Below are positions 1 to 64,000 of a DNA stretch of 64,000 nucleotides, one piece after another. The position numbers were made by a program, and so were the translations under genes. This stretch comes from Myxococcales bacterium. GTDB taxonomy: Bacteria > Myxococcota > UBA727 > GCA-2721815. The stretch lies in contig PBLQ01000061.1 in the NCBI GenBank assembly GCA_002721815.1, forward strand, positions 108,905 to 172,904. Reading direction: 5' to 3'. The notes below the pieces were generated by a model, which saw nothing but the letters and a program-made list of their open reading frames with translations, ran no database searches and was not told where the DNA came from. Position 1 is the stretch's first letter. Each line of letters begins with the position of its first letter.

Positions 1-1035
1 TTGTGGCGAAGCGGCCAAGACGCGTGAAACTTTGGAGAGCGCTTTACCAGTTTGTTCTTGCTCCAGCAGTGTTTCCGCTTGCGCCATGGCATTGTTTTTC
101 AATTGGTCATTAAGCGTGGTGAGGCTTTCTTGAGGGCTTTGAAGTAGTTCGCACAATCCGTTGACCGTGGGTGCCAAACCCCATTCTGATAAATAAGCAT
201 CCAAGGCGTCGGCCAACCCTTTGGCGCTTTCGAATCTTGTTAAAGGGTCTGCAGCCATACATTGGGTGATGATTTGTGCCAAACCGTCGGGAATGCGTGG
301 CGAGATGTGTTGGGGAGGCGCATATTTATTTTCTGAGATGGCCTTTAAAAGGGCATGTGGGGTCGGGGCGTCGAAAGGCAACTGGCCCGTACACAGCCAA
401 TATAAAATTGTGCCCAAAGAGAAGAGGTCACTACGCTCATCTGCGGTTCGACCGTCTAAGTTTTCAGGGGCCATGTGGGCCGGTGAACCCAGCAAGGTGC
501 CGGTCACGGTGAGGCGATTCGACTCAGTGGCTCTGGCAATCCCGAAATCCATCAATTTTAAAACACCGTCTTGTCTGACCATGATGTTTTCTGGTTTTAG
601 ATCTCGATGAATAACGCCTTGTTGGTGTGCATGATGTAAAGCCAACGCCAGTTGCCAAACGATCATGGCACCTAATTCAGGGACTTCGGCAATGGGGACG
701 TTTTCAGCCAAGGTTCTCAGTGTGACCCCATCAACGAATTCTGAAATAAGAAAAATTTCGGGTTTTTCTTCTTCGCCTTCGGCGGTCTCAATGGCGCTTT
801 CTTCTTCAGAATAGTCAAAGATTTTTAAAATGTTCGGATGCTGCAGGCGCGCCACCAGTCGGGCTTCTCGGTTGAGGCGATCGCGACATTCTCCTTTTTG
901 GGCCAAAAAAGGATGGAGCACTTTGATGGCCACCAGCCGGTCCAGGGTTTCATCGGAACCCTTGTAGACCACACTCATGCCCCCCTGACCGATTTCTTCC
1001 ACCACACGGTAGTGCAGCAGTTTACGGCCGATCAT
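1..1035 (-). CDS. Eukaryotic-like Ser/Thr protein kinase. N-terminal ~345 aa; the C-terminus runs off the left edge of the window.
   Basis: My own reverse-complement translation reads MIGRKLLHYRVVEEIGQGGMSVVYKG...AIKVL...HRDLKPENIMV...DFGIARA...GTLLGSPAHMAPE, i.e. Hanks subdomains I, II, VIb, VII and VIII. The ORF is absent from the track only because it has no stop inside the window. Confidence 0.8.
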   Translation of the reverse strand, partial: MIGRKLLHYRVVEEIGQGGMSVVYKGSDETLDRLVAIKVLHPFLAQKGECRDRLNREARLVARLQHPNILKIFDYSEEESAIETAEGEEEKPEIFLISEFVDGVTLRTLAENVPIAEVPELGAMIVWQLALALHHAHQQGVIHRDLKPENIMVRQDGVLKLMDFGIARATESNRLTVTGTLLGSPAHMAPENLDGRTADERSDLFSLGTILYWLCTGQLPFDAPTPHALLKAISENKYAPPQHISPRIPDGLAQIITQCMAADPLTRFESAKGLADALDAYLSEWGLAPTVNGLCELLQSPQESLTTLNDQLKNNAMAQAETLLEQEQTGKALSKVSRVLAASPQ

Positions 1036-1144
1036 GGGATCGCGCTGAGAACTGCTCGAAGGCTTCGTTTGAATTTCCAGGGTGCTCACCTATGTCACCA
1101 ATTTCCTTTGTGCCGATAAGGGTAAGGACAAAAAGGGCTTGGGA

Positions 1145-2329
1145 TCAAGCGACGATCGTCGGCGCATCTCCAAAAGAGATGCCCACCGAACGTGCGGCCT
1201 GTATCCAGGCGGAGGAAGGCTCAACGGGACGCGGGGTTCGAATACTTTCCAGGAGTGGTACGCTGACCACTTGGGGGGTTTTGAGGGCCACCATACGCCC
1301 CCAATCGCCATTGGCGGCCAAATCCGCCGCTTTTGCGCCGAAGGCGGTGGCCAACATGCGATCGAAGGCCGTTGGGGAGCCGCCCCGCTGTAAATGGCCC
1401 AAGACTGTTACGCGGGTTTCCATTTCGGTGGCGGCAGATAATTTTTCAGCCACCCACTGGCCAATGCCCCCCAATTTAACCTTTCGTCCTGCTTGTTGTT
1501 CAGGACTCAGTGTTTGGGTGATGGAACTGCCATCTTGGGTTTTGGCACCTTCGGCCACCACCACGATGGAGAAATGGCGCCCATACTGCTTCCGTCTTTT
1601 GATTTTCTGAACCACCGGTTCCCATTGGAAGGGGATTTCGGGGATTAAAATGACGTCGGCACCGCCAGCGAGGCCCGCTGCGACAGCAATGTGACCCGCG
1701 TCGCGGCCCATCACCTCTACCACCATGATTCGGTCGTGGGCCTCCGCGGTGGAATGGAGCATGTCGATACAATTGGTGGCGGTTTGAACCGCCGTGTGGT
1801 GACCAAAAGTCCAATCGGTTTGTGAAACATCATTATCAATGGTTTTTGGAACACCCACCATGGGGATTTGGTGCTCCCGGGACAGTCGCTCCGCAATACT
1901 CAATGTGCCGTCACCGCCGATGCAAATGAGACCTTCCAGCCCCGAAAGGTCGAAGTTTTTCTTTAATTTTTCTGATAAATCAGTGAGTTGGATGGTGCCA
2001 TCCTTTTGTTGGACGGGAAAACCGAATGGGTCGCCATGGTTGGTGGTTCCCAAGATGGTGCCGCCCATGGATAAAATACCACTCACATTGCCCAAATTAA
2101 GGACTTTAAGGCGGGTGGGAGATTCCATGAGACCATTGAAGGCATCTTCGATGCCCACCGGTCGGATTTGATAGTGCCGAATCAGCCGGTGGACTGCTCC
2201 GCGAATGACGGCATTGAGCCCTGGGCAATCACCGCCGCCAGTGAGAATCCCGATTTTGCGCTGTAAACTGTGTTCAATAGATTCTTCGGCCATTTTTGCG
2301 TCCTTTAGCCATTTAAGCCCCCTTTTCAA
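1145..2329 (-). CDS. pfkA: 6-phosphofructokinase (ATP- or PPi-dependent; cannot be told apart by eye).
   Basis: 394 aa with PFK family motifs: GGDGTLS, CIGGDGT-like, MGR and the IPKTIDND-like VPKTIDNDV. Same strand as the kinase 110 nt downstream. Confidence 0.8.
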   Translation of the reverse strand: MKRGLKWLKDAKMAEESIEHSLQRKIGILTGGGDCPGLNAVIRGAVHRLIRHYQIRPVGIEDAFNGLMESPTRLKVLNLGNVSGILSMGGTILGTTNHGDPFGFPVQQKDGTIQLTDLSEKLKKNFDLSGLEGLICIGGDGTLSIAERLSREHQIPMVGVPKTIDNDVSQTDWTFGHHTAVQTATNCIDMLHSTAEAHDRIMVVEVMGRDAGHIAVAAGLAGGADVILIPEIPFQWEPVVQKIKRRKQYGRHFSIVVVAEGAKTQDGSSITQTLSPEQQAGRKVKLGGIGQWVAEKLSAATEMETRVTVLGHLQRGGSPTAFDRMLATAFGAKAADLAANGDWGRMVALKTPQVVSVPLLESIRTPRPVEPSSAWIQAARSVGISFGDAPTIVA

Positions 2330-2394
2330 GGGGACCGGGGCATGGCAGCCTGCGTCCCGAAATAATGTTTAACATCAAATAAGGAGGGGGAACC

Positions 2395-4185
2395 ATGACA
2401 ACCACCGTATATAGCATTTTTAAGGACACTGTCTCAAACATGGGCAGCCGTGTGGCGGCCAGGTATAAAAAAGACGGTCAATGGCATGATGTGACATGGA
2501 GCGAAATGAACGCTCAAGTCAATCAAATCGCAGCCGCATTGGCAGCACTTCAAATTGAAAAAGAAGAGCGTATCAGTATCATTTCAAATACCCGGTATGA
2601 GTGGGTGGCAGCGGACATGGGCATCTTGGGGGCCTGTTGTACCACAGTACCGATTTATCAAAGCAGCATTCCCGGCGATATCGAATACATCCTTAACGAT
2701 GCGGGTGTGGTGGCCATATTCGCTGAAGACAGCATTCAGCTCGAGAAACTAAGAGGCCTGCGCAAAGAGATCCCAAATGTCAAAAAGGTGATTTGCTTTA
2801 ACGACGCAGACGTAGACACGAGCAGCGATTGGGAAATTAGCTGGTCACAATTCCTCCAAGGGGGGTCAGACTACTTGGTTGAGAACCCCTCGGTGGTGGA
2901 ACAACGTACCGCCGCCATCAAAGCAGATGATTTGTTGACCTTGGTTTACACGTCCGGCACCACTGGGCGCCCCAAAGGCGTGATGATCACCCACGACAAC
3001 ATGGTGTATGAAGCTGAGGCCATCTACAAAGTGGGCCTCATTGGACAAGACGACAACCAGTTATTGTTTTTGCCCCTGGCCCACATTTTCGCCAAGGTCT
3101 TAGAAGTCACTTGGCTCAAAGCGGCACATGTCATGTCTTTTGCTGAGGCCATCGACAAAGTGGTAGAGAATATGGCCGAAGTGCGACCGACTTTCATGGC
3201 CTCTGTGCCTCGTATTTTCGAGAAAGTTCACGCCAAAGTGGTGGGGGGCGCCAGTTCCGCACCCGGCATCAAGGGTAAGTTGGCACGTTGGGCATTGGCC
3301 AAGGGTGAAGAAGCAGCCAAGCAATCCATGAAAGGTGAGACGCCGAGTGGTTTGGGCTGGGCGTTGGCGCAAAAGCTGGTCATTTCCAAGATTGCCGTCA
3401 AACTCAAAGAGCTTTTCGGCGGGCAGCTGCGCTTCTTTGTTTCCGGCGGTGCACCCTTGTCTCCCGATATTGCTTATTTCTTTGCGCAAGCCGACGTGAC
3501 CATCCTCGAAGGCTATGGCCTTACAGAGACATCCGCAGCCACTTGTGTAAACAATCCAGGTGAAGAGCGTATTGGCACTGTGGGTAACGCATTGCCTGGC
3601 ACCGAAGTGAAAATTGCCGAAGACGGAGAAATTCTGATCCGCGGTCGTGGTGTGTTCAAGGGGTACTGGAACCGCGAAGAAGCCACCGCTGAGGCCATCA
3701 CTGAAGACGGCTGGTTTAAAAGTGGCGATATTGGCGTCATTGAAGATGGCTATGTTCGCATCACCGACCGTAAGAAAGACATCATTGTGACTGCCGGTGG
3801 TAAAAACATCGCGCCGCAAAACATTGAGAACCTTGTTAAAAGCAAGTGTCCCTTGATCAGCCAAGTGGTGATTCACGGTGACAAACGCAAGTTTCTTTCA
3901 GCGTTAATCACTCTAGATGAAATTACGTTGACGGACTGGGCCAAGAGTAATGAAATTTCTGGTGATTACGGCTCTTTGACTCAAAACGATCAAGTTCGCC
4001 AAGTGGTGGACAGTGCCATCGAAATCGTCAACAACGATTTGGCGCGTTATGAAACCATCAAGAAATATGATGTGCTGGAGAAAGATTTTAGCATTGAGTC
4101 CGGCGAGCTGACACCTTCCATGAAAGTGAAACGCAACGTCATCAACAAAAATTACCAAGAGCGCTACGACGCCTTTTACGCTTAA
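2395..4185 (+). CDS. Long-chain fatty-acid--CoA ligase (AMP-binding / FACS family).
   Basis: 596 aa. AMP-binding motif YTSGTTGRPKGVMITHDNM and the TGD...GY...ITDRKKD C-terminal core. RBS AAGGAGGGGG before the ATG. Confidence 0.85.
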   Translation: MTTTVYSIFKDTVSNMGSRVAARYKKDGQWHDVTWSEMNAQVNQIAAALAALQIEKEERISIISNTRYEWVAADMGILGACCTTVPIYQSSIPGDIEYILNDAGVVAIFAEDSIQLEKLRGLRKEIPNVKKVICFNDADVDTSSDWEISWSQFLQGGSDYLVENPSVVEQRTAAIKADDLLTLVYTSGTTGRPKGVMITHDNMVYEAEAIYKVGLIGQDDNQLLFLPLAHIFAKVLEVTWLKAAHVMSFAEAIDKVVENMAEVRPTFMASVPRIFEKVHAKVVGGASSAPGIKGKLARWALAKGEEAAKQSMKGETPSGLGWALAQKLVISKIAVKLKELFGGQLRFFVSGGAPLSPDIAYFFAQADVTILEGYGLTETSAATCVNNPGEERIGTVGNALPGTEVKIAEDGEILIRGRGVFKGYWNREEATAEAITEDGWFKSGDIGVIEDGYVRITDRKKDIIVTAGGKNIAPQNIENLVKSKCPLISQVVIHGDKRKFLSALITLDEITLTDWAKSNEISGDYGSLTQNDQVRQVVDSAIEIVNNDLARYETIKKYDVLEKDFSIESGELTPSMKVKRNVINKNYQERYDAFYA

Positions 4186-4208
4186 GCCTTTAAGCAACTG
4201 GAGGCGCA

Positions 4209-5156
4209 TTGGCCTTGGTTGATAAAAAAAGCGTGGATGAACTCCTGTTGAGCCGCTCCCTCATTTTGGTGAGCGGCAAGGGAGGCGTTGGGAAGACTGC
4301 CATCAGTTCTGCATTGGCCTGCCGGGCCAAGGAACTGGGGCGGCCCGTCTTACTCTTTTGTTGTGATGCACCTTCTGAATTAAAACCTTTTGCCAATGGC
4401 AAGGTCTTGAATGCCGAGGTGCGAGAAATCCTTCCACGGTTGTGGGGGGTGAACCAGCAAACCGAAGAGGCGGTCTATGCCTATTTGGTGGATGCACTCA
4501 AATCCAAAAAACTTGTGGATGTGATGTTTCGCAACAAAGTCGCACGAGCATTTTTACAGGTGGCACCCTCAGTTGGTGACTTGGCAATGATGGGTCGTAT
4601 TTTTCAGCTGGCCCAATCATTTACTAAAAAACACCAAGGTCTGTTGATTGTGGATATGCCCGCCACGGGGCATGCACTGGCCATGTTAAAAAGCCCAGAG
4701 GCCATTGCGAATATTTTGGTAGCGGGTCCTGTTTACGATCGTGCGCGCGAAATCGTGGATTACTTTAAAAACCAAAATAAAACCACCTTCCTACCGGTTA
4801 CTTGGCCAGAAGAGTTGCCCATTACTGAAGTGATCGAATTAATTGACGGGGTGCTACAGACTGGGGTCGGGGTGGGACCGGTACTGCTCAACGGAGTGGT
4901 GTCCAACCCAATCCCTTCGTTGCCCGAAAATGCTTGGTCCCAAATGCGAGAATTGGGGGCCTTGGCCGAGCATCAAAAGTGGGTAGATTACCTTCGGGTT
5001 TGGTCTCACCGGGTGAACCGCGAACGCAGCCGTTTGTTGGTCGCCCTCAAAGAAAAACTACCAGAGGAAAATGCACTTTTAGATTTTCCATTTTTGAGTC
5101 GCGTACCGCCAACCAGTTCTTTGGGTGCTGAGTTGGCCAATGCATTGGCAGGGTGA
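4209..5156 (+). CDS. ArsA/Get3-family P-loop ATPase, half-size, with the DTAPTGH-like motif.
   Basis: TTG start with GGAGG 6 nt upstream. Deviant Walker A GKGGVGKT; the DMPATGHALAML signature resembles ArsA DTAPTGH. 315 aa, about one ArsA half. Confidence 0.7.
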   Translation: MALVDKKSVDELLLSRSLILVSGKGGVGKTAISSALACRAKELGRPVLLFCCDAPSELKPFANGKVLNAEVREILPRLWGVNQQTEEAVYAYLVDALKSKKLVDVMFRNKVARAFLQVAPSVGDLAMMGRIFQLAQSFTKKHQGLLIVDMPATGHALAMLKSPEAIANILVAGPVYDRAREIVDYFKNQNKTTFLPVTWPEELPITEVIELIDGVLQTGVGVGPVLLNGVVSNPIPSLPENAWSQMRELGALAEHQKWVDYLRVWSHRVNRERSRLLVALKEKLPEENALLDFPFLSRVPPTSSLGAELANALAG

Positions 5157-6339
5157 TGTTTTGTCCGTAAAAAAAATCATCAGCGAAAGTCAAATTGTCG
5201 TCGTGGTAGGCTCCGGCGGTGTGGGCAAAACCACATCTGCATGTGGATTGGCATTGGCATCGGCCCGGACGGGAAAAAAAGTGGCGTTGCTGACCATTGA
5301 TCCCGCCAAACGCTTGGCGCAAGCCTTAGGGCTCGATGCGTTGAACAACCAGCCCCAAGCCTTGCATGCCGACTTGGTGGGAGAGGGCGCAGTGGATGCC
5401 ATGATGCTCGAGCCCGCGGAGACTTTTGATAACCTCATACGCAGCGCTGTGGCCACTGAAGCGTTGGGTGAGAAACTACTCAAAAATCGTTTGTACCAGC
5501 TCATTGCGCGCACGCTCGGCGGCATGCAGGAATACATGGCAGTGGAGAAATTGTACGATCTGACAGAGTCTCAAAGATATGACATGATCGTGGTGGATAC
5601 GCCGCCATCCGTGAATGCGCTCGTATTTTTAGACGCGCCACGCAGGATGTATACATTCTTCTCAGACAAGATTGTTCGGTTTTTTGTGCGTGAAGAAAAA
5701 AAGAAATCCAACTTCATCAAAAGGATGAAAGACAAAGTGGGTGACGTTGCTATTTCGGTTTTACGCAAAACGCTTTCTGAAACTTTTATGGATGATCTGA
5801 TTGAAATGGCCACAGCCTTTCAAAGCCTATTTGTAACTTTTCGTCGCCGTGGGGAAACGGTCGAGCGTTTATTGCGGGCGCGAGGAACCAATTTCGTTTT
5901 GGTGACGGGACCCGATCCGCTTCGCGTTCAAGAGGCGTCTGATTACCTGACCATCTTACGCCAATTAGGCGTCGACCCCAACCTGTGGATTGTCAATCGC
6001 GTCCATTGTTCTCCAGATAAAGAATGCTCGTTTGAAGACAGTGATGTTCAAGAATGGATAGATGCTTTTTCTCCTGAAGAAGAGGCAGCGTTCGCTGACA
6101 TGAATGCCACAAGCCTTTGCAAAGAATTCAATGCCGCTGCTCAGTTGGCCACTGACTTAAAGCAACGCGATGACCTCGGACTGCGCCAAATTAAACAACT
6201 GATTGGCGGCACTCCCATGATTAGAGTGGAAGCATTCACGGAAGAAGTGGAAGACGGACAGGCGGTTGAACAGTTTGTTCAAGCCCTGAATTCCTTCGAT
6301 CAGGGGCTCACCGTCACCCAAGCAGCCACGCCCAAGTGA
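5140..6339 (+). CDS. Second ArsA/Get3-like P-loop ATPase, divergent half.
   Basis: Deviant Walker A VVVVGSGGVGKTT, and VVDTPP in place of the DTAPTGH motif. The start overlaps the upstream ArsA-like gene (ATG 5140; GTG 5125 is an alternative). Confidence 0.65.
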   Translation: MHWQGDVLSVKKIISESQIVVVVGSGGVGKTTSACGLALASARTGKKVALLTIDPAKRLAQALGLDALNNQPQALHADLVGEGAVDAMMLEPAETFDNLIRSAVATEALGEKLLKNRLYQLIARTLGGMQEYMAVEKLYDLTESQRYDMIVVDTPPSVNALVFLDAPRRMYTFFSDKIVRFFVREEKKKSNFIKRMKDKVGDVAISVLRKTLSETFMDDLIEMATAFQSLFVTFRRRGETVERLLRARGTNFVLVTGPDPLRVQEASDYLTILRQLGVDPNLWIVNRVHCSPDKECSFEDSDVQEWIDAFSPEEEAAFADMNATSLCKEFNAAAQLATDLKQRDDLGLRQIKQLIGGTPMIRVEAFTEEVEDGQAVEQFVQALNSFDQGLTVTQAATPK

Positions 6340-7595
6340 TCACTGGGTTCTGTGGCTTCTTCCAAATCTCCAAAGGTGCGACGTTCTGTGAAGACGATTT
6401 CGCTTTTCGTAACGTAAACTCTTTTTTCGGTATCGCGCACAAACAGGTGATCCATTCGAGATGGGAACTCGGTCCCTCCGTATTGTTCAAAATACAGTGC
6501 GTTGCAGTCTGAGGCGGTAAAGTTGACAGCATTGTGCGTTTCACACCAATCGGCTTCACCACCAGGGATGTCTAAACTCTGCTCTGGATTATTCACCACT
6601 GCCTGTCCCTCGGTGATGTCGAGCAATGCTTTTTCAGGGGTTCGGCCCATTTGCACGAGGTCAACAAAATCTGCGTAATGGGTGAACAAGGTATAGCTGA
6701 TGGTATTTGCCCACCATCCGTCCGTTTCCTCGTTGGCACCGGTGGTCCAGACATCCGTGTCGTAATAGGAGCCCGCATTCATATCACCGCCCAAAAAGAC
6801 CACATCTTCGGCATTTGAGTGATCCAAGACGTGCAGGGATAATTCTCGTGCCTCGGCCATGCGGACGCCCCAGTTGTACCACCATGGCATCATGTGAGTG
6901 TTGTACACATGAAAAGTACCCAAGGTTTCATGTTCAAAAGATAGGTGTATGAAGCCGCGTTTGATTCCCGGTCCAGGAAAATATTCCAAGCCGTCGCGTT
7001 CTGCGTAAGCAACGCCGCCGGTGGTCACAAAGGCCTCATCTTTAACGATGTCTTTTTTGACCAAAGTGAGACAGCCATCGTTGTATTCGTTGCGGGGGCC
7101 GACGTGGACCATATATCCGGCTGCTTCGCCCACTTCGGTAAAGCGCGTCACATCCGCATCGAGCCAAACCTCTTGGAGCATGAGAATGTCATAATCCTCA
7201 TTGATGATGAGGTCTGGGAGTTCTTTTTGACGCTCAGCCAAATCAGGGCTTTGGGACCAATCGATGAATCCAAAGATTTGGGCATCTAAAAGCGCCACAT
7301 TATAACTGAGAACACTAAGGGAGCCCGATGACTCGGATCGTTGCGCATTGGCTTCTTGATGGCTTTGAAGAAGTGCGGTGGGGTCGGGGGCGCTCTCAAA
7401 CGCCACATGATTGGGATCGAAAAGGTCAGCCACTGTGAGGTCTGCGGAGTTTACCAGGGCGCTATGGATGTGCGCCAGGGCGGAGGCATCCGATAGTTTT
7501 ACCTGATCCTTATCGTGCTCCCCCACGCCTTTAGGCAAAGAATCACAGGCCGTCCAAAGGCCCAACACCAATGATAATCCAACAATTTTAAGCAT
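6300..7595 (-). CDS. Endonuclease/exonuclease/phosphatase (EEP) family lipoprotein.
   Basis: Internal start MLKIVGLSLVLGLWTAC (signal plus lipobox) with a GGAGGG RBS. EEP motifs LMLQEVW, SYNVALLD and DHLGVAAWV. The longer upstream ORF extension is unlikely to be translated. Confidence 0.65.
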   Translation of the reverse strand: MLKIVGLSLVLGLWTACDSLPKGVGEHDKDQVKLSDASALAHIHSALVNSADLTVADLFDPNHVAFESAPDPTALLQSHQEANAQRSESSGSLSVLSYNVALLDAQIFGFIDWSQSPDLAERQKELPDLIINEDYDILMLQEVWLDADVTRFTEVGEAAGYMVHVGPRNEYNDGCLTLVKKDIVKDEAFVTTGGVAYAERDGLEYFPGPGIKRGFIHLSFEHETLGTFHVYNTHMMPWWYNWGVRMAEARELSLHVLDHSNAEDVVFLGGDMNAGSYYDTDVWTTGANEETDGWWANTISYTLFTHYADFVDLVQMGRTPEKALLDITEGQAVVNNPEQSLDIPGGEADWCETHNAVNFTASDCNALYFEQYGGTEFPSRMDHLFVRDTEKRVYVTKSEIVFTERRTFGDLEEATEPSDHLGVAAWVTVSP

Positions 7596-7712
7596 CTTCC
7601 CTCCGTATTCTAGTGGTTTAGCGTTTTTGGCGTCTTCTTCCAAGGGGGAGGTGATTGACGGAGGCATTCCCCTTTGGGCAAACTGGGACCAACCCTTACA
7701 ACGTGGTGACAA

Positions 7713-9869
7713 ATGGCTGAAAACAAAGAAAAGCATTGGAAAAACACGCCTTCTCATTGGCAGCAAAAAGCCCAAAAAGAGTTGCGCGACCGCCCCTTAG
7801 ACGACTTGCTCTGGGAGACACTGGAGGGCATTCCCCTCAAACCGCTCTACACAGCTGAGGACCTTGAAGGTCTGGAGGGACTGGATGCCTTACCCGGTGA
7901 TGCACCCTTTACGCGGGGACCTAGGGCAACCATGTATGCCAACCGACCTTGGACCATCCGCCAATATGCAGGGTTTTCCACGGCCAAAGAATCCAACTTG
8001 TTTTACCGAAAAAACCTGGAAGCCGGTCAAAAGGGATTGAGTGTTGCTTTCGATTTGGCCACCCACCGCGGCTACGACTCTGACCACCCACGGGTGCAGG
8101 GCGATGTGGGCAAGGCAGGTGTGGCCATCGACAGTGTTGAAGACATGAAAGTTTTGTTTGATGGGATTCCTTTGGACAAAATGAGTGTGTCCATGACCAT
8201 GAACGGGGCTGTTTTACCCATCATGGCGGCCTACATTGTGGCGGGTGAAGAGCAAGGTGTGCCCACCGAAAAATTATCTGGCACCATCCAAAACGACATT
8301 CTCAAAGAGTTCATGGTTCGGAACACTTATATTTACCCGCCCGCGCCATCCATTCGTGTCATCGGCGATATCATTGCTTATACGGCTGAAAAAATGCCCA
8401 AGTTCAATTCCATTTCCATCAGCGGTTACCACATGCATGAAGCGGGCGCTGATTGCGCCTTGGAATTGGCCTACACTTTGGCTGATGGGCTGGCTTACGT
8501 GCGCACCGCTTTGGCTCGCGGTCTTCCCATCGATAGTTTTGCGCCGAGACTGTCCTTTTTCTTCGCCATCGGAATGAATTTTTACATGGAGGTGGCGAAG
8601 TTGCGGGCTGCCCGAATGCTCTGGGCCAAGCTCATGTCACAATTCAATCCTCAAAATCCCAAGTCTCTGATGTTGCGAACGCATTGTCAGACCAGTGGGT
8701 GGAGTTTGACGGCCCAGGATCCGTACAACAACGTCATTCGAACCACAGTTGAGGCCATGGCGGCTGTCTTTGGTGGAACGCAAAGTTTACACACCAACGC
8801 ATTCGATGAAGCACTGGCTTTACCCACGCCTGAATCAGCGCGGATTGCACGTAACACCCAACTGATTCTTCAAGAGGAAACCGGATTGCCCAAAATCGTC
8901 GATCCCTGGGCGGGTTCCTATTTTATGGAAAAGCTCACCCGAGATTTGGCGGACCGCGCACAGGTTATCATTGATGAGGTCGAGGATTTGGGGGGCATGG
9001 TCAAAGCCCTCGCTGCGGGTGTACCGAAGCTTCGCATTGAAGAAAGTGCGGCCAAACGGCAGGCACGTATTGATTCAGGGAAAGAGGTCATCGTTGGTGT
9101 GAACAAATACCAACCGGCAGAGGAATCTCCGATCAACCTGCTCGACATTGACAATGCAGAGGTGCGTGACCAGCAGGTGGCTCGTTTACAAACGCTCAAA
9201 GCAAATAGAGACGAGGCCAAGGTTCAAGCGGCACTCGATGCACTTACTGATGCTTGCGACGACGAACAGCAAAACTTACTTTCGCTGACCGTGACAGCCA
9301 TGCGCTGTCGCGCTACAGTGGGAGAAGTTTCCAACGCACTCGAGAAAAAATGGGGGCGGTACAAGGCGGAGGTTCAAACGGTGGCAGGGGTCTATCGCGC
9401 ACAATATGGCGATGAAGATGCGTTTCAAGCGTTCCTTACCCGGGTCGAGGCTTTTGAAGAACAAGCCGGTCGTCGGCCACGTATTTTGGTGGTGAAGCTG
9501 GGGCAAGACGGCCATGACCGAGGCGCCAAAGTGGTGGCCACTGGTTTTGCCGACCTGGGATTCGATGTGGATGTTGGACCACTTTTTCAAACGCCCGAAG
9601 AGGCCGCTCGACACGCGGTGGAAAATGACGTCCATGTGGTTGGGGTATCTTCCTTGGCAGCGGGCCATCAAACACTGGTGCCCCAATTGGTGAAGGCTTT
9701 GGCCGATGCGGGAGCCAGTGATGTGGCCGTGGTCGTAGGTGGGGTTGTCCCCAAGGATGATTACGAGGCGCTCAAAAGCAGTGGGGTAGACGCCATTTTT
9801 GGTCCTGGTACCCCTATCATCGAGGCGGCGGGCTCAGTTTTAGACGCGATATCGAATAAAGGGGGCTGA
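7713..9869 (+). CDS. Methylmalonyl-CoA mutase, single-chain (catalytic TIM barrel plus C-terminal B12-binding domain).
   Basis: 718 aa. FTRGP...[13 protein letters not shown]...[15 protein letters not shown] mutase core, and the C-terminal [30 protein letters not shown] (DxHxxG B12 motif). Confidence 0.9.
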
Positions 9870-9875
9870 TGGCCT

Positions 9876-10859
9876 ATGGGCACAGAAGAGCTCGTACAAT
9901 CCATTCAAAGCGGATCCAGACGCGCACTGGCCAAGGCCATTACGCTGGTGGAAAGTCAAAAACACCATCACATTTTAGATGCCCAAGCTTTGTTGGCCCA
10001 GCTCGACCAATCCCAAAACAATACATTGCGTGTGGGCATCAGCGGCCCGCCGGGCGTTGGAAAGAGTACCTTTATTGAGGCTTTGGGCTTGTATTTAATT
10101 GGGCTTGGCAAAAAGGTTGCGGTGTTGGCTGTAGACCCCACAAGTCCCATCAGTGGTGGGTCCATTTTGGGTGACAAAACCCGAATGGAGCGATTGAGTC
10201 AGAATGAATCGGCTTTCATTAGGCCTTCGGCTTCTGGGGGCCATTTGGGTGGGGTGGCCCGTCAAACTCGCGAAGCTTTGGTTCTGTGCGAAGCAGCTGG
10301 CTATGATGTCATCCTGATCGAAACGGTCGGTGTCGGTCAATCTGAAATTGAAGTGGCCCACATGGTGGATTTCTTTTTGTTGCTTCTGCAGCCTGGTGGG
10401 GGTGATGAGCTTCAAGGTGTGAAGAAGGGCATCTTGGAAATGGCGGACTTGCTGTTGGTAAACAAGGCCGACGGTGAGTTGGTTGATATCGCCAAAAAGA
10501 CCCAACAAGAATACAAACGGGCAGCCTCTTTGTTGCGTCGCAGTAAAAACAGTGCACTGGTCACTTTTTCAATTAGCGCGCTTTCTGAAGTCGGCATTGA
10601 TAAAGTGTGGGATTGGTTGGTTCAAAGCCATGATGCTGCTAAAGCAGCAGGCACCTTGGCGGAGAATAGAAGTCTCCAAGCTCAGCATTGGATGCGCGCC
10701 ACCGCCGAAAAAGAATTACTTCAGCGGTTTTGGAACCATCCTCAGGTCGCGCAACTGGTCACCGGCAAACAGCACCAGGTCCAAGATGGAACATTACCGC
10801 CGACCCAAGCAGCATTGGACCTCCTTCAGGCCTTCGGGTCTCCAAATTCCAGCAAATAG
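9876..10859 (+). CDS. meaB: Methylmalonyl-CoA mutase-associated GTPase MeaB/ArgK.
   Basis: P-loop GISGPPGVGKST and VDPTSPISGGSILGDKTRM are typical of MeaB. Sits immediately downstream of the mutase. Confidence 0.9.
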   Translation: MGTEELVQSIQSGSRRALAKAITLVESQKHHHILDAQALLAQLDQSQNNTLRVGISGPPGVGKSTFIEALGLYLIGLGKKVAVLAVDPTSPISGGSILGDKTRMERLSQNESAFIRPSASGGHLGGVARQTREALVLCEAAGYDVILIETVGVGQSEIEVAHMVDFFLLLLQPGGGDELQGVKKGILEMADLLLVNKADGELVDIAKKTQQEYKRAASLLRRSKNSALVTFSISALSEVGIDKVWDWLVQSHDAAKAAGTLAENRSLQAQHWMRATAEKELLQRFWNHPQVAQLVTGKQHQVQDGTLPPTQAALDLLQAFGSPNSSK

Positions 10860-10864
10860 GTTTC

Positions 10865-11791
10865 ATGCCCGTGAAGAAATTTCAGCTAACCCAGCACGCT
10901 GCCGAGATGGCCTCATATTATAAAGAGAACGGGTATGTTGTTATTGAGAATTGCATCAATGACGATGACATCAACCAGTTTTTGACGGCATACGAACGGA
11001 CCAAGCGAAGTCGGACGTTTGTATATTACTCCCAATCCATCCATAAATGGATCAAACCTCAATTGTCTTCGGCGGGCTACATCGTCGAGTCTTTCGAGAA
11101 TGCCACCCGCTTGGTCAATGCGCCGTCTTTTGCGCAAGCCATAAAAAAGATTTTGTTTCATGAGAAAATATCGGAAGCTCTTACCGCTGTAAGTGGTTTT
11201 GAGCAGTTCGTCTCGTGGCAAGATATGTTTTTTGACCGATCCACTGGGACCATTGATCACCAAGATTCATGGTATCTCGACACCAGGCCCAATGGGTATT
11301 TGGTGGGGGCTTGGTATGCGCTCGAGGACATCCACCCGGAGTGCGGTCCCTTTTACGTTTATCCAAAAAGCCACGCGCTCCCCAGGCTTGAACGGCATTT
11401 AGACCATGATGAGTTCAGAAAAAAATCCTTAGATCAGATCACAGCGGCGAAAATTACCAAGGAAAAAGCCATGCTGCGTAAAGGCGATTTGTTGCTGTGG
11501 CACCCCTTTTTGTTGCATGGATCCGAAAGCTGCGAAAACGAAGCGCATTCCAGGAAATCATTTACCTCTCACTTTTTTCCTTTGGGGTTTGCTCGTGACA
11601 TGAAAGGGGAAACGTCAAGTCCGGTGGAGGTGTTGCGACGCGACCTCAACCGTTTAGAGCCAACTTTCAATCGGAATATTTTTCAAATACACGACGTGAA
11701 CCCTTACATATTTACGGGTAAAGGAATCCTCAAGGCCCTGCTTCAAAACAGAGAGGCCATCAAAGACATGCGTCGCTCATCTTATGAGTAA
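10865..11791 (+). CDS. Phytanoyl-CoA dioxygenase (PhyH) family Fe(II)/2-oxoglutarate oxygenase.
   Basis: HQD (His-x-Asp) plus the distal WHPFLLHGS motif. Start trimmed to the ATG 6 nt after the meaB stop; the longer ORF overlapping meaB was rejected. Confidence 0.6.
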   Translation: MPVKKFQLTQHAAEMASYYKENGYVVIENCINDDDINQFLTAYERTKRSRTFVYYSQSIHKWIKPQLSSAGYIVESFENATRLVNAPSFAQAIKKILFHEKISEALTAVSGFEQFVSWQDMFFDRSTGTIDHQDSWYLDTRPNGYLVGAWYALEDIHPECGPFYVYPKSHALPRLERHLDHDEFRKKSLDQITAAKITKEKAMLRKGDLLLWHPFLLHGSESCENEAHSRKSFTSHFFPLGFARDMKGETSSPVEVLRRDLNRLEPTFNRNIFQIHDVNPYIFTGKGILKALLQNREAIKDMRRSSYE

Positions 11792-11793
11792 GA

Positions 11794-12279
11794 TTATTGT
11801 AAGACTTTCGCCGTCCCGAAGATAATGCGGTCAAAAGTGCGGTTTAAGCTTTTGGACTGAAAATTATCCATCACCATTTGCTGATTTACCTCAATTTTTT
11901 GACCTTGTTTTAAATCGATTTTTAGAATCGCAGCCCATAGTTCTTTCGCGCTGTCATCTTTAAATTTGACGTAGGTGTAAGAGGCTGCATTGAAAGTTTC
12001 GACCACCGTCCCCACCAGTTTGACATCCTGAGCTTGTTGCACTTGAACGCCGCCGTGGTTTGGCGTTGCGGGCAATTGCGGGGCCGCCGGTGCTTGGGCC
12101 TGATTGCCCACCGGCGGATGGCCCTGTGGAAGTGCTGGCGCTGCTTGCGGTTTGCTGCCTGCGAGTCCTGATGGCGGCACTGCGGCTGGGTTATTGCCTT
12201 GCGACTCACAGCCGATTTGAATGCAAAGGAAGGACACGAACAAAATAATCAAAGGGTGGGACATTTTTTTCTCCGTCAA
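11794..12279 (-). CDS. Hypothetical lipoprotein with a Pro/Ala/Gln-rich linker.
   Basis: MSHPLIILFVSFLCIQIGC signal/lipobox, a low-complexity PA-rich linker, and a ~80-aa C-terminal globular domain. Overlaps the SNF2 gene stop by 4 nt. Confidence 0.5.
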   Translation of the reverse strand: MTEKKMSHPLIILFVSFLCIQIGCESQGNNPAAVPPSGLAGSKPQAAPALPQGHPPVGNQAQAPAAPQLPATPNHGGVQVQQAQDVKLVGTVVETFNAASYTYVKFKDDSAKELWAAILKIDLKQGQKIEVNQQMVMDNFQSKSLNRTFDRIIFGTAKVLQ

Positions 12280-15182
12280 CTGGCCACCTGCTTGGCTTTG
12301 GCGCTTTGTGCTTCCAAATCCAGCAAGTTGCGAATTTCATCTAAACTGAGCGAACGTGGGCCTGGGGCATCTTTGCCCAGCACACTCTCGGCTGCCATGC
12401 GTTTTTCATCAGCCAAGGCCAGCATCCGTTCCTCGATGGTGTCTTCACACGCCAGTCGAATCACGTGGACCGGTTTTTCTTGGCCGATGCGGTGGGCCCG
12501 GTCTGTGGCTTGATCTTCGACCGCTGGGTTCCACCATGGGTCGTAGTGGATGACAGTATCTGCGGCAGTGAGTGTAACCCCCGTGCCACCAGCTTTTAAG
12601 CTAACCACGATAACCGGAGGACCATCTTCCCGTTGAAAGTTCGCAATAATATCTCCACGGTTTTTAGAGCCGCCGTGCAGCCACAATGCATTTTCAACGC
12701 CTTCCTCTTTGAGAACTTCATGGATGATTTCTTGCATCTTTACGAACTGACTAAAGACCACCACGCGTCGGTTAGAGGCCAAGCACTCACGAATAATCTC
12801 CGCGAACAGCGCTCGTTTTGCTGAGGAGACTTCGCCGCCCTTCTTTTTGCCCAACACCAGTTGTGGGTCGCAGCACGTTTGTCGCAACCGCATCAATGCT
12901 GCTAAAATAGGTGCACGTGCGCGCCCACCGCGGTGAATGGAGAGTGCTTGTTCCACATCGGTGCGAACTTCGGCAAGAATACGAAGGTAAAGGCCTCGTT
13001 GGTCGTTGTCCATATCGCAGCGGTAGACCGTTTCGATTTTGGGCGGCAACTCGCTGGCCACATCCTCTTTCTTACGTCTGAGAATGACGGTGCGGCACCT
13101 GCGTCGGAGTTCTTCCAGGCGCATTTGATTGCCTTTGGCGATGGGGATCCCGTAACGTTTTTTGAATACGCGTTCGGTACCAAATAAGCCAGGGGTGACC
13201 ACCTCTAGAATGCTCCAAAGTTCCTCAACTCGGTTTTCAATGGGGGTACCGGTAAGCGCTAAACGTTGTTCACTTTTTATTTGTTTAACGGCTTTCCAAG
13301 CTTCGGTTTGTCGATTTTTTACGTGCTGGGCCTCGTCCATGATCAGATACCGGAAAGAGATTTTTCCCAGTTGCTCATCCACATCACGCCGGAGTAATGC
13401 GTAACTGGTGACCACCAAATCGGCACTGTCCATCTCGCCGAACTGTTCTTTACGTTCGCGACCATGCCATTTAATCACCTTCAAACCGGTCACATGTTTT
13501 TTTGCCTCTTGAAGCCACACGTCGATCACGCTGGTGGGGGCCACTACCAAACTGGGTTTGGACCCTTGATTTTGTTTGGCCCAAGCAAGAACCGCCAATG
13601 TCATCAAGGTTTTACCCAGGCCCATGTCGTCGGCTAAGATGCGGCCCAGGTTGAGACGATGGAGATGACGCATCCAAGCCATGCCGTCTTGTTGGTACGG
13701 TCGGAGTTCGGTGAGCACCGAGTCGGGAACCAAATGATCTTCTTCGCTGGCTTCTGCGGTGAATGACTCCAACCGCTTTTTGAGGTCGGATTGGCAATCC
13801 AGTTCCACTTTATCTTGGAGGCTCGCGGCCAATAAAGCGAGCTCAGTGGTCCCGATTTCACGAGTGGCCTCACTGTCTTTGAGGTCTAAAACATCCACCA
13901 GGTATTCCAAGCTTTTTCCCGCCGCAGGATCGAGTGTGATGATGGTGTCCTCATCGAGGGCCACTGCTCGCTGACCCGCCAATGCGGCTTTGGCCAAGTC
14001 ATCGTAGGCCACGGCCAAGTGTCGTGCCTCTTCCCCGATGTCCAAACGCACGGACAGAAGGTCTTGGTACCCTTCTTCGGCGTGTTCTACCCTCAGGATG
14101 GGTTTTTGTGGCAGCTGGACCACGCGAGGCAAACAATCTTCATCAATTTCGAGGTATTCAGGGACACCTTCACGTTCAACCAACTGTGCCAGGATATTGA
14201 GTGCTTTGGGACCTCCAGCAAAAAAACCGCGGTGGTTGGCAGCGGGTGAAAGCCCAAGGTTATACAGGGCCATGCGCGCATTTTCCTCGAGAGAGGTGGG
14301 ACGTGAGATCAGGGTGGTGACCCCTTCATCATTCTTCTCGCCAGCCTTGTACAGTGCGTGTACGGGGGCCAGCGCGCCTCGTGCTGGGATTTCCACTTCA
14401 TCGACCATGTCGTCGTAGGATACCTCTGTCACAAGATGAGCCCGCAACCCAAAACTGTCCTCGCCGTTACCAGAAGCCAATAAGGCGCGAACCATAATTT
14501 TGGCATCGGGTTCTGAGGGAACCCCTAAATCAAGAAGCTCTGAGAGTTCAACACCCAGGCCAACCACCGCACCAAAGGCGGCTTCTCCTTCTTCGGTGGT
14601 TAAACCTGAGATCGGTAAAGGCGCGGATTGTAAAAGCGCCACCGCTTCTCCCGGCAAAATGGGGGGGGCAACACGATATAGATGATGGCCATCCACCAGG
14701 AGCATTGCTTCTTGTTCCCCAATCACTTCGGGAGATTCTAACATTTGGTCGTCGTCATCAATGGCGATAAAACCCATGCCCGGCCCATGCTCTTCTGATT
14801 CGGTGAGAATAGACTTAAAGTGGGCTGGCTGGGTCACCTGGACCAAGCCACCTTTGCCTTCAATTTCTAAAGCCAAATCCGCCGCGAAACTGAGCAAGCG
14901 GCCCACTTGTGCTTTGGTGAGCGCAAACCGACCTTTGAACGCACGCGAGATGCCGGCTTCGGCCAAAATATTGAGTGCCGCTTTTTCGCGTTCGGAAAGG
15001 CCTTCTTCACCTTCCAGTATTTCGTGGACATTCACCATGGGCATATTGTGCGGCCCCACGTAAAGTTTTGCGAATGCACGATCTCCAGTGAGTCCATCTT
15101 CGTTGAAGACAAGTCGAATTCGGCGATTCGGCGCGTGAAGAGCGTTTTGCAGGTGAACCCAGGGCAAAGGTGCGTATTTCAT
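12276..15182 (-). CDS. SNF2/SWI2-family ATPase (DEAD-like helicase N plus helicase C) with a ~500-aa N-terminal domain of unknown function.
   Basis: 968 aa. Motif I LADDMGLGKT, motif II DEAQHVKN, the helicase-C region, and motif VI QATDRAHRIGQ. Confidence 0.85.
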   Translation of the reverse strand: MKYAPLPWVHLQNALHAPNRRIRLVFNEDGLTGDRAFAKLYVGPHNMPMVNVHEILEGEEGLSEREKAALNILAEAGISRAFKGRFALTKAQVGRLLSFAADLALEIEGKGGLVQVTQPAHFKSILTESEEHGPGMGFIAIDDDDQMLESPEVIGEQEAMLLVDGHHLYRVAPPILPGEAVALLQSAPLPISGLTTEEGEAAFGAVVGLGVELSELLDLGVPSEPDAKIMVRALLASGNGEDSFGLRAHLVTEVSYDDMVDEVEIPARGALAPVHALYKAGEKNDEGVTTLISRPTSLEENARMALYNLGLSPAANHRGFFAGGPKALNILAQLVEREGVPEYLEIDEDCLPRVVQLPQKPILRVEHAEEGYQDLLSVRLDIGEEARHLAVAYDDLAKAALAGQRAVALDEDTIITLDPAAGKSLEYLVDVLDLKDSEATREIGTTELALLAASLQDKVELDCQSDLKKRLESFTAEASEEDHLVPDSVLTELRPYQQDGMAWMRHLHRLNLGRILADDMGLGKTLMTLAVLAWAKQNQGSKPSLVVAPTSVIDVWLQEAKKHVTGLKVIKWHGRERKEQFGEMDSADLVVTSYALLRRDVDEQLGKISFRYLIMDEAQHVKNRQTEAWKAVKQIKSEQRLALTGTPIENRVEELWSILEVVTPGLFGTERVFKKRYGIPIAKGNQMRLEELRRRCRTVILRRKKEDVASELPPKIETVYRCDMDNDQRGLYLRILAEVRTDVEQALSIHRGGRARAPILAALMRLRQTCCDPQLVLGKKKGGEVSSAKRALFAEIIRECLASNRRVVVFSQFVKMQEIIHEVLKEEGVENALWLHGGSKNRGDIIANFQREDGPPVIVVSLKAGGTGVTLTAADTVIHYDPWWNPAVEDQATDRAHRIGQEKPVHVIRLACEDTIEERMLALADEKRMAAESVLGKDAPGPRSLSLDEIRNLLDLEAQSAKAKQVAS

Positions 15183-15280
15183 GAAAATTCAATCCTTTAT
15201 TGGCGATCAAAGAAGTTGGTCAGTGTCAGCACAAAAACAGTTATTTGAAAAGGGGATGCAACCGGGGGTATGATGCCTGA

Positions 15281-15730
15281 GTGGAAAATAATAACGAAAT
15301 TCCAGAAAAAATCTGGGAAAAAATGACCGAAGTGGCGATCGAGGCCATGCAGAACGCCTATGCCCCCTATTCCCGCTTTCAGGTGGGGGCGGCGCTCTTG
15401 ACTGAAAATGGAGAAATTTTACCCGGCTGCAATGTGGAAAATGCCAGTTATGGGTTGACTTTGTGTGCCGAAAGAACGGCTGTGGCCGCTGCTGTTTCCC
15501 AAGGCCACAAAAAATTTATCGGGGTTGTGGTGGTCACGAACACGTCGCCACCGAGTTCCCCCTGTGGTGTTTGTCGGCAAGTCTTACACGAGTTTGCGCC
15601 CGATCTTCCGGTGCGGTTGGTGAATCCAGCCGGTGAAACTCTCACGGTTAGCTTGGCCGACTTATTGCCCATGAGTTTTGACAAGACAGAATTGTCCAAA
15701 GGTCAAAAGCAGTCACCGGGCGCTGAATGA
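15281..15730 (+). CDS. cdd: Cytidine deaminase.
   Basis: CAERTA (HAE/CAE zinc ligand) and PCGVCRQVL motifs. 149 aa. Confidence 0.85.
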   Translation: MENNNEIPEKIWEKMTEVAIEAMQNAYAPYSRFQVGAALLTENGEILPGCNVENASYGLTLCAERTAVAAAVSQGHKKFIGVVVVTNTSPPSSPCGVCRQVLHEFAPDLPVRLVNPAGETLTVSLADLLPMSFDKTELSKGQKQSPGAE

Positions 15731-17061
15731 CCGCTGCACCTCAAACGCTTTTAAAGGGGGGGACCTTGCTCACCATGGTGCCTGAAGAAGGACCGATGGT
15801 GGCGGACATTCTCTTTGGGCCGGAGGGCATCGTTCGGATTGCTCAAGATATCCAACCCATTGAAAATACGAATATTTTAAACGTTTCAGGGGCTTATGTG
15901 CTGCCCGGTTTTGTACAGGCCCACGTTCATTTTTGCCAGACGCTGTTTCGCGGGCGTGCCGAACAGGTTCCTCTTTTGGATTGGTTGGAACAGTTTATCT
16001 GGCCCATGGAAGCAGCCCATACTGCGGACAGTTTGCGGGTGTCTGCCCGTTTGAGCATGGCCGAACTTTTGTTGGGTGGCACCACGGCTGCCTTGGACAT
16101 GGGAACCGTGCACCACACCCAGGTTCTGTTTGAGGAAGCGAAGGCAGCTGGTTTTCGGCTTATCACCGGAAAGGCCATGATGGACAAGGGGCCCAACCCC
16201 ATGGGGGGTTTGTTGGAGCAAACCGAAGCCAGTCTACAAATGGCCGATGATTTGGCTGCGCAATGGCACGATGCAGAAGGGTTGGTTCAATACGCTTATG
16301 CACCGCGCTTCATTTTATCTTGCACCGACGAGCTGATGCGTGAAACAGCCCAATTAGCCAGAGCAAGAAAGGCCCTCATTCATACCCATGCTTCAGAAAA
16401 CCCCGGCGAGTTAGATGTGGTTCGTGAGCGTTATGGGCGGGGGAACATCGGTGCTTTGGAAGATTTGGGTTTGGTGGGTCCAGATGTGGTTTTGGCCCAT
16501 TGTGTGTTGCCCGATGTGGATGAAACACAAATATTGCAGCAGTCCCAAACTGGTGTTGCCCATTGCCCCAGCACGAACCTCAAATTGGCATCCGGCGTGG
16601 CGCCCATCCCCGCTTATTTAAGCGATGGAATTCGTGTGGGCATCGGCGCAGATGGTGCACCTTGCAACAATCGTTTGGACATGTTTGCTGAAATGCGGTT
16701 GGCAGGATTGGTACAAAAGCCCTTACTGGGGGCGGCGGCTTTACCGGCCAAAAGGATTCTCGAGCTGGCCACGGTGGGTGGTGCCGATTTGGTGGGCCTT
16801 GGAGATCGAGTGGGGCAACTGAAAACAGGTTTTTCCGCTGATATTCAGGTGATCAGGCCTCAAGGGCCCCATATGTGGCCTGGTGCGGATCCATACACAG
16901 ACTTGGTGTACAGCGCCCAAAGCACAGATGTCGATGCCGTTTGGGTTCGTGGGTGCCAAAAAGTAGAAAATGGCGCTTTGATGGGTTGGGATATGGACGC
17001 GCTTTTTGAAAACGCGCGCACGGCCATCTCTGATTTACGGGAGCGTCTTGTCAGCAGCTGA
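15727..17061 (+). CDS. Amidohydrolase-superfamily deaminase (MTA/SAH deaminase MtaD-like or guanine-deaminase-like chlorohydrolase).
   Basis: Metal ligands HVHFCQT and HTHASE, and the ...D(G)APCNN aspartate. ATGA overlap with cdd. Confidence 0.7.
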   Translation: MTAAPQTLLKGGTLLTMVPEEGPMVADILFGPEGIVRIAQDIQPIENTNILNVSGAYVLPGFVQAHVHFCQTLFRGRAEQVPLLDWLEQFIWPMEAAHTADSLRVSARLSMAELLLGGTTAALDMGTVHHTQVLFEEAKAAGFRLITGKAMMDKGPNPMGGLLEQTEASLQMADDLAAQWHDAEGLVQYAYAPRFILSCTDELMRETAQLARARKALIHTHASENPGELDVVRERYGRGNIGALEDLGLVGPDVVLAHCVLPDVDETQILQQSQTGVAHCPSTNLKLASGVAPIPAYLSDGIRVGIGADGAPCNNRLDMFAEMRLAGLVQKPLLGAAALPAKRILELATVGGADLVGLGDRVGQLKTGFSADIQVIRPQGPHMWPGADPYTDLVYSAQSTDVDAVWVRGCQKVENGALMGWDMDALFENARTAISDLRERLVSS

Positions 17062-17104
17062 TTTTTAAGACATCCTCGCGACGCCTACAGACAGGAGTGC
17101 TCCC

Positions 17105-18388
17105 ATGGCGTTGCATGGAACCCGGTTCGGAAAATACAATTTACTCAAGCGCATCGCCGTGGGGGGCATGGCTGAAATCTTCTTGGCCAGGCAAGAGGGC
17201 CTAGAAGGCTTTGAGAAGATGATTTGCATCAAGCGAATTCGGCCTCACCTATCCAACCAACCCAATTTTGTGACAATGTTTCTCAATGAGGCCAAATTGG
17301 CGGCGCGACTGAATCACCCCAACATTGCGCAAATATACGATTTGGGCCGCATCAACGATTCATATTTTATTGCCATGGAGCACATCAGCGGTCGGGACAT
17401 GAGTCGCATCATTCCCAAGGCACAGACCAAAGGCATTGGGTTTCCCATGGTCTACGCTCTCAAAGTGGCGGCCAACGTTTGTGACGGACTGAACTACGCT
17501 CACACCAAAACGGATGCGTACGGCAACCCACTCCATATTGTTCATCGCGATGTGACCCCCGAGAATTGCTTGGTGGGATTCAATGGCACGGTCAAGCTGG
17601 TGGATTTTGGTATTGCTAAAGCGAACACACAGTTAGAAGAAACCCAGGCGGGCGAATTAAAGGGCAAGTTGTCTTATATGAGTCCTGAGCAAGCCATGGG
17701 AGAGCCCTTAGACCATCGCTCCGATATCTTTTCCTTGGGCGCGATTTTATACGAATGGATCACCAGCGCGCGTATTTTTACCGGCGAAAATGAGATGGCC
17801 ATCCTAAAGGAAATTGTGGACGGTCATATTTATCGTCCATCCTACTTCAAAGATAACGTCCCTGAGCCCGTCGAGAATATTTTAATGCGCGCGTTAGAAA
17901 AAGATCGGGAGAAGCGCTATCAAAGTGCGTGGGAGATGCAGTATGACATCGACACTTATTTGGCATCTTGCGAATTCACCCCATCCAATATTCATCTCGC
18001 AAATTTCTTAAAGCAAATTTTCGAAGATGAAATCCAAGACGAACAAGAGCAATTGGTGCGATTGCGAAATGAGCAAGTGTACCAAGAACCCAGCGCCTAT
18101 GATGACGTGCTGAATGAAGAGGTCTTAGACATAGATGCGCTGAGTGGCGAAATGGTGGCCGCATCCTTGGAAGGGGCCCCCTTGGTGGAGGGAGCTCCAG
18201 AGTTAGGGGAAAGTCCTTTTCATCGTACCCCAACACCTTCAGGGCGATTCACCCAGGGGACCACTGAGCTCACGGTTCAGTTCAGCCAAAAAGAAATGAA
18301 TTCCATAAAGAAAATGGCTGAACACAGTGGGTTAGAGCCGGATCAAGTGGTTCGCGAATTGGTGCGGCAACAGGGGCGATGGACCTAA
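17105..18388 (+). CDS. Eukaryotic-like Ser/Thr protein kinase.
   Basis: GKYNLLKRIAVGGMAEIF, AIKRI-like, HRDVTPENCLV, DFGIAK and SPEQ. RBS CAGGAG. Confidence 0.85.
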   Translation: MALHGTRFGKYNLLKRIAVGGMAEIFLARQEGLEGFEKMICIKRIRPHLSNQPNFVTMFLNEAKLAARLNHPNIAQIYDLGRINDSYFIAMEHISGRDMSRIIPKAQTKGIGFPMVYALKVAANVCDGLNYAHTKTDAYGNPLHIVHRDVTPENCLVGFNGTVKLVDFGIAKANTQLEETQAGELKGKLSYMSPEQAMGEPLDHRSDIFSLGAILYEWITSARIFTGENEMAILKEIVDGHIYRPSYFKDNVPEPVENILMRALEKDREKRYQSAWEMQYDIDTYLASCEFTPSNIHLANFLKQIFEDEIQDEQEQLVRLRNEQVYQEPSAYDDVLNEEVLDIDALSGEMVAASLEGAPLVEGAPELGESPFHRTPTPSGRFTQGTTELTVQFSQKEMNSIKKMAEHSGLEPDQVVRELVRQQGRWT

Positions 18389-18435
18389 GGACATTTAATT
18401 CCTCTTCGAGCCCAAAAGACGCTATAATTTAGACA

Positions 18436-19905
18436 ATGAGTGAATCGAAGAAAAAAGGGCCAGCACCCGTTCCTTTGGATGTTCCGTTGCCTGAGTTGGA
18501 AGTGTCCATTCCTTTGGCCAAGCCCGCCCTGGTCCCGGAGGCCTTTGATATAGGCCAACCCGTCGAAAAAAAAGGGAATTTAGACGCTGTTGCCCCGGAC
18601 AACACGGCGGCGCCGGACCTGAGATTGGCGCCGGAAGTGGCGCAAGCGCCCCAGGCTCAACCTCAAACCGCGGTTGAACCAAGTCCCGCGAGCCAAACGC
18701 CCGCCAAACAGCGTGACACTTCACGGGCGATTCCAAAAATGAAGGCCATTGAGAGCGATGACCCCTACCTGAACGGACTTCGGCCCCTGCGCCAAGCGGA
18801 GTTTTCTGAGGCCACCGAAAAATACGTGGGCCCTCAAGCGGTGGGGCCGATGAAATTGATGGCGTCTCGGGCCATGGCGCCTTTGGCGCCGCGAGATTTG
18901 ATTCGCGTGGTCTATCAGCTGATCTTCGACGATGAGGACAGAATCGCTGCAGCCGCATTACGTGCCTTTAAAGATCTCGATGATCGTGTTTTGTCCGCCG
19001 TATTGGGCGAGGCGTTACCACCCACTGTTTTGTTATTGTTGGCCAGGACATTGGTTCGAAGAAGCCTTCATCTTGAACGGGTTTTGCTCAACCGTGATAC
19101 GCCCGACGATGGTTTTGTTTACGTCGCCAACCATTGCGAAGATGCCGCAATTCTTTCCATTGTTGCGGGCAACCAAGAACGGATGTTACGCGAATACAAT
19201 ATCATTCGTGGTTTAACGAATAACTTGGCCACGGCACGGATCGACTTGGATCGCGCCATTGACTTCTTGGTTCGTGAAGGGGTCTTCTTAGAAGATCTGC
19301 CCCAATTTACCGAGGCATTTAATCGCTTGGGTAAAGCAGAGGCCATGGAAGCATTGAAAAATGTGGAAATCAGCCACACCTTGCTCACCGAAGAAGAGCA
19401 ACTGTTGTGTGCCCAGCACGGATTGACCGCCGAACAACTGCTGCTGGGTGGCATGCGCGATATCGGCAGTTTGCTCGAAGCGGAAGAATTAGATCTTCAG
19501 TCAAGACGCCGACAGCCTCTCAACACCTATCCCATCTCTGTGCAGATCAAGATGGCCATGTTGGGTGATCACATGTGCGTTTTGGAAGGACTTCACTCGT
19601 CTAACCGGATGGTGGCGTCAGCCGCCATTCGAAATCCCAAGGTTCGAGAGGGCGATATCATTAAAATCGCTAAAATTAAGTCAATTTCCGAAGAGGTGGT
19701 TCGTTACATCGCCAACAGTAAAGACTGGACCAAGTCTTACAAGGTGAAACATTCACTTATTTCTCACCCCAAGACACCACCTTCGATGGTGAAACGGTGG
19801 ATGCCCCTTTTGCGTACCACAGACCTCAAAACGCTGGCCAAGAGCAAGCAAGTGCCCATTCACGTGTCAAGAAACGCCAAAAGAATCCTGCTCAACAAAA
19901 GATAA
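18436..19905 (+). CDS. Hypothetical protein (Pro/Ala-rich N-terminus, helical repeat middle, basic C-terminal repeats).
   Basis: 489-aa ORF downstream of the kinase on the same strand. No motif I recognise. Confidence 0.45.
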   Translation: MSESKKKGPAPVPLDVPLPELEVSIPLAKPALVPEAFDIGQPVEKKGNLDAVAPDNTAAPDLRLAPEVAQAPQAQPQTAVEPSPASQTPAKQRDTSRAIPKMKAIESDDPYLNGLRPLRQAEFSEATEKYVGPQAVGPMKLMASRAMAPLAPRDLIRVVYQLIFDDEDRIAAAALRAFKDLDDRVLSAVLGEALPPTVLLLLARTLVRRSLHLERVLLNRDTPDDGFVYVANHCEDAAILSIVAGNQERMLREYNIIRGLTNNLATARIDLDRAIDFLVREGVFLEDLPQFTEAFNRLGKAEAMEALKNVEISHTLLTEEEQLLCAQHGLTAEQLLLGGMRDIGSLLEAEELDLQSRRRQPLNTYPISVQIKMAMLGDHMCVLEGLHSSNRMVASAAIRNPKVREGDIIKIAKIKSISEEVVRYIANSKDWTKSYKVKHSLISHPKTPPSMVKRWMPLLRTTDLKTLAKSKQVPIHVSRNAKRILLNKR

Positions 19906-19968
19906 GGGCAAAGGGATTGCAAGACCCTGGTTTTTTCGCCATGCTTTCGAGGCGATGGCGAGGGAAAA

Positions 19969-22710
19969 ATGAGCAAAAAAGCAAAAGAAAAAGCGTTACA
20001 GGCAAAAGAAGACGCGCTTTTAATTCGAGCGTCCGGTGTCATTTGGCCGGAAGACGCCAAAATCACTCCCATGATGCGTCAATGGCTCAAGGCCAAAGCC
20101 CAATCGCCTTCTTCCATTTTGCTTTTCCGCATGGGGGATTTTTACGAGCTTTTCGGTGATGACGCTGTTTCGGCCGCGCCCGTTTTAGAGTTGGCCTTGA
20201 CCAGCCGTGACAAAGGTAAAAACGGATTTCCCATGGCTGGGTTTCCGCACCATGCCGCTCCGGTTTATATTGCCAAACTCATCGAAGCTGGCCTCAAAGT
20301 GGCTGTCTGTGATCAAATGGAAGACCCTGCTTTGGCGAAAGGAATTGTCAAAAGGGATATCACTCGCATTGTAACGCCCGGTCTTATTTTAGAAGATGAA
20401 AGTTTAACCGCTGGCAACAATAACTATTTAATGGCCATCCACGGTGATGCCCATCAAATGGGTTTGGCCGCTTTAGATTTGTCCACCGGTGATTTTGTGT
20501 GCACCGTAACAGCTGACTATGAATCAATTTGGGATGAGGTTTTACGTCTCAACCCTGCAGAATTGGTGGTGGTGGACCAACCCTGGCAGCGGGCACAATT
20601 TGAAGGCATGGTACAAGCGCACCCTGGAGCACTGACCTGCCGAATAGAGTGGAAAGAAACGAAGCGCCTAGACGTGGCGGTGTTCGAACCACTCGGCCTT
20701 TTAGATCCTGTTTTAGAAACCGATTCATTCAAAGAAGGCTTGACCGCAGCTGCTTTGGTTTTATCTTACGTCCAAGAGAATCAAAATGGCTTACCACCTC
20801 ATTTGTCGACGCCGCGGCCTTACGCTATCGATCATCAATTGATTATTGATGAAACCACCCGAACCCACCTGAACTTGGTTGGTTCCTCCCGCCAGCGACG
20901 TAAAAAGGGAACGCTCCTGTGGGCGCTCGACCGAACATTGACCGCTATGGGGTCCAGGCATTTGCAAAGACGTTTGCTGGCGCCTTCAACAAATCTTGAA
21001 AAAATAAACAACTGGCAAGATGAAGTGGCCGAGATGGTGGCGAAACCAATGGTTGTCGAAGGTCTCAAAACCGCGTTGCGTGACGTTTATGATTTAGAAA
21101 GATTAACCGCGCGTGTGGCCAGCCAACGTGCTTCCCCTCGTGATCTTGGTCAACTACGTAAGTCTATGAGCGCTTTGCCTCGTTTGCAACAGGCTTTGGG
21201 GCTGAGTAAAAAAGGTGTGTTGGCAGCCCGGGGCAAAGCACTGGATATACTTGACGACGTGTACGCCGAGTTGGATAAAGCGTTGGCCGAAACGCTGCCG
21301 CTCACCCAAAAAGAGGGCGGTTTGTTCAAAGAAGGGTTTAACGCCGAACTTGACGAATTGGTGGGCTTGGCCACAGGTGGACGACAAGCCATTGTACAGG
21401 TTGAAGAACAAGAAAGGGCCCAAACGGGAATCCCAAACCTCAAAGTTAAGCACACCCGTGTTTTTGGATACTACATAGAAGTGACTCGCAGCCATTTGTC
21501 CCGGGTGCCGGAACATTATCGACGTAAACAAACGATTGCCAATGGCGAACGATATATTACTGAAGAACTCAAGTCGCTTGAAGAGCGGGTGGCGTCGGCA
21601 GAAACCCGGCGCGTGGCCAAAGAAGCACAGCTTTTTGAAGCGTTGCGAGCCATGTTGGCCTCTCACGCACAACGTTTTTTAAAGGTGGCACAAGATGTGG
21701 CGTCTCTTGACGTTGCTTTCTCCTTTGCGACCATCAGCCAAGAGCGCAACTACAAGAGACCCGAACTGTTGCCCGCCGATCAAAGAATCATGATGGTCGA
21801 AAGAAGCCGTCACGCTGTGTTGGAACTTCTCAGCGAAGAATTGGCAGAGCCTTTCGTGCCCAATGACATTCACCTGGATTCGCAAGAGCGACAGATGTTG
21901 CTGGTGACGGGACCCAATATGGCGGGGAAAAGCACGGTAATGCGCCAGGTGGCACTGATTCAAATTCTCGCACAAATGGGTTGCTTTGTCCCAGCGGAAG
22001 TCGCCAATTTGTCTTTGTGCGATCGGGTCTTTGCGAGGGTCGGCGCCTCTGATGATTTGGCGCGCGGACGGTCTACCTTTATGGTGGAAATGGCAGAGAC
22101 CAGTCACATCCTTAAAAACGCGACGCCTTTTTCTTTGGTACTTTTGGACGAGATCGGGCGAGGCACCAGCACTTATGATGGCCTGGCCATCGCTTGGGCC
22201 GTGACGGAATATTTACACCAGCAGGTGGGTGCACGTACTTTATTCGCGACCCATTATCACGAACTCACCAGTTTATCGACGAAGCTCGAGCGTCTCCAAA
22301 ACATGCATGTGGCGGTCCATGAAAAAGATAAAAAGATAACATTTTTACGATTGCTCAAAGATGGACCTGCGGGCCGCAGTTATGGGGTACATGTGGGAAA
22401 ACTGGCCGGCCTCCCTGATGCGGTGATCGAACGCGCCACTGGGCTGTTGGAGCTTTTTGAGTCTGACCAGGGTCCAAAGAGCGGTCCCTCTGTGCAAGAA
22501 AATCAACTGCTCTTATTCAATGGCCCCAAACCGGAAACCAGTGATGCCGTATCACCCGTTCATCGCTGGCTCGAAGAAGAGCTGGCCGCCTTGGATTTGA
22601 ACGCGCTTACCCCGATCGATGCTTTGAACGCATTGGCAAGGCTTCAAGCCGGTGCGAAGAAAAAATCACCCAAGAAGGCGAAACCCTCCAAGAACATTCG
22701 TCGCGTTTAA
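19969..22710 (+). CDS. mutS: DNA mismatch repair protein MutS.
   Basis: N-terminal TPMMRQWLKAKAQSPSSILLFRMGDFYELFGDDA mismatch-binding domain, Walker A GPNMAGKST, and STFMVEM. Confidence 0.95.
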   Translation: MSKKAKEKALQAKEDALLIRASGVIWPEDAKITPMMRQWLKAKAQSPSSILLFRMGDFYELFGDDAVSAAPVLELALTSRDKGKNGFPMAGFPHHAAPVYIAKLIEAGLKVAVCDQMEDPALAKGIVKRDITRIVTPGLILEDESLTAGNNNYLMAIHGDAHQMGLAALDLSTGDFVCTVTADYESIWDEVLRLNPAELVVVDQPWQRAQFEGMVQAHPGALTCRIEWKETKRLDVAVFEPLGLLDPVLETDSFKEGLTAAALVLSYVQENQNGLPPHLSTPRPYAIDHQLIIDETTRTHLNLVGSSRQRRKKGTLLWALDRTLTAMGSRHLQRRLLAPSTNLEKINNWQDEVAEMVAKPMVVEGLKTALRDVYDLERLTARVASQRASPRDLGQLRKSMSALPRLQQALGLSKKGVLAARGKALDILDDVYAELDKALAETLPLTQKEGGLFKEGFNAELDELVGLATGGRQAIVQVEEQERAQTGIPNLKVKHTRVFGYYIEVTRSHLSRVPEHYRRKQTIANGERYITEELKSLEERVASAETRRVAKEAQLFEALRAMLASHAQRFLKVAQDVASLDVAFSFATISQERNYKRPELLPADQRIMMVERSRHAVLELLSEELAEPFVPNDIHLDSQERQMLLVTGPNMAGKSTVMRQVALIQILAQMGCFVPAEVANLSLCDRVFARVGASDDLARGRSTFMVEMAETSHILKNATPFSLVLLDEIGRGTSTYDGLAIAWAVTEYLHQQVGARTLFATHYHELTSLSTKLERLQNMHVAVHEKDKKITFLRLLKDGPAGRSYGVHVGKLAGLPDAVIERATGLLELFESDQGPKSGPSVQENQLLLFNGPKPETSDAVSPVHRWLEEELAALDLNALTPIDALNALARLQAGAKKKSPKKAKPSKNIRRV

Positions 22711-22719
22711 AGAGGGGGC

Positions 22720-24450
22720 GTGAGTTTGAGTTCACCAGTCATATCTACCAAGTGGAAAATACGCTCCGGGCGTTCTGATGCGGCTTCCGTTTTTTCCGAC
22801 GCTTTGGGGGTGGGTCCCCTGCTGGCACAGGTGATGGCCAATCGTCGACTTGAAGAAGTGGATGCGGCCGAAGCATATCTTGAACCGAGATTGAATTCAT
22901 TGCCTGATCCTGATGCGTTGGCGGGAATGGCTGAGGCAGTGGCACTTTTGGAATTGGCCCTGGAACGAAAAGAGACCGTTGGCATTTTTGGGGATTATGA
23001 CGTGGACGGCGTGACTTCAACAACGCTGCTCGCCGAATTTCTAAGTGCTTGTGGTTTGCATGTGGTGACCACCATTCCCAACCGATTACTCGAAGGTTAC
23101 GGATTGTCTCAAGCTGGCGTCTCGCGGTTAGCAGAGGCTGGGGCACAGCTGATCGTCACCGTGGACTGCGGTGTGACCGCTCATGAAGAGGTCGCTTTTG
23201 CACGGGAAAAAAATATTGATGTCATTGTCATTGATCACCACACCGTACCTGTAACCTTGCCCGAGGCTGTGGCCATCATTAACCCCCATCGACCCGATTG
23301 CACGCGCAATGCGGAACATTTGTGTGCAGTGGGAGTGACCTTTAATCTTTGTGCTTCGCTTCGCCGTTCGTTGCGTGAAAAGAATTATTTTAACGAAATA
23401 GATGAACCAGATTTGCGACCGCTCTTAGATTTGGTGGCGCTCGGAACGGTTGCTGATGTCGTTCCTTTGGTGGCGGATAACCGTGTTTTTGTGCGTCACG
23501 GCTTGCGCATGATCAGTCGGCAACAGCGTCCAGGGTTTTCGGCACTCATGGAGGTGGCAGACATCCAGCCTCAGCGTATCACGTCGGGGCATCTGGGTTT
23601 TCATTTGGGTCCCCGGGTAAATGCGGCAGGTCGTTTGGCCGATGCGGGGCGCGCGGTTTCTTTGTTCCAAACCTCAAATATGAAAGAGGCGCGCCTTTTG
23701 GCCCAGGAATTGGACCGAGAAAATCAAGCGCGGCGAACCCTGGAAAAGCAGATCACAGAAGAAGCCATTGCGGAAATCGAAGGTCATGACGAACTTCGAA
23801 AAGCAAAAGTTTTGGTGGTGGCGAAAACACATTGGCACCCAGGGGTGGTGGGCATCGTGGCGTCCCGACTGGTGGACCGATTTGGCCGACCCGCTTTGGT
23901 CATCGGAGAGGGGGGCAAAGGTTCAGGACGAAGCATCCCTGCGTTTCATTTGCATCAAGCGCTTTGCGCTGCATCTGAGCATCTGTTGGGTTTTGGAGGC
24001 CATGCCCATGCTGCGGGCGTCCATTTGGATTTTTCGGCTCTTAAGCCGTTGCGGAGTGCCTTAAATAAATTTGCCAGTGAACACCTCCCAGATGATGCGC
24101 TGGGACGCGTTTTTCAGTACGATGGAACCATGGCCATGGAAAATGTCACTTTTGGAAATGTCAGTGAGCTGAGCCGCGCGGCCCCTTTTGGGAGGGGGAA
24201 CCCCGAGCCACTTTTTCGATTTGATGGGTTGCAGGTGGCAAACTTACAAATCCTTAATGGAGGACATCTCAAAGCGTATTGCGGCGAGGGGAATACTTTT
24301 GAACTCATCGCATTCGGACAGGCCGATAAAGAAGATTTGTTTGCTGGTTCCGTAGATGTATTGGCCGTTCCTGAAATCAATCGCTGGCGGGGAAGAGAAA
24401 AGCTGCAGTTGCGTGTCAAAGACGTGATGCCCGCGGGGGTGATGCCATGA
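22720..24450 (+). CDS. recJ: Single-stranded-DNA-specific exonuclease RecJ.
   Basis: DHH motifs GDYDVDGVTS, VDCGV and IDHH, plus the DHHA1 GGHAHAAG. Confidence 0.9.
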   Translation: MSLSSPVISTKWKIRSGRSDAASVFSDALGVGPLLAQVMANRRLEEVDAAEAYLEPRLNSLPDPDALAGMAEAVALLELALERKETVGIFGDYDVDGVTSTTLLAEFLSACGLHVVTTIPNRLLEGYGLSQAGVSRLAEAGAQLIVTVDCGVTAHEEVAFAREKNIDVIVIDHHTVPVTLPEAVAIINPHRPDCTRNAEHLCAVGVTFNLCASLRRSLREKNYFNEIDEPDLRPLLDLVALGTVADVVPLVADNRVFVRHGLRMISRQQRPGFSALMEVADIQPQRITSGHLGFHLGPRVNAAGRLADAGRAVSLFQTSNMKEARLLAQELDRENQARRTLEKQITEEAIAEIEGHDELRKAKVLVVAKTHWHPGVVGIVASRLVDRFGRPALVIGEGGKGSGRSIPAFHLHQALCAASEHLLGFGGHAHAAGVHLDFSALKPLRSALNKFASEHLPDDALGRVFQYDGTMAMENVTFGNVSELSRAAPFGRGNPEPLFRFDGLQVANLQILNGGHLKAYCGEGNTFELIAFGQADKEDLFAGSVDVLAVPEINRWRGREKLQLRVKDVMPAGVMP

Positions 24451-25430
24451 AAACAGGGCTTCAATTATTGGGCGGTCTCTTTGTGGTGTGCTGCTTGGCT
24501 TGGGTTTCAAATGTCCATGCAAAAAAAGCGAAAAACCCATTTTTGCCAACGAGAGCTCACATACCCAAAGGGCAGCAACTGGGAGTTTACTTCTTGCCCT
24601 GGGATGACAATGGCCCGGTGTTGGCCGTTCGGTTTTTTCTTTCAAAAGATAACGTGAAAGGCTCTCTTCCTTTAGAGGCTGCCTTCGTCGATGACTCTGG
24701 GTCCGACATTTGGCGGGAAGAAATTTCCGGGGCGGTGGATTTGGCTTTTTGGGGTGAAGCACCACTGGGGGGTAATCGCGTACATATCGACTTTGCGGAT
24801 GATGGAGCCATTCTGATTTCCTTGAAAGACGTCGCCGAATGGGGAAAAGAGAACCCTCAATATCAGCCGGGTGGGGGGTGGCACGTGGCGCCCATTGATA
24901 AACGCGTGGGTGCCCAACTCATGATTGCTGCGCCGCCACCGTCTCTCGACGAACTTAAAACCAACTGGCGGGTCCGTAGGGGGCTATTGGCCGGAAAACA
25001 TCGTCGTTCCTACGGATGGGTTGTGGTCCGCGAACTTAACACATCGGAACCAGTTTCCGCTTTGGTATGGCCCGCCGGTGAAGGTGTAGCGTGGGCCCAA
25101 ATGAATCACAAAGGCGAGATTGAGTTGGAATATTTAAATGCGTTGGCATCCCAATATCGTCGTAAATACTTTAAGGGCGGGGTGCCAGAGCGAGACGCAT
25201 CAAAATGGGAACGCGCACGGTATGACCTGTTGAATGTCACCGAGAAAGACAGGTGTATCATTCCTGCGACGTTTGTGATTTCTGGGTTTCAGGACATGAG
25301 TGGCTATCAAATCAGCGACGCCATTTATACCCGGTGCGAAAAAGACTCTATTTACGGGAGATTGACCATCAAAAGGATGTGGGGCCAGTATCAAAAACTG
25401 GCCACCCAAGGCCTTTGGGTTCAGTTTTAA
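24447..25430 (+). CDS. Hypothetical secreted protein.
   Basis: N-terminal signal peptide MKTGLQLLGGLFVVCCLAWVSNVHA. ATGA overlap with the recJ stop. Confidence 0.5.
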   Translation: MKTGLQLLGGLFVVCCLAWVSNVHAKKAKNPFLPTRAHIPKGQQLGVYFLPWDDNGPVLAVRFFLSKDNVKGSLPLEAAFVDDSGSDIWREEISGAVDLAFWGEAPLGGNRVHIDFADDGAILISLKDVAEWGKENPQYQPGGGWHVAPIDKRVGAQLMIAAPPPSLDELKTNWRVRRGLLAGKHRRSYGWVVVRELNTSEPVSALVWPAGEGVAWAQMNHKGEIELEYLNALASQYRRKYFKGGVPERDASKWERARYDLLNVTEKDRCIIPATFVISGFQDMSGYQISDAIYTRCEKDSIYGRLTIKRMWGQYQKLATQGLWVQF

Positions 25431-25841
25431 CTAAACAGTGCGGCCCTCGCGATAGGCACGCACTGATTCTAACAACCAATCTCTCAGTCGCTTTTCATCG
25501 CCGGGTGCAAACTTGCGATACGCCGCACCAACCATCCATGAGCCGTCTTGATCTTCGACCCAGACCACATCGGAAGAAACCTTCAGAAGCTCGAGCTCTT
25601 TGTCCACTGGAAGATAAAGAATCAGGTTGATGGGATCACCCACATGCAGTTCTTCGAGGATTTCAAAAGAGATGCCTCCCACCGCCATGTTTCTGGTGGT
25701 GGTGGTAAAACTTTGGGAGCCACATGACACTTCCACACGGACTTCAATTGGGGCCCTCAGGTGGCGTGTTTTTTTCGATTCGACTTCGGTTCCAGCTTCC
25801 TGGGTCATTGGGGTATCCTTTATTGAGGTGCACGATTCCAA
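25431..25841 (-). CDS. PilZ-domain protein (c-di-GMP binding).
   Basis: RxxxR (RHLRAPIEVR) and N/DxSxxG (NMAVGGISF) motifs. Confidence 0.55.
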   Translation of the reverse strand: MESCTSIKDTPMTQEAGTEVESKKTRHLRAPIEVRVEVSCGSQSFTTTTRNMAVGGISFEILEELHVGDPINLILYLPVDKELELLKVSSDVVWVEDQDGSWMVGAAYRKFAPGDEKRLRDWLLESVRAYREGRTV

Positions 25842-26047
25842 GTTGTCAGATCCTCGCGTTCCCCCGATGACGCGCTAAACCCTTTGTCCTGGAAGTGCGC
25901 CATTCTACTGAGGTGTAGCCGATGGATGCAAATTATTGGGTTTTGGATTTTTTAGCCGGTAATGTTGTATAAATGGCCGTTTTTAAATATGATTTTCTAA
26001 ATAATCATCGGGGCATGACGCAAGTGCTGGAAAAAGAGATATCAAAA

Positions 26048-27574
26048 ATGGGAGATCCCCAGAAAAAACCAACTGAAATTCAGGCCCTAGCAGGCCGTCG
26101 TTGGAATATTTTGTGGGTTCTGAGCCTCTTTTTCACCGTTGGAATTACGCCGGCTCAGGCTGATGAAGGCCGTTACCAAGATTATGTTTTTGGCGCACGG
26201 GCCATTGCTTTGGGTGGGGCTTTCACCGCGATATCAAACGACGCTTCGGGTATCTTTTACAACCCAGCAGGCTTGGTAGATGTGAGTCGATCGAACCTCT
26301 CCATTGCGACCAGTTTTTACGGGATTGAATTAGGCGGTCAGGATTTTGCTGAGAACGCAGGCTTTTTAAGCTCAGGCAATTTCTCCGCCGCAGATCTAAT
26401 TATTCTTCCTTCGGCATCGGGGGGGGTCATTGGTTTAGGGCGACCCTTATCAAATGGTGCGTATCGCCATGCCGTTGCATTTGGAACGGCTGTACCCAAA
26501 TACACCTACCGGGTTTTTTCGACCCCTCTTTCAGAGCTGGCAACCGACGCCAATGGCATTATTACCCATTACCGCACAGCATTGGTGGATCGAACATTAC
26601 ATGCAGGTGGGGGTTATGCATACCGTCCTTCTCCCTGGTTACGGATGGGCGCTTCACTTCAGTACGTTTTAAGAACGTTAGATGCGACCGAAGGGTTGAA
26701 TGCTTACGAAGAATCGAACACCCGGTCTTTTTTGTCCTCTAACTCACATTTGCGTGCAACGAACCACAGTTTGCGATCTGCTTTGGGAATTAAACTTCAT
26801 CTGGGTTCGCGTTGGTTGGCCGGACTTTCTGTGACCACTCCATCGTTGGGCTTATACGAAAGCGTGTCATTAGAGTCTTATACGGTCACGGGGGCACCGA
26901 ACCTGCCACCCTCATCGCTTACACCGATTTTGTTTGAAAATGATGCTGTGATTGGCGGTGATGGGCTTGGGACGAACCCTGGTGTTGCCTCGGTGGGTAG
27001 CCAGCAACCGGGCTTTGTGCGGGCAGGGATGGCCTTTGTTCAGCCGTCTTCATTTACGTTGGCATTTGATCTCACAGGATACGCGGCCAACGAATATAAT
27101 TTGCTGCCCATCAATTTCATGGAAGGTGTTTATGACGATCGCAGTGTTCAAGAATTATTGAAGCGCATTCCGATATCTATGGCGGTTTCTCGTAAATCAG
27201 TGGTGAATCTCAACATGGGTTTTGAAAAATTATTTGGCGAAAACAAAAGTGCATCTTTCGGTTTCTTTACCGATTTTTCCTCTGCCCCTGAATTAACGGT
27301 AGATGAAAACGGCTTCTTGCCGGCCGGAGAGAATTCCAGGCTCGCGAATCTAGATATGTTGGGGATTGTTTTAAGCTACGGGCAGTTTTCGGAGCATACA
27401 TTAGGAAGATACGGGGTCATGATTTCTACTGGGAAAGGGAACGTGGTCTCATCCTCAGATCCCAGTGGATCATTGGGTGAGGGGTTGCCTCCCTTGGCTG
27501 TGGCCGAAGCCACGGAGACATTCGTTTACTTTTTCGTTTCTTCCAGTTTTCGATACAGCAAGGCGCGCCAGTAG
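26048..27574 (+). CDS. Outer-membrane beta-barrel protein, FadL/TodX/TbuX-like hydrophobic-compound transporter family.
   Basis: Signal peptide ending ...TPAQA. N-terminal GARAIALGGAFTAISNDASGIFYNPAGL hatch motif typical of the FadL family. Confidence 0.55.
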   Translation: MGDPQKKPTEIQALAGRRWNILWVLSLFFTVGITPAQADEGRYQDYVFGARAIALGGAFTAISNDASGIFYNPAGLVDVSRSNLSIATSFYGIELGGQDFAENAGFLSSGNFSAADLIILPSASGGVIGLGRPLSNGAYRHAVAFGTAVPKYTYRVFSTPLSELATDANGIITHYRTALVDRTLHAGGGYAYRPSPWLRMGASLQYVLRTLDATEGLNAYEESNTRSFLSSNSHLRATNHSLRSALGIKLHLGSRWLAGLSVTTPSLGLYESVSLESYTVTGAPNLPPSSLTPILFENDAVIGGDGLGTNPGVASVGSQQPGFVRAGMAFVQPSSFTLAFDLTGYAANEYNLLPINFMEGVYDDRSVQELLKRIPISMAVSRKSVVNLNMGFEKLFGENKSASFGFFTDFSSAPELTVDENGFLPAGENSRLANLDMLGIVLSYGQFSEHTLGRYGVMISTGKGNVVSSSDPSGSLGEGLPPLAVAEATETFVYFFVSSSFRYSKARQ

Positions 27575-27598
27575 TTTTTCGGTACCATGGCAATCGAA

Positions 27599-28564
27599 TT
27601 ATTTTTTGAGGCGCTCTGCGTAATCCCAAATCAGGGATTCCAATAAAGAGTTTCCTTGACGATTTTCGAGTCCATTGATTTCGCGAATGCCGGTTGGGCT
27701 GGTCACATTCACTTCGGTAAGTCGGTCACCGATGACATCAAAACCAACAAAATGGAGACCTAGCTCTTCCAAGTGAGGCTTGAGGCGCGCAGCGATTTCT
27801 TTGTCCCGTTCATCCACTTGGGTGAGCGCGGCATTGCCACCCACATGTAAATTTGCGCGATGGTCAGTGGCACCCGGTAAACGCTTTAGGGCACCCAAAC
27901 ATTCTCCGCCCAAGAGCAAAACCCGTTTGTCACCCTTATTGATTTCTTTCACATACTCTTGGGCGATAATGGGCGTTGTTCCCCGTTGCGTGAGCACTTC
28001 AATGGCCGATTTAAGGTTTTTGTCTTCATGTGAAAAAACGAAAATGCCGTAGCCACCCGCCGCATCGATGGGTTTTAATACCACTTGTTCCATTTCCTTG
28101 GCTGCATTCAGGAGCTGCTTCGCATCTGCACTGACGATTGTGCGTGGATATAAATCACTGGCAAAATGAGCCCACAATTTTTCGTTGGCGATACGCATGG
28201 ATGTGGGATTGTTTAACACCAAGGTTTTCTTGGGGTCATGACGGTCCAAAATAAAGGTCGCCGTGATAAAGGCTTGGTTCACTGGTGGGTCTTTGCGCAT
28301 CCAGATGAAATCGAAGTCATCAAAGAAGAGTAAGGTTTCCTCCGCGAGCCATTCAAATTCGACTCGTGTTTGCGGGGTGGATTGGAAGGCCAAGGGTCTG
28401 CAGAGGGCGTAACCATTCGCGCCTTCTAAGCCCAGCTGATGGATGCCGCAGAAAAAACTCTCATAGCCTCGTTTTTGGCTCTCCCACATGAGGGCCAGAG
28501 TGGTGTCGCCCTGAGGATCCACATGGTCAAAAGGGTCCATGACATACAAAACGCGTTTGGACAT
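27599..28564 (-). CDS. gshB: Glutathione synthetase (prokaryotic ATP-grasp type).
   Basis: From the internal start MSKRVLYVMDP: MRKDPP, KPIDAAGG, GDKRVLL and VGFDVIGDRLTEVNVTSPTGIRE align closely with E. coli GshB. Confidence 0.9.
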   Translation of the reverse strand: MSKRVLYVMDPFDHVDPQGDTTLALMWESQKRGYESFFCGIHQLGLEGANGYALCRPLAFQSTPQTRVEFEWLAEETLLFFDDFDFIWMRKDPPVNQAFITATFILDRHDPKKTLVLNNPTSMRIANEKLWAHFASDLYPRTIVSADAKQLLNAAKEMEQVVLKPIDAAGGYGIFVFSHEDKNLKSAIEVLTQRGTTPIIAQEYVKEINKGDKRVLLLGGECLGALKRLPGATDHRANLHVGGNAALTQVDERDKEIAARLKPHLEELGLHFVGFDVIGDRLTEVNVTSPTGIREINGLENRQGNSLLESLIWDYAERLKK

Positions 28565-28662
28565 AACTATTTCCTTTGCCGCATTGAAAAGCTTCTTTAA
28601 GAAATCACCAAAAATGGTATGACACAAGCACCCTAACATTTAGTGGTGGTTAAAGGGATGTT

Positions 28663-30030
28663 ATGACGCAGCAAGAACCTCAAAAGCTCACTATGGAAAT
28701 GCTCATGGAATACCTGGCCTCTGGAGAGAAGCCTAAGGAGGCATTCCGCATTGGCACAGAGCATGAAAAATTTGGGTTTCATATCCCCACGCGAACACCT
28801 TTGGGGTTTGAAGGGCGTAAGGGCATTCAGAGCCTTTTAGAAGCCATTTTAAAAGATCCGCAAAGTGCGCCTCGCGGTGAACCCTGGAAGCCGCTGCGCG
28901 AAGCAGGTAAGCTGGTCGGTCTGGCGTCAGGAAGCATGTCTATTTCTTTAGAGCCCGCGGGCCAGTTAGAGCTGTCTGGGGCACCGTTGAAAACCATTCA
29001 TGAAACTGCGCACGAAGTGCGGCAACACTTTAGGTTGCTGCGGCGTTTTTGTGGGCCGAACAACGTTGGCTTTTTGGCTACTGGCTACCATCCTTTTTAC
29101 CATTGGTCCACGTTGCCCCAAATGCCAAAGGCCCGTTACGGCATCATGCGAAACTATATGCCCACAAAGGGCAGACGTGGTTTAGAAATGATGCATGCCA
29201 CCACGACCATTCAAGCGAACTTGGATTTCAGCTCTGAGCAAGAAATGGTAGAGATGTTCAAGCTTGCGCTGGCCATCACGCCGTTGGTGACGACTCTTTT
29301 TGCCAACAGCCCTTTTCTCGAGGGCAAAGCGAGCGGGGCATTGAGCGAGCGCTCTTTGGTTTGGATGGATACTGACCCTGACCGTTCCGGTTTCCCAAGT
29401 TGCGTGTTTGAGAAAGATTTTGGTTACGAAAAGTGGATGAACTGGGTGTTGGATGTCCCCATGTATTTTATTCACCGTGATGGTGAGTATCATGACGTGG
29501 CTGGGGCTTCATTTAGAGATTTTATGTCGAATGGTTTGTTGGGCCATGAAGCCACAATCATCGATTTTGAAAATCATTTATCCACCGTATTTCCTCATGT
29601 CCGGCTCAAGAAATTTTTGGAGGTGCGTTGCGCAGATGGGGGACCCATTAAATTTATTTCTGCTTTACCGGCATTGTGGAAGGGGTTGCTCTACGATGAG
29701 ACGGCCCGACAGCAGGCTTGGGCCCTGATGGACGACCCGTCGTTAGACGAGCTTAACTCTTTCCAAAAAGAGGTCGCCATCAAAGGCTTCGATGCAGTCT
29801 ATCGAGAGCAAAGCTGTCATGATTTGTGCGCTTCACTTGTTGATTTGGCAAGGGACGGCTTGGTTCGACAGGGCGCAAAAAACGATGATGGTGAAGATGA
29901 AACCATCTTCCTCAGAGCTGTTGAAGAGGTGGTACAGCGACGACAAACCCCCGCAGAGCGTCTTCTGTGGAAGCTCAACACTTTTTGGGATGGTGATTTG
30001 CAGCGATTGTGGAAATCACGCGTAGACTAG
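28663..30030 (+). CDS. gshA: Glutamate--cysteine ligase, plant/alphaproteobacterial type.
   Basis: 455 aa. GTEHEKFGF N-terminal motif of plant-type GCL. Divergent from gshB. Confidence 0.75.
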   Translation: MTQQEPQKLTMEMLMEYLASGEKPKEAFRIGTEHEKFGFHIPTRTPLGFEGRKGIQSLLEAILKDPQSAPRGEPWKPLREAGKLVGLASGSMSISLEPAGQLELSGAPLKTIHETAHEVRQHFRLLRRFCGPNNVGFLATGYHPFYHWSTLPQMPKARYGIMRNYMPTKGRRGLEMMHATTTIQANLDFSSEQEMVEMFKLALAITPLVTTLFANSPFLEGKASGALSERSLVWMDTDPDRSGFPSCVFEKDFGYEKWMNWVLDVPMYFIHRDGEYHDVAGASFRDFMSNGLLGHEATIIDFENHLSTVFPHVRLKKFLEVRCADGGPIKFISALPALWKGLLYDETARQQAWALMDDPSLDELNSFQKEVAIKGFDAVYREQSCHDLCASLVDLARDGLVRQGAKNDDGEDETIFLRAVEEVVQRRQTPAERLLWKLNTFWDGDLQRLWKSRVD

Positions 30031-30908
30031 CTTTTTTTACGCGAGATTTTTTTGGTTCGCTTCAGTTTCCATTCACCGAGCTTTCGCCGAATGGTGTGTT
30101 CGGACAGTCCCGTCGATCGTGCCAATTCTCGGTTGCTCATGTTGTCGAAGTTTTGCCGAATAAAGGTGTTTGGATCGTCGATGGGATTGGCCGGTTTGCT
30201 GGGAATCGGCATGTCTGCAATTTGCTTTGCACGCTTTTTTCGACGGTCCGTGGCGTTGCCTGCTTCCACCGGTTGGGCCTTGGCCGCTTTGGCTTTGGAT
30301 TTTGCTTTTTTAGCCTTGGATTTTTTGGCGGCTTTCTTTTCCGCCGGTGCGGAGGCCGTATCTTCGGCGAGGCTGCCAAGAAGGTTCTCAGCATTTTGAG
30401 CGGCCAGATCTTCATCGGACATGGGGGCCGCTGCCTGCGCATCCGCGGTGCCTTCAGCCACATTGGGATTCAGGCCAAGAGAGATGAGTTTGGTTAGAAT
30501 TTCACTCTCTTGGAGATCCAAACATCTGGCTAATTCTGTCACGGTTTTGGATTCGCCGAACTCTTTCAAGAATGCTTTGACATTGAGCTTACCGAATTCC
30601 CGCTCTCCACCCACGAGGTAGGAGATGTCCAAGAAGCCCGGGACTGAGCGTTTGACGCGTCCGTAATTCCGTTGTTCACGGTCAAACAATAATGAACCGA
30701 TTTCGTAAGTCATGGAGGGATCAACGGGGCGCGCGGCGGATCGTTTCACGTTTGCGAGCGCTTCTTCTAAGACCGTTCGTCGCCAAGCCAACGCTGTTTC
30801 GCTGGAGTCATTGGATGTGGAGGATTCATCTCCGGGGTTCTCGAAAATATTGGATGTCCCGTCGTTTACATTATCGAGTTCTTCCAGCTGTTTGCTGTTA
30901 AAAATCAA
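30027..30908 (-). CDS. Hypothetical DNA-binding protein with a histone-H1-like Lys/Ala-rich repeat and a C-terminal HTH (sigma-70 region-4-like).
   Basis: PAEKKAAKKSKAKKAKSKAKAAKAQ, and the C-terminal NMSNRELARSTGLSEHTIRRKL. Also an internal IF2_N-like segment TVTELARCLDLQESEILTKLISLGL. Confidence 0.5.
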   Translation of the reverse strand: MIFNSKQLEELDNVNDGTSNIFENPGDESSTSNDSSETALAWRRTVLEEALANVKRSAARPVDPSMTYEIGSLLFDREQRNYGRVKRSVPGFLDISYLVGGEREFGKLNVKAFLKEFGESKTVTELARCLDLQESEILTKLISLGLNPNVAEGTADAQAAAPMSDEDLAAQNAENLLGSLAEDTASAPAEKKAAKKSKAKKAKSKAKAAKAQPVEAGNATDRRKKRAKQIADMPIPSKPANPIDDPNTFIRQNFDNMSNRELARSTGLSEHTIRRKLGEWKLKRTKKISRKKS

Positions 30909-31230
30909 AGTGTCCTCCTAAGGCTCTCACTGGGTCCGATCGCTCCAATATATACGGGCCAGCAGCCCCATTTGGCGCGATTTTCTCGGTGCGAACAAGC
31001 GGGTAACAACCACGGCGATGCCCGTCAAGCAGTGCCAAAGGGTGAGATTTTGCTGGATTAGCCCGTTGACCTTTGGGAGAAGTCTGTTAGATCTTCTCAC
31101 GTTTCGGGCTTACCCAAGTCTGAACCCAAGTGGTGAATGGCCGCATCGGTGTGTCACCGTATTCGATGGTCGAATATGGGAACCCCGGCCCTCTGGCCCA
31201 CGGAGACAGCGTTCTCCCCGAAGGTACAAA

Positions 31231-31590
31231 ATGTCTTTTATCGAAAAAATCCAACAAAATTACTTACGTAGCGACCATCCTGAGTTTCGCGTGGGCGACT
31301 CTTTGCGTGTTCACTTTCGCATTAAAGAGGGCGAAAAAGAGCGTGTTCAGGTCTTCCAAGGCCTGTGTTTGGCCATGAGCCGCAACAGCCATGCTGGTAC
31401 CATCACCGTGCGAAAGATCTCTTTTGGTCAGGGCGTCGAGCGTATTTTCCCCATCTCATCTCCCCGAATCGAAAAGATTGAAGTGGTTCAAAGAGGCCGC
31501 GTGCGTCGTGCCAAGTTGTACTACCTCCGTGCGCTTCGCGGTAAGAAAGCGCGGATTAAAGAACGCCAAGACTGGGGAAAAAAGAAATAA
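31231..31590 (+). CDS. rplS: 50S ribosomal protein L19.
   Basis: MSFIEKIQQNYLRSDHPEFRVGDSLRVHF...GKKARIKE from an internal start in the longer ORF. Confidence 0.95.
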   Translation: MSFIEKIQQNYLRSDHPEFRVGDSLRVHFRIKEGEKERVQVFQGLCLAMSRNSHAGTITVRKISFGQGVERIFPISSPRIEKIEVVQRGRVRRAKLYYLRALRGKKARIKERQDWGKKK

Positions 31591-31627
31591 AAACAGGTGC
31601 TTAAATGTACTTGCCAAGCCGGTGAAG

Positions 31628-31661
31628 CCAGCCTTCCACCGGCTTTTTTTTGAGCAAAAGG
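31628..31661 (+). terminator. Rho-independent terminator after rplS.
   Basis: GCCGGTG ... CACCGGC stem followed by T8. Confidence 0.6.
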
Positions 31662-31675
31662 GTTGGGTTTGAATC

Positions 31676-32725
31676 GTGCAGCATGATCTTTTTTCTAAGT
31701 CGGAGCACAAATCCTATCCCTTCGCCGCGTGGTATATTGAAAATATCAGTAAAATCGCGGGGATAGATGAGGCAGGGCGCGGTCCATTGGCGGGACCCGT
31801 GGTGGCGGCTGCGGTGGTGCTCGATCCCAGCACCACTTTTTTGGCGGAGTTGGGTGATTCGAAAAAGCTGTCCGAGAAAAAGCGCGACGTCCTTTTTGAT
31901 CTGATTCACCAAGAAGCAATAACCGTGGGCGTTTCGGTTGTGAGCCCAGCTGAAATTGATCAATTGAACATTTTACAGGCCACTTTGTTGGGCATGAAAA
32001 ACGCTTTCGCGCGTGCGGAGCAAGAACGGGGCCGTAACATCTTGGGTGCCATCGTCGATGGTAACCAGAGAGTCATGCTTCCCCACAGGGTGGTTCAACA
32101 CACGCTGGTGGGTGGTGATGCCAAATGTCCGTCGGTGATGGCGGCATCGATTATTGCGAAGGTCACGCGAGACCGCCTCATGAAAAAAGCAGACATCGAT
32201 TACCCCGCATATGGGTTCGGAAAACACAAAGGGTACGGAACCAAAGCTCACATCTCGGCACTTCAGGAACATGGTCCTTGTGAATTACATCGAACAAGTT
32301 TTCGCCCCGTCAAGGATGCACTCGTCAAAGCGGAGGGCCGTCTTTCCGTGACCACGACTACCGAAGTGGGTCGAACGGGAGAAGACGAAGCTTCCAATTT
32401 TTTGAAAGCGCAGGGCGTCAGCATTCTCGAAAAAAATTATAAGATGGCACGGGGTGAAATCGATCTCATTGGCATGGATCAAAACACATTGTGTTTTGTC
32501 GAAGTCAAGACGCTTCGCAAAGCTGGATTCAAGCCAGCCCACCACCAAGTGAATGCACGGAAGCAAAAGCATCTCATTCAAGCTGCACAGTCCTACCTTC
32601 AGCGACACCAACGTTATCGTGATCATTCCTGTCGGTTTGACGTTATCTCTGTGGAAGGACCGGTTGAGCGTCCTCAGATCCAATGGCACCGAGCTGCTTT
32701 TGAGAGCCCGGTAAAAGGAATTTAA
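31676..32725 (+). CDS. rnhB: RNase HII fused to a C-terminal YraN/UPF0102-family endonuclease domain.
   Basis: N-terminus IAGIDEAGRGPLAGPVVAAAVVL...DSKKLS is RNase HII. C-terminus EASNFLKAQGVSILEKNYKMARGEIDLIGMDQNTLCFVEVKT is YraN-like. The 349-aa ORF is continuous. Confidence 0.75.
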   Translation: MQHDLFSKSEHKSYPFAAWYIENISKIAGIDEAGRGPLAGPVVAAAVVLDPSTTFLAELGDSKKLSEKKRDVLFDLIHQEAITVGVSVVSPAEIDQLNILQATLLGMKNAFARAEQERGRNILGAIVDGNQRVMLPHRVVQHTLVGGDAKCPSVMAASIIAKVTRDRLMKKADIDYPAYGFGKHKGYGTKAHISALQEHGPCELHRTSFRPVKDALVKAEGRLSVTTTTEVGRTGEDEASNFLKAQGVSILEKNYKMARGEIDLIGMDQNTLCFVEVKTLRKAGFKPAHHQVNARKQKHLIQAAQSYLQRHQRYRDHSCRFDVISVEGPVERPQIQWHRAAFESPVKGI

Positions 32726-33601
32726 ATGACGGGTCGTTTTTTTGTTGTGGCAACGCCCATCGGCAACTTAGGTGATCTCACTTTACGAGGCCAAGAGGTC
32801 CTGTCGGAAGCGGCCGTCATTTTGGCGGAAGATACGCGGCACAGTCAGAAACTGTTAAGAGGTTTGAGCATTGCATTTGAAGAGAAGCAGTTAATTTCTT
32901 GTCATCAGCACAATGAGCTGGATCGATTGAACCTGGTGCTGGATGCATTGGCGGAAGGCAAATGTGTTGCACTGGTTTCCGATGCTGGAACGCCCACCCT
33001 CAGTGACCCCGGTGGACGGCTGATTGAAAAATTAATCCACCAAGGCATAAAAATAGAGGTGTGTCCTGGTGCCAGTGCCTTGTTAGCTGCCTTAATGGGG
33101 GCGGGTTTAAACACCACGCGTTTTGCTTTTTTGGGATTTTTGCCGAAGAAGGGGAAAGAACGCGAAACACGAATCACTTCGGCGTTGGTCGCTGGTTTGT
33201 CGGTGGCATTTTACGAAGCACCAGAGCGCATCGAGAAAACGCTTCAAGATTTAAACCAATGGGTGGGGCCCATCAAAGTAGTGGTGGCCCGCGAACTCAC
33301 CAAAAAATTTGAAACGTTTCACCGGGGTGTATTGGGTTCAGAGCTCGCACCACCCCTGGTGCTCAAAGGTGAGATGGTGGTGGTCCTAGAAGCGCCCCAG
33401 GCGCCTGCCCAAGCCTGGTTGATGGGACTGAGCGAAGAGGCCCAACAAGAAGCCACGCGGGCACGTGTGACTGCTCTGGCTGCAGATTCGTCGCTGTCAC
33501 CAAAGGCTGCGGCGAAAGAATTGATGGTGGCCACGGGGTGGTCACGAAAAGAGGCCTATGATGCCATTGTCGCTGCGCGAAAAGACGAGGGCGAGACCTA
33601 G
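32726..33601 (+). CDS. rsmI: 16S rRNA (cytidine1402-2'-O)-methyltransferase RsmI, with a C-terminal extension.
   Basis: MTGRFFVVATPIGNLGDLTLRGQEVLSEAAVILAEDTRHSQKLL tetrapyrrole-methylase fold. Confidence 0.85.
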   Translation: MTGRFFVVATPIGNLGDLTLRGQEVLSEAAVILAEDTRHSQKLLRGLSIAFEEKQLISCHQHNELDRLNLVLDALAEGKCVALVSDAGTPTLSDPGGRLIEKLIHQGIKIEVCPGASALLAALMGAGLNTTRFAFLGFLPKKGKERETRITSALVAGLSVAFYEAPERIEKTLQDLNQWVGPIKVVVARELTKKFETFHRGVLGSELAPPLVLKGEMVVVLEAPQAPAQAWLMGLSEEAQQEATRARVTALAADSSLSPKAAAKELMVATGWSRKEAYDAIVAARKDEGET

Positions 33602-34854
33602 AAGGTTAAGCCACCGTGAATCATCAGTTCCCAGCCGAGAGATTCTTCAACATAGAGTCGACGGCCGGGTGTGTCTAAGATGGGATTGTACCAATGATTG
33701 ACTTCATTGCTGCTTAAGTCATCGAGGTCAACGTAACCATTACTGTTTTTGTCGGTACCAATGTCTTCGGCAGTAACCATGTGATCGGAGTCGTAGGTAA
33801 AGAGGAAGTCCACATCAAAATGGACAAAAGGCCCTGCTTTAAAATAAAAGCCGGCACCTGCCTCGGTGCGCATGAACTGCTCCACATAAGTGAGGTCGTT
33901 AAAAAGATCGGATATCTCAGAGTAATTGCGGCCTTCCGAAAAATATTCAGTTCCGCCGAACAGGTCGATGGCGAACTTTTGGTCGTAGGCTGGGTCTTCG
34001 TGCGCAATAATTTCAAGACCAGCTCGAACCCCGCCGTGATGCTGTCCGTGCAAGCCCCACAGGGCTTCGCTGGCAGGAATAGGCCCGGTGTAATGCATGA
34101 GGAAATGAGGATCCAAGAAGAGGAAACGTTTGGACATGGCCACCGCCAAACCGATGAGATGGGTCCCGTTGGCCACGTTACCCACGTCGGTGGAGTTGGC
34201 GGCTTCGGTCCACGGGTCCATGTAGGGGAAAAAGGGGGCCGTATAGGACAGATCGAGCGTGGTGGTCACTGAACTTGGTTGACGTTCGTTGTTACTGGGG
34301 GACCATCGGAACCCAAAGGTGGGATTATTGGGACCCGCTCTTTCGGATGAAAATGCACCCGTTGCATTATCGAAACGCCAATCATTATAGGCTTGTCCTT
34401 CGGGAATCCCAAAGTTGCTGGTGGGCCAGCCGTCAACCAAGGTTGGCGAAGCGTTGTTTTGGTCTTGGGCCAAGGACGAATTAGAAGCATTGGTCCCGTT
34501 TGCGTAGATACTGTTTTGATTCCAAGACAACACAATGGGAATTTTGAGATAAAGTGCCAAATCTCTAAACAATCCCAATTCGAGACGGGGTTGAATCATG
34601 TGTTGTGTGCTTTCGTAATTCAGTTCTTTCACTCGCATCACACGGTTCACTTTGTTGGTAGTGTCTTGCTGATAGTTTTCTCGGGTAATGCTCGCGGTGT
34701 GGGTGCGCAAATCGTATTGCATTTCGATGTTAGCATCGAATGGATCGTTATCGTCCATGGCATCGGCCACTTCAGTTATTCGTGCTGAATGTCCAGGGGC
34801 GCACCAAACGGCTGCCATGAGAGCGAAACCCAAAGCAAAAGGCTTAAACCGCAT
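33598..34854 (-). CDS. Putative outer-membrane beta-barrel protein (hypothetical).
   Basis: Signal peptide MRFKPFALGFALMAAVWCAPGHSA, Asn/Gly/Tyr-rich, C-terminal ...IHGGLTF (terminal Phe OMP signature). GGAG RBS. Confidence 0.5.
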   Translation of the reverse strand: MRFKPFALGFALMAAVWCAPGHSARITEVADAMDDNDPFDANIEMQYDLRTHTASITRENYQQDTTNKVNRVMRVKELNYESTQHMIQPRLELGLFRDLALYLKIPIVLSWNQNSIYANGTNASNSSLAQDQNNASPTLVDGWPTSNFGIPEGQAYNDWRFDNATGAFSSERAGPNNPTFGFRWSPSNNERQPSSVTTTLDLSYTAPFFPYMDPWTEAANSTDVGNVANGTHLIGLAVAMSKRFLFLDPHFLMHYTGPIPASEALWGLHGQHHGGVRAGLEIIAHEDPAYDQKFAIDLFGGTEYFSEGRNYSEISDLFNDLTYVEQFMRTEAGAGFYFKAGPFVHFDVDFLFTYDSDHMVTAEDIGTDKNSNGYVDLDDLSSNEVNHWYNPILDTPGRRLYVEESLGWELMIHGGLTF

Positions 34855-34876
34855 TTTCAACTCCAACCCGTTAAAA

Positions 34877-36389
34877 TTAATCAGTTTCGGCCTCATTTTG
34901 CCCTTTTTTTGTTTCGCTGGTCAAGTTTGCGTCCACCTCACCTTTGTCTCGCAGGCCCATTTCCTTCATTTTGAGCTGTAAGCTCTTTCGCGATATTTTC
35001 AATCTTTTCGCCGCTTGGGTAACATTTCCGGTGGTTTCTTCCAATGCGCGTGCGATCAGGTCTTTTTCGATTTCTACGGTGGCCTGTCGAACGATGTCCT
35101 TCATGGAGGCATCTTTTTCGAGTCCTTCTTGAACCGCCGCTTGTACTTGTGTGACCATTTGATGGGCATTTTCGTCTTCTTTACTCATTTTTGCTACAAA
35201 ATCAGGCGGAAGATCGCCAGGTTGCAAAACGGCACCCTCTGCAAAGAGCAAGGTTCTTTCAATGGCATTTTCAAGCTCCCGAATGTTCCCTGGCCAAGGG
35301 TAGACTTTTAACATTTCGAGTACGGCCAGGGATGCTTTTTGCACCGTTTTTTGCAAGCGTTCGTTGTAAATGCTGATGAAGTGGCTCACCAATTCATCGA
35401 TGTCCTCTGGTCGATCGCGCAAAGGGGGCAGGTGCATGGGCACCACATTCAAACGATAGAAGAGATCTTCTCGGAAGGCGCCTTCTTCGATGGCTTGAGA
35501 GAGGTCTTTGTTGGTGGAGGCAATCAATCGGACATTGACATCAATGGTCTTGATGCCTCCGACCCGCTCGAACGAGGCGTTTTGCAGGACCCTCAAGAGT
35601 TTGACTTGGAGCTCAATGGGCATATCGCCAATTTCATCCAAAAATAGTGTGCCCTCATGGGCCAGTTCAAATCGGCCGGGCTTGGCTCCCACGGCACCCG
35701 TGAATGCACCTTTGTCATATCCAAACAGCTCCGACTCAAGGAGGTTTTCTGGAATGGCCCCACAGTTGATGCTGATAAAGGGTTTGTTTTTACGGGAAGA
35801 ACCCTCGTGCAAGGCTTTGGCCACCACTTCTTTACCCGTTCCGGACTCGCCGGTGATGAGAACTGTTGAAGGGGTATCGGCCACCTTTTCGATCATTTGA
35901 TGAATTTGGTCCATGGCGCTGGACTGTCCAATTAAGGACGTCACAAAACCGTCGATATTGCCAGCACGAACACGTGAGCGCGCGTGTTGCCGTTGGCCTA
36001 AGGCTTTTTGCACCACCGTAAGGATTTCTTCTCGCTCGTAAGGTTTGCTCAGAAAATCAAAAGCACCCTTTTTGAGCGCCTGGACGGCCAAGTCCACCGT
36101 TCCGTGAGCGGTGAGCATGATCACCGGTAAATCAGCGTAGGTCAGTACCACTTGTTCCAGTAACGTCATGCCATTCATTTCGGGCATGCGAATGTCGCAA
36201 ACCAAAACATCAAAAGCGTTGTTGCCTTGTGCTTCGGCGGCCGCCAATTGTGCGAGGGCATCGGGCCCGCTTTTGGCCGTTTCGATGTTATACCCGGCAC
36301 GTTTGAGCGTTGCCTTTAAAACCTTCCGTAACGATGCTTCATCATCAACAATGAGGATTCTGCCGGTTTGTTTTTTCTGCTGCAGACAT
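34877..36389 (-). CDS. Sigma-54-dependent response regulator (NtrC family: receiver, AAA+, Fis-HTH). The N-terminal ATG is out of frame by 1 at an A6 run.
   Basis: GESGTGKE Walker A, GAFTGA, ELFGY, FRELFYRLNV and a C-terminal HTH. The receiver RILIVDDE...VLVCDIRMP lies upstream of the table's TTG start. Confidence 0.7.
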
Positions 36390-36418
36390 GAGGGTTCCTT
36401 TAGATTTCTTATGCAACG

Positions 36419-38563
36419 TTAGCCTTTGAGAGACAAGGGTGAGGAACCCATTGGCTTCATCGCCAGGCCCATTTTGGCTTTGAGAGAAGGAAAACGGATG
36501 GCAAAGGTGGTGCCTTCATTGAGGCTGCTCTCTGCACGAATGGAGCCGCCGTGGTGGGTGACGATTCGTTTGCATAGAGCCAGCCCCAGCCCTGTCCCTT
36601 TTTGTTTGGTGGTGAAAAAGGGAATGAATATTTTATCTTTGAGGTGGGGAGGAATGCCAGGCCCTTGATCTTTGATACGAATTTCGATGTGAGTGACATC
36701 ATCGGGGTTATCGGTGATGACGCGACCACCAAAATCAGTGCCGTAACACGTGATGCTGATTTGGCCTTGGCGGTTCATAGCGTCCGCCGCATTAAGAATA
36801 AGGTTCAAAAAAACTTGTCGCAGCTGCTCCGCATCTCCATTAATCTCTGGAACTTGTTCGTCTATGTCCACATGTACTTCAACCGCTTCTTCTAGGTCAT
36901 GCTTGAGGAGTTGAATGGTTTTTTGCAGGGCCACTTGGACAGAGATTGCCGAGAAAGTCCCACCGAAGGGGCGCGCGTAATCTAAGAATTCCACCACCAC
37001 AGTATTCAAGCGATTCACTTCTTCGATCATTATTTCAAAAAGTTCACTGTCTTCTTCAGAAACGTGTTGTGGATCGATGGCCTGGGCGGCCCCTTTGATC
37101 GCAGCGAGAGGGTTTCGGATTTCATGGGCCAAACCCGCACTCATTTCCCCCAGTGTGGCCAGGCGGTCAATTTCTTTAAGTTCGCCAAACATGTGACTGT
37201 TGGCAGTGGTGATGGCCAGTTGCTCGCCGATTTGGATCAACGCGGCTATCTCGTCATTGGTGAAGGCGGCCGTCATGCGTTCGTCGCGAAGGCACAATAA
37301 CCCTACCAAATCATCGGCGCTTTTTAGTGGGAGGATAATATCGGCATTGACGGCCATCATGCCAGTCAGCAAAGCTTCTTCCTCTGCCATACCACCTTCT
37401 TCATTGGCCAAGTTCTCGGTCAAAAAACGGTCACCTTTTTTTTGGTTGATTTGATGTTGTAATGCTTCCTTGATGAGCGGGGTTGGAGATGGCCCCATCC
37501 AGTATCTAAAAAAAACAGGCTCTTTTTTTCCGCTTACAAAATTTTGGGGTCGGGGACCACGGTACATCTGTCGGTTGAATCCCAGGCCGGCGCGGTCCAA
37601 TAAATAAATGCTGGCGTGGGTGGCTCTTTTTTGGTCGTAGATATCATCCAAAACCATTTCAAAGGCTTGGGTTAAATCGATGGTGGTCGCGAGGCGTCTG
37701 GCGATTTGACGCAGTTCACGCTTGAAGGTCACATGCTCACGAAAAAACAAACGGGTGGTGGTTTCTTCTAAATAGGCACGCATGGGATCGTAAAGAATCA
37801 AAATGAGAGATGAGGCTAAAAAGGTATTGAACAAGAAGATGGGCGCGGTCCCCGCCCAGATGACCAACAGGCCGTACAAGAGCGCCAATACCAATGCCAA
37901 CGTACCGAAGACGATGGCCTTGCCGAGCAGCTCGTGAAGATCGAGTAAACGAGAAAAGAGGAGGGCTTGGCTGAGAAAATACAAGTAGACAGCCACGCCC
38001 AAGCCGCCCAACGCCGGCAAAGGCAAGTTGAGCAAATAGGCGCAATCAAAAAGTATGCCCAGCAAGGTGCCCAAGCCGCCGTAGGAAAGGTAACGCAATC
38101 GGGTGCGTTCCGCCAAGCTCTCCACCTCTACGGCCCGTTGACTCACCGCTTGAATGCGCGCCACCAAGAAGGCCAACACAATTACCCCAGAGCCAACTTG
38201 AACCCACAACATGCGTGCCAAAGGCGTCAACCCGCAAAGAATGATTAGGACCCCGACGAAAGTGGTTTTTCGTCGACGTTCGCGGGCCATTAAGCCGGCT
38301 TCCCCCATGAGTGCGTCGAAAAAATAAGTGGCTGTTACCACGATGAGCCCGGCCAACATGATGCGTACATGCATGAGCCAGATTTTTTGGGCGATGACCG
38401 TATCTAGAAGTATGGTGGCGTAAAAAAATGAAATACTGGAACTGAAATAGGCGAAGCGCAAGTTGAGTTTTCGCCGCGAGCGCAAGAGCAGGGCGATGGT
38501 ACTGGCAATGGCCACAATGATGGCCACCAAGGCCGATTGGGTTGAAAAATTCCACATATTCAT
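36419..38563 (-). CDS. Sensor histidine kinase with a multi-TM N-terminal sensor, a GAF-like domain, HisKA and HATPase_c.
   Basis: About 8 hydrophobic segments in the first 300 aa. H-box LAHEIRNPL; N, G1, G2 boxes (DAMNRQG, GTGLGLAL). Confidence 0.85.
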   Translation of the reverse strand: MNMWNFSTQSALVAIIVAIASTIALLLRSRRKLNLRFAYFSSSISFFYATILLDTVIAQKIWLMHVRIMLAGLIVVTATYFFDALMGEAGLMARERRRKTTFVGVLIILCGLTPLARMLWVQVGSGVIVLAFLVARIQAVSQRAVEVESLAERTRLRYLSYGGLGTLLGILFDCAYLLNLPLPALGGLGVAVYLYFLSQALLFSRLLDLHELLGKAIVFGTLALVLALLYGLLVIWAGTAPIFLFNTFLASSLILILYDPMRAYLEETTTRLFFREHVTFKRELRQIARRLATTIDLTQAFEMVLDDIYDQKRATHASIYLLDRAGLGFNRQMYRGPRPQNFVSGKKEPVFFRYWMGPSPTPLIKEALQHQINQKKGDRFLTENLANEEGGMAEEEALLTGMMAVNADIILPLKSADDLVGLLCLRDERMTAAFTNDEIAALIQIGEQLAITTANSHMFGELKEIDRLATLGEMSAGLAHEIRNPLAAIKGAAQAIDPQHVSEEDSELFEIMIEEVNRLNTVVVEFLDYARPFGGTFSAISVQVALQKTIQLLKHDLEEAVEVHVDIDEQVPEINGDAEQLRQVFLNLILNAADAMNRQGQISITCYGTDFGGRVITDNPDDVTHIEIRIKDQGPGIPPHLKDKIFIPFFTTKQKGTGLGLALCKRIVTHHGGSIRAESSLNEGTTFAIRFPSLKAKMGLAMKPMGSSPLSLKG

Positions 38564-38666
38564 AGTCTTCTACCTGATATTTGTGTTTCAAACCTCATTT
38601 TCTTGTGTTTTCATTGGCCTAGACCTATTCATGGGGTAGAAGCAAAGCGACATTTGAGGAATTTTA

Positions 38667-38938
38667 TGGGTCATCAAATCTCACAACCAGAAGTAGCCAA
38701 TCGCCTGGCGCGCGCCATCGCTTCAGATATCTCCATTTTCCACGAGCACCAAATCGTCAGAGGGATTCAAGAGGATAATCTCTTTGAAGTTCTGGCCGAG
38801 CCTCTTGCGGAGGGCAGGGCCCTATACGAACAACGGGTCGAAGAACAGATTTGTACCGAGCAAGACTTTTATGAGCGCGCGGTGGTGGACATTATCTTTA
38901 AGCTCAAGGGCCAGCAGGTACGTTCGGAAATCTGGTGA
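38667..38938 (+). CDS. Hypothetical small protein (~90 aa), translationally coupled to rluD.
   Basis: GAGGA RBS 5 nt before the ATG. Its stop overlaps the rluD GTG start. No motif I recognise. Confidence 0.4.
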
Positions 38939-39939
38939 GCGGTTCAGTCCCCCCCAAGCAATTTGTTTTCGAAGTGTCCCCCGAAACGCCCATTGAGCGC
39001 TTGGACGCATTTTTGAGTAAACAAACGGAAGAACTGTCTCGTTCTCGCGTCAAAAGTTTGATCGCCAACGGATGCGTTTCCGTGACACCCGCTTCCCAAA
39101 AAGCCATTAAAGCCAGCATGATGATCGCCTCTGGGCAGACTTGGGTGATAGAGTTGCCCCCTGCACAAGCGAGCGATTTGGTACCCGAAGAACTGCCCTT
39201 GTCGATCCTTTATGAAGACGAGGACATTATAGTTGTCAACAAGGCGGCTCACATGGTGGTGCATCCTGGCGCGGGTCAGCCTCAGGGGACTTTGGCCAAC
39301 GCATTACGTTTTCATTTTCCCGACATCCAAATTGGAGATGCACAGCGCCCGGGTTTGGTGCACCGTTTGGATAAGGAAACATCTGGCGTCATGGTCGTGG
39401 CTCGCAATGCCCATGCCCATCGCGTGTTGTCTGAGGCCTTCGCTCATCGCGAAATCCAAAAAAAATATTTGGCTTTTTGCTACGGCCGTCCAAAATCCGT
39501 TCAGTTTTCCTTACAAACGGGGCATCTCAGACACGATAAGGACCGGCGCCGTTACAACACCCGCCTGCCCCCACCCGAGGCTGATGATGAAATGGTTCGT
39601 TTCGCCCACACGGATTTTCACGTTCAGGGGTTTGCCCATGGTGTCAGCTTGGTGGAAGCCGTCTTACACACCGGTCGGACCCATCAAATTCGGGCCCATT
39701 TGGCGGATCACGGTCACCCCATTCTCATGGACGCCATTTATGGGGGGCTCAAACCAGAAAAACGCATCGGTCAAAGCCCCGTTCGGCAGGCGGCCGTCCG
39801 GTTGGAGCGTCAAGCCCTTCACGCTGCGGTTTTGGGCTTTAAACACCCGAAAAGTGGAGAGAATTGCCGGTTTGAGGCCCCTTGTCCCGAAGATCTTTTG
39901 CCCCTTCAAAAGGCAATTTTGGACGCAAATTCCCTCTAA
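38935..39939 (+). CDS. rluD: 23S rRNA pseudouridine synthase, RluA/RluD family.
   Basis: S4 domain RLDAFLSKQ...SRSRVKSLIANG, catalytic HRLDKETSGVMVVARN, and TGRTHQIRAH. Confidence 0.85.
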   Translation: MSGSVPPKQFVFEVSPETPIERLDAFLSKQTEELSRSRVKSLIANGCVSVTPASQKAIKASMMIASGQTWVIELPPAQASDLVPEELPLSILYEDEDIIVVNKAAHMVVHPGAGQPQGTLANALRFHFPDIQIGDAQRPGLVHRLDKETSGVMVVARNAHAHRVLSEAFAHREIQKKYLAFCYGRPKSVQFSLQTGHLRHDKDRRRYNTRLPPPEADDEMVRFAHTDFHVQGFAHGVSLVEAVLHTGRTHQIRAHLADHGHPILMDAIYGGLKPEKRIGQSPVRQAAVRLERQALHAAVLGFKHPKSGENCRFEAPCPEDLLPLQKAILDANSL

Positions 39940-39982
39940 AGCCGATAGAATGGTTACACTATTGGACCGAGGCAAAAAATCG

Positions 39983-41146
39983 ATGAAAAACGGTAAAGAC
40001 AAAAACCAACCCAAAGTCACGGAGGCGCTGCTCAAGAGCTTGCCGAAAACCGATCTGCACTGCCATTTGGACGGTTCCCTGCGCTTAAAAACCATTCTCG
40101 AACTGGCCCAAAAGCACGCCGTGAAATTGTCCGCGTCCAATGAAGACGATTTGGCAAAAGCCATTCACATGGGTGAAATTTGTACCGACCTTCCAAGTTA
40201 TTTGAAGGCCTTTGATATTACCTGCAGTGTTTTACAGACCGCTGATGCACTGGAGCGGGTGGCTTACGAGTTGGTTGAAGATGCGGCGGCTGAAAATGTT
40301 TGGCATTTGGAAGTACGCTACGCACCGGTGTTGCACACCTTTCGCGGGTTGTCCCTGGCCCGTATTGTTGAATCGGTCCTGTCCGGGCTAAAGGCAGGCG
40401 AGCGAGACTTCGGTGTGAGCACGGGTGTTATCATTTGTGGCATTCGTAACATCGACCCTCAAGAAAGCTTTCGGTTGGCAGAGTTGGCAGCCGCCTATAA
40501 AAACCACGGTGTGGTGGCCTTTGATTTGGCCGGTGGTGAAGCGGGTAACCCAGCCAAAAAACATGCCGCGGCCTTCGACTTGGCTTTAGACAACAACATG
40601 AACAGCACCGTTCATGCCGGCGAAGCGTACGGGCCTGAGAGCATCAAGCAAGCTTTGCATTATTGCGGTGCCCACCGTATTGGTCACGGAACCCGTTTGG
40701 CTGAAGATGGTGACCTGCTCAATTACGTATTGGATCAACGCATCCCGCTGGAAGTCTGCTTGTCCAGTAATTTACAGACCAGCGTCGTCCCCGAACTCAA
40801 ATTGCATCCCTTGCGTTTGTTTTATGATTTGGGGGTTCGGGTTTCTTTAAACACCGACAATCGCCTGATCACCGATACCACCGTGACCAAAGAGCTCATG
40901 TTGGCCCACCAGCATTTGCGTTTTACTCTTGAAGAATTAAAGATTTTATTGGTGCAAGGATTCAAAAGTGCGTTTCTCCCTTATAAGTCGAAACGTGCCC
41001 TTTTGGTGCGCGTCAACGATCGCATTGAAGAGTTAACGGGAAGCTTGCCCCAAGGCGCCATTCTAAGTGAAGGCGTACAGACGGATGACTTACCGGATGC
41101 GTTAAAACCGGATGCGTTCGCGCACATTGAAACCGATCGCGTTTAA
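39983..41146 (+). CDS. add: Adenosine deaminase.
   Basis: LPKTDLHCHLDGS, VHAGE and SLNTDN metal/catalytic motifs. The upstream 250 aa of the tabulated ORF overlap rluD and were rejected. ATG at 39950 is an alternative. Confidence 0.8.
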   Translation: MKNGKDKNQPKVTEALLKSLPKTDLHCHLDGSLRLKTILELAQKHAVKLSASNEDDLAKAIHMGEICTDLPSYLKAFDITCSVLQTADALERVAYELVEDAAAENVWHLEVRYAPVLHTFRGLSLARIVESVLSGLKAGERDFGVSTGVIICGIRNIDPQESFRLAELAAAYKNHGVVAFDLAGGEAGNPAKKHAAAFDLALDNNMNSTVHAGEAYGPESIKQALHYCGAHRIGHGTRLAEDGDLLNYVLDQRIPLEVCLSSNLQTSVVPELKLHPLRLFYDLGVRVSLNTDNRLITDTTVTKELMLAHQHLRFTLEELKILLVQGFKSAFLPYKSKRALLVRVNDRIEELTGSLPQGAILSEGVQTDDLPDALKPDAFAHIETDRV

Positions 41147-41751
41147 GGCGTCGTTCCCGCATCCAGTTTTTTTTGATTTGCCTCTAACATTTTGACGGCC
41201 ACCACTGCTTGTTCCACCCGAGCAATTTCGGTGAGCGCTTTTTGATATTTGGGCATGAGCGCTTTCATTTGTTGTTTGCGCTTCACATAATTTTGAAAGG
41301 CGCCAGATTCATAAGCTGTTTGAGGAAAAGGTTCCGGGAAATCTTCTTGCATGCGCTTCCAAGTTTCATCGATGGCTTGCGCTTGTTGAACACGAACTTG
41401 GCTGCGGCTGCCCTCTTTTTGGGCGCGTTCCCGGGAGCGACTTTGAATGAGTATCAACAGGGTTTGAAGCTGAGCGGGGGGCATGGTGTTTTGGAAATGT
41501 TGAAAACGGGCCAGGGTATTTCGATGCTCAGCTTTGGTTTTTTGAGCCAGCTGGTGCGTGGTTTGCATTTGAGCCAAGGCCGAATCCAAGAGCTGAGCCC
41601 GTTCTTTGAGGTGACTTTGCCAGTTTTTCGAGGTTTGAACCGCTGCGGTAGGGACCCGGTCGGAGGACGCATCCTTGGGACAAGCGCTCGTACACGCCAC
41701 GACCACTGCCAGTGAGGCTCCTATTTGGGCCCAAGAACGGTAAAAATGCAT
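41143..41751 (-). CDS. Hypothetical lipoprotein (helical, Gln-rich).
   Basis: Internal start MHFYRSWAQIGASLAVVVAC, with lipobox VVAC. Confidence 0.45.
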   Translation of the reverse strand: MHFYRSWAQIGASLAVVVACTSACPKDASSDRVPTAAVQTSKNWQSHLKERAQLLDSALAQMQTTHQLAQKTKAEHRNTLARFQHFQNTMPPAQLQTLLILIQSRSRERAQKEGSRSQVRVQQAQAIDETWKRMQEDFPEPFPQTAYESGAFQNYVKRKQQMKALMPKYQKALTEIARVEQAVVAVKMLEANQKKLDAGTTP

Positions 41752-41873
41752 GAAAAACGCACTTTTAGAGCGAACAGGCCTTGCTTCCTTGGATTCTTTG
41801 GTGTTTTGATAGCCGAGCAAATCTTCCCTCGCCATAGGCGTTCATAAAGCTTCATACCCGAAGGAGCCAGCCG

Positions 41874-43703
41874 GTGTCAGCCTTTCTGCTCAAAAACCCA
41901 CGAAGTCACAATTGTAACCAACTCACCAAGGACAATCTCAACGAAGAAGTGGTCCTGATGGGCTGGGTGAACAGCTTGCGCGATCATGGCGGCCGACGCT
42001 TTGTTGATCTTCGCGATCGATACGGCTTAACGCAAATCGTATTTAAGCCCGAAACCGACGAAGCTTTGCATCAGTTGGGCCATGCCATGCGAAATGAGTG
42101 GTGCATCGGCATTCGCGGTGTGGTGGAAGATCGTGTGGCCAATGGTGGGGCACCCAACACCCGTCTGACCACAGGCGAAATCGAAGTGAACGTGTTAGAG
42201 GTGGAAGTGTTTAATGCCGCGGAAACACCGCCCTTCATGGTTGAAGATAATGTGGACACCCATGAAGAAAAGCGGTTGCAACATCGAACCATCGATCTGC
42301 GGCGTGCACCCATGCAGCGTAATTTCATCATGCGTCACAAAGTGGCCCAGGCGGCTCGACGCGCATTAGATGACGACGGGTTCTTAGAAATCGAAACGCC
42401 CATGCTGGTGAAATACACGCCAGGTGGGGCGCGTAACTTTATTGTGCCTTCGCGTTTACACCCAGGCAGCTTTTACGCCTTGGCTGAGAGCCCCCAGTTG
42501 TACAAACAAATGTTGATGATGTCGGGTTTCGATCGTTATTTCCAAGTGGTGAAATGCTTTCGTGATGAAGATTTACGCGGCGACCGTCAACCTGAGTTTT
42601 CTCAAATCGATTTGGAAATGAGCTTTGCTTCGGAACGTACGGTCCAAGAGGTGATCGAGCGGTTGGTTACTCGAATTTTTAAAGACGTACTCGATCATGA
42701 CTTGCCTCAAGTCTTTCCGAGCATGACTTACCATGAGGCCATGACCCGTTTTGGTTCGGATAAACCAGACACGCGATTCGGCTTAGAGTTGAAAGATCTG
42801 ACGGCTTGCCTCAAAGACATTGGGGGCGGCGGTGTTCCTCTGTTCGCTCAAACCATCGACCGGGGTGACATTATCAAATCCATGGTGGTGCCCAAAGCAA
42901 ACCCCATGTCACGCAGTGAAGTAGACAAGCTAGAGGGCTTGGTGAAGTCTTTAGGTGGTTTTGGTTTGGGACGGGCGAAAGTCGGGGAGGATGGCGCTTC
43001 TTGGACCCAATCACCGTTCTCCAAACACGTGACGCCGGAAGGCATTCAAGCCATTCATGAGGCCACGGGTGCACAGCCAGGCGATTTAATTTTGTTTCAA
43101 ATGGGTAAGGCCAAATTAGTGAACACCGTGTTCAATGGACTGCGACTCAAACTCGGCGCTCAGTTCGGTCTCATTCCTGAGAGTGGCCCCGATGCTTGGC
43201 ACGTGATGTGGGTCACTGACTTCCCGTTGTTTGAGCATGACGAAGAGAGCAATACTTTTGCTGCCGCGCACCATCCGTTCACATCCCCCCAAATGGGCCA
43301 TGAAGACAAGTTAAAAACCGACCCCGGTGCCTGTCTCAGTCGTGCCTATGATTTGGTGATTAACGGAAACGAAATTGGTGGGGGCTCCGTCCGGATTCAC
43401 GATCAAGAAGTTCAAGCCAAAGTATTTGATGCCATGGGCATCGGTGAAGAAGAGAAACAGGCCAAATTTGGTTTTCTCCTGGACGCGCTCAAATATGGTG
43501 CGCCACCTCATGCGGGCGTGGCGTTGGGCTTGGACAGGCTCTGTATGCTCTTGTCGGGGACTCAATCCATTCGAGATGTGATCGCATTTCCCAAAACACA
43601 GCGCGGACAAGACGCGGTGACTGGTGCGCCCACGCCTGTGGATCTACAGCAGTTGAATGAGGTTTATATCGCTTCTACCGCTCCTGACGATGAAGACGAT
43701 TAA
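41874..43703 (+). CDS. aspS: Aspartyl-tRNA synthetase.
   Basis: RSHNCNQL N-terminus, class II motifs FRDEDLRGDRQPEF (motif 1/2 region) and GGGSVRIHD...G(L)DRL (motif 3), plus the GAD insertion. Confidence 0.95.
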   Translation: MSAFLLKNPRSHNCNQLTKDNLNEEVVLMGWVNSLRDHGGRRFVDLRDRYGLTQIVFKPETDEALHQLGHAMRNEWCIGIRGVVEDRVANGGAPNTRLTTGEIEVNVLEVEVFNAAETPPFMVEDNVDTHEEKRLQHRTIDLRRAPMQRNFIMRHKVAQAARRALDDDGFLEIETPMLVKYTPGGARNFIVPSRLHPGSFYALAESPQLYKQMLMMSGFDRYFQVVKCFRDEDLRGDRQPEFSQIDLEMSFASERTVQEVIERLVTRIFKDVLDHDLPQVFPSMTYHEAMTRFGSDKPDTRFGLELKDLTACLKDIGGGGVPLFAQTIDRGDIIKSMVVPKANPMSRSEVDKLEGLVKSLGGFGLGRAKVGEDGASWTQSPFSKHVTPEGIQAIHEATGAQPGDLILFQMGKAKLVNTVFNGLRLKLGAQFGLIPESGPDAWHVMWVTDFPLFEHDEESNTFAAAHHPFTSPQMGHEDKLKTDPGACLSRAYDLVINGNEIGGGSVRIHDQEVQAKVFDAMGIGEEEKQAKFGFLLDALKYGAPPHAGVALGLDRLCMLLSGTQSIRDVIAFPKTQRGQDAVTGAPTPVDLQQLNEVYIASTAPDDEDD

Positions 43704-46435
43704 GAATTTTCGGTCATAAATTTGAGCCAGAGCAGGGTCCCATCCTGGTCGGTTTGCAGTGACGCTGGATGGCGAAGTTCAATGCGCAATGAAACGCGGT
43801 GCCGGCCATCTTCCTCCACATGGGGCAAGAGCCGCACCACGCTGGCATCAATATCCGAGGCGTCCAAAATACGTCTCACTTTCAGATTGCCTGCGCGTGT
43901 GTCTAAGAGTTCGACAATATAGGTTGTCGGACTTTCTTGTTTGACCGAATACTTTGCGCCCCCGCTGATTTGAACCCCAACGCTACTGCTTGCGTCTTTG
44001 TTTTTTACCACCATGAGACGGTTGAGCACGTTACGGCCCGGTTCATCATTTTTTGGGTTTGACAGCCCACCAAAGCGCCGCGTTGCTTTCTTTTCCACTG
44101 GAACCTGCCAGTATTGGTTTTTGAAATGTAGGATTTGTGCAGTGAGACGATCTTCATTGGGTGTGGGCTTCATTTGAGTCTCAGGGGTGTCAGCCCTATT
44201 GTCGCGGCGGGATAATTTGAGTTCTTCTTGTTTTTGATTTCGCAATTCGAAGATCTCTTTTTGCAAGTGATGTTTTTCCTGGGCCATTGTTTTCATCTGT
44301 TTTTGGACCTCTTCGAAGTGCTGGACTTGCGCCAATCGTTTTTTCTCATTCGCTTTTTCGAGGTCTTGGGTCTGTTGGAGCGATGTCCGAATGGCTGCTT
44401 CTTGGGTTTTTAAATCATTAAGAATCTTGGTCTTGGCTTTTTCTTGCGCCGCCCTTTGCTGGAGCAGTTCATCCATCTTCTTTTTTTGTTGGGATAAAGC
44501 CATGAGACGGGCTTCTTGTTCTGCTTGAAGGGACGATTTCTCTGCCAATGTTTGACTCAGTTCCGTTTCCTGCTTTTGTAGGTTTTGAAGCTGTTTCTTT
44601 TGCTGCTCTTGCTCAGCGCTGATGAGTTGGATTTCTTTTTCCATCTTTGCTTTCAGGCCCGCCAGGTGCTTCAGCTCTGTTTGGTGATTGCTTTGAATCT
44701 TTTGGTGTTGGGTTAACAAGCGGTCCTGATCGGTTTGGGCGATTTGTTGGTGTTCAATATAAGCCTGTCGCTTCGCTGCCAATTGTTGTTCAAGCGTCAC
44801 ACGCTCGGTCTTTAACCGACGCAATATTTGCTCTTCTTTTCGCATCAAGCGTCGCTTTTGCTGAAGTTTTTCTTGTTGTTCTTCTTCTGTTTCAGCGAGG
44901 AGGATTGCCTTTTCGTTTTGGGCCAACTGCAGTTCTGTTTGCAGCTTGAGCCTTTGGGCTTGAAGGAGGTTGACCGCGTGGGTCTCCTGTCGCAACAGTT
45001 GCTCCTTTTCTTCGATAATAAGTTCTTTCTCTTCTTTCGATTTCTTCAGAAAAGCTTTGTGTTGTGACTGGTATTGCTGGATTTCAGTCTTCAGTTTTTT
45101 TCGGGCCGTTCGCAATGTCTCTATTTCACTACGTTTTTGCTTGAGTTCCGCTTCTTTTTCGAGGAGTGCTGCTTGTCTTTCCAATCTGAGTGCTTCTCGC
45201 TCTTTTTGACCTCTGGCCAAAGCTTGTAAGAGCTCTTTGTGAGCGAGTGATTGGTTGTGCAGTTCCTGTTGCAGTCGCGTTTTTTCATCTACGAGAAATT
45301 CGAGTTCTTTTTGTTCCTTTTCTATATTGACCAAATTTTGTTGTCGCTTTTTGGCGGCTTGGGTGAGGGCCCGCAGACTGACTTCTTCATTCTTTTTTCG
45401 CTTCACCAAGGCGTTGATTTCATTTTGGAGCTTTTGCTTACGGTCTTTTTCATTGGCCCATTCATTGTCCATTCGCGTGTTGAGGGTTTGGGTTTGGATT
45501 TGGATGGTGGCGAGCGTTTCTTGTGCTTCTTGGAGTTCCCCTCTCAACTCAAAGAGCTGGTGAGAGGCGGTGTCACTCTTTTGCGTTAATTTTTCCAGTT
45601 CTGCTGATTTGCGTTCGTACATGCCTTCCAAGAGCTTGATGTCTTGCAGGCGTGCCTGACGCTCCGCTTGGTTTTTGGTCACTTCTCGTTGCTGAGTGTT
45701 TCTGGTTTGTCGTGTTTCTTGTAACAGGGTCAGCATTTCTTCCCGTTTTTCTTGGGTGGCTTGGAGCATGTCTCTGTGTCGTTGGTCTTGCTGCAAAACC
45801 TTCTCGTGCAACTGGGCCAACAGTTTTTCTTTGTTGGCTTGTTCCTGGAGCAGTTGTTTTTGGTGGGTTTCCAGGATTTTCGCGGTCCGGTTGACTTCTT
45901 TTTTGAGTCGTTGGAGTTCTTTTTGGGTTTTGGCCTGTTCCTGTTTGATGAGGCTTTGTTCGGCTCGAGCGGCTTTTTCCAGTTGGGTGCGGGCTTGAAA
46001 ACGCTTTTTCTTCAGGGTGATGAGGGCCTTTTTTTCTCCTAAGTAGTTGAATTCAAAAGCAATACCCCTTTTTTGGCCTTTGATTGCGTATTCCACCGGG
46101 CCATTGAAGATCAGCAGGGCGCGGGGGTTTTGAATGTGGCGCCCCTGCCGTTGCTCGAAAATGATGTCGTGCAATAAGAGCCCGTCGGGGATTTTCGGGG
46201 TGGGCAAGTCGGAAATGTTCACCCCGGGCAGATCAATGGCATAGCGATTGTCTTCTCCCAGACTGTAGATTTGAAAGCCGGGCAACTTATTGCCCTGAAT
46301 GCGAAAGACCGCTTTTTCGTGTCCGTCCAAATGAATGGAGACTTTTTCAATTTTGGATGGTGTGGCCCAGACCGTTTGCCCGGCGCAAACGGTGACCAAA
46401 AACAAAAACAAAGAAAGGCGGGTTAGGTGTTGCAT
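43700..46435 (-). CDS. Periplasmic giant coiled-coil protein: signal peptide, N-terminal AMIN-like domain, ~600-aa Q/E/K-rich coiled coil, C-terminal AMIN-like domain.
   Basis: MQHLTRLSLFLFLVTVCAGQTVWA signal. KVSIHLDGHEKAVFRIQGNKLPGFQIYSLGEDNRYAIDLPGVNI matches the AmiC/PilQ AMIN pattern (...RLVIDLPG...). Continuous heptad-like EQ/KL-rich sequence follows. Confidence 0.55.
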   Translation of the reverse strand: MQHLTRLSLFLFLVTVCAGQTVWATPSKIEKVSIHLDGHEKAVFRIQGNKLPGFQIYSLGEDNRYAIDLPGVNISDLPTPKIPDGLLLHDIIFEQRQGRHIQNPRALLIFNGPVEYAIKGQKRGIAFEFNYLGEKKALITLKKKRFQARTQLEKAARAEQSLIKQEQAKTQKELQRLKKEVNRTAKILETHQKQLLQEQANKEKLLAQLHEKVLQQDQRHRDMLQATQEKREEMLTLLQETRQTRNTQQREVTKNQAERQARLQDIKLLEGMYERKSAELEKLTQKSDTASHQLFELRGELQEAQETLATIQIQTQTLNTRMDNEWANEKDRKQKLQNEINALVKRKKNEEVSLRALTQAAKKRQQNLVNIEKEQKELEFLVDEKTRLQQELHNQSLAHKELLQALARGQKEREALRLERQAALLEKEAELKQKRSEIETLRTARKKLKTEIQQYQSQHKAFLKKSKEEKELIIEEKEQLLRQETHAVNLLQAQRLKLQTELQLAQNEKAILLAETEEEQQEKLQQKRRLMRKEEQILRRLKTERVTLEQQLAAKRQAYIEHQQIAQTDQDRLLTQHQKIQSNHQTELKHLAGLKAKMEKEIQLISAEQEQQKKQLQNLQKQETELSQTLAEKSSLQAEQEARLMALSQQKKKMDELLQQRAAQEKAKTKILNDLKTQEAAIRTSLQQTQDLEKANEKKRLAQVQHFEEVQKQMKTMAQEKHHLQKEIFELRNQKQEELKLSRRDNRADTPETQMKPTPNEDRLTAQILHFKNQYWQVPVEKKATRRFGGLSNPKNDEPGRNVLNRLMVVKNKDASSSVGVQISGGAKYSVKQESPTTYIVELLDTRAGNLKVRRILDASDIDASVVRLLPHVEEDGRHRVSLRIELRHPASLQTDQDGTLLWLKFMTENS

Positions 46436-47028
46436 GCGTCCCTCGTGTTTGAACAAGTTCTCGACATTAACAACCCGATCCTGATCGTCAACTTTATGAA
46501 CGTTTTTAAAGGGTTCGCAGCGTCGAGACTTGTAGTTTTTTCAGGGCCGAAGAAAAAGAGCGAGACCGCGTTTGAGAAAGTGTTGCGAGTTGATTGGAGT
46601 GGGAGGCGGCGCTCGCTCCAAGGGCATTCTTGCAGCACCACTTGAGGTTGCCCCTTTAAGTCCTTGAAAATGATCCAATTTTAAAATTTCGAGGGCTGGG
46701 TTTTGTGAGGCAAACCCCTGCTGCGGGCGCCGGGTCATCCAGTGGAAAAAAGGTGGGATAAACGCCTACTGTTTGCAAAGGTGGATGGCTCAGGCTGATG
46801 GAGTGGCTCTAATAGAGCCAAGGTGGAATGGCCGTGGTGGGATGTGCGTCAGAAGCCCAAAGCGGCTTTAATGAGTGTTTGAGGGCAAAAAAAGCGGTTT
46901 GGCACCCAATTTTTGCAAAAACCCATGGAAAACGAGGGGCATAATAGGTAGGTTTCACCGGATTTTGATTCAGGCTCGAGACCCCATCTGAGGGGATCAA
47001 GGCCCATTCGCTTATAAGGAGACAGATA

Positions 47029-47685
47029 ATGTCAGCAACCATGATTCAGCAGCCCGCCCCGAACTTTAAAGCCGAAGCCGTTTTGGCCAATGGTGAGTTC
47101 GGTGAAATCTCCCTCTCTGATTACAAAGACAACAAGTACGTGGTCTTGTTTTTCTATCCTTTGGATTTCACTTTTGTGTGCCCATCCGAGTTGATTGCGT
47201 TCTCCAACCGCATCGAAGAATTCGAGAGCCGTGGCGTACAAGTGATCGGTTGTTCCGTGGACTCCAAGTTCTCTCACTGGGCATGGCGTAACACTGCGGT
47301 GGACAATGGCGGTATCGGTGAGGTGAAATACCCATTGATTTCCGATATTAACAAAAGCATCGCTCGTGATTATGGTGTTTTGTTGGGTACCAAAGAAGCC
47401 GTTGTAGCCACCGAAAATGGCGAAATGGACACCACCATCGAAGGTGATGTGGCACTCCGCGGTACTTTCTTGATCGACAAAGAAGGCGTGGTTCGTCATG
47501 CCAACCTCAATGACTTGCCATTGGGCCGAAATGTAGACGAAGTGCTTCGTTTGGTAGATGCGCTTCAGTTCACTGAAGAGCACGGCGAAGTTTGTCCTGC
47601 CGGCTGGAACAAAGGCGCTCAAGGCATGAAGCCAAATGCCGACGGTGTGGCTTCCTACTTGGCAGAGAACGCATCCAACCTCTAA
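47029..47685 (+). CDS. ahpC: 2-Cys peroxiredoxin (AhpC/Prx1 type).
   Basis: Peroxidatic FTFVCPSEL and resolving EVCPAGW motifs. AAGGAG RBS. Confidence 0.95.
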   Translation: MSATMIQQPAPNFKAEAVLANGEFGEISLSDYKDNKYVVLFFYPLDFTFVCPSELIAFSNRIEEFESRGVQVIGCSVDSKFSHWAWRNTAVDNGGIGEVKYPLISDINKSIARDYGVLLGTKEAVVATENGEMDTTIEGDVALRGTFLIDKEGVVRHANLNDLPLGRNVDEVLRLVDALQFTEEHGEVCPAGWNKGAQGMKPNADGVASYLAENASNL

Positions 47686-47708
47686 GGTTGTGATGTTGCC
47701 CCAAAAAG

Positions 47709-47738
47709 AACCGGTCTCTAAGGCCGGTTTTTTTTTAC
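47709..47738 (+). terminator. Rho-independent terminator after ahpC; may act bidirectionally for the convergent deacetylase gene.
   Basis: AACCGG-TCTCTAAGG-CCGGTT hairpin followed by T9; an A-run lies on the other side. Confidence 0.6.
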
Positions 47739-48844
47739 CCTGAGATGTAATCGCCGCGAGCGGACTCTGAACCCGTGAGTACCAGTAGTGTTTCGTCCAA
47801 GGCAGAGGAAAGGCCTTGGAGCTCATAGGCTTCGAGAATCGGAGACTTTTTGGACAGCAACAGTCGGGGTAAGGCGTAAATATGGTCTCCAGGACGTGCG
47901 ACGCCTTCATCTGCATGCATGGCCCCCAAAAAACCAACTTCCATGGCTCTTTGAAGCAGTTCTGGCGCCAGTTGCTTTTGGTGGCCAAAAGGAAAACTTA
48001 AAACATCCACGTAACTTTTGCCGCAGGCGTCCCGTAAAATTTGTCGACATTGATGCAGTTCGTTGATGAGACGGTCGGGGGCCAAAGAGAGCAGCGGGGC
48101 ATGGGTGTGACCATGAGCACCAAAGGTCAGCAATGGGTGGTCGGCCAGTTCGCGAAGAGATTGAAGGTCCACGTGTTGATCGATCATGCTTGGTCTCGGA
48201 CCCTCAGGTGCAAGCTCCCTGAGAGTGGCCATGCGTTGCTCTCTCTTCTCATCGCTCAGATTGATGAGATGTTTAAGCAGATCCAAACCGGTTTGATACG
48301 CCTCTTCGGCTGGATATGTGGCCAGCTGGCGATCCATCCAAGGGAGGCTGAGATGGGCAGGGCTGATGGTGGCCAATAACCCGTGCACCTCTTCGTCCCA
48401 CATGAGCGTTTGGTCTTGTTCGAGGTGAGCGGAACAGAGGAAAAAAGTTGCGGGTACATTCAATTTTTCTAGAATGGGCAACGCTGCATCCAGTGACGAA
48501 CGGTACCCTTCATCAAAAGTTAATACCGCGTAGCTGCGATCCAGAACCTTACCCGCACGAAGCATCGCCATGGCTTCGCCCAGATAAAGAATGGGCATGT
48601 GTTTGCAGACCTCTTGAAGTAAACGCTCCAGTTGGTTCGGAAAGAGCGCTCCGGGATTGTGCGCCTCTCGGTGGTGCTCTCCAAAAGCATTTTGAGGCAA
48701 AACTCGCCGACAGCGCAAAATGACGATGGATGGTCCACGAAGCTTTTCCGATACATTGTGTAATAGTTTACGGGTGAGAGTGTATTTCAGCACCTTCTTG
48801 AGGGAATTCTGGGTTTTTTGTTTAAGCCATTTCCGCGGAATCAT
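47735..48844 (-). CDS. Polysaccharide deacetylase (NodB-homology, CE4) family protein.
   Basis: VLTFDEGY (DD/E-G motif), and FFL...H / HGHTHAP His-rich motifs of CE4 enzymes. Confidence 0.6.
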   Translation of the reverse strand: MIPRKWLKQKTQNSLKKVLKYTLTRKLLHNVSEKLRGPSIVILRCRRVLPQNAFGEHHREAHNPGALFPNQLERLLQEVCKHMPILYLGEAMAMLRAGKVLDRSYAVLTFDEGYRSSLDAALPILEKLNVPATFFLCSAHLEQDQTLMWDEEVHGLLATISPAHLSLPWMDRQLATYPAEEAYQTGLDLLKHLINLSDEKREQRMATLRELAPEGPRPSMIDQHVDLQSLRELADHPLLTFGAHGHTHAPLLSLAPDRLINELHQCRQILRDACGKSYVDVLSFPFGHQKQLAPELLQRAMEVGFLGAMHADEGVARPGDHIYALPRLLLSKKSPILEAYELQGLSSALDETLLVLTGSESARGDYISG

Positions 48845-49071
48845 GCCCGGTCCTTTTCATGGCTGTTATCGCAAAAAGGGGCTGAATCGGATTGGCGACA
48901 GTTACAAATCCTCACGCAAGCGGTTTTAGGTTGATAAAAAACCAATGGGGCCAGTTTATTTTCTTTTTTATGAGAGCCATCGCACCATGGTAGGTTTCGA
49001 GAGGCGCCACACCGGCACCAGGCATAGGTACCCACGGGCAGCTCGATTTGTAGCGGACCTATGGGTTTCAT
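48841..49071 (-). CDS. Double CDGSH iron-sulfur domain protein (mitoNEET-like Zn-finger/[2Fe-2S]).
   Basis: Two copies of C-x-C-x(8)-C-DGSH: CRCGASRNLPWCDGSH and CNCRQSDSAPFCDNSH. 4-nt overlaps on both sides. Confidence 0.75.
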   Translation of the reverse strand: MKPIGPLQIELPVGTYAWCRCGASRNLPWCDGSHKKENKLAPLVFYQPKTACVRICNCRQSDSAPFCDNSHEKDRA

Positions 49072-50627
49072 TGGCGCTGTCCCTTACGTGGGATGTATTT
49101 CTCTTTAACGCCCTGTCGTCGAAGGTATTGCTTGATCCGATCGTATTCGGGTTCGTCGCCCGGTAACTTCAAGTGGGCCAGATAGTGTCTTTTGGCGCGT
49201 CCAAAAATATCCAATCCGGCGTAGGCGTCGCCCAGGTGGCGATGCGCTGTGGGGTGCTTTGGGAATCGTTGGACGCATTTTTGAAGCTGCTTAATTCCTT
49301 TTTGCACCCGTGACGGATCTTGAAACGTGCGAACGGTCAAAAGCCAGCCGTAACGACAAGGCGCCTCTTGGGCTTTCAATTTTTTGAATACAGCGTCCAT
49401 GAGGTCAAGTTGACCCATCTTGGCGTGTAGCTCTGCCAATAAGAACTGGGCTTCTACCATTTTTGGGTGTTTTTTGAGCAGTCCTTCCACGTGATTTTGT
49501 GCCTTGAGAGGAACACCTGCATTCATTAAACCCAAGGCCACTTTATATTGTAGCATCGTGGATTCAGGGGCCAAAGCAGCAGCATCCATGAGATGGATGA
49601 CACTCATCTCTTTTTCCCCTTTTTGAAGTACGAGCTCTGCAAGGGCGAGGTGGAAACGGGGATCTTGGCTGTATAGTTTGCGACTGGCGCGGAGCACGGT
49701 CAGACTCTCAACGATGTTGGTGTCGCGTTTGTTGTAGGCGTGTAGCAAGGCCATTTGTGGCGAATCTCCCACCATTTCTGAATAGCGTTGCGCGGCGGCC
49801 TGAAGAAGTGATTTACTGTTCATGGCATGGGCCATTTCCCCGATCCAAAAAAGGGTTGCCGCAGGGAGTTCTTGGATATTTAAAGACTGAAGTAAGGCCA
49901 GTGATTGATGACGCTGATTGTTGTGTAGTAAATGCAATGCGCTTACAACTCGAATCCAGGGTGATGTGGCTTGTTGAGGCGTTACTTCATTGAGTATCTT
50001 GGTTGCTTCCTGTGTGTTGACCTTCTTTAAAGGTGCACCGTCAATCAGACTGAGCACCAGCAGAGATTGGCTGATGGGGTTTTGAGGGTTCAAGCTCACG
50101 GCCCGGCGAGCCGCTTTTTCTTGATTGATGAAATCGAGAAGACGCCGATGCAACAATGACTTTTGGTGCAGGATTTTGATGGCTTCGGGTCCCTGTCGCG
50201 CGAGCACCGAAATCTCGTTGAGTTGCTGGAGTGCTTTATCGTAAAACCCCTGCTGAACATCGATGCGAATGAGTCCCAACAAGGCTTTGGACTCAAACCG
50301 TTTCTCTTTGAGAAGCTCATTTAATGCTTGTTTTGCCTTGTCGTATTCTTCGAGCTGAATATTGACCAGGGCGATGTGATACTTCAGACGGAGGCTTTTG
50401 GGGTATTCGTGCATGCCTTCGCGAAGGTGTTGCCTCGCCTCAAGGGGTTGTCCCTCCGAAAGAAAACGGTTTGCCACACGAATGCGCAGCGAGATGTTTT
50501 GCTCGTGTCTGTTCTTCTCCTTGCGAACTTGTTGCAAATGCTCTCGTTGTGATTCCAGCGTGACGTCTTGATCATTACAACCGAACAGAATGGCGAGAAT
50601 GAAAAAAAAAGGAAGGGTTCTGTTCAT
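49068..50627 (-). CDS. TPR-repeat lipoprotein.
   Basis: MNRTLPFFFILAILFGC lipobox, then ~12 TPR-like 34-aa helical repeats (W/LG/Y/A/F/A/P patterns). Confidence 0.65.
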   Translation of the reverse strand: MNRTLPFFFILAILFGCNDQDVTLESQREHLQQVRKEKNRHEQNISLRIRVANRFLSEGQPLEARQHLREGMHEYPKSLRLKYHIALVNIQLEEYDKAKQALNELLKEKRFESKALLGLIRIDVQQGFYDKALQQLNEISVLARQGPEAIKILHQKSLLHRRLLDFINQEKAARRAVSLNPQNPISQSLLVLSLIDGAPLKKVNTQEATKILNEVTPQQATSPWIRVVSALHLLHNNQRHQSLALLQSLNIQELPAATLFWIGEMAHAMNSKSLLQAAAQRYSEMVGDSPQMALLHAYNKRDTNIVESLTVLRASRKLYSQDPRFHLALAELVLQKGEKEMSVIHLMDAAALAPESTMLQYKVALGLMNAGVPLKAQNHVEGLLKKHPKMVEAQFLLAELHAKMGQLDLMDAVFKKLKAQEAPCRYGWLLTVRTFQDPSRVQKGIKQLQKCVQRFPKHPTAHRHLGDAYAGLDIFGRAKRHYLAHLKLPGDEPEYDRIKQYLRRQGVKEKYIPRKGQRQ

Positions 50628-51622
50628 CGATGGGTACCGCAAGCATTGGCAATCGCTCGTTTTACGAAAACGCTAACCATCTCTTTGCGCCAATCTGGGT
50701 CGTCACATATGTTGGTAAGGGGTCGGCATCTTTTTTGAGCCAATGCAGCGATGTCATTAATGACTTCATCGTCCAAAATTTTACCAAAGAATGGGGCCAG
50801 TTTGATTGCGCGAGGTTTGGCCGCCAAAGCATTGACGATAAGGGCCGCGCTCTCAATGGTTTTATCGTCTTTCAGATCGATACGAACGCCAACAGAAAGC
50901 ATGGGGTAGTCAATACTTTTTCGGTGTCGCAGTTTAGCGAAACCCTCTTTGCGTGCCACGTTTTTTTTGGCTTTCGGAATACGTACTTTGGTGAGAATTT
51001 CTGTGGGCAACAATGTGAGGTTGTCTGCGCCATCTGATTTATAAAGGTCGGGAAGGGGGATCCAGCGCGGCCCGCTCGCATCGTTAATCTCTACTTCGGC
51101 GTCCAGGCACAGCAGCATGGTTGCCGTGTCGTTTGAGGTGGCTGCGACACATTTTTTACCCCCTTGTACAACATGACAGACGGAACCATCTTTTTTGAGA
51201 CAAAACCCCAATGCTTCGCGCCAAAAATAAGTCTGGTTGTAATACAAGCAACGGGTGTCGAGACAAAGGTTGCCACCTAAAGTCCCCATGCGCCGCAGCT
51301 GAGGCCCGGCGACAGCATCTGCCGCTGTGGCCAAACCGGGCACATATTTCAAGACCAAAGGATGGTGGGCAATGTTATGCAGGGTCACACCCGCACCGAT
51401 TTCGATGGCATCCGCGGTTTCTTCGAGGGTCACCAAATCTTTGATTCTGCCGATGTGGACCACTGCTTGGGGTTCATGCAAACCGTGTTTCAAGTTTGGA
51501 ATTAAGTCCGTACCCCCAGCGCATAGTTTGGCTTTACCTTGCAGGTTTTCCAAATGAGTAACTGCTTCATCAATGGTGGTTGGATAATGTGTTTCAAAAG
51601 GTTGCATGCGCAGCATGATCAA
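50624..51622 (-). CDS. Molybdenum hydroxylase (xanthine dehydrogenase / CO dehydrogenase family) FAD-binding medium subunit.
   Basis: LCAGGTDLIPNLKHGL FAD-binding motif. Lies downstream of the large subunit. Confidence 0.8.
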   Translation of the reverse strand: MIMLRMQPFETHYPTTIDEAVTHLENLQGKAKLCAGGTDLIPNLKHGLHEPQAVVHIGRIKDLVTLEETADAIEIGAGVTLHNIAHHPLVLKYVPGLATAADAVAGPQLRRMGTLGGNLCLDTRCLYYNQTYFWREALGFCLKKDGSVCHVVQGGKKCVAATSNDTATMLLCLDAEVEINDASGPRWIPLPDLYKSDGADNLTLLPTEILTKVRIPKAKKNVARKEGFAKLRHRKSIDYPMLSVGVRIDLKDDKTIESAALIVNALAAKPRAIKLAPFFGKILDDEVINDIAALAQKRCRPLTNICDDPDWRKEMVSVFVKRAIANACGTHR

Positions 51623-51627
51623 GATCC

Positions 51628-54129
51628 TTAGGAGGTTGTTTCGGCTTCAACAGTGGTGTTTGTAGAAGGCGGTGGGGCGGAGTGGGGTTGGGTTTGGCCA
51701 TTGGCGCCGGCGGCGGCTTGTCGTTGTTCACGCAATGCGGCCAAGACTTTTTGGGGCGAAAAGGGCAGTCGCGTTAATCGAATGCCCACCGCGTCGTAAA
51801 TGGCGTTGGCCACTGCAGGGATACTACTGTGCAACGGACCCTCGCCGGCCTCTTTGGCGCCATAAGGACCGTTTGGATCAGGCTCTTCCACGATAAGTGC
51901 TTCGATAGCGGGCGTATCAAGGGTGGTGGGAATACGGTAATCCAAAAGGGACGGCCCTACCAACATGCCATGGCGCACATCGTTCGGGCCGTAGTGCATT
52001 TCTTCTAGGGCCACTTCTGCCGCACCCATGTACGTGGAGCCTTCAATTTGGCCTTCCACCAAGACTGGGTTCAGGGCTTTGCCACAATCGTGAGCACACC
52101 AGATTTTATGAACGGTGATTTGGCCTGTTTCTTCATCCACAGAGACATCTGCCAAATGGGCGGTACATGAATAGGCGGGTGACGAACCAATGGTTCCGCC
52201 GCGGTAATCGCCGCCACGCATTTGTGTGCGATAGCCACCAGTAGCCCCCAGGGTACCATTTTCTGCCTCAGCCAGTTGGAAGGCTTTTGCCAGTGGCATT
52301 TGGAGTTGCGTATCGTACCGGTAAAAGGCTTTGGCGCCCGCGAGCAAGACATCTTTGGGGACGAAGCCTTCAGTCAGCACGGTTTGGGCCACTTCGTCAT
52401 CTTGCCAGAAATTGAAAACCGCCTCTTGGATCTGTTTGCGAAGGCTGCGACAGGCTTCTTGCGCGGCATGTCCCATCATCAGGGTGACACGTGAAGAATA
52501 GGCGCCCAGGTCTACCGGCGTGAGATCGGTATCGCTGCTCACCACTTGCACATCGCCAAGTTCAGTCCCCAGTTCTTCGCACACAATGGTGGCCAAAACA
52601 GAGTCGCTGCCCTGGCCAATATCGGAAGCCCCACTAAAAATGGTGGCGCGTCCGGAGCGGTCCAATTGCACCTGTACGCCTGATTGGGGCATTTGATTGG
52701 GGTAGATGGGATAGTTGGTGCCTGAGATATACATGCTGGTTGCCACACCCAACCCGCGGCCCCGTTGCTTGGTTTTTTGATGCTGATCCCATTGAGAGGC
52801 TGTTCGTACTGACTGCAGTACTTTTTCGAGCCCCAAGGTCCCCATTTGTTGCCCGTTCACTGTTTCGTTGAAATGGCCAACGAAATTTTTCTGCCGCAGT
52901 TCGAAGGGGTCCATGTTGAGCTTTTCCGCCATCATGTCGAGGAGAATTTCAAATGCAAATCGGGGTTGCACCGATCCGTGTCCTCGCTTGGGACCACAAG
53001 CTGGTTTGTTGGTGTAATAGCGGGTGGCAGTGAAGTGGTAGGTTTCATAACCCACCGGTCCTGTTAGTAATTGGCCTGCGTAATAGGCGGTGATCAAACC
53101 AAAGCTGGCGTAGGCACCACCGTCAATATCAATTTCGGAGCGCAAGCCTTTCAGTGTGCCATCCGTGCTGGCCCCGAGCTTCATGGCCATTTCCATCGGG
53201 TGTCGACCTCGGTGCGCGTAAAATACTTCTTCACGCTCATAGAGGCACTTAACGGGTCGGCCACATTTCATGGACAAATAAGCCACCACGAATTCAAGGT
53301 CGAATGGCTCGCTCTTACCGCCGAAGGCACCACCCACTGCCGGCTGAATTACGCGAATTCGGTTGGCTGGAATTTTAAGCACCCAAGCTAAATCACGATG
53401 CAAATAGTGAGGGACTTGGGTGGCAGAGATAACGGTGAGGAGGCCACGCGCATCCATGTGTCCGATGGCGCAATGGGGTTCGATGGCTGCATGGGTGGTA
53501 CCGCAGAAATAGAATTGGCCATCCACCACCACATCGCTGTTTTTAATGGCGTCGTCAGTATCACCAAATGCCAAGTCCACCCGTTTAGTGATGTTGCCGC
53601 GTTTGGCTTTGTCATTCACTTTGGTTTCGGGGGTGTCACCCGTTACTTTGGCTTCTTCACAAGACAAAATAGGTGGCAGGTCTTCGTAAGTCACTTCAAT
53701 GGCGCGAATGGCACGAATGGCAGTTTCTTCGTCAATGGCCGCTACGGCAGCGACACCCTCGCCCACGTGACGAACCCGTCCCACGGCCAGAGGTGTCTCG
53801 TCTTGGGTCCATGGAATAATACCATATTTAGTGGGCAACTCGTCTCCCACCATGACTGCATGGACGCCCTCCATGTCTTCCGCCGGTTTGGTGTTAATGG
53901 AGACAATTCGGGCGTGGGGTCTGATACTTCTTTTTATCTTACAGTGAAGCATGCCGGGGAGTGAAATGTCATCGGCGTAGAGCGTTTCTCCCGTCGCTTT
54001 GGCCGCGCCATCCACTTTGCGGGAACGGGTGCCAATGCTGTGATGGGTGTCTTGGTTTTGCTCCAAGGGATTGGGCACGGTGGTGCCGTGCGCCAGAAAA
54101 TTTACTTTCTTAGGAATGAAAACGGTCAT
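51628..54129 (-). CDS. Molybdenum hydroxylase large subunit (molybdopterin-cytosine dinucleotide binding; aldehyde oxidase/xanthine dehydrogenase a/b hammerhead plus MoCo domains).
   Basis: 833 aa with GGAFGGK and the conserved Glu-bearing C-terminal segment. TGA/ATG overlap with the small subunit. Confidence 0.8.
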   Translation of the reverse strand: MTVFIPKKVNFLAHGTTVPNPLEQNQDTHHSIGTRSRKVDGAAKATGETLYADDISLPGMLHCKIKRSIRPHARIVSINTKPAEDMEGVHAVMVGDELPTKYGIIPWTQDETPLAVGRVRHVGEGVAAVAAIDEETAIRAIRAIEVTYEDLPPILSCEEAKVTGDTPETKVNDKAKRGNITKRVDLAFGDTDDAIKNSDVVVDGQFYFCGTTHAAIEPHCAIGHMDARGLLTVISATQVPHYLHRDLAWVLKIPANRIRVIQPAVGGAFGGKSEPFDLEFVVAYLSMKCGRPVKCLYEREEVFYAHRGRHPMEMAMKLGASTDGTLKGLRSEIDIDGGAYASFGLITAYYAGQLLTGPVGYETYHFTATRYYTNKPACGPKRGHGSVQPRFAFEILLDMMAEKLNMDPFELRQKNFVGHFNETVNGQQMGTLGLEKVLQSVRTASQWDQHQKTKQRGRGLGVATSMYISGTNYPIYPNQMPQSGVQVQLDRSGRATIFSGASDIGQGSDSVLATIVCEELGTELGDVQVVSSDTDLTPVDLGAYSSRVTLMMGHAAQEACRSLRKQIQEAVFNFWQDDEVAQTVLTEGFVPKDVLLAGAKAFYRYDTQLQMPLAKAFQLAEAENGTLGATGGYRTQMRGGDYRGGTIGSSPAYSCTAHLADVSVDEETGQITVHKIWCAHDCGKALNPVLVEGQIEGSTYMGAAEVALEEMHYGPNDVRHGMLVGPSLLDYRIPTTLDTPAIEALIVEEPDPNGPYGAKEAGEGPLHSSIPAVANAIYDAVGIRLTRLPFSPQKVLAALREQRQAAAGANGQTQPHSAPPPSTNTTVEAETTS

Positions 54130-54743
54130 GAGCTTTTTCCGTTTAATGGTGTCGCCGTTTTATCAAAGGGTCCCAGCGCTTGCCCTTCGTCACGCATAGA
54201 CTCATAGGCCTTTTCGCTCTCGCAGGCTTCGGCCTCGGTGATGGATGCCATCAAACAGGCCTCAAGGATTTTGGTATAGCCAGTGCAGCGGCAAAGATTA
54301 CCACTCAAAGCCTTACGGATGTCTTCGAGACTCGGTTTTTTTGTCTCTTGTAACAGTGCGCGGGCGGAAAGCATCATTCCAGGTTGGCAAAACCCGCACT
54401 GCAGTGCGCCGCAGCGGTCGAATGCATCTTGCACCGGGTCGAGTCCGTCACCGGGGGCCAAGCCTTCGATGGTGGTTATTTCGGGGGTGTTGTGATCGTC
54501 GCACGACACGGCACCGCTCAAGGTTAGGCAGGAAAGGACGGGTTCGCCATCCACCAGGACTGTACAGGCACCACAATCACCCTTATCGCACCCTTGCTTC
54601 GTACCCGTTAAATTGAGTTTATAACGCAGAACTTCGCAGAGCGTATGATGGGTGGGGGCGGCCACATCTTGTTTGGCGCCATTGATCTTTAATGTCAGCA
54701 GCGCTGATTTCGCTGGGCTCATTTGACCTCCGGGTCTCCACAA
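54126..54743 (-). CDS. Molybdenum hydroxylase small [2Fe-2S] subunit.
   Basis: Plant-type ferredoxin Cys cluster CDKGDCGACTV, and the second cluster CGFCQPG...C.C. Confidence 0.85.
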   Translation of the reverse strand: MWRPGGQMSPAKSALLTLKINGAKQDVAAPTHHTLCEVLRYKLNLTGTKQGCDKGDCGACTVLVDGEPVLSCLTLSGAVSCDDHNTPEITTIEGLAPGDGLDPVQDAFDRCGALQCGFCQPGMMLSARALLQETKKPSLEDIRKALSGNLCRCTGYTKILEACLMASITEAEACESEKAYESMRDEGQALGPFDKTATPLNGKSS

Positions 54744-54805
54744 GCTTTTGAATTGGCTCTCGTTTTTGTATCGAGCTTCGCCTTCGAGAGCAACAACGAA
54801 GGGCC

Positions 54806-55675
54806 TTAATCCTGTCGAATGGATTGAAGATGGCCGCCCGCATTCATGGACAGCGCAATTCGAGTCCCAACGGCCTGTTTTTTATCGTTTTCTGGGTGAT
54901 CAGGGTGCCCCGGAAGTCGAAAGTCCATTTGACCTGACTCGTTCAGCTGTAGATCGGGGCAAATGAGTCGTTCGGGCCTGCTTTGTGCCACAAAGTCATC
55001 AAAATTAAGTGCTTGAGCCACATCCTCCATCACCGCAAAAGTGGGTGGGGCCAGAAAAAGGTCTTGGGCTTGGTAGGCATTAAAAAATTCACGGACGGGC
55101 CACCAACGGCCACCGTGGGTTTCCCGGTCGTCGGTTTTTGTCACGATGGGACCTTCAATTTGAGCCGCAAAAAACAGGGTGTCATATCGTTTCGGTTCTA
55201 CCGGTGGGGTGAGCCACCAAGCGATGGGATGAAGGGCTTCAAAGAAAGGTTGCCACTGACGCTCTTGGAGGATTTGATAAAAAGGGGTTCCCTCTTGAAG
55301 TGCTTTCTGTGCCTGTTGTTGTTCAGATGGTGTGGGCCATGCCTGGTTCGCCGAGCCACACAAGAAAATACCACTTTCTTCTGCAGTCTCTCGAACAGCG
55401 GCCCAGCACAAAGCGGTGGCCAACTCGGGGTCATCGGTCATGGGTGAACGTTCGGCACACCGGTTTTTTTGGGATGGGGCCGTTTCTTTTGCTGCCACCC
55501 TATCTGCGTCGTCAAGGCGCCCCCCAGGAAAGACGTGAGCATTGCCCATAAAGCCAGATTTGCGGTGCCGTTGAATGAGGAAAATTTCGGGGCCAGTGTC
55601 ATGGTTCCGCCATAAAACGAGGGTTGCCGCTTTTCGAATGGGAGCGCTTTCCATATTTATGTCCTTTTCACCCAA
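54806..55675 (-). CDS. NUDIX hydrolase.
   Basis: Nudix box GG(R/K)x5...AAVRETAEESGI (REx2EExGU). Alternative start MESAPIRK at 55654. Confidence 0.65.
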   Translation of the reverse strand: MGEKDINMESAPIRKAATLVLWRNHDTGPEIFLIQRHRKSGFMGNAHVFPGGRLDDADRVAAKETAPSQKNRCAERSPMTDDPELATALCWAAVRETAEESGIFLCGSANQAWPTPSEQQQAQKALQEGTPFYQILQERQWQPFFEALHPIAWWLTPPVEPKRYDTLFFAAQIEGPIVTKTDDRETHGGRWWPVREFFNAYQAQDLFLAPPTFAVMEDVAQALNFDDFVAQSRPERLICPDLQLNESGQMDFRLPGHPDHPENDKKQAVGTRIALSMNAGGHLQSIRQD

Positions 55676-55738
55676 AGACCTTGGAGGTCAGCATTGACAT
55701 TCAGGCCATCTCCAACAAAACTGGCTGCATAGACCAAC

Positions 55739-56158
55739 ATGGGGCCGAGCTTGAATTCTTTTGCGGGACGCATTTTTTTAATTTTTTTCATAGTCGGGGG
55801 TTCATCCTGCCTTTCATCGGCGCCCGTGGCAACCACTGGCCTTGCGGCGGGCGAATTGTGCCATGCTAATTTGGATTGTGCTCAGGGGCTCTTTTGTATG
55901 TGCAGCCGTTGTGTGGCGCACCCGGTTCAAATGTATCCTGCTCATTGCCCACAAACCTCTCATTTACTGGATTGTGCGACCGGGGCGGACATCTGTGTGG
56001 GGTCCTGTGAGAAAAGGGACAATTCGGTACGAGCAACGTGTAATTCTGGGCTGTGGTTCTGTCCAGAAACCCATGTCCTTGAACAGCTTTGTGAACCATT
56101 GCCCGCCAATGGGGGGGATGCAGGGCCTGAAGTTCTCACGGATGCTGCAGTTCCTTAA
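55739..56158 (+). CDS. Small Cys-rich putative lipoprotein (hypothetical).
   Basis: Signal/lipobox ...FFIVGGSSC, then about 13 Cys in ~110 aa (CHANLDCAQGLFCMCSRCVA...). Confidence 0.4.
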   Translation: MGPSLNSFAGRIFLIFFIVGGSSCLSSAPVATTGLAAGELCHANLDCAQGLFCMCSRCVAHPVQMYPAHCPQTSHLLDCATGADICVGSCEKRDNSVRATCNSGLWFCPETHVLEQLCEPLPANGGDAGPEVLTDAAVP

Positions 56159-56223
56159 AAAATGCTTTTTTTGTTGATTCGCGCTGGAGCACGGTGGCGT
56201 CTTTGACTAAACTTGTTAAATGA

Positions 56224-58413
56224 ATGCAGGAATTTATGTTACGTCTCAATGATATCCTGGATAAGGTAACAGCCTATTACCCCGAAGCGAATCTTGACGT
56301 GCTTCGTAAGGCATACATCTATTCCGCAAAAGTGCACGGTGGGCAGGTGCGAAAGAGCGGAGAACCGTACCTCACCCATCCGTTGGCTGTCGCTTTTATT
56401 TTAGCCGAGCTAGAATTGGATGAAGCCAGTGTGGCCACCGGTCTGTTGCACGACACCGTTGAAGATACTTTGGCGACCACAGAGGAAATAGAATCGCTGT
56501 TTGGGAAAGACATTGCCGCCTTGGTGGATGGCGTCACCAAGTTAGCGCAAATCCATTTTCAAAATCGTGAAGAGAAACTGGCCGAAAACTTTCGTAAAAT
56601 GTTGATCGCCATGTCTCAAGACATCCGCGTGTTATTGGTCAAGCTTGCCGATCGTTTACATAACATGCGCACGCTCGAACACATGCCATCGGACAAGCAA
56701 AAACGAATTGCGCGCGAGACCATGGATATTTATGCACCTTTGGCAAACCGGCTCGGTATTTCATGGGTGAAAGTCGAGCTTGAGGACCTCAGTTTTCGAT
56801 ACATCAAACCGTTGGATTATGGCGATTTATCGGACAAACTGGGAAAGACGCAAAAAGAGCGTGAAAAGTTTATTGAAGATGTCACAGCTGAAATCCGGTC
56901 CGTCCTCAAACGGGCGGGGCTGCCTGAGTTTGATGTCTCTGGTCGCCCTAAACATTTGTGGTCCGTTTTTAAAAAAATGGTCTCCAAAAGCATCCCTTTT
57001 GAAGAAGTGCACGATTTAATCGCATTCCGAATTATCGTCGACAATGTAGGGCAATGTTATGAAACACTGGGCCATATACACAGCATTTGGCGACCCATAC
57101 CGGGGCGATTCAAAGACTATGTCGCCATGCCTAAACCCAATGGTTACAAGTCTTTGCATACCACGGTGATCGGGCCCAAGGCCGAACGGATTGAAATTCA
57201 AATCCGAACCGACGAAATGCATCATGTGGCAGAGTCAGGCATCGCCGCTCACTGGAGCTATAAAGAGGCGGGTTCGGTTGCGACCATCGTGAAAGGTAAC
57301 GATTCTTTTGCGTGGCTGAGGCAACTCATGAATTGGCAACGTGAGCTGGTGGATCCCAACGAGTTCATCGATTCCGTGAAAGTGGATTTGTTTGCCGATG
57401 AAGTTTACGTGTTCACCCCTGGGGGTGACGTGCTTGAGCTGCCCCGGGGGGCGACGGCGGTAGACTTTGCTTTTGCGATCCACACTCAGGTGGGTGAGAC
57501 GTGCATCGGTGCGAAGGTGAATGGGCGGCTGATTCCATTAAAAACAGAGCTGCGTAACGGGGACACCATCGAAATCTTAACGCGCAAAGGACAAAAGCCC
57601 AATAAAGATTGGCTTGAGTTTGTAAAGACCACGCGGGCGCGCACCAAAATCCGTGCGTACCTTCGGATGCTCGAGCGCGAACGTTCTTTACAGATAGGCA
57701 CAGAACTGCTGGAGAAGGAGTTTAAAAGGTACGGGGCATCGCTATCAAAGTTCGTCAAAAGCAAAGCCATCGAAAAAGCTTACGAGGGCACCAAGCATGG
57801 CAGTGCCGAAGATGTGATTATCCACGTGGGTTACGGAAAAATGGCAGCACAAGCTGTTGCACAAAAAGTACTCCCTGACGACGTCTTTCGAAAACCGCAG
57901 GAAAAACCACCCACCAAAAGTCGCTTGGGGCAACTGATCGACCGTGTGGCGCGCCGTTCCTCATCTGGTGTGATTATCGATGGCATTGAGGACATGTTGG
58001 TTCATTACGCTCGGTGTTGTTATCCGGTCAAAGGCGATGCCATTATCGGTTTTGTCACCCGTGGGCGTGGCCTCACCATTCACCGCAGAGATTGTCAGAA
58101 GATTCACCAGTTGGACCCAGAACGTCGCATTACGGTGAACTGGGACAACAAAGTGGACTTGTCTCGGCCCATGAGCATACGTGTGGTTTCTGATGACCGG
58201 GAAGGTATGCTCTCCGAACTGTCTAACGCGTTCACCAAAAATAAAATGAACATCTCGCAGGCCATTTGCAAAAGCAGAGGGGACGGGACGGCTGTGAATA
58301 CCTTCAAATGTGGCGTGATCAGCCTGGATCAACTCCAAAAAGTGGTGAAAGCTTTAGAAGGGGTGAAAGGCGTTCGGTCCGTAGAGCGGGCGAAAAACGT
58401 AGAACCTCAGTAA
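56224..58413 (+). CDS. spoT: Bifunctional (p)ppGpp synthetase/hydrolase, RelA/SpoT homolog.
   Basis: HD hydrolase motif LHDTVEDT, the synthetase domain (RFKDY...), then TGS and ACT domains. 729 aa. Confidence 0.95.
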   Translation: MQEFMLRLNDILDKVTAYYPEANLDVLRKAYIYSAKVHGGQVRKSGEPYLTHPLAVAFILAELELDEASVATGLLHDTVEDTLATTEEIESLFGKDIAALVDGVTKLAQIHFQNREEKLAENFRKMLIAMSQDIRVLLVKLADRLHNMRTLEHMPSDKQKRIARETMDIYAPLANRLGISWVKVELEDLSFRYIKPLDYGDLSDKLGKTQKEREKFIEDVTAEIRSVLKRAGLPEFDVSGRPKHLWSVFKKMVSKSIPFEEVHDLIAFRIIVDNVGQCYETLGHIHSIWRPIPGRFKDYVAMPKPNGYKSLHTTVIGPKAERIEIQIRTDEMHHVAESGIAAHWSYKEAGSVATIVKGNDSFAWLRQLMNWQRELVDPNEFIDSVKVDLFADEVYVFTPGGDVLELPRGATAVDFAFAIHTQVGETCIGAKVNGRLIPLKTELRNGDTIEILTRKGQKPNKDWLEFVKTTRARTKIRAYLRMLERERSLQIGTELLEKEFKRYGASLSKFVKSKAIEKAYEGTKHGSAEDVIIHVGYGKMAAQAVAQKVLPDDVFRKPQEKPPTKSRLGQLIDRVARRSSSGVIIDGIEDMLVHYARCCYPVKGDAIIGFVTRGRGLTIHRRDCQKIHQLDPERRITVNWDNKVDLSRPMSIRVVSDDREGMLSELSNAFTKNKMNISQAICKSRGDGTAVNTFKCGVISLDQLQKVVKALEGVKGVRSVERAKNVEPQ

Positions 58414-58540
58414 AAACAGCTTCTTACCCGCATAGATGGCCGAAAACTTTGTGTAGAAAGTGCTCGTAAAAACATTGCACGGGCCTTGGCTTTTATTGCA
58501 TGATAATCGCCTGAACAAAGACGAATTTGGAGAACGTTGC

Positions 58541-60475
58541 ATGTACACGGTGACGCTGAAGGAAAAAGGCGGGACTGCCAAAGAATTGGATTTTGACCAA
58601 GAGCAAATCACGATTGGTCGAATTCAAGGCAATGATATCGTTTTGCCTAAGGGCAACATTTCCAAGAGTCACGCCAAGATCGTTTGCAAAGATGAAAAAT
58701 TCATTGTGGCCGATCTCAAATCAACCAATGGCACCTTTGTTAATGGCAAAAAGATCATGGCTCCCCAAGTGGTGATCGATACCGACAAAATCTACATTGG
58801 GGATTTTGTGATCACCTTACAAATGGTGTCTGCTGGTCAAGACGATGAAGATGAATTACACCCCATTGAAGAAACCGGTGACCCCGTTAAAGTCGACGAT
58901 GACGTTTTCGCCATGGACGAACCAGCGCCTCCTTTTGTCGACGATGACGATGTTGAAGAGGATTCAGACGAAGATCCCCGCGCAGCTTTAGAAGAAAGCT
59001 CGGATGAAAGTGATGGTTTTGACGCCGAACTGGAGAATATGGCGAACGATTTGTCTGTTTCACAGGATGACGAATCGGCAGAAAGCGACGAAGAGGCTGA
59101 TGAATTTGATTTGGCCGAGGCATCCGTTCCAGAAATAAGTCCACAGGAAAAAGCAGCGGCAAAACCTGCGCCGGAGTTTACTAAAGATGTGGCTGTGGAC
59201 ATGGATTACGAGCGTGAAAGACCCCCGGCGCACGTGAGCTTAGAGCCTCCGAATATCGATAAAGCTGCTTGGCAGGCTCGAGCCGCTGTTTATCGGTCCG
59301 TTTTTAAAGCGCTCAACACCATGGACCAAGCGCTCAATGGCGATCCCGACACCCACAAAAAGGCAGAAAATGCAGCGGCCAAAGCGTTGGAAGCGGTGGC
59401 CAAAAAGCTCGAAGGTGTGCAAGTTGAGCTTTGGGCCAAAGAAATCGCAGATGAGATTGCAGGTCTAGGTGTGATCGATTCAATGTTTACAGCGGGTGCA
59501 GAAGAAATATTGGTACGGGCCTACGACGATATTTTGTTCACCCAAGGGGGAGAACTGAAAACGGCTGACAGTTTCTTTTCAGCGCAAGAGGCGCTTGAAG
59601 AAATCGCCTACCGCATCGGTGGTCAAGAATTTCGTAAAGGTGAGGCCGCCGTCGTTTCAGGCACACACGTCTCGGGTATGCAATTCACGGTCATTGCCGC
59701 GGATGCGGCAGGCACGGGGCCCGTTTTGTGTTTGCGAAAAAAGCAAACCGAAAGCAAAAGCTTTGAAGAGCTCGAGCGCGATGGTGTTTTATCGCCGGCC
59801 ATGACTGATTTTTTGTTGGTCTGTCTCAAAGCCAAAAGAAATATTCTGATTTGTGCTGCCAATGGGGCCGATCTGAATGCTTTTCAAGGAAGTTTGGCAA
59901 AGCTGATTTCCAACCAAGAACGACTGTTGGTGTTACAAGCTCAACCCGCCTTGGCGCTTCCCCAAGAGCAAGTGGTTTCCATGATCGTTGACGATGAGAA
60001 TGCGGATGCATTGGCAAAATCCATGGTGTTTTCCCGCTTTGATCGGGTGGTCGCCAGTGGATTTGGTGGGCGTCTCTTGGGCGCGGTGTTGGTGCACGGT
60101 GGACAGGTGCAAGCCGGGAACATCGTGTCCTGTCACGCGGGATCGGTGCGACATGGTTTAAATCAAATGGTGTTGAGTTTGAGCGGATACGAACAAGAAA
60201 ATGGATTTGCATCTCAAGCCCAAGTGGCCAATGCCATCGACGTGGTCGTCCATCTCGCTCGTGATGTGACGGGGCAGGATCGCGTCACAGAAATTTCGGA
60301 AGTTCTGGATGTGGAAGTAGACTTCATCACCCTTCAATCGCTTTTTCGTTGTGATGTGGGGGCATCGAAAGCCAAAGGTGAAGGGGTTTTTCATCCATCA
60401 GGCCACCTGCCGCGATTCTATGAAGATTTGCAGCGCTGGGGTGTGGATGTGAATCTCAAAGTATTCAAAGTCTAG
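58541..60475 (+). CDS. FHA-domain protein with an acidic linker and a C-terminal CpaF/TadA-like secretion-ATPase fold lacking the Walker A lysine and the catalytic Glu (pseudo-ATPase).
   Basis: FHA: ITIGRIQGNDIVLP...SKSHAKIV...STNGTFVNG. The C-terminus aligns to CpaF (ILICAANGADLN versus IIVSGGTGSGKT; DRVVASGFGG versus DRIIVGEVRG; SCHAGS versus TIHANS). GGAGA RBS. Confidence 0.7.
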   Translation: MYTVTLKEKGGTAKELDFDQEQITIGRIQGNDIVLPKGNISKSHAKIVCKDEKFIVADLKSTNGTFVNGKKIMAPQVVIDTDKIYIGDFVITLQMVSAGQDDEDELHPIEETGDPVKVDDDVFAMDEPAPPFVDDDDVEEDSDEDPRAALEESSDESDGFDAELENMANDLSVSQDDESAESDEEADEFDLAEASVPEISPQEKAAAKPAPEFTKDVAVDMDYERERPPAHVSLEPPNIDKAAWQARAAVYRSVFKALNTMDQALNGDPDTHKKAENAAAKALEAVAKKLEGVQVELWAKEIADEIAGLGVIDSMFTAGAEEILVRAYDDILFTQGGELKTADSFFSAQEALEEIAYRIGGQEFRKGEAAVVSGTHVSGMQFTVIAADAAGTGPVLCLRKKQTESKSFEELERDGVLSPAMTDFLLVCLKAKRNILICAANGADLNAFQGSLAKLISNQERLLVLQAQPALALPQEQVVSMIVDDENADALAKSMVFSRFDRVVASGFGGRLLGAVLVHGGQVQAGNIVSCHAGSVRHGLNQMVLSLSGYEQENGFASQAQVANAIDVVVHLARDVTGQDRVTEISEVLDVEVDFITLQSLFRCDVGASKAKGEGVFHPSGHLPRFYEDLQRWGVDVNLKVFKV

Positions 60476-61109
60476 TTAGAAATTCTTTCAGCGTTTTGTT
60501 GGGCTCCGCGCTTTCGAAAGGTGCTCCCATGAATGCCAGTCCGTGGGCGCCAGCGCTCAGAACGCTTTGCGCATGTTTGGGAACGATACCGCCCAAGCCA
60601 ATGACAGGTATCTGGCATTGGGCAATCGCAGCGGACAATTGCGGCAGCCCCAACGCTTCCTCTTGCGACGTCTTGGAAATAGGCTGAAAAATAGGTGAGA
60701 AAAAAAGATAGTCAGCCCCCAACGCGCCTTCATCACCCTTCAAAGTGCGCTGATGCCGAGAACAACCCAAAAGGGGATTAGGCCCCAATGCCTGACGAAC
60801 AGGTGCCAGCGGAGTTTGATCGGGGCAGTGAAGACCCGCCAAGCCCAAGTCTTGCACCCATTTGGGGTCTCCATAGGTCATGAGCTGTCGGCCCCCTTCA
60901 GGTAATTGGTGCGTGAGCCACTCAAGGTGGCTGTATGCGATCTCGGGATCCTGCGTTTTTCCGCGGTACAACAGCATGATGCGGGCGCGTTGTTCCGCAG
61001 AGAGGGTTCCAAAAAGATCCGTAATGGCTGAAAGATCCAGCCCCTTTTTCTCTAAGAGCTGGGGGCAGATGAGCCAAAAAAGATGTGGAATGGTGTTATG
61101 GCGGCTCAT
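60465..61109 (-). CDS. Thiamine-phosphate synthase (ThiE/TenI family)-like protein.
   Basis: GADYLFFSPIF...SKT and IPVIGLGGI...GAHGLAF motifs. Confidence 0.55.
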   Translation of the reverse strand: MSRHNTIPHLFWLICPQLLEKKGLDLSAITDLFGTLSAEQRARIMLLYRGKTQDPEIAYSHLEWLTHQLPEGGRQLMTYGDPKWVQDLGLAGLHCPDQTPLAPVRQALGPNPLLGCSRHQRTLKGDEGALGADYLFFSPIFQPISKTSQEEALGLPQLSAAIAQCQIPVIGLGGIVPKHAQSVLSAGAHGLAFMGAPFESAEPNKTLKEFLTRL

Positions 61110-61196
61110 GGGGCCTCAATAATGAGCGGAATAGAAAAAACCAAGGTGGTTGGGCCTTGACCGATTCCGCTAAATTGTTCATGAAGGCACCACTTA

Positions 61197-61283
61197 GCGG
61201 CGGTGGCGGAACTGGTAGACGCGCTACGTTGAGGTCGTAGTGGCCAATTGGCCATGGGAGTTCGAGTCTCCCTCGCCGCACCA
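61197..61283 (+). tRNA. tRNA-Leu (anticodon GAG), type II with long variable arm, CCA encoded.
   Basis: Acceptor GCGGCGG/TCGCCGC. Anticodon stem CTACG/CGTAG with loop TTGAGGT. Variable-arm hairpin GGCCAATTGGCC. T-arm GGGAG-TTCGAGT-CTCCC. Discriminator A plus CCA. Confidence 0.9.
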
Positions 61284-61304
61284 TTCATTTCCCTACTCCA
61301 GGAT

Positions 61305-62366
61305 CTATTTCTCCAAGCCACGTAACATGTCTGCTTGGAAGTGGGCTCGAATGGCATCGATCAACTCTTCGAGCTCTCCAGAGAAAAGTTTGGGTAAGTT
61401 GTGTGCCGTCAGCGAAATTCGGTGGTCTGTGCAGCGATCTTGGGGGAAATTGTAGGTTCGAATCTTTTCGGAGCGATCGCCGCTTTTCACCATGGACCGT
61501 CGTTCTTCAGCCCGTTCTGCGTCTAGCTCTCCTTGCATCTTTTCGTAGAGCCGGGCGCGTAAAACTTTCATGGCTTTATTTTTATTTTTGAGTTGGCTTT
61601 TTTCATCTTGGCATTGCACCACCATGTTGGTGGGCAAGTGAGTGATGCGAACAGCAGAGTCTGTGGTGTTCACGCTTTGGCCTCCAGGACCACTGGCTCG
61701 AAAGACGTCCACTCTGATGTCTTTTTCGTCGATCTTGATATCCACTTCTTCTGCTTCGGGCATCACTGCGACGGTGCAGGCAGACGTGTGTACACGACCT
61801 TGTGTTTCAGTTTCGGGTACCCGTTGGACCCGGTGAACACCAGCTTCATATTTGAGGTAGGAAAATACCTGATCGCCATTGATGGCAGCAATAACTTCTT
61901 TGGTACCGCCTTTGGTGCCTTCGGACATGTTCATCACATCCACTTGCCAGCCTTTTTTGCCGGCAAACCGAGCGTACATTTGAAAAAGCTCTCCAGCGAA
62001 TAAAGCGGCTTCGTCACCACCCGTCCCGGCCCGCATCTCTAAAATGATATTTTTTTCATCGTTGGGGTCTTTGGGAAGCAACAAAATTTGAAGTTCGCTC
62101 TCTAAAGTTTCGATTTCTTCGTTGAGGCGCTGTATCTCCTCTTTGGCCATGGACTTTATTTCTTCGTCGTCATCTTCTAAAAGGAGTTCATTGTCAGCAC
62201 GTTCTTGGGTGCTGGATTTGAGAATGGTATATTTATCGACGATGGGCTCGATTTGGGATCGTTCTTTGTTCAGCTCCATCAGATCTTTAGGTGTCAAATC
62301 AGGGCGCATGAGCTGATCGTTAATGGCTTGAAAGCGGGCTGATACTTCGTCTAACTGTTCAAACAC
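61305..62366 (-). CDS. prfA: Peptide chain release factor 1.
   Basis: GGQ motif GGQSVNTTDSAVRITHLPT and RF-1 domain architecture. 353 aa. Confidence 0.9.
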   Translation of the reverse strand: MFEQLDEVSARFQAINDQLMRPDLTPKDLMELNKERSQIEPIVDKYTILKSSTQERADNELLLEDDDEEIKSMAKEEIQRLNEEIETLESELQILLLPKDPNDEKNIILEMRAGTGGDEAALFAGELFQMYARFAGKKGWQVDVMNMSEGTKGGTKEVIAAINGDQVFSYLKYEAGVHRVQRVPETETQGRVHTSACTVAVMPEAEEVDIKIDEKDIRVDVFRASGPGGQSVNTTDSAVRITHLPTNMVVQCQDEKSQLKNKNKAMKVLRARLYEKMQGELDAERAEERRSMVKSGDRSEKIRTYNFPQDRCTDHRISLTAHNLPKLFSGELEELIDAIRAHFQADMLRGLEK

Positions 62367-62369
62367 GAT

Positions 62370-62642
62370 TTAGACCTCAGAGGTTTCTGTGGTAGGTGGC
62401 GTTTCGGTGATGTTGGCGTTGGCAGTGGGTTCGTTTTTTTCCAGGAGGGTTTTAACGATCACCCATAAGGCAACACACATGGGAAGCACGATCACCAACG
62501 TAAAAGCAAAAAAAGGCGAGACGATGTCGATCCAATCTGGCTCCGACAAACGCTCCACGGCGCCTTTGGCCGCTTGCATTGCACCTTGATTTGTTTGCTG
62601 ATGGACCAAAAATGGTTGGAGTGCCTCAATAACTGTATTCAT
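62370..62642 (-). CDS. Hypothetical small membrane protein.
   Basis: One TM segment IVSPFFAFTLVIVLPMCVALWVIV. Wedged between DUF1385 and prfA with 3-8 nt spacers. Confidence 0.4.
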   Translation of the reverse strand: MNTVIEALQPFLVHQQTNQGAMQAAKGAVERLSEPDWIDIVSPFFAFTLVIVLPMCVALWVIVKTLLEKNEPTANANITETPPTTETSEV

Positions 62643-62650
62643 AAGTGTCC

Positions 62651-63739
62651 TCAGGCCACTTGTTGGCGTACATGGTCAAAATTGTCGAAAGTTTCCAGTT
62701 GTCGAGAACGAACTTTCAGGGAGCCGCCTTTATCGGTGACTTGTTGTTCGCGCCAAATTGCTTTGCGCAAAGCGGTGAGGGCCACTTCCTGTTGATCTTT
62801 ATCGGGTCGCCGGGTGGTGAGACGCTGCATCATCATACCTGGTGCGATGATCGCACGGACCCAAAAGGTATCTGGGTTTTTGGCGGCCAACCGTTGGGCT
62901 TCATAGGCCAAGCCTGCCACTGGAAGCATCAGAGGGATTTTAATGGCGAAGGTAAACAGCGCTTGGAGCCAGGGGTGCATGTCCGGAGTTGGAATGAGCG
63001 GGAAAATGGCGGCAAAAACGAAAACTGAAACCGCGATGACCAAAAGGATTAAGCTGGTTCCGCATCGAGGATGTGCGGTGCTCTTGGGGTCGCAATGCGC
63101 CACGTCCAAGGGCTCTTTGGCTTCCCATGTGTGCACCGCCATATGCTCTGCCCCGTGGTACATGAACAGGCGTTTCACATCTTCCATCCTCGAGATGAGA
63201 AGAATGTAGCTGATAAAAATACCCAGCTTGATGGTACCGTCCACCAAGTGAAAGCCCACAGAGTCGATGGGCAGGGCGGATTCTCCATTGGCGCCCAAAA
63301 ACATGCCCAGCCCCCAAGCCAATCCGTGAGGGAGACCTTTGAAAAGCAAAATGGCCAATGCAAAACCCATCACCAAAGAAAGCACCAGCGCGAAACCCGA
63401 GTTGTCCTTTTCTATCTTTTTGGCTTCTTCAGGGTTTTCGTCTTCCATCATTTGGGCTGCAGAAAAATTAAGCGCGGAAATACCGTTGTACATGCTTTCG
63501 ATTAACATGGTGGCGCCACGCAAGAGTGGCCACTTAAGAAAGGTGAAGCGTTCAGATAGAGAGCGCCATGCGTCTTCTCGAACCACAATATTTCCGTTGC
63601 GTCGACGCACTGCCACGGCGAAGGAGTTGGGCGAACGCATCATGACACCTTCCATCACTGCTTGGCCACCCACGAGCGGTTGTGCTGCCAAAAGGATGGT
63701 CTTGATCGCTGATAGTTTGGGGCGTCGCGTTTGCGGCAT
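62651..63739 (-). CDS. DUF1385-family protein (conserved rpmE-prfA neighbour).
   Basis: Internal start MPQTRRPKL. N-terminal LVGGQAVMEGVMMRS and several TM segments. Synteny rpmE-X-prfA. Confidence 0.55.
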   Translation of the reverse strand: MPQTRRPKLSAIKTILLAAQPLVGGQAVMEGVMMRSPNSFAVAVRRRNGNIVVREDAWRSLSERFTFLKWPLLRGATMLIESMYNGISALNFSAAQMMEDENPEEAKKIEKDNSGFALVLSLVMGFALAILLFKGLPHGLAWGLGMFLGANGESALPIDSVGFHLVDGTIKLGIFISYILLISRMEDVKRLFMYHGAEHMAVHTWEAKEPLDVAHCDPKSTAHPRCGTSLILLVIAVSVFVFAAIFPLIPTPDMHPWLQALFTFAIKIPLMLPVAGLAYEAQRLAAKNPDTFWVRAIIAPGMMMQRLTTRRPDKDQQEVALTALRKAIWREQQVTDKGGSLKVRSRQLETFDNFDHVRQQVA

Positions 63740-63819
63740 ATCTTTCACCTCATAAAACAAAGGCTGCACCTGTGTTCGGAAAAGAACATCGGTACAGCCA
63801 GGTTGTAGTGGCGTGCACT

Positions 63820-64000
63820 ATTTCTTTTGGTAGCGTTTTTTGAAGCGCTCCACGCGGCCTTCGGCATCTAATAATCTTGCTTTCCCTGTGTAGTGAGGGT
63901 GACAGGCCGAGCATACATCGATGTTGTATTGCTTGATGCTCTTGGTGTTGAACGTGGCACCACATGCACATGAAATGGTGACTTCGTTGTATTCAGGATG
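63820..64000 (-). CDS. rpmE: 50S ribosomal protein L31 (C-terminal part; start beyond the right edge).
   Basis: Reverse-complement translation ...HPEYNEVTISCACGATFNTKSIKQYNIDVCSACHPHYTGKARLLDAEGRVERFKKRYQKK*, with the CxxC...CxxH zinc ribbon. Confidence 0.85.

Follow-up and report, generated by a model that had tools for sequence, protein, structure and literature searches.

Bacteria carry ATPases of the ArsA/Get3 type in both half-size and double-size architectures (PMC6593721). BagA and BagB, known first from Mycobacterium tuberculosis, gave a crystal structure of a Get3-like heterodimer of two chains, in an entry (PDB 6BS3) titled 'ADP-bound bacterial Get3-like A and B'. PMC10597346 cites protection by M. 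tuberculosis BagA/BagB against glycerol, methylglyoxal and nitric oxide toxicity, and describes a selection in M. smegmatis whose fadD6, bagA and bagB mutants had a common phenotype. BagB is widespread in bacteria, with more than 7,800 homologues at E ≤ 0.001 among 8,000 candidates scored, and the BagAB family reaches well beyond Actinomycetota. A structure of the pair has been solved. The interactors of the M. tuberculosis protein Rv3679 reportedly include FAS-II and mycolate enzymes.

The window, by which we mean the whole 64,000-nucleotide stretch of DNA analysed here, contains two plus-strand genes in different frames in its list of open reading frames, ORF1 (4209-5156) and ORF2 (5125-6339). 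Their products are probably subunits A and B of a BagA/BagB-type (Rv3679/Rv3680-type) Get3-like heterodimeric SIMIBI ATPase, and the predicted operon in which the genes lie is headed by an acyl-CoA ligase. The first-pass annotation had presented the pair as a 'split ArsA'; the NCBIfam models and the crystal structure 6BS3 place it instead in a family that is already described. The features are as follows.

2395..4185, + strand: FadD11-like acyl-CoA ligase (AMP-binding and AMP-binding_C_3, 596 aa), first gene of a predicted three-gene operon
4186..4208, + strand: intergenic spacer of 23 nt, with a GGAGG Shine-Dalgarno sequence at 4198-4202, 6 nt 5' of the TTG start
4209..5156, + strand: bagA-like gene (subunit A, ORF1), 315 aa, ArsA/Get3 fold
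4275..4298, + strand: ORF1 deviant Walker A (GKGGVGKT), whose second residue is the signature Lys
4653..4673, + strand: ORF1 switch II, DMPATGH (within VDMPATGH)
5125..6339, + strand: bagB-like gene (subunit B, ORF2), maximal ORF of 404 aa
5209..5235, + strand: ORF2 P-loop, GSGGVGKTT, lacking the signature Lys, a position held in the family by S, P or A
5293..5331, + strand: ORF2 switch I block, TIDPAKRLAQALG, from the clade alignment
5596..5622, + strand: ORF2 switch II equivalent, DTPPSVNAL, without TGH

The boundary between the two genes varies with the start taken for ORF2. ORF1 begins at TTG 4209. The maximal frame of ORF2 opens at GTG 5125 and would overlap ORF1 by 32 nt; the public annotation starts it at ATG 5140, for 399 aa and an overlap of 17 nt. 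In a relative that is 78% identical (L081), a stop and 5 nt separate the first gene from an ATG that opens 'MSVAQII'. This start aligns to TTG 5161 of the window ('LSVKKII'), which would give an ORF2 of 392 aa behind a 4-nt spacer, with no overlap. The start is likely ATG 5140, as annotated, or TTG 5161, by comparison with L081. Of the earlier description of tandem, overlapping half-ArsA/Get3-like genes after a ligase, the tandem half-size ATPases stand, and the overlap is certain only in part, being 32 nt, 17 nt or none across a 4-nt spacer according to the start chosen.

Judged by its sequence, ORF2 is homologous to M. tuberculosis BagB over its full length. It matches the Pfam ArsA_ATPase family at 98.9 bits (cut-off 24.3), and the best of 23 models for it is BagB (NF053621; 256.4 bits across profile positions 4-368 of 371), followed by TIGR00345 at 88.6 bits. 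The BagB cut-off is 521, but the model is tuned to mycobacteria, so the lower score counts against equivalog status and not against family membership; a BagB homologue from Acidiferrimicrobium (Actinomycetota) scores 355 bits and also falls below it. Against the PDB, ORF2 matches M. tuberculosis BagB (Rv3680; 6bs3_B) at E=5e-54. The AlphaFold2 model (pLDDT 80.8) returns the same chain at rank 1 in Foldseek (E=5.2e-23, TMt 0.74, 33% identity), with rank 2 at 1e-15, so that 6bs3_B leads every Get3 by seven orders of magnitude. A long helical insert in the model, residues ~157-246, occupies the place of the Get3 client-binding subdomain.

All of the BagB signature motifs are present in ORF2: G[SAP]GGVGKTT without the signature Lys (GAGGVGKTT in M. 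tuberculosis BagB), the switch I block TIDPAKRLAQALG, and DTPP-x-x-[NH]AL where ArsA has DTAPTGH. Within the switch I block the residues T, I, D, P, A, R, L, A, Q, L and G are invariant in the clade, and the whole block is identical in M. tuberculosis BagB. The blocks QEYMA-EKL and VVDTPPS-NAL are conserved, near-identically, in 6bs3_B, and DTPPSxNAL recurs in BagB-type subunits across the whole family. The only cysteines of ORF2 are at positions 40, 295, 301 and 332.

ORF1 appears to be the BagA-type partner, given its best NCBIfam model and its position 5' of BagB, although it is only marginally nearer to BagA than to generic Get3/ArsA proteins. It matches Pfam ArsA_ATPase at 77.9 bits (E=1e-21, cut-off 24.3). 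Of the NCBIfam models, BagA (NF053622) fits it best, with 69.7 bits where the cut-off is 400, and TIGR00345 follows closely at 62.5. A phmmer search of the PDB gives as top match the A2 half of E. coli ArsA (E=2.4e-17), and 6bs3_A at E=7.5e-13. The top Foldseek TM-scores of its AlphaFold2 model (pLDDT 87) are to 6bs3_A/B (0.72-0.73), and the Foldseek E-values do not separate BagA from Get3/TRC40. Positional partners of BagB score 133-151 bits on the BagA model in Acidimicrobiia/Patulibacter and 57-70 bits in the window's clade; across phyla they grade smoothly into the model over the range 151 to 57 bits.

As the first pass had it, each gene carries one deviant Walker A, GKGGVGKT in ORF1 and GSGGVGKTT in ORF2, and the GKGGVGKT type is the dominant form in 127 BagA-like ORFs. 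The ORF1 switch II is strictly D-x-P-x-T-G-H, unlike the ArsA form D-T-A-P-T-G-H. The motif is recognisable in 54 BagA-like partners, and its last residue varies among them: 41 have H, 11 have R and 2 have Q, the R ending being the M. tuberculosis type, DAPPTGR. Switch I is degenerate (CCDAPSE), and cysteines occur only at positions 38, 51 and 52. Both proteins lie far below the NCBI equivalog cut-offs and are thus distant, Myxococcota-type members of the family; at 69.7 against 400 and 256 against 521, functional equivalence to the mycobacterial proteins is not established.

Upstream of the pair, the ligase matches PF00501 (261.6 bits) and PF23562, and its top NCBIfam model is FadD11 (NF038343) with 368.5 bits over the full length, against a cut-off of 950; its closest PDB relatives are FadD13 and other acyl-CoA synthetases. 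The gap to ORF1 had been given as 24 nt and read as a sign of co-transcription. It is 23 nt, and the tight link is kept in most relatives in the clade. The same TGGAGGCG motif is found in L081. The stretch from the ligase to ORF1 showed no terminator-like site. Otherwise the scan for promoters and terminators gave nothing above chance, with counts at or below the shuffled expectation, and is therefore uninformative beyond that one point. Rfam and tRNA scans of the window returned only one tRNA-Leu, far off at 61197-61283.

We sampled 12 lineages of the window's clade, defined by a BagB identity of at least 43%. The ligase is present in nine of them, upstream on the same strand in eight and nearby on the opposite strand in one, and is absent in three (L090, L170 and L172). 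An orthologue scoring ~750-1330 bits lies 5' of the pair in L078-L089, and in L171 an AMP-binding gene with the ligase's Pfam architecture holds the same upstream position. In most clade lineages with the ligase, a secreted discoidin-domain protein is encoded between it and the pair. The ligase was not seen in any of ~155 more distant BagAB loci, nor in any sampled actinobacterial locus. The link is specific to the window's clade and not universal inside it; conservation of this neighbourhood, which had been put forward as a check, thus holds within most of the clade and fails outside it. Clustering of conserved neighbours in the distant loci yielded no general partner, only clusters specific to Acidimicrobiia: a STAS-domain protein, a PLP decarboxylase, an alpha/beta hydrolase and a weak PAP2 match.

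Two readings would deny that this is a BagAB pair. That a frameshift near 5125-5156, from sequencing or assembly, made a single fused gene look like two, a concern raised in the first-pass annotation, is barely credible. Two database proteins, P0119 (674 aa) and P0120 (641 aa), do resemble BagA-BagB fusions. Their linkers, however, are rich in Arg, Ala and Ser, typical of out-of-frame translation of high-GC DNA, and they are more likely artefacts; we rejected them as Rosetta-stone fusions, as the linkers and one C-terminus resemble frameshifted translation. The ORF1-ORF2 junction sequence is the same in three independent assemblies, L081 has its in-frame stop and spacer there, and the M. tuberculosis proteins are separate chains in 6BS3. 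A sequence look-up found the protein on 14 contigs. Two genes, with a BagA-like ORF directly 5' of BagB, are present in 124 of 168 related loci, and ~20 of the other 44 are too short upstream to tell whether such an ORF is present. On these comparisons ORF1 and ORF2 are separate genes, with no frameshifted or split ArsA. Equally, the pair could be imagined as a two-piece ATPase of an arsenite/antimonite pump, ArsA divided into A1-like and A2-like genes, in the manner of pairs in some Firmicutes ars operons. Single-domain ArsA pairs do exist (PMC6593721), Pfam ArsA_ATPase matches both proteins, and the A2 half of E. coli ArsA heads the PDB matches of ORF1, yet this reading is effectively refuted. 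Against the ArsA equivalog model TIGR04291, with a cut-off of 650, the pair scores 46 and 57 bits. The metalloid cysteines of ArsA are missing: C422 aligns to Ser in ORF1 and C113 to a non-Cys residue in ORF2, and no Cys is found where C172 would fall, a region that did not align. Both E. coli ArsA halves carry DTAPTGH in our alignment, against DMPATGH in ORF1 and DTPPSVN in ORF2. The proposed mirroring of the A1/A2 asymmetry of ArsA therefore falls, since both of its halves have the motif and BagB-type subunits have DTPPSxNAL; of the claim that only the first gene keeps DxxPTGH, the restriction of TGH to ORF1 survives and the form of the motif does not. The surroundings agree with the earlier remark that arsenic genes are missing nearby. 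Homologues of E. coli ArsR, ArsB and ArsC were not found in the 64-kb window by tblastn with these three as queries (best E=0.68), and the Pfam-annotated genes ~7 kb upstream and ~8 kb downstream on a longer contig (L078), where an ars operon would have told against the first-pass reading, include no arsenic-related gene. A non-arsenite, Get3-like role, as suggested at the outset, remains the best reading of a locus in which the arsenic context is absent.

A true Get3-type targeting factor, which would capture the C-terminal transmembrane segments of tail-anchored proteins and deliver them to the membrane, seems improbable. The Get3 fold of both models, the presence of Get3 structures bound to tail-anchored cargo in both fold-search match lists, the helical insert of ORF2 at the client-binding position and the depositors' own name for the 6BS3 proteins ('Get3-like') are all in its favour. 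Against it, TIGR00345 (Get3/ArsA/TRC40) scores both proteins below its cut-off of 135, neither protein has a CxxC zinc motif, and the operon encodes neither a Get1/Get2-like receptor nor a tail-anchored candidate; in relatives, the protein encoded next to the pair carries a signal peptide at its N-terminus and has no tail anchor. A review likewise sees so far no sign of bacterial homologues that target tail-anchored proteins (PMC6593721). A more serious competitor, though one that we would not bet on, accepts the BagAB-type heterodimer and takes the ligase adjacency as mere inherited gene order; the pair would then be a general stress-protection ATPase, as in mycobacterial methylglyoxal and nitric oxide tolerance, unrelated to acyl-CoA or lipids. 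The absence of the ligase from the distant loci and from three lineages of the clade fits this reading, as do the phenotypes given in PMC10597346, which concern the toxicity of glycerol and of nitric oxide. In several loci, conservation of the ligase extends to PFK and protein-kinase genes upstream, as simple synteny predicts, and because the ligase link moves with this conserved block it may be inherited gene order, with no functional coupling needed. On the other side, the 23-nt gap and its Shine-Dalgarno sequence look like those of an operon, and the ligase-(discoidin)-BagA-BagB order and strand hold down to 44-47% BagB identity while the downstream genes of the same loci are wholly different (EEP and methylmalonyl-CoA mutase, radical SAM and PMT_2, DUF2330, or trypsin).

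Returning to a BagA/BagB-type heterodimer in a ligase-headed operon, a mechanism can be sketched. ORF1 and ORF2 would be translationally coupled, as the second and third genes of the predicted operon of three. By analogy with 6BS3 their products would form a heterodimer, in which subunits A and B may meet face to face and share two composite nucleotide sites where they join, as 6BS3 and the Get3/ArsA mechanism suggest. The sites would be asymmetric: A would contribute the signature Lys and the TGH switch II, with a degenerate switch I (CCDAPSE), and B a canonical TIDPA switch I, with neither signature Lys nor TGH. If the family's behaviour carries over, ATP binding and hydrolysis would open and close the helical subdomains as in a Get3-type clamp. 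We infer a clamp that runs on ATP and takes a hydrophobic client, with a possible tie to lipid metabolism. Tentatively, and in preference to an arsenite pump, that client might be a hydrophobic protein or other molecule belonging to the metabolism of acyl lipids or of the envelope, and the clamp would act alongside or after the co-encoded acyl-CoA ligase. A stronger form is doubtful, namely that BagAB in the Myxococcota-type clade is the dedicated partner of a long-chain acyl-CoA ligase, and mostly also of a secreted FG-GAP/discoidin-domain protein, in a module for a hydrophobic, acyl- or lipid-linked envelope client. Were it true, the ligase/discoidin module would be the first genomic-context clue to the client of the BagAB family, and the ligase-BagAB association would fit the M. 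smegmatis selection with its fadD6, bagA and bagB mutants.

The pair is thus of the BagA/BagB kind already described, and the only new point is its usual place behind a fatty-acid-activating ligase in this marine lineage. In one deep clade, then, BagAB is usually encoded behind an acyl-CoA ligase, and this clade-level link yields a concrete, cheap hypothesis, that of a lipid- or acyl-linked client and of an interaction between ligase and BagAB. The assignment also corrects the public labels of these genes, 'arsenite-transporting ATPase', 'anion transporter' and 'hypothetical protein'.

Among known systems, BagA/BagB of M. tuberculosis (PDB 6BS3/6BS4/6BS5; NF053622, NF053621) is the nearest. 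The adjacent A-then-B gene order is the same, the subunits are of comparable length (315 and ~399 aa in the window, 340 and 394 aa in the M. tuberculosis chains), and the predicted models share the fold, with identities to 6BS3 in the Foldseek alignments of ~21% for A and 33% for B. The B subunits can be aligned end to end, with TIDPAKRLAQALG identical and both P-loops lacking the signature Lys, and both A subunits carry GKGG-GK[ST]. They differ in the switch II of A, which is DMPATGH with an ArsA-like His in the window and DAPPTGR in M. tuberculosis; in the host, a marine Myxococcota-type MAG as opposed to Actinomycetota; and in the FadD11-like ligase operon, which was not seen in the sampled actinobacterial loci.

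ArsA (E. coli R773, PDB 1F48) shares with the window pair the SIMIBI fold, the deviant Walker A and a pseudo-dimer of halves with nucleotide sites at the interface, and with ORF1 a switch II that ends in TGH. It is, however, one polypeptide of ~580 aa with DTAPTGH in both halves, a Cys113/Cys172/Cys422 site and a place in ars operons, whereas the window encodes two polypeptides, with TGH in one, and has neither the metalloid cysteines nor ars genes. Get3/TRC40 of eukaryotes and archaea has the same fold and a helical client-binding subdomain, and many of the top structural matches are Get3. Yet Get3 is a homodimer, often zinc-bridged through CxxC, with Get1/2/4/5 as partners, and the window pair would be an obligate-looking heterodimer, without CxxC and below the TIGR00345 cut-off. 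Two further bacterial arrangements differ from the window pair: the Firmicutes single-domain ArsA-like pairs sit in arsenite resistance operons, and the Myxococcales 'Group 8' tandem Get3 homologues are single two-domain polypeptides with CxxC (PMC6593721).

An ORF scan resolved three genes in close succession:

2395-4185, plus strand: acyl-CoA ligase ORF, 596 aa
4209-5156, plus strand: ORF1, 315 aa, TTG start
5125-6339, plus strand: ORF2, 404 aa at maximal extent, in a frame other than that of ORF1

Both ATPase ORFs exceed the Pfam ArsA_ATPase cut-off, confirming the first-pass annotation in its description of two half-size ArsA/Get3-like ATPase genes after an acyl-CoA ligase, and the P-loops it named, GKGGVGKT (ORF1) and GSGGVGKTT (ORF2), are present. 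Its label of a split ArsA fails, having missed a known family: on sequence evidence, the pair falls in the BagA/BagB family (Rv3679/Rv3680 of Mycobacterium tuberculosis) as a distant relative, under the NCBI equivalog cut-offs. ORF2 (motifs GSGGVGKTT, TIDPAKRLAQALG and VVDTPPSVNAL) matches the NCBIfam model ATPase BagB (NF053621) at 256 bits across nearly the entire profile, against 88.6 bits for the generic Get3/ArsA/TRC40 model and 57.5 bits for ArsA. Among solved structures, chain B of PDB 6BS3 (6bs3_B, Rv3680) comes first by a wide margin (E=5e-54, residues 16-363 versus 18-350), and the two have long stretches of identical residues in common. An AlphaFold2 model of ORF2 (pLDDT 80.8) returned 6bs3_B at rank 1 in a fold search (E=5.2e-23, 33% identity), with the nearest Get3 seven orders of magnitude behind.

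The family assignment of ORF1 (motifs GKGGVGKT and VDMPATGH) is less firm. Its top NCBIfam model is BagA (NF053622, 69.7 bits), followed by TIGR00345 (62.5 bits); phmmer placed the ArsA A2 half ahead of 6bs3_A; and its structural model (pLDDT 87) did about equally well against Get3, TRC40 and the two chains of 6BS3, the top TM-scores of 0.72-0.73 being to 6BS3. Gene position settles the prediction. Of 168 related loci, 124 place a BagA-like ORF directly ahead of the BagB-like gene (about 20 of the others have too little upstream sequence to judge), and the BagA-model scores of these positional partners form a continuum, from 133-151 bits in Acidimicrobiia and Patulibacter to 57-70 bits in the window's clade; ORF1 is therefore assigned as the BagA-type partner. 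A BagB-like gene stands alone, without a BagA-like neighbour, in Polyangiaceae-type and other Myxococcota-type genomes (loci L002, L005, L006, L009, L013, L015, L017, L018, L019, L025 and L071, match at ~6001-7100). In L005 the gene upstream of the solo BagB proved to be dnaB, and a cluster of DnaB-like ORFs spans 14 loci.

We ruled out a single gene split by a frameshift. The proteins are separate chains in 6BS3 ('ADP-bound bacterial Get3-like A and B in Mycobacterium tuberculosis'), which, together with the upstream BagA-like ORF of so many related loci, makes two genes the native state of the family. ORF2 shares 100% identity with CMH56_15370, from a marine MAG labelled 'Myxococcales bacterium', and the identical protein recurs across 14 contigs (GCA_002471515.1, GCA_002298025.1 and a Logan assembly are examples); the ORF1-ORF2 junction is the same in three independent assemblies among them, bearing out two real, separate genes. 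Two database proteins, P0119 (674 aa) and P0120 (641 aa), resemble BagA-BagB fusions. Their inter-domain linkers and the P0120 C-terminus are Arg/Ala/Ser-rich, like out-of-frame translation. Assembly or gene-calling error is the probable source of both proteins, not natural fusion. ArsA identity was likewise rejected, each defining feature tested having come out negative for the pair. Non-Cys residues align at the ArsA metalloid positions C113 and C422, and there is no Cys where C172 would fall. No ArsR, ArsB or ArsC homologue was found anywhere in the 64-kb window, nor any arsenic-related annotation within ~7-8 kb either side of the pair on L078, the longer contig holding this locus, in agreement with the earlier statement that arsenic genes are missing nearby. 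A Get3 identity was also set aside, as the pair fails on both features tested, the score cut-off and CxxC. The broader non-arsenic, Get3-like reading holds.

The proposed analogy to the A1 and A2 halves of ArsA falls because, in the alignment, both halves of the E. coli protein carry DTAPTGH. TGH does occur in ORF1 only, as claimed, but in the form D-x-P-x-T-G-H, not D-x-x-P-T-G-H. Judged by motifs, the asymmetry is the BagA/BagB pattern seen family-wide: BagA-type subunits retain the P-loop Lys at position 2; in BagB-type P-loops that residue is S, P or A, with Lys in one (GKGGVGKT) among 171 ORFs, and the BagB-type switch II is DTPP-x-x-[NH] throughout.

The upstream gene encodes an ANL-superfamily acyl-CoA ligase (Pfam AMP-binding, 261.6 bits, plus AMP-binding_C_3). 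Its top NCBIfam model, FadD11, matches over the full length at 368.5 bits, under the model cut-off, and the closest solved structures are FadD13 and other acyl-CoA synthetases. The gap to ORF1 is tight, as reported, but measures 23 nt, not 24; it contains GGAGG 6 nt ahead of the TTG start and showed no terminator-like hairpin in a scan whose overall result was at chance level. Co-transcription of ligase and bagAB, as the operon proposal had it, is likely. The reported gene overlap depends on the ORF2 start: the publicly annotated ATG at 5140 (399 aa) gives 17 nt of overlap, whereas TTG 5161 gives a 4-nt spacer. In L081, a 78%-identical relative, the ORF1-equivalent stop is followed after 5 nt by an ATG ('MSVAQII') that aligns to TTG 5161 ('LSVKKII'), so the spacer appears at least as likely as the overlap. 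Translational coupling is compatible with either.

Conservation of this neighbourhood is partial. Among 12 distinct lineages whose BagB shares 43% identity or more with that of the window, a ~600-aa FadD-like ligase lies upstream on the same strand in eight (window/L078, L081, L083, L085, L086, L087, L089, L171) and nearby on the opposite strand in one (L088), but is absent within 8 kb in three (L090, L170, L172). Ligase-bearing relatives at 44-47% identity have a gene for a secreted ~430-450-aa protein that separates the ligase from bagA; in L088 it adjoins the ligase instead. Its presence is confirmed at six of these loci and also in L090, which has it upstream of bagA but lacks a nearby ligase; L089 has only a size-matched gap (coordinates: L083 5561-6844, L085 5680-7014, L086 5556-6893, L087 5720-7027, L090 5165-6931, L171 5495-6847). 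In the copies inspected, a signal peptide at the N-terminus is paired with a C-terminal F5/8-type-C domain (PF25302, 'NADase_transloc'), and some show an FG-GAP repeat as well; this discoidin-type gene is absent across the entire window. The upstream block is kept while genes downstream of bagAB are wholly unlike between loci, which argues for some selective retention. The case for functional coupling is weakened by two observations. A divergently transcribed ATP-dependent phosphofructokinase gene with a Ser/Thr protein kinase beyond (window 1145-2293 and L078 2097-3896, both minus strand) is kept along with the ligase in L081, L083, L085 and L171. Farther afield, across ~155 loci from Actinomycetota, Polyangiaceae and others, no orthologous ligase occurs within 6-8 kb, the sole related signal being a weak 92-bit AMP-binding match in L125. 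A true functional partnership of ligase and bagAB seems doubtful.

On the minus strand, 6300-7595 encodes an endonuclease/exonuclease/phosphatase-family (PF03372) protein, 431 aa as annotated, whose opening residues, MLKIVGLSLVLGLWTAC, resemble a lipoprotein signal peptide. The gene converges on ORF2, the two 3' ends overlapping by 40 nt (6300-6339), which bounds the ligase-bagA-bagB unit. Directly downstream (7713-11791, plus strand) lie a methylmalonyl-CoA mutase fused with a B12 domain, a MeaB G-protein chaperone and a PhyH-family dioxygenase, making the region rich in acyl-CoA metabolism. Mutase and MeaB are common only to the window and L081 (which is without the PhyH gene), not to the wider clade. 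Further along, 44-46 kb shows strong AT-skew (-0.49) and low GC (0.462). It coincides with a gene (43700-46456, minus strand) for a very Gln/Lys/Glu-rich, apparently coiled-coil 918-aa protein with an N-terminal signal-like segment, whose codon content, not a foreign insert, explains the skew.

By family resemblance to 6BS3, Get3 and ArsA, subunits A and B would dimerise face to face, their interface holding two nucleotide sites. The signature Lys in this ATPase class extends across to the nucleotide of the partner subunit. The two sites look complementary, not equivalent: subunit A would contribute the signature Lys and a TGH-ending switch II, its switch I being degenerate (CCDAPSE), and subunit B, without signature Lys or TGH, the invariant TIDPA switch I. 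The ORF2 model predicts a long helical insert (~residues 157-246, with a low-confidence loop at 185-201) that would sit where Get3 forms its client groove. The most economical mechanism may be an ATP-driven clamp, opening and closing on a putative hydrophobic client.

Half-size and tandem forms are covered by an earlier survey of bacterial Get3-like diversity (PMC6593721). In M. tuberculosis, bagAB guards against glycerol-derived and nitric oxide toxicity, according to one account (PMC10597346), and antibiotic survival is altered in Rv3679/Rv3680 mutants (PMC12216072). The clade-specific order ligase-(discoidin)-bagA-bagB offers a modest, testable new clue to BagAB family function. Compared with known BagA/BagB, the window pair differs in host phylum, in its ligase context and in the His-ending switch II of subunit A, though this is the commonest state in the sampled family (His in 41, Arg in 11).

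What the first reader, a model, noticed from the sequence alone, without database searches (positions are those of the whole stretch)
30027..30908. Histone-H1-like Lys/Ala repeat protein with a sigma-region-4-like HTH, divergent from rplS
A chimeric architecture: acidic Ser-rich N-terminus, an IF2_N-like helix pair, a PAEKKAAKKSKAKKAKSKAKAAKAQ tract typical of eukaryotic H1 / bacterial Hc1 nucleoid proteins, then a C-terminal HTH resembling sigma-70 region 4 (SNRELARSTGLSEHTIRRKL). It could be a nucleoid-associated protein or a sigma-factor-mimicking regulator. Its 3' end overlaps gshA convergently.
Basis: partly seen in the sequence, partly recalled or inferred. Interest (0 to 1): 0.5.

Follow-up and report, generated by a model that had tools for sequence, protein, structure and literature searches.

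The report
Uncharacterised Myxococcota DNA-tethering adaptor protein
This is a real, conserved gene for an unnamed protein family found only in uncultured Myxococcota; the "histone-H1-like" stretch is the basic half of a flexible acidic-then-basic tether joining a small folded N-terminal module to a near-invariant C-terminal DNA-binding helix-turn-helix, so it looks more like a tethered transcription cofactor than a histone-like packaging protein.

Summary
A 293-aa ORF lies at 30027..30908 (-), with a TTG start, an AGGAGG ribosome-binding site, rplS divergent upstream, and a 4-nt convergent overlap with gshA. No curated family (Pfam, NCBIfam, PHROGs, PADLOC) or solved structure explains it.

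It belongs to a small family of about 240 proteins. Only 60 cluster representatives were found among 1.84 billion proteins, and all named sources are uncultured Myxococcota or "Deltaproteobacteria" MAGs.

The family plan is:
- an invariant N-terminal peptide (KQLEEL) and an acidic disordered stretch;
- a long helix and an SH3/Tudor/KOW-type beta-barrel;
- an acidic three-helix unit, HTH-A, which distant members have lost;
- a disordered linker of 45-188 aa with non-conserved sequence, whose first third is acidic (97% of members) and last third basic (100%);
- a near-invariant basic HTH-B (TGLSEHTIRRKLGEW) and a basic tail.

Both HTH units match a GcrA/Myb-type repeat profile, and HTH-B superposes on the GcrA DNA-binding domain, which is itself sigma-region-4-like. 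The K/A tract sits in the variable linker, and the average family member is net acidic, so this is not an H1/Hc1 homologue.

Best reading, which is inferred and not shown: a stand-alone CarD/GcrA-style tethered cofactor that holds a protein partner with its N-module and DNA with its C-terminal end. Interest is moderate.

The parts
30027..30908 (-). Whole gene (293 codons plus TAG stop), stand-alone transcription unit
   Evidence: ORF list. 241 homologues, including a 100% identical 'hypothetical protein CMH56_15460 [Myxococcales bacterium]'. Start position validated against 23 loci.
30914..30919 (-). Shine-Dalgarno AGGAGG, 5 nt before the TTG start
   Evidence: Sequence read directly.
30864..30908 (-). 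aa 1-15: conserved N-terminal peptide/short helix (MIFNSKQLEELD; S5 K6 Q7 L8 invariant)
   Evidence: Alignments A1/A2. Mean pairwise identity 0.81, and 0.56 even against the 14 most distant members. Helix 5-15 in both AF2 models.
30810..30863 (-). aa 16-33: acidic, Ser/Asp/Glu-rich disordered segment
   Evidence: pLDDT 40-64. Family mean net charge -7.2.
30729..30809 (-). aa 34-60: long amphipathic helix (A39, W42, R43, E49, K55, R56, R60 invariant)
   Evidence: AF2 helix 34-59. Invariant columns.
30585..30728 (-). aa 61-108: four-stranded SH3/Tudor/KOW-type small beta-barrel (Y68, R84, V85, S88, P90, G91, L93, G100, R103, E104, G106 invariant)
30465..30584 (-). aa 109-148: HTH-A, an acidic three-helix unit of GcrA/Myb/IF2_N-like type; lost in distant members
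   Evidence: AF2 helices 110-117, 123-130, 134-143. hhalign to HTH-B: probability 89%. hhalign to the GcrA/Myb-type repeat profile: 97.5%. Family mean net charge -3.6. Identity to distant members 0.16.
30348..30464 (-). aa 149-187: acidic block of the disordered linker (net -8)
   Evidence: pLDDT about 45-55. The first third of the linker is acidic in 97% of 117 homologues.
30213..30347 (-). aa 188-232: basic block of the linker (net +13), with the K/A tract PAEKKAAKKSKAKKAKSKAKAAKAQ at 30273..30347
   Evidence: The last third of the linker is basic in 100% of homologues, and the acidic block precedes the basic block in 99%. The tract is unique in the window. Only a weak hexamer micro-repeat is seen at DNA level.
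30057..30188 (-). aa 241-284: HTH-B, a near-invariant basic three-helix HTH (NPIDDPN..I....SNRELA..TGLSEHTIRRKLGEW.LKR); the presumed DNA-binding domain
30030..30056 (-). aa 285-293: basic C-terminal tail (TKKISRKKS)
   Evidence: Sequence read directly. Family tails are short and basic, with mean charge +1.8.
30909..31230 (.). 322-bp divergent intergenic region shared with rplS (promoters presumed here)
   Evidence: No consensus sigma-70 promoter, no Rfam family and no conserved operator was found.

Best explanation
The gene encodes a member of an uncharacterised protein family restricted to uncultured Myxococcota. I read it as a modular, charge-bipolar DNA-tethering adaptor.

**Shown here**
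- The C-terminal end is the most conserved part. It consists of a basic K/A(/P)-rich disordered block, a near-invariant basic three-helix HTH of the GcrA-DBD/sigma-4-like class, and a basic tail.
- The N-terminal half is acidic. It holds an invariant N-terminal peptide, an acidic disordered stretch, a long helix, an SH3/Tudor/KOW-type barrel and a second, acidic HTH-like unit.
- The two halves are joined by a tether of variable length whose acidic-then-basic charge order is conserved although its sequence is not.

**Inferred**
- HTH-B reads a DNA element that is conserved across the lineage, and the lysine-rich block adds non-specific electrostatic affinity. In this protein the 'H1-like' tract is an affinity and reach device, not a chromatin-compaction domain.
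- The acidic N-module does not bind DNA. It holds a conserved protein partner.
- The partner I consider most likely is RNA polymerase. That would make this a stand-alone global transcription cofactor that works like myxobacterial CarD (Tudor-like RNAP-beta binder, then acidic segment, then basic HMGA- or H1-like DNA-binding tail) and like Caulobacter GcrA (HTH DNA-binding domain, long unstructured linker, RNAP-holoenzyme-binding domain).
- The acidic block may fold back on the basic block and HTH-B to auto-inhibit DNA binding until the partner is engaged.
For: **Real, conserved gene**
- 241 homologues.
- Synteny is kept down to about 40% identity.

**Architecture**
- AF2 models.
- Conservation peaks at the two ends (N-peptide 0.81, HTH-B 0.80), with the linker at 0.28.
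- Linker charge order is conserved in 97-100% of 117 members.

**HTH class**
- HTH-A and HTH-B match a repeat profile from proteins that pass Pfam's threshold for GcrA and Myb_DNA-binding, at 97.5% and 97.9% probability; controls score below 1%.
- HTH-B is basic (+2.4) and HTH-A is acidic (-3.6).

**Barrel**

**Stand-alone gene**
- It is always monocistronic, with different neighbours in different clades (rplS, fadBA, HU). This fits a global factor better than a local one.

**Precedents**
- CarD has a Tudor-like RNAP-beta-binding domain plus an unfolded C-terminal domain with an acidic segment followed by basic repeats (PMC4374960).
- The Anaeromyxobacter CarD analogue carries an H1-like domain that can replace the HMGA-like one with no loss of function (PMC2919716).
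- GcrA is a DNA-binding domain, a 60-residue unstructured linker and a sigma-interacting domain, and it acts as a monomer (PMC5887438).
Against: - No experiment and no interaction prediction links the N-module to RNA polymerase.
- Foldseek found nothing at E <= 1e-3.
- No member reaches Pfam's threshold for CarD_CdnL_TRCF, GcrA, KOW or any sigma region.
- No conserved DNA motif was found that could be HTH-B's target.
- DNA binding by HTH-B is inferred from fold class and charge only.
- The domain order is reversed relative to GcrA, and CarD has no C-terminal HTH.
Confidence: 0.4

Rival explanations
1. It is a nucleoid-associated architectural protein. The K/A/P-rich tract and HTH-B bind DNA with little specificity and compact or bridge the chromosome, as in H1, chlamydial Hc1/Hc2 and Pseudomonas AlgP.
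For: - The lysine/alanine(/proline)-rich tract is present in every member, and it is long and very H1-like in distant members such as P0139 and P0133.
- The gene is stand-alone with no operon partner.
- In one lineage it is divergent from an HU-family gene.
- Two HTH-like units on a flexible tether could in principle bridge DNA.
Against: - Family members are on average net acidic (mean -4.1, range -31 to +45), and the N-terminal half is strongly acidic.
- The basic block is the poorly conserved part, while the folded modules and a 15-residue N-terminal peptide are near-invariant. That points to specific partners.
- HTH-A is acidic and dispensable.
- There is no linker-histone, Hc1 or HU-type domain.
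- An invariant recognition helix argues for a specific target.
Confidence: 0.2
2. It is a nucleoid tether for a cargo other than RNA polymerase. The C-terminal end anchors to DNA while the N-module binds some other conserved cellular structure, as H1-like tails do in AlgP (polyphosphate granules). The PhaF/PhaM (PHA granule) analogy is from my own knowledge.
For: - It has the same bipolar design as the best explanation.
- SH3/Tudor-type barrels and short invariant N-terminal peptides are generic protein-docking devices.
- AlgP is an H1-like protein that organises polyphosphate granules (PMC9239181, listed).
Against: - No cargo-related gene is a conserved neighbour.
- A sequence-invariant HTH is unnecessary for a purely non-specific anchor.
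Confidence: 0.15
3. It is a local transcription regulator of the divergently transcribed neighbour (the rplS-rnhB-rsmI operon here) and/or of itself.
For: - The gene is always divergent from its upstream neighbour, with an intergenic region of about 175-340 bp.
- It carries an HTH domain.
Against: - The divergent neighbour changes (rplS, fadB-fadA, HU) while the HTH-B recognition helix stays invariant.
- No shared operator-like motif lies upstream. Only an ordinary TTGACA/TACAAC promoter is shared by one subclade.
- Nothing notable lies in the window's intergenic region.
Confidence: 0.1
4. It is a sigma-factor fragment or sigma mimic that occupies the sigma-4 site on core RNA polymerase or on the -35 element.
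For: - Weak Sigma70_r4_2 matches (14.8 bits in the window protein; 14 of 22 members at E < 0.01).
- The GcrA-DBD class is structurally sigma-4-like (PMC5887438).
Against: - The scores are below Pfam's gathering threshold, and generic AsnC/IclR/Xre HTH models score as well or better.
- No sigma region 2 or 3 is present.
- The unit has three helices, not the four helices of region 4.1-4.2.
Confidence: 0.05

Closest known systems
Myxobacterial CarD (CarD_CdnL_TRCF family, PF02559), including the Anaeromyxobacter CarD analogue with an H1-like C-terminal domain
   Same: - It comes from the same phylum.
- It has a folded N-terminal module with a small Tudor-like beta-barrel, followed by an intrinsically disordered region with an acidic segment and then a basic DNA-binding segment. 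In one CarD analogue that segment is H1-like and is interchangeable with the HMGA-like one (PMC4374960; PMC2919716).
- It is a stand-alone global factor.
   Different: - There is no sequence-level relationship: no PF02559 hit in any of 22 members.
- The target's barrel is preceded by an invariant peptide, an acidic stretch and a long helix.
- The target ends in a near-invariant HTH, which CarD lacks.
- It has no AT-hooks.
Caulobacter GcrA (PF07750)
   Same: - Both HTH units match a GcrA/Myb-type repeat profile.
- The overall logic is shared: a small HTH joined by a long unstructured, partly basic linker to a partner-binding module, plus a terminal basic patch (PMC5887438).
   Different: - The domain order is reversed.
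- No GcrA sigma-interacting domain is detected.
- PF07750 is not hit by the target.
- The linker has a conserved acidic-then-basic pattern.
- The family is confined to Myxococcota MAGs, not Alphaproteobacteria.
Eukaryotic linker histone H1 / chlamydial Hc1-Hc2 / Pseudomonas AlgP (H1-like lysine-rich proteins)
   Same: A lysine/alanine(/proline)-rich, low-complexity, disordered basic tract that varies in length.
   Different: - There is no winged-helix globular H1 domain and no Hc1 family match.
- In the window protein the basic block is 45 aa, only about 15% of the protein.
- The family is on average net acidic.
- The tract is the least conserved region.
UvrD/PcrA C-terminal Tudor domain (RNA polymerase beta-lobe binder)
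   Different: - Sequence identity is 10-21%.
- There is no sequence-profile link and no helicase context.

Membership tests
Linker histone H1 / Hc1 nucleoid proteins | Family-specific domain: winged-helix globular domain (Pfam Linker_histone) or the Hc1 family domain | tested here: not met
   Neither family appears in Pfam or NCBIfam scans of the window protein at E <= 10, or of 22 members at E <= 0.01. AF2 shows no winged helix next to the basic tract.
Linker histone H1 / Hc1 nucleoid proteins | Lys/Ala/Pro-rich basic tail | tested here: met
   aa 188-232 has net charge +13. The pooled linker composition is A 26%, K 14%, P 14%. The last third of the linker is basic in 100% of 117 members. The tract is unique in the window.
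Linker histone H1 / Hc1 nucleoid proteins | Strongly basic protein overall | tested here: not met
   Family mean net charge is -4.1 (range -31 to +45). The window protein is +8, with an acidic N-terminal half.
Sigma-70 family (region 4; FliA/RpoD fragment) | Region 4 profile match above the curated threshold | tested here: not met
   Sigma70_r4_2 scores 14.8 bits against a cutoff of 25.7. TIGR02937 scores 13.3 against 42.9. Generic AsnC, IclR and Xre HTH models score equally well or better across members.
Sigma-70 family (region 4; FliA/RpoD fragment) | Presence of region 2 (core binding and -10 recognition) | tested here: not met
   There is no Sigma70_r2 hit. The N-terminal half folds as helix, beta-barrel and three-helix unit.
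GcrA (PF07750) | Three-helix DNA-binding domain of GcrA type | tested here: inconclusive
   [not shown]
GcrA (PF07750) | C-terminal sigma-70 region-2-interacting domain | tested here: not met
   No such domain is detected, and the domain order is reversed: the HTH is C-terminal. GcrA architecture is taken from PMC5887438.
CarD_CdnL_TRCF (PF02559) | Sequence-profile match to the RNAP-interacting Tudor-like domain | tested here: not met
   PF02559 is not hit in the window protein (E <= 10) or in 22 members (E <= 0.01). The PDB profile search with the N-module found no CarD, CdnL or TRCF chain.
CarD_CdnL_TRCF (PF02559) | Tudor-like beta-barrel fold | tested here: inconclusive
   [not shown]
CarD_CdnL_TRCF (PF02559) | Binding to the RNA polymerase beta subunit | not testable with these tools
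   No complex prediction or experiment was available.
IF2_N (PF04760) | Profile match above threshold for the helix unit at aa 109-148 | tested here: not met
   It is not hit in the window protein. Only 3 of 22 members match at E < 0.01 (best 3.1e-4).

The most novel reading that the evidence does not exclude
A previously unrecognised Myxococcota-specific global transcription cofactor has independently converged on the CarD/GcrA design. Its Tudor-like N-module docks on RNA polymerase. A flexible acidic-then-H1-like tether lets a near-invariant GcrA/sigma-4-like HTH reach a DNA element (possibly a promoter-proximal or modified-base motif) that is conserved across these uncultured lineages. The acidic block acts as an intramolecular DNA mimic that gates binding.
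Probability: 0.25. Interest if true: 0.6.

Novelty: new variant of a known kind. Interest (0 to 1): 0.4.

Why it matters
If the tethered-cofactor reading is right, this would be a third independent bacterial example, after CarD and GcrA, of a regulator that rides on the transcription machinery and reaches DNA through a disordered, eukaryote-like basic tether. It would occur in Myxococcota lineages that have no cultured representative.

It also gives a clean natural case for studying H1-like low-complexity tracts. Here such a tract evolves freely in length and sequence under a conserved charge pattern, between two almost invariant folded ends.

In practical terms, it corrects a tempting mis-annotation ("histone-like" or "sigma-like") for a family of about 240 unnamed proteins. 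If the protein is instead an ordinary local regulator or a minor nucleoid protein, the finding is of modest interest.

Tried and rejected
- **Curated libraries:** Pfam, NCBIfam, PHROGs and PADLOC gave only sub-threshold generic HTH matches.
- **PDB sequence and profile searches:** the full protein, the N-module profile and the C-terminal profile found nothing credible.
- **Foldseek against the PDB:** no hit at E <= 1e-3.
- **AFDB Foldseek:** the library was unavailable.
- **HTH-B in other architectures:** the search returned only fragments of the same family.
- **Conserved operator upstream of the gene:** only a normal sigma-70-like promoter shared by one subclade. There is no consensus promoter, convincing terminator, repeat or Rfam element in the window's intergenic region.
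- **Conserved operon partner:** none. Neighbours differ by clade.
- **K/A tract as a DNA tandem repeat, as in Hc2:** only a 3.8-copy hexamer.
- **Cultured-organism orthologue:** the genome scan with the invariant TIRRKLGEW pattern returned only MAGs.
- **Packing of the N-terminal peptide in the model:** coordinates are not exposed.
- **The 2009 CarD H1-like paper:** it is not held, so it is cited through PMC2919716.
- **Rejected readings:** a sigma-factor fragment, an H1/Hc1 homologue, and a chimera or gene-fusion artefact.
Full report
**1. Observation**

It runs 30027..30908 on the minus strand and encodes 293 aa from a TTG start. An AGGAGG sits 5 nt upstream at 30914..30919. The TTG aligns with the ATG that opens the conserved peptide M-I-F-N-S-K-Q-L-E-E-L-E in 23 homologous loci, so the start is right.

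Neighbouring genes were confirmed with NCBIfam:
- gshB, 27599..28567 (-);
- gshA, plant-type glutamate-cysteine ligase, 28663..30030 (+);
- rplS, 31231..31590 (+);
- an RNase HII-YraN fusion, 31676..32725 (+);
- rsmI, 32726..33601 (+).

The gene is divergent from rplS across 322 bp. It overlaps gshA convergently by 4 nt through a CTAG that carries both stop codons. The K/A tract (aa 188-212) is the only such site among 31,324 sliding 25-aa windows of the window's long reading frames, where 6e-4 would be expected by chance.

**2. No curated family explains it**

- Pfam and NCBIfam give only sub-threshold generic HTH matches at aa 253-280. These are AsnC-type at E 0.0076 and Sigma70_r4_2 at 14.8 bits against a cutoff of 25.7.
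- Scanning 22 diverse members individually changes nothing. AsnC-type matches 18 of 22, Sigma70_r4_2 14 of 22, IclR 8 of 22 and IF2_N 3 of 22, all weak.
- PDB sequence and profile searches are empty.
- PHROGs and PADLOC are empty.

**3. The family**

The word-indexed search found 241 homologues. One is a 100% identical 'hypothetical protein CMH56_15460 [Myxococcales bacterium]', and nearly all the rest are unnamed.

An exhaustive HMMER profile search with the N-terminal 148 aa found only 60 cluster representatives at E <= 1e-3 among 1.84 billion proteins. A scan of 185,579 species-representative genomes with the invariant peptide TIRRKLGEW returned 30 loci. All are MAGs, almost all labelled Myxococcota, Myxococcales or Deltaproteobacteria, and none is a cultured isolate. 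The family is therefore small and lineage-restricted.

**4. Anatomy**

This section draws on the alignments and the AF2 models.

| Residues | Element | Key evidence |
|---|---|---|
| 1-15 | Short helix with S5, K6, Q7, L8 invariant | Mean pairwise identity 0.81 |
| 16-33 | Acidic disordered stretch | Family mean charge -7.2 |
| 34-59 | Long helix with W42, R43, E49, K55, R56, R60 invariant | AF2 helix |
| 61-108 | Four-stranded small beta-barrel | pLDDT >90; identity 0.65 |
| 109-148 | Three-helix unit, HTH-A | pLDDT >90; identity 0.49; only 0.16 to the 14 most distant members, several of which match the N-terminal profile only up to the barrel (e.g. P0133, P0139) |
| 149-240 | Disordered linker | pLDDT about 45; identity 0.28 |
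| 241-284 | Three-helix unit, HTH-B | pLDDT >90; identity 0.80, and 0.70 to distant members; TGLSEHTIRRKLGEW at least 95% conserved |
| 285-293 | Short basic tail | Family mean charge +1.8 |

**5. The 'H1-like' tract in context**

Across 117 homologues the linker is 45-188 aa long. It is rich in Ala, Lys, Pro and Glu, and its total charge ranges from -22 to +15. The charge is ordered, however:
- the first third is acidic in 97% of members;
- the last third is basic in 100%;
- the most acidic 25-aa window precedes the most basic one in 99%.

In the window protein, aa 149-187 has net charge -8 and aa 188-232 has +13. In distant members the basic block is longer and strikingly H1-like (P0139, P0133).

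The tract is therefore a conserved feature in composition and position but not in sequence. It always sits directly N-terminal to HTH-B. At the DNA level it is not a tandem-repeat array.

**6. Fold assignments**

*The two HTH units are related.*
- HTH-A and HTH-B align to each other at hhalign probability 89% (E 2e-6, 39 columns).
- The weak tail of the exhaustive search contained proteins made of 4-6 repeats of a W-x-x-E-E...S..EIA..LGRS..AV..R...LGL unit (P0172, P0174, P0175). P0172 and P0175 pass Pfam's thresholds for GcrA, and P0175 also passes for Myb_DNA-binding.
- A profile of those units matches HTH-A at 97.5% and HTH-B at 97.9% probability. The barrel and N-terminal controls score below 1%.
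- HTH-B was not used to find those proteins, so its match is independent.

*Charge.* HTH-A is acidic (family mean -3.6, third helix -2.5). HTH-B is basic (+2.4) and has basic flanks. Only HTH-B looks suited to binding DNA.

**7. Genomic context**

In one clade the arrangement rplS <- | -> target -> | <- gshA is conserved down to about 40% identity. That clade includes the window, L001, L002, L006-L008, L014, L030, L031, L034 and L036. A more divergent, AT-richer clade has fadA <- fadB <- | -> target. One lineage has an HU-family gene as the divergent neighbour, and another has a CDF transporter downstream.

In every locus for which gene calls were inspected the gene is monocistronic, divergent from its upstream neighbour and convergent with its downstream neighbour. 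No shared operator-like motif was found upstream, only a TTGACA...GCTACAAC promoter in one subclade. The window's own intergenic region holds no consensus promoter, convincing terminator or Rfam element.

**8. Interpretation**

*Shown.* The protein is charge-bipolar and modular. Its two most conserved elements lie at opposite ends of a flexible tether that varies in length but keeps its charge pattern. The C-terminal end combines a lysine-rich block, a basic GcrA/sigma-4-class HTH and a basic tail.

*Inferred.* The C-terminal end binds DNA, with the HTH giving specificity and the lysine-rich block giving affinity and reach. The acidic N-module binds a conserved protein partner.

*Precedents.*
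- CarD, from the same phylum, has a Tudor-like RNAP-beta-binding domain followed by an unfolded domain with an acidic segment and then basic DNA-binding repeats (PMC4374960). In the Anaeromyxobacter CarD analogue the basic part is H1-like and functionally interchangeable with the HMGA-like one (PMC2919716).
- GcrA is a small HTH joined by an unstructured linker of about 60 residues to an RNAP-holoenzyme-binding domain, and acts as a monomer whose linker sets its reach (PMC5887438).

I therefore favour a CarD/GcrA-style tethered transcription cofactor, with confidence 0.4. Within that reading, DNA binding by the C-terminal end is the more secure step. RNAP as the partner is the least secure step.

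*Rivals.*
- An H1/Hc1-like nucleoid protein (0.2). Against it: the average member is net acidic, the basic block is poorly conserved, and the folded modules are near-invariant.
- A nucleoid tether for another cargo (0.15).
- A local regulator of the divergent neighbour (0.1). Against it: the neighbours change while the recognition helix stays invariant.
- A sigma fragment or mimic (0.05).

**9. Membership**

The protein fails the sequence-level tests for H1/Hc1, the sigma-70 family, GcrA, CarD_CdnL_TRCF and IF2_N. It shares fold classes with GcrA-DBD/sigma-4 (HTH-B) and with Tudor/KOW barrels. It is best filed as an unnamed family that combines known small folds in a new arrangement.

**10. 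Verdict**

In novelty terms it is a new variant of a known kind, namely modular DNA-tethered regulators with disordered acidic/basic tails. Interest is moderate at 0.4. The family is uncharacterised and has an appealing design, but its function is inferred only from architecture and it is confined to uncultured lineages.

Noticed in passing
window 31676..32725 (+): RNase HII and the YraN (UPF0102) nuclease-like protein are encoded as one 349-aa ORF here: RNase HII at aa 20-216 and YraN at aa 227-343. In related loci (L031, L034, L036) they are two separate adjacent genes. This could be a true fusion or a sequencing/frameshift artefact.
   Followed up: partly
L031 5021-7069; L034 3161-5218; L036 3546-5366 (compare window 31590..31676): Relatives carry a 606-685-aa gene with no Pfam hit between rplS and rnhB. 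The window lacks it entirely, and rplS is followed by rnhB after 85 bp.
   Followed up: no
L031 10803-11708; L034 8320-9165; L036 8830-9618 (compare window 28568..28662): Relatives have an EI24-domain (PF07264) gene between gshA and gshB. In the window, gshB and gshA are directly divergent with no gene between them.
   Followed up: no
window 33598..34896 (-): A 432-aa ORF with a signal-peptide-like N-terminus has no NCBIfam match. It is conserved at about 40% identity in L007 and L008 at the same position next to rsmI.
   Followed up: no
window 25973..27574 (+): A 533-aa putative outer-membrane protein has only a weak N-terminal PorV/PorQ-family (type IX secretion) match, at 31 bits against a cutoff of 90.
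   Followed up: no
L035 5428-5700 (-): In one lineage (P0089) the family member is divergent from a 90-aa HU/IHF-type (Bac_DNA_binding) gene instead of rplS or fadB.
   Followed up: no
L003 (contig end) and L022 (contig start), same MAG binchicken_co16_62: The N-terminal half of the gene lies at the end of one contig and the C-terminal HTH at the start of another. The low-complexity linker apparently breaks metagenome assemblies, so database counts and lengths for this family include fragments.
   Followed up: partly
P0172, P0174, P0175 (metagenomic proteins, not in the window): These proteins consist of 4-9 tandem GcrA/Myb-like three-helix units (W..EE..L...S..EIA..LGRS..AV..R...LGL) and have no other domain. 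They appear to be an uncharacterised multi-HTH architecture.
   Followed up: partly
window 61197..61280 (+): A single tRNA gene is the only Rfam match at gathering threshold in the 64-kb window.
   Followed up: no

What the first reader, a model, noticed from the sequence alone, without database searches (positions are those of the whole stretch)
31676..32725. RNase HII and YraN (UPF0102) endonuclease encoded as a single fused ORF
rnhB and yraN are usually adjacent separate genes next to rplS/rsmI. Here the reading frame is continuous from the RNase HII catalytic DEAGRGPL motif through a ~60-aa linker into the YraN-like PD-(D/E)xK domain (EIDLIGMD...FVEVK). A physical fusion would support a functional coupling of the two nucleases in Okazaki-primer or R-loop processing.
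Basis: seen in the sequence. Interest (0 to 1): 0.5.

Follow-up and report, generated by a model that had tools for sequence, protein, structure and literature searches.

The report
Genuine fused RNase HII–YraN nuclease gene
A marine bacterium encodes two normally separate DNA-maintenance nucleases, RNase HII and YraN, as one intact and conserved protein; the fusion is real, but this domain combination is already common in public databases, so it is a modest clue to a functional link rather than a discovery.

Summary
Window 31676..32725 (+) is one uninterrupted 349-aa ORF. It carries a complete RNase HII domain (aa 26-214) and a complete YraN/UPF0102 PD-(D/E)XK domain (aa 227-342). The true linker is about 12-17 aa, not about 60.

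It is not an assembly artefact. The identical protein occurs in at least four independent assemblies. Relatives at 86% and 55-59% identity keep the frame. Both halves are under strong purifying selection (dN/dS 0.08 and 0.06; linker 0.49), and all catalytic residues are intact.

A syntenic relative (L028) has the same gene block with rnhB and yraN as separate genes, so the fusion is derived. An RNase HII tree places the window clade with unfused enzymes, apart from 105 other fused proteins (200/200 bootstraps). This points to an independent origin.

The architecture is already abundant in databases: 114 of the 131 homologues examined are fused, and NCBI and JGI annotate such proteins. I found no paper discussing it.

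Functional coupling is plausible but unproven. YraN's only demonstrated role is ssDNA cleavage at transformation D-loops with ComM, and no comM or dprA lies in the window. The finding is ordinary to mildly interesting.

The parts
31676..32725 (+). Fused rnhB-yraN ORF: GTG start, 349 codons, TAA stop
   Evidence: ORF list and sequence. Identical protein P0001 found on at least 10 contigs from independent assemblies. The N-terminus agrees with relatives P0002 and P0003.
31751..32317 (+). RNase HII domain (aa 26-214). Catalytic D31, E32, D128, D148; GRG motif 34-36; Tyr187
   Evidence: Pfam and NCBIfam matches above curated cut-offs. Aligns end to end with E. coli RNase HII 7UWE (E 1e-46). The AF2 model superposes on 7uwe_C with TM 0.96 and rmsd 1.4 A. 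These residues are invariant or nearly so in 114 and 104 fused homologues.
32318..32353 (+). Inter-domain linker (aa 215-226; up to aa 230 counting the hinge)
   Evidence: Not covered by either NCBIfam profile. dN/dS is 0.49 here against 0.06-0.08 in the domains. AF2 pLDDT is about 68 for residues 221-230. The median linker in 114 fusions is 14 aa.
32354..32701 (+). YraN/UPF0102 PD-(D/E)XK endonuclease domain (aa 227-342). Motif residues E261, D263, E276, K278, D322
   Evidence: Pfam PF02021, NCBIfam NF009150 and TIGR00252 all above cut-off. Matches PDB 3FOV (UPF0102 RPA0323) at E 3e-12 and structurally at TM 0.88. D263 is invariant and E261, E276 and K278 are at least 90% conserved in 104 fusions.
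32332..32350 (+). GGAGGG (32332-32337) followed by in-frame GTG codon 225 (32348-32350): a possible relic or residual internal yraN start
   Evidence: Sequence. The same codon is ATG in the 86% relative L016, but its SD-like motif is degraded there. The codon aligns with about position 1-2 of stand-alone YraN profiles. Weak evidence, and the feature is not conserved in the 55-59% relatives.
31231..31590 (+). rplS (ribosomal protein L19), upstream gene of the block
   Evidence: Pfam Ribosomal_L19, E 9.5e-47. NCBI MBL93198.1.
31616..31651 (+). Hairpin plus U8 after rplS: intrinsic terminator or attenuator ending 24 nt before the fused ORF's start
   Evidence: RNA fold gives -16.8 kcal/mol, z = -3.1 against shuffles. 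The consensus scan missed it.
32726..33601 (+). rsmI (16S rRNA C1402 2'-O-methyltransferase). Its ATG directly follows the fused ORF's TAA
   Evidence: Pfam TP_methylase, E 3.9e-30. NCBI name and accession MBL93199.1. Sequence TAAATG at 32723-32728.

Best explanation
This is a genuine, selectively maintained gene fusion. One 349-aa polypeptide carries a complete, catalytically competent RNase HII at the N-terminus. That enzyme nicks DNA 5' of embedded ribonucleotides and cuts RNA-DNA junctions. A complete YraN-type PD-(D/E)XK ssDNA endonuclease sits at the C-terminus, joined by a flexible hinge of about 12-17 aa. The fusion arose within a marine 'Myxococcales'-labelled lineage from the conserved block rplS - rnhB - yraN - rsmI, by loss of the rnhB stop and intergenic spacer, or by a frame change in an overlap. 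It arose independently of the similar fusions common in Marinimicrobia, Latescibacteria and the wider FCB group. Shown here: the continuity of the ORF, the integrity of both domains and their active sites, conservation, purifying selection, and the derived and independent origin. Inferred: each domain keeps the chemistry of its stand-alone family, and the fusion enforces 1:1 co-expression and tethers a rather unspecific ssDNA endonuclease to an enzyme that recognises RNA-containing or nicked duplex DNA. Under that reading the two nucleases act on the same repair or recombination intermediate. Expression probably depends on read-through of the rplS attenuator hairpin and is coupled to rsmI.
For: Continuous ORF. 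Both domains score above curated cut-offs. The RNase HII DEDD residues, GRG motif and Tyr, and the YraN D/E/K residues, are conserved in 104-114 fusions. The identical protein occurs in at least four independent assemblies. Fused orthologues exist at 86% (L016) and 55-59% identity (P0003-P0007, L020). Nei-Gojobori dN/dS against L016 is 0.081 for RNase HII, 0.059 for YraN and 0.49 for the linker, at dS about 0.86. AF2 gives mean pLDDT 91.8 with two well-folded domains and a lower-confidence hinge. The domains superpose on E. coli RNase HII (TM 0.96) and on UPF0102 structure 3FOV (TM 0.88). Derived origin: L028 has the same five flanking orthologues (40-67% identity) but separate rnhB and yraN genes with a 122-nt spacer. 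Other unfused junctions show an ATGA overlap (L001), a spacer of about 80 nt (L008) and out-of-frame overlaps (L018, L021). Independent origin: the 17 closest RNase HII domains outside the clade are unfused. In the NJ tree the clade groups with at least 5 unfused enzymes, excluding all 105 other fusions, in 200 of 200 bootstraps. An exhaustive search with the YraN half returns 149 stand-alone proteins among the top 150. FCB-type fusions lie in unrelated gene neighbourhoods. YraN biochemistry comes from bioRxiv 10.1101/2024.02.06.579203.
Against: No activity, expression or protein-level data exist for this or any RNase HII-YraN fusion. The pTM of 0.71, without a PAE map, does not establish a fixed inter-domain interface. 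YraN's validated partner ComM, and dprA, are absent from the 64-kb window and from the neighbourhoods of three other fusions, so the pathway the fusion serves is unknown. The YraN-domain tree is unresolved. Secondary fission in the unfused sister lineages cannot be formally excluded, and the L018/L021 overlap could be a frameshifted former fusion. NCBI's own annotation of this MAG apparently gives the gene no protein product. This is inferred from the locus-tag and accession numbering and may mean the pipeline treated it as a pseudogene.
Confidence: 0.85

Rival explanations
1. The fusion is real but functionally neutral. Two tightly packed, translationally coupled operon neighbours were accidentally joined by loss of a stop or spacer. 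Each domain works independently in its own pathway: ribonucleotide excision repair for RNase HII, and ComM-dependent transformation or another ssDNA task for YraN. The fusion carries no information about coupling.
For: Unfused relatives already have ATGA overlaps or out-of-frame overlaps, so a single indel suffices to fuse the genes. The linker evolves almost freely (omega 0.49) and varies from 8 to 66 aa among fusions. In E. coli the two genes are unlinked. The YraN literature ties it to ComM, not to RNase H.
Against: The same two domains have been fused at least twice, in the same N-to-C order. The fusion persists over deep divergence, down to about 40% identity and across more than 100 clusters. 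It also persists after moving to unrelated neighbourhoods. Recurrent and long-lived fusions usually reflect some benefit of co-localisation or co-regulation.
Confidence: 0.35
2. One reading: the fusion couples the two nucleases in Okazaki-primer removal or R-loop processing.
For: RNase HII acts on RNA-DNA junctions and hybrids (established knowledge; structural matches to RNase H2-substrate complexes 3O3F/3O3G). YraN cleaves ssDNA with little specificity, and both R-loops and displaced flaps expose ssDNA. rnhB-yraN adjacency recurs in several phyla.
Against: No experiment links YraN to replication or R-loops. Its mutants are defective specifically in transformation recombination. Cutting the displaced DNA strand of an R-loop would be hazardous. 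Nothing in the window (replication genes, rnhA, polA) supports this context.
Confidence: 0.15
3. Sequencing or assembly artefact: a missed stop or frameshift between two separate genes.
For: MAG-derived sequence. Close unfused relatives have yraN in another frame. NCBI's annotation seems to lack a protein for this gene.
Against: The identical ORF occurs in at least four independent assemblies and sequencing runs. The frame is preserved in orthologues at 86% and 55-59% identity, with many synonymous changes across the junction. More than 100 other fused proteins are known.
Confidence: 0.02
4. A decaying pseudogene or half-dead fusion in which one domain is inactive.
For: Possible pseudogene status in the NCBI record, inferred.
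Against: All catalytic residues of both domains are intact. dN/dS is 0.06-0.08 for both halves. Both domains fold with high AF2 confidence.
Confidence: 0.03
5. Dual expression: besides the fusion protein, a free YraN is made from internal start codon 225 (GTG, preceded by GGAGGG).
For: SD-like GGAGGG lies 10 nt upstream of GTG225. The orthologous codon is ATG in L016. The position matches the natural N-terminus of stand-alone YraN.
Against: The SD-like motif is not conserved in L016 (GAAGGC). There is no equivalent start in the P0003-P0007 linkers. A start codon somewhere in a stretch of about 10 codons is expected by chance about 40% of the time (own estimate).
Confidence: 0.1

Closest known systems
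Bacterial RNase HII (RnhB; type 2 RNase H; e.g. E. coli RnhB PDB 7UWE, T. maritima RNase H2 PDB 3O3F)
   Same: The full-length catalytic domain is about 46% identical to E. coli RnhB over about 190 aa. The DEDD residues, GRG motif and Tyr are conserved, and the fold superposes with TM 0.96.
   Different: It carries an extra C-terminal nuclease domain of about 125 aa. E. coli rnhB is a stand-alone 198-aa protein in the lpxB-rnhB-dnaE cluster.
YraN / UPF0102 (PF02021), e.g. E. coli YraN (b3148), L. pneumophila YraN, R. palustris RPA0323 (PDB 3FOV)
   Same: It matches the whole profile and has the ID...EVK PD-(D/E)XK motif and the same fold. It lies next to rsmI, as in E. coli and as noted for the family.
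   Different: It is not a free protein of about 120-130 aa but the C-terminal domain of RNase HII. No comM lies nearby, whereas comM is co-localised with yraN in 34% of genomes that have both.
RNase_HII + UPF0102 fusion proteins of Marinimicrobia/Fidelibacterota, Latescibacteria and the 'FCB group' (e.g. P0017, P0019, P0020, P0040, P0042). NCBI names them 'ribonuclease HII'; JGI names P0040 'ribonuclease HII/Holliday junction resolvase-like predicted endonuclease'.
   Same: They share the same domain order, short linker (median 14 aa) and intact active sites.
   Different: They are only 38-46% identical overall. Their RNase HII domains form a separate group from the window clade, which nests with unfused enzymes in 200 of 200 bootstraps. 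Their gene neighbourhoods are different. A Latescibacteria subgroup adds an RNase_HII_N domain (PF27457) and an insert of about 60 aa.
Separate but adjacent rnhB-yraN gene pairs (L028 syntenic relative; Acutalibacter L001; Syntrophobacteraceae L008; Antarctic Dry Valley contigs in PMC10140301)
   Same: The gene order is the same. L028 shares all five flanking orthologues with the window.
   Different: These are two polypeptides, with junctions ranging from a 122-nt spacer to an ATGA overlap. The unfused syntenic relatives have Arg in place of the motif Lys (EVR).

Membership tests
RNase HII (PF01351 / NCBIfam NF000595) | Full-length match to the family profile above the curated cut-off | tested here: met
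   Pfam 127.2 bits against 25.8, profile positions 1-198 of 199. NF000595 231.9 bits against 167, positions 3-186 of 188.
RNase HII (PF01351 / NCBIfam NF000595) | Four acidic metal-binding residues (DEDD) | tested here: met
   D31, E32, D128 and D148 align with the E. coli RnhB motifs VDEVGRGPL, IDGN and KGDS. They are invariant, or 112 of 114 for D128, in fused homologues.
RNase HII (PF01351 / NCBIfam NF000595) | GRG motif and conserved Tyr that recognise the 2'-OH at the RNA-DNA junction (established from T. maritima RNase H2-substrate structures) | tested here: met
   G34-R35-G36 and Y187 are present and invariant in 114 fusions. The protein matches 3O3F and 3O3G.
RNase HII (PF01351 / NCBIfam NF000595) | Ribonucleotide-directed endonuclease activity | not testable with these tools
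   Needs an enzyme assay.
YraN / UPF0102 (PF02021, NF009150, TIGR00252) | Full-length match to the family profile above the curated cut-off | tested here: met
   PF02021 85.7 bits against 23.6 (positions 1-80 of 80). NF009150 108.2 bits against 81. TIGR00252 94 bits against 69.
YraN / UPF0102 (PF02021, NF009150, TIGR00252) | PD-(D/E)XK catalytic motif (ID ... EVK). L. pneumophila D37 and E50 are required for activity. | tested here: met
   D263 (GEIDLI), E276 and K278 (FVEVK) are present. D263 is invariant and E276 and K278 are at least 90% conserved in 104 fusions. The equivalence to Lp D37 and E50 is by motif and was not aligned directly.
YraN / UPF0102 (PF02021, NF009150, TIGR00252) | Minimal alpha-beta-beta-beta-alpha-beta restriction-endonuclease-like fold | tested here: met
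   AF2 predicts H228-245, E249-257, E260-268, E271-280, H294-310 and E318-327. Foldseek match to 3FOV has TM 0.88, with weaker matches to Hjc resolvases.
YraN / UPF0102 (PF02021, NF009150, TIGR00252) | Functional partnership with ComM helicase in natural transformation | tested here: inconclusive
   No comM or dprA was found among 38 window ORFs scanned against Pfam, nor near three other fusions. The rest of the genome could not be examined.
RNase_HII-UPF0102 fusion architecture (database-level domain architecture; no curated family model) | Both domains in one ORF, RNase HII N-terminal, short linker | tested here: met
   114 of the 131 retrieved homologues share it.
RNase_HII-UPF0102 fusion architecture (database-level domain architecture; no curated family model) | Common descent with the FCB-group fusions (a single fusion event) | tested here: not met
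   In the RNase HII tree the window clade groups with unfused enzymes, excluding all 105 other fusions, in 200 of 200 bootstraps. In the exhaustive search, 149 of the top 150 YraN-half neighbours are stand-alone. Syntenic relative L028 is unfused.

The most novel reading that the evidence does not exclude
RNase HII and YraN have been fused repeatedly and independently, always in the same order, and the fusions have been maintained for long periods. They also persist in genomes and neighbourhoods with no nearby comM. This could mean that YraN has a housekeeping role downstream of RNase HII, separate from its ComM-dependent role in natural transformation. For example, it might cut the displaced ssDNA flap created after RNase HII nicks at an embedded ribonucleotide, acting as a second nuclease in bacterial ribonucleotide excision repair.
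Probability: 0.12. Interest if true: 0.6.

Novelty: new member of a known kind. Interest (0 to 1): 0.25.

Why it matters
YraN was an orphan 'UPF' family until a recent preprint assigned it to transformation D-loop processing with ComM. That work does not mention the widespread genomic link to RNase HII. A recurrent fusion of this kind is cheap, independent evidence that the two nucleases may meet on the same DNA intermediate. It also offers a natural single-chain reagent for testing that idea. On the practical side, the gene appears to have no protein product in NCBI's annotation of this MAG. The evidence here says it should be annotated as an intact bifunctional protein. Beyond that, both domains are textbook members of their families and the architecture is already common in sequence databases.

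Tried and rejected
1. The word-indexed search with the YraN half alone returned only 51 stand-alone proteins and missed even the self-hit, so it could not give a fused/unfused ratio. I replaced it with the exhaustive phmmer search.

2. The single genome-contig scan used exact peptides from the query and found only 11 loci. L001 and L008 looked fused in its summary (query residues 27-326 and 15-344), but tblastn frames show two separate genes.

3. The first tree attempt with Biopython timed out. I redid it with a vectorised NJ. The YraN-domain tree (110 columns) was unresolved and is not used as evidence.

4. The afdb50 structure library was unavailable, so I could not list named UniProt organisms with the fusion. 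The PDB search shows no solved structure covering both domains; the best TM-score normalised to the query is 0.53.

5. The consensus terminator scan missed the rplS hairpin. Direct folding confirmed it.

6. Literature searches found nothing on the fusion. 'YraN' plus 'RNase HII' gave 0 papers. Broader searches and targeted reading found no description of it. The Aravind/Makarova/Koonin 2000 paper is not held under the PMC id I tried from memory. Searches failed on term syntax.

7. The search for comM or dprA in the window was negative.

8. I considered the sequencing-artefact and pseudogene explanations and rejected both.

Full report
**1. The observation**

Window 31676..32725 (+) is one ORF of 349 codons, starting at GTG and ending at TAA. 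The other two forward frames contain stops across the junction.

Pfam assigns RNase_HII to aa 28-211 (E 1e-36) and UPF0102 to aa 235-326 (E 2.8e-24). NCBIfam assigns RNase HII (NF000595) to aa 26-214 and YraN (NF009150, TIGR00252) to aa 227-342. All of these score above their curated cut-offs.

The only factual correction concerns the linker. About 12 residues (215-226) are unassigned by the profiles. Measured between conserved anchors the linker is 17 aa, not about 60.

**2. Not an artefact**

- The identical protein is called on contigs from independent assemblies: two ENA Tara Oceans assemblies, NCBI GCA_002298025.1 and a Logan assembly of SRR5324508.
- An 86%-identical orthologue (L016) and five 55-59%-identical ones (P0003-P0007; L020 checked at the DNA level) keep the same frame.
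- Between the window and L016, dS is about 0.86. dN/dS is 0.081 for the RNase HII part, 0.059 for the YraN part and 0.49 for the linker.
- In alignments of 114 and 104 fused homologues, the RNase HII residues D31, E32, G34-R35-G36, D148 and Y187 are invariant, and D128 is present in 112 of 114 sequences. The YraN residue D263 is invariant, and E261, E276, K278 and D322 are at least 90% conserved.
- AF2 with this alignment gives mean pLDDT 91.8 and pTM 0.71, with a softer hinge at residues 221-230.
- The N-domain superposes on E. coli RNase HII (7uwe_C, TM 0.96, rmsd 1.4 A). The C-domain superposes on UPF0102 structure 3FOV (TM 0.88). No solved structure spans both domains.

**3. Context**

NCBI labels the MAG 'Myxococcales bacterium'. 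The local order is GCS2 - hypothetical (-) - rplS - [rnhB-yraN] - rsmI - hypothetical (-) - sigma-54 response regulator - histidine kinase.

A hairpin followed by U8 comes after rplS (31616-31651; -16.8 kcal/mol, z = -3.1) and ends 24 nt before the GTG start. The TAA of the fused ORF abuts the ATG of rsmI. The rest of the window holds housekeeping genes, including mutS, recJ, aspS, relA/spoT and prfA-like genes. There is no comM or dprA.

**4. Origin**

L028 comes from a relative whose five flanking genes are orthologous to the window's (40-67% identity). There, rnhB (60% identical) and yraN (35% identical) are separate genes with a 122-nt spacer. The fusion in the window clade is therefore derived.

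Other unfused junctions show how small the step to a fusion is. L001 (Acutalibacter) has an ATGA stop/start overlap. L008 has a spacer of about 80 nt. L018 and L021 are the closest RNase HII relatives outside the clade. In both, a bona fide UPF0102 ORF (E 6e-25 in L018) overlaps the rnhB 3' end out of frame, and gene callers missed it.

**5. Distribution and independence**

Of the 131 homologues retrieved, 114 carry both domains, with a median linker of 14 aa. Eight Latescibacteria-type proteins add an N-terminal RNase_HII_N domain and an insert of about 60 aa. Sources name these proteins 'ribonuclease HII' (Marinimicrobia, Latescibacteria, FCB group, Fidelibacterota). JGI names one 'ribonuclease HII/Holliday junction resolvase-like predicted endonuclease'.

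Analysed domain by domain, the window clade's nearest outside relatives are unfused:

- 17 rnhB-only proteins (54-62% identity) outrank all other fusions (47-54%).
- More than 110 stand-alone YraN proteins outrank the first outside fusion.
- In the exhaustive search of 1.84 billion representatives with the YraN half, 149 of the best 150 hits are stand-alone proteins of 114-188 aa, among 21,507 hits at E <= 1e-3.
- An NJ tree of 129 RNase HII domains groups the window clade with at least 5 unfused enzymes, excluding all 105 other fusions, in 200 of 200 bootstraps. The clade itself is monophyletic in 179 of 200.
- Three FCB-type fusions lie in unrelated neighbourhoods.

Hence there were at least two independent fusion events. 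Secondary fissions cannot be strictly excluded.

**6. Function**

Each domain has everything that defines its family, so the simplest reading is a bifunctional nuclease. RNase HII chemistry is well established. For YraN, the only experimental data held in the library are in a preprint. It reports a PD-(D/E)XK ssDNA endonuclease with little specificity. It is required, with and through the ComM helicase, for maturation of the natural-transformation D-loop. RNase H is not mentioned there, and I found no paper that discusses the fusion. rnhB-yraN adjacency has been noted in passing, as has yraN-rsmI adjacency.

It is supported by the recurrence and persistence of the fusion. But it is unproven, and the specific Okazaki-primer or R-loop proposal has no direct support. 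A neutral 'operon accident' remains a serious rival.

**7. Verdict**

The fusion is real, intact and conserved, and it represents an independently arisen instance of a domain architecture that is already abundant in public databases. It is of low to moderate interest. Its main value is as a hint for people studying YraN and ribonucleotide excision repair, and as a correction to an annotation that apparently omits the protein.

Noticed in passing
window 31676-32725, with neighbours 30027-34854: NCBI protein accessions run consecutively: MBL93197 (hypothetical, CMH56_15460), MBL93198 (L19), MBL93199 (RsmI), MBL93200 (hypothetical, CMH56_15480). The locus tags leave one slot (15470) with no protein, and the fused protein has no 'NCBI nr' source. 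The fused gene is probably annotated without a product, possibly as a pseudogene, in that record. This is inferred from the numbering only.
   Followed up: partly
L018 5470-6057 and L021 about 3521-4120: In the closest unfused relatives, gene finders did not call yraN. It lies in another frame and overlaps about 125-140 nt of the rnhB 3' end. A candidate ATG sits inside the rnhB 'HGPC' codons, and a 9-nt indel between the two loci preserves both frames. This could be a long gene overlap, a frameshifted former fusion, or programmed frameshifting.
   Followed up: partly
window 31616-31651: A hairpin plus U8 follows rplS immediately (-16.8 kcal/mol, z = -3.1) and ends 24 nt before the fused ORF's start. 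It probably attenuates rather than fully terminates transcription into rnhB-yraN-rsmI. The consensus terminator scan missed it.
   Followed up: partly
window 32332-32350: GGAGGG followed 10 nt later by in-frame GTG (codon 225), at the position where a stand-alone YraN would start. The orthologous codon in L016 is ATG. This may be a relic of the ancestral yraN start or a weak internal start.
   Followed up: partly
L028 4885-5268; L018 5560-6057; L021: The unfused YraN proteins of the syntenic and closest relatives have Arg in place of the motif Lys (FVEVR, IIEVR). 110 of 114 fused proteins keep Lys. L018 and L021 also carry a variable insertion between the second and third strands.
   Followed up: no
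L026 6001-7305 (P0015) and relatives P0020, P0024, P0026, P0028, P0031, P0043: A Latescibacteria-type variant of the fusion has an N-terminal extension of about 75-135 aa (precomputed Pfam PF27457, RNase_HII_N) and an insert of about 60 aa between the two nuclease domains.
   Followed up: no
window 32723-32728: The stop codon of the fused ORF (TAA) is followed directly by the ATG of rsmI, which suggests translational coupling of the three activities.
   Followed up: no
window 30027-30908 (-) and 33598-34854 (-): Two hypothetical proteins without Pfam domains flank the block. Both are conserved in synteny in L028 (47% and 40% identity) and in L012, L013 and L020. The first is Lys/Ala-rich with a weak C-terminal HTH hit.
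   Followed up: no
window 43700-46456 (-), 18436-19905 (+), 25973-27574 (+), 24447-25430 (+): These large ORFs (918, 489, 533 and 327 aa) have no Pfam match at E <= 1e-4.
   Followed up: no
window 19969-24450: mutS and recJ are adjacent and co-oriented, separated by 9 nt, about 7 kb upstream of the fused nuclease gene.
   Followed up: no
L009 4588-4920 (Myxococcota MAG): Here yraN lies immediately downstream of rnhB but on the opposite strand (convergent). The neighbourhood is kept even where co-transcription is impossible.
   Followed up: no

Follow-up and report, generated by a model that had tools for sequence, protein, structure and literature searches.

The window, a stretch of 64,000 nucleotides from an uncultured marine Myxococcales bacterium, encodes a protein with an AMIN domain at either end of a long coiled coil (Table 1). 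The gene is real, because orthologs with conserved synteny occur in two other metagenome assemblies. An identical protein with a later annotated start (P0001) belongs to a 'Myxococcales bacterium' MAG and is named "hypothetical protein". Neighbouring genes are aspS, ahpC, a deacetylase and a gene for a TPR protein. Close relatives share the order ahpC, the gene, aspS, add and rluD, in which aspS is convergent with the gene and the two stop codons overlap.

Table 1. Features of the gene for the two-ended AMIN protein and its upstream region, in window coordinates. Residues are counted from the TTG.
Feature	Position	Strand	Basis or remark
Mechanical open reading frame	43700..46456	(-)	918 aa counted from TTG
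Likely true coding sequence	43700..46435	(-)	ATG at M8; 911 aa and stop codon
Conserved upstream block	46436..46506	(-)	Alignment with orthologous intergenic region of L001
Putative Sec-type signal peptide, M8-A31 (TTG numbering)	46364..46435	(-)	Sequence inspection
N-type AMIN, about residues 36-140	46037..46351	(-)	Profile, relatives' Pfam matches, fold
Coiled-coil rod, ~610 residues (about 141-750)	44207..46036	(-)	Periodicity, indels versus P0002
Pro/Gly/charged linker, about residues 751-808	44033..44206	(-)
C-type (cryptic) AMIN, about residues 809-918	43703..44032	(-)

Translation likely starts at the ATG of residue 8 (window position 46435). A Shine-Dalgarno sequence, GAGGG, is located 5 nt upstream of this codon, and the ortholog P0002, which shares 47-49% identical amino acids with the window protein, starts with the methionine aligned to M8. 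The intergenic gap to the divergent ahpC measures about 590 bp. The first-pass annotation had suggested complex regulation from this gap, a suggestion that we do not follow: the region shows no sign of unusual regulation. An Rfam scan of the sequence between ahpC and the gene yielded no match, and in the alignment with the orthologous region conservation is confined to two short blocks, the first spanning 0-70 nt ahead of the ATG and the second close to ahpC. The gene-proximal block holds a promoter-like TTGACG (46486-46491) and the Shine-Dalgarno sequence (about 46441-46445) and may represent promoter and 5'UTR; a simple sigma-70 scan made no call at this block.

The leader reads MQHLTR / LSLFLFLVTVCAG / QTVWA, followed by TPSK. 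This corresponds to a short basic n-region, an h-region of 13 residues and a V-x-A site. Signal peptidase I is predicted to cleave at VWA↓T in the window protein and at VKA↓E in P0002. An AxA-type cleavage site is present in 22/22 core family members, with n-, h- and c-regions judged by inspection. These features suggest a Sec-exported, soluble protein. It is not a lipoprotein, because the only cysteine follows a valine (position -1), lacks a lipobox and is unconserved. Non-marine relatives have longer h-regions (16-17 aa) after a conserved RLRxRxDxG n-region. Its RR pair is not conserved, which led us to reject this n-region as a twin-arginine (Tat) signal.

The AMIN fold is an eight-stranded beta sandwich, as in AmiC (4bin) and the B2 domain of PilQ. 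A direct search with the Pfam AMIN model PF11741 (gathering score 20.5 bits) found no match in the whole window protein or in the isolated N-terminal region even at E<=10, and PDB searches with the single sequence of each terminus gave chance matches only. The N-terminal domain was identified as AMIN by three other lines of evidence. A clean profile built from the N domains of 22 family members (A3) matched AMIN1 of the Myxococcus xanthus PilQ (3jc8) among the PDB sequences with E=2.9e-7. Both have the motifs PTFxVF and (V/I)(D/E)LPG in common; the window protein has PGFQIY (PTFQVF in the family version) and IDLPG. PF11741 passes its gathering score on the homologous N domains of the relatives P0022, P0007, P0015 and P0005 with 35.7, 28.5, 24.9 and 23.5 bits. 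The AlphaFold (AF2) model of the N-terminal domain is all-beta with eight strands (pLDDT 89.7). Foldseek placed AmiC 4bin first (TM 0.70), followed by PilQ 3jc8 and 4av2, each with a probability of 1.00.

Several features mark the rod as a true heptad coiled coil. Proline is absent from residues 121-757, glycine occurs there only four times, and glutamine, leucine, glutamate and lysine make up 58% of the rod. Its hydrophobic periodicity peaks at 3.5 residues, with a local power of z=8.4 against shuffled sequences. Hydrophobic occupancy of the a/d positions is moderate (0.5-0.67) and the register falls into about 11 segments; therefore, stutters are frequent. The rods of the window protein and P0002 differ by three indels only, of 7, 35 and 14 residues. 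Each of these lengths is an exact multiple of the heptad, whichever of three alignment settings is used; the chance expectation for this is roughly (1/7)^3, and the indels thus indicate a real coiled coil under register selection. This comparison is limited to the window protein and P0002; the 30%-identical P0004 was left out, its rod alignment being unreliable. An intramolecular antiparallel hairpin is disfavoured, because all three indels are located in the C-terminal third and the N-terminal half has no mirrored change. A rod of 610 residues has an extended length of roughly 90 nm. The linker behind it carries the short conserved motifs NQYWQV and RRFGGL, which are NRYxR and GFGG/FGG in the family.

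The C-terminal domain carries a near-invariant signature, DTRAxNLxVRRILDA...LP.V.E...LW, and keeps the AMIN-type motifs LVLTLFDT and RRILD. PF11741 detected neither this domain nor its counterpart in any of the 20 core relatives that were scanned, and the C-domain profile had no match among the PDB sequences. A transitive path led to AMIN. In a phmmer search of the whole library, the C domain of the window protein matched the C-termini of P0040 and P0043-48 (E 1.7e-6 to 1e-3). A clean profile of the core-family C domains (A4) reached full-length scores of 38-83 bits on these seven divergent C-termini and 30.6 bits on that of P0041. In P0046, P0047 and P0048, with whole-protein Pfam AMIN scores of 53-64 bits, the best stretch of the Pfam model comprises the very residues matched by A4. 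The C domain is therefore a divergent AMIN, cryptic to Pfam. The fold agrees: the AlphaFold model of the C domain is all-beta (pLDDT 90.8), has the AMIN fold and matches the AMIN folds of PilQ.

The first-pass annotation had read the 918-codon frame as an exported protein with a signal peptide and AMIN-like domains on both sides of a long coiled coil. This structural reading is essentially right, on independent evidence from sequence profiles and folds. The Pfam comparison it had proposed for both ends misses them in a direct search; AMIN was recovered at both by profile, transitive and fold evidence.

The alignment of the window protein with P0002 shows far stronger conservation at both termini than in the rod. 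The two ends differ from each other. Within the window protein, BLASTP aligned them with E=0.75, and hhalign gave A3 versus A4 a probability of 1.9%. The N profile matched C domains of divergent members weakly, with 7-11 bits. An iterated local N profile had matched C domains; it was possibly contaminated and was replaced by the clean-profile test. Thirty columns are conserved to at least 90% in the C type and 10 in the N type. The C-AMIN is basic (mean net charge +3.2), the N-AMIN acidic (-3.5). Because the C-AMIN is far more conserved and differs in charge, the ends may bind different targets, one of which may be a protein and not peptidoglycan.

In word-indexed homolog searches, coiled-coil words drowned the signal or hardly anything was returned, and only P0001, P0002 and P0003 were recovered. 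An exhaustive phmmer search with the joined termini, the rod removed, revealed 47 cluster representatives at E<=1e-3, including 35 at E<=1e-10; many match both ends. All 22 full-length core members have a signal peptide, an N-AMIN, a helical spacer poor in proline and glycine, a Pro/Gly/acidic linker with FGG and NRY motifs, and a C-AMIN. The inter-AMIN spacer has 204-720 aa in the core family and shrinks to about 45 aa in P0046, a divergent member. In P0041, the C-type AMIN is preceded by a tandem array of four N-type AMINs. Spacers are heptad-periodic (z 3.3-11.4) in the clade of the window protein and in six other members. In about half of the family the spacer is non-periodic and either charged, resembling an ER/K single alpha helix, or rich in alanine; the charged ones have 47-59% charged residues and 0.17-0.33 opposite-charge i/i+4 pairs per residue. 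As the spacer varies in length and kind, the ends are the conserved elements and the rod is an evolvable spacer. Members are labelled 'hypothetical protein' and once, in IMG, 'colicin import membrane protein' (P0043). The named sources and all five matches in species-representative genomes are MAGs tagged Myxococcota, Myxococcales, Deltaproteobacteria or 'bacterium'. A conserved functional partner was sought across eight loci and not found; there is residual aspS synteny and a set of clade-specific neighbours, and in distant members the gene lies loosely near aspS or in an unrelated neighbourhood. Pfam and NCBIfam searches with the whole protein and both termini revealed no catalytic or other domain; SUKH-3 appeared at E=0.19.

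We interpret the window protein as a wall-bound periplasmic tether or scaffold with two binding ends, soluble and non-enzymatic, composed of N-AMIN, rod, flexible FGG linker and C-AMIN. We assign this reading a probability of roughly 0.5. It is based on the composition of the protein, which has only two AMINs and a rod and no catalytic or channel domain. After Sec export and cleavage of the signal, a soluble protein would reside in the periplasm. In the marine clade the rod is most simply explained by a parallel homo-oligomer. Such an oligomer would collect the N-AMINs at one end and hold the C-AMINs up to about 90 nm away. The rod would have to lie along the plane of the wall, because ~90 nm far exceeds the width of the periplasm. 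The AMINs of AmiC and PilQ bind septal and polar peptidoglycan, and localisation to division sites and cell poles depends on them (PMC10653833). By analogy, both AMIN ends would dock on peptidoglycan, and division sites and poles would probably capture the tether, which would be multivalent if oligomeric. The rod would act as an evolvable spacer and not as a calibrated ruler. A wider generalisation is speculative and rather doubtful: the family may form an unrecognised class of fibrous, wall-bound periplasmic proteins of the Myxococcota, oligomeric AMIN-rod-AMIN struts that bridge peptidoglycan sites 30-100 nm apart non-covalently and serve as septal or polar scaffold or landmark, the C-type AMIN being a subfamily with its own ligand.

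The difference between the ends also fits an adaptor, in which the N-AMIN sits on septal or polar peptidoglycan, the C-AMIN with the FGG and NRY motifs holds a protein partner or another envelope polymer, and the rod provides the distance. Near-invariant columns are three times as numerous in the C domain as in the N domain, the mean net charges of the two have opposite signs, the short linear motifs that immediately precede the C-AMIN are kept across the family, and the clean N and C profiles are without detectable similarity. However, the AMIN fold and AMIN-type motifs persist in the C domain, the anionic peptidoglycan suits a basic surface equally well, and no conserved neighbour gene offers a candidate partner. 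We consider this adaptor possible, if doubtful. An uncleaved signal could instead anchor the protein in the inner membrane, with a helix crossing the periplasm as in TolA and the C-AMIN on the wall, coupling membrane and peptidoglycan. De Souza et al. (2008) compared the helical region of delta-proteobacterial AMIN proteins with TolA (PMC2572700). The IMG name of P0043 and the longer h-regions behind the RLRxRxDxG n-region of the non-marine relatives point in the same direction. Such a connector is unlikely for the window protein: its h-region of ~13 residues is followed by a conserved V/A-x-A site, the TolA C-terminal domain and any TolA match in Pfam or NCBIfam are absent, tolQR and pal are not among the neighbours, and the 610-residue rod exceeds the width of the periplasm three to four times.

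A rigid rod with putative binding modules at both ends and a register under selection also recalls a periplasmic ruler that fixes an envelope dimension in the manner of Lpp, a role the first-pass annotation had entertained. The variation of the spacer makes it very improbable. Family members have spacers of about 45 to 720 aa, even the two closest orthologs show a length difference of 56 aa, the physical type of the spacer changes to a non-periodic charged or Ala-rich helix in about half of the members, and a lipid anchor is missing. A cytoplasmic SMC-like coiled coil, the counter-explanation named in the first-pass annotation, a myosin-like one and a spurious low-complexity ORF are refuted. 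The sole SMC match is a weak one to SMC_prok_B with 20.7 bits, while the family cut-off is 567.35 bits (TIGR02168); it covers rod residues only, and neither an ATPase head nor a hinge is present. The protein has a signal peptide and two AMINs, domains that occur exclusively in exported, periplasmic or cell-surface proteins (PMC2572700). Conserved orthologs exist, and in these the termini are more strongly constrained than the rod.

AMIN is the best-understood route of periplasmic machines such as division amidases and type IV pilus secretins to the septum and the poles. To our knowledge, every characterised AMIN is located N-terminally on an enzyme or a channel, and we know of very few purely structural, wall-associated periplasmic elements. 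If both ends bind the wall, the window protein would be such an element. The profile of the new subfamily would extend AMIN annotation. We expect a limited impact: the family is rare, confined to uncultured Myxococcota and without linked genes, and one half of its architecture has been on record since 2008.

That half is architecture (viii) of de Souza et al. (2008), an AMIN with a TolA-like charged helical region in delta-proteobacteria (PMC2572700). The N-terminal half of the window protein thus has a precedent, a bioinformatic one, and the first-pass statement that the architecture had not been described seems to hold for the second AMIN only. Judged by the described architecture, both groups are exported proteins of delta-proteobacteria or Myxococcota with an N-terminal AMIN and a long charged helix. 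The description does not include a second AMIN, whereas the C-AMIN is the best-conserved part of the window family and is missed by Pfam in all of the scanned core members. The same survey found AMIN almost always at the N-terminus (PMC2572700). Literature searches returned no experimental study of an AMIN-helix-AMIN protein and no report of a C-terminal AMIN paired across a rod. The two-ended protein, with a cryptic C-type AMIN that forms a subfamily apart from the N type, looks unreported.

The characterised systems share single elements with the window protein. PilQ (M. xanthus 3jc8; Neisseria meningitidis B2, 4aqz/4av2) resembles its N domain by profile and both ends by fold. Unlike PilQ, the window protein lacks an N0/N1/secretin module and an outer-membrane part, pil genes are not among its neighbours, and its AMINs are kept apart by the rod, whereas those of PilQ are in tandem. 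Unlike AmiC of Escherichia coli (4bin), it has no Amidase_3 or other catalytic domain. TolA domain II, Lpp, EnvC and CpoB also place a long helical or coiled-coil periplasmic element beside peptidoglycan. The window protein differs from TolA by the absence of a transmembrane anchor and TolA_C, from Lpp by the absence of a lipobox and a fixed length, from EnvC and NlpD by the absence of LytM (Peptidase_M23; Pfam, E<=10), and from CpoB by the absence of TPR. Its rod is several times longer than the corresponding element of TolA domain II, Lpp, EnvC or CpoB.

Periodicity and composition analysis of the family members revealed that the physical type of the spacer between the two AMIN domains differs inside one family. 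The spacer of the window clade is a heptad coiled coil. About half of the family members have a spacer which is a non-periodic helix, 47–59% charged and ER/K single-alpha-helix-like, or Ala-rich. The relatives set against the window rod were P0006, P0008, P0010, P0017, P0020, P0024 and P0027. At the nucleotide level, the rod is visible as a strongly negative AT skew of −0.49 and a decrease of the GC content to 0.46 (flanks about 0.51) in window 44001–46000. Both are due to the A-rich Gln, Glu and Lys codons of the rod, which is encoded on the minus strand.

Short linker motifs immediately N-terminal to the C-type AMIN are conserved family-wide: one or two (G)FGG and an NRYxR-like motif, present as NQYWQV...RRFGGL in the window protein. 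In P0041, a relative of 1047 amino acids, a single C-type AMIN comes after four N-type AMINs in tandem. The relative P0039 (1001 amino acids) contains eight repeats of approximately 95 residues, each matching the N-AMIN profile over its first half only.

The non-marine relatives P0005–P0027 share a conserved n-region, RLRxRxD(V/L)G, ahead of the h-region of the signal peptide. It is absent from the N-termini compared for the marine clade of the window protein. The lack of a conserved RR pair ruled out a twin-arginine motif.

Features of the locus and positions in the window.
Feature	Position	Strand	Remark
230-aa ORF	41143–41835	−	flanked by aspS and the adenosine deaminase gene
Linker	44033–44206		compared with homologous linkers of 30 relatives
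Coiled-coil spacer	44207–46036		
Block CCATGG.TTT.TGCAA	about 46915–46928		ahpC-proximal, conserved with L001
Block AAAATCCGGTGAAACCTA	46949–46966		ahpC-proximal, conserved with L001
Polysaccharide deacetylase (PF01522) and large TPR protein	47735–50642	−	just past ahpC

The AMIN-rod-AMIN gene and aspS converge, and their stop codons overlap within a TTAA palindrome (window 43700–43703), leaving no space for an intergenic terminator. The identical 4-nt overlap with aspS is present in L001, the locus of an ortholog. The 230-aa ORF beyond aspS has an internal methionine followed by a lipobox-like AVVVAC; the remainder is helical and rich in Gln, Lys and Ala. It had no match in Pfam and is missing from L001, as the syntenic gap there comprises only about 250 bp.

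In L003 (1–12747), a groundwater MAG locus, the P0008 gene lies next to ComEC, a run of three bactofilin genes and a gene with a CHAP domain. None of these neighbours was shared by the other loci compared.

On the ahpC side, an alignment with the L001 intergenic region identified the two conserved blocks. They may be promoter or operator elements of ahpC. The arrangement of polysaccharide deacetylase and TPR protein beyond ahpC is kept in L001 and not conserved at the more distant family loci compared. This arrangement may have a bearing on the cell envelope.
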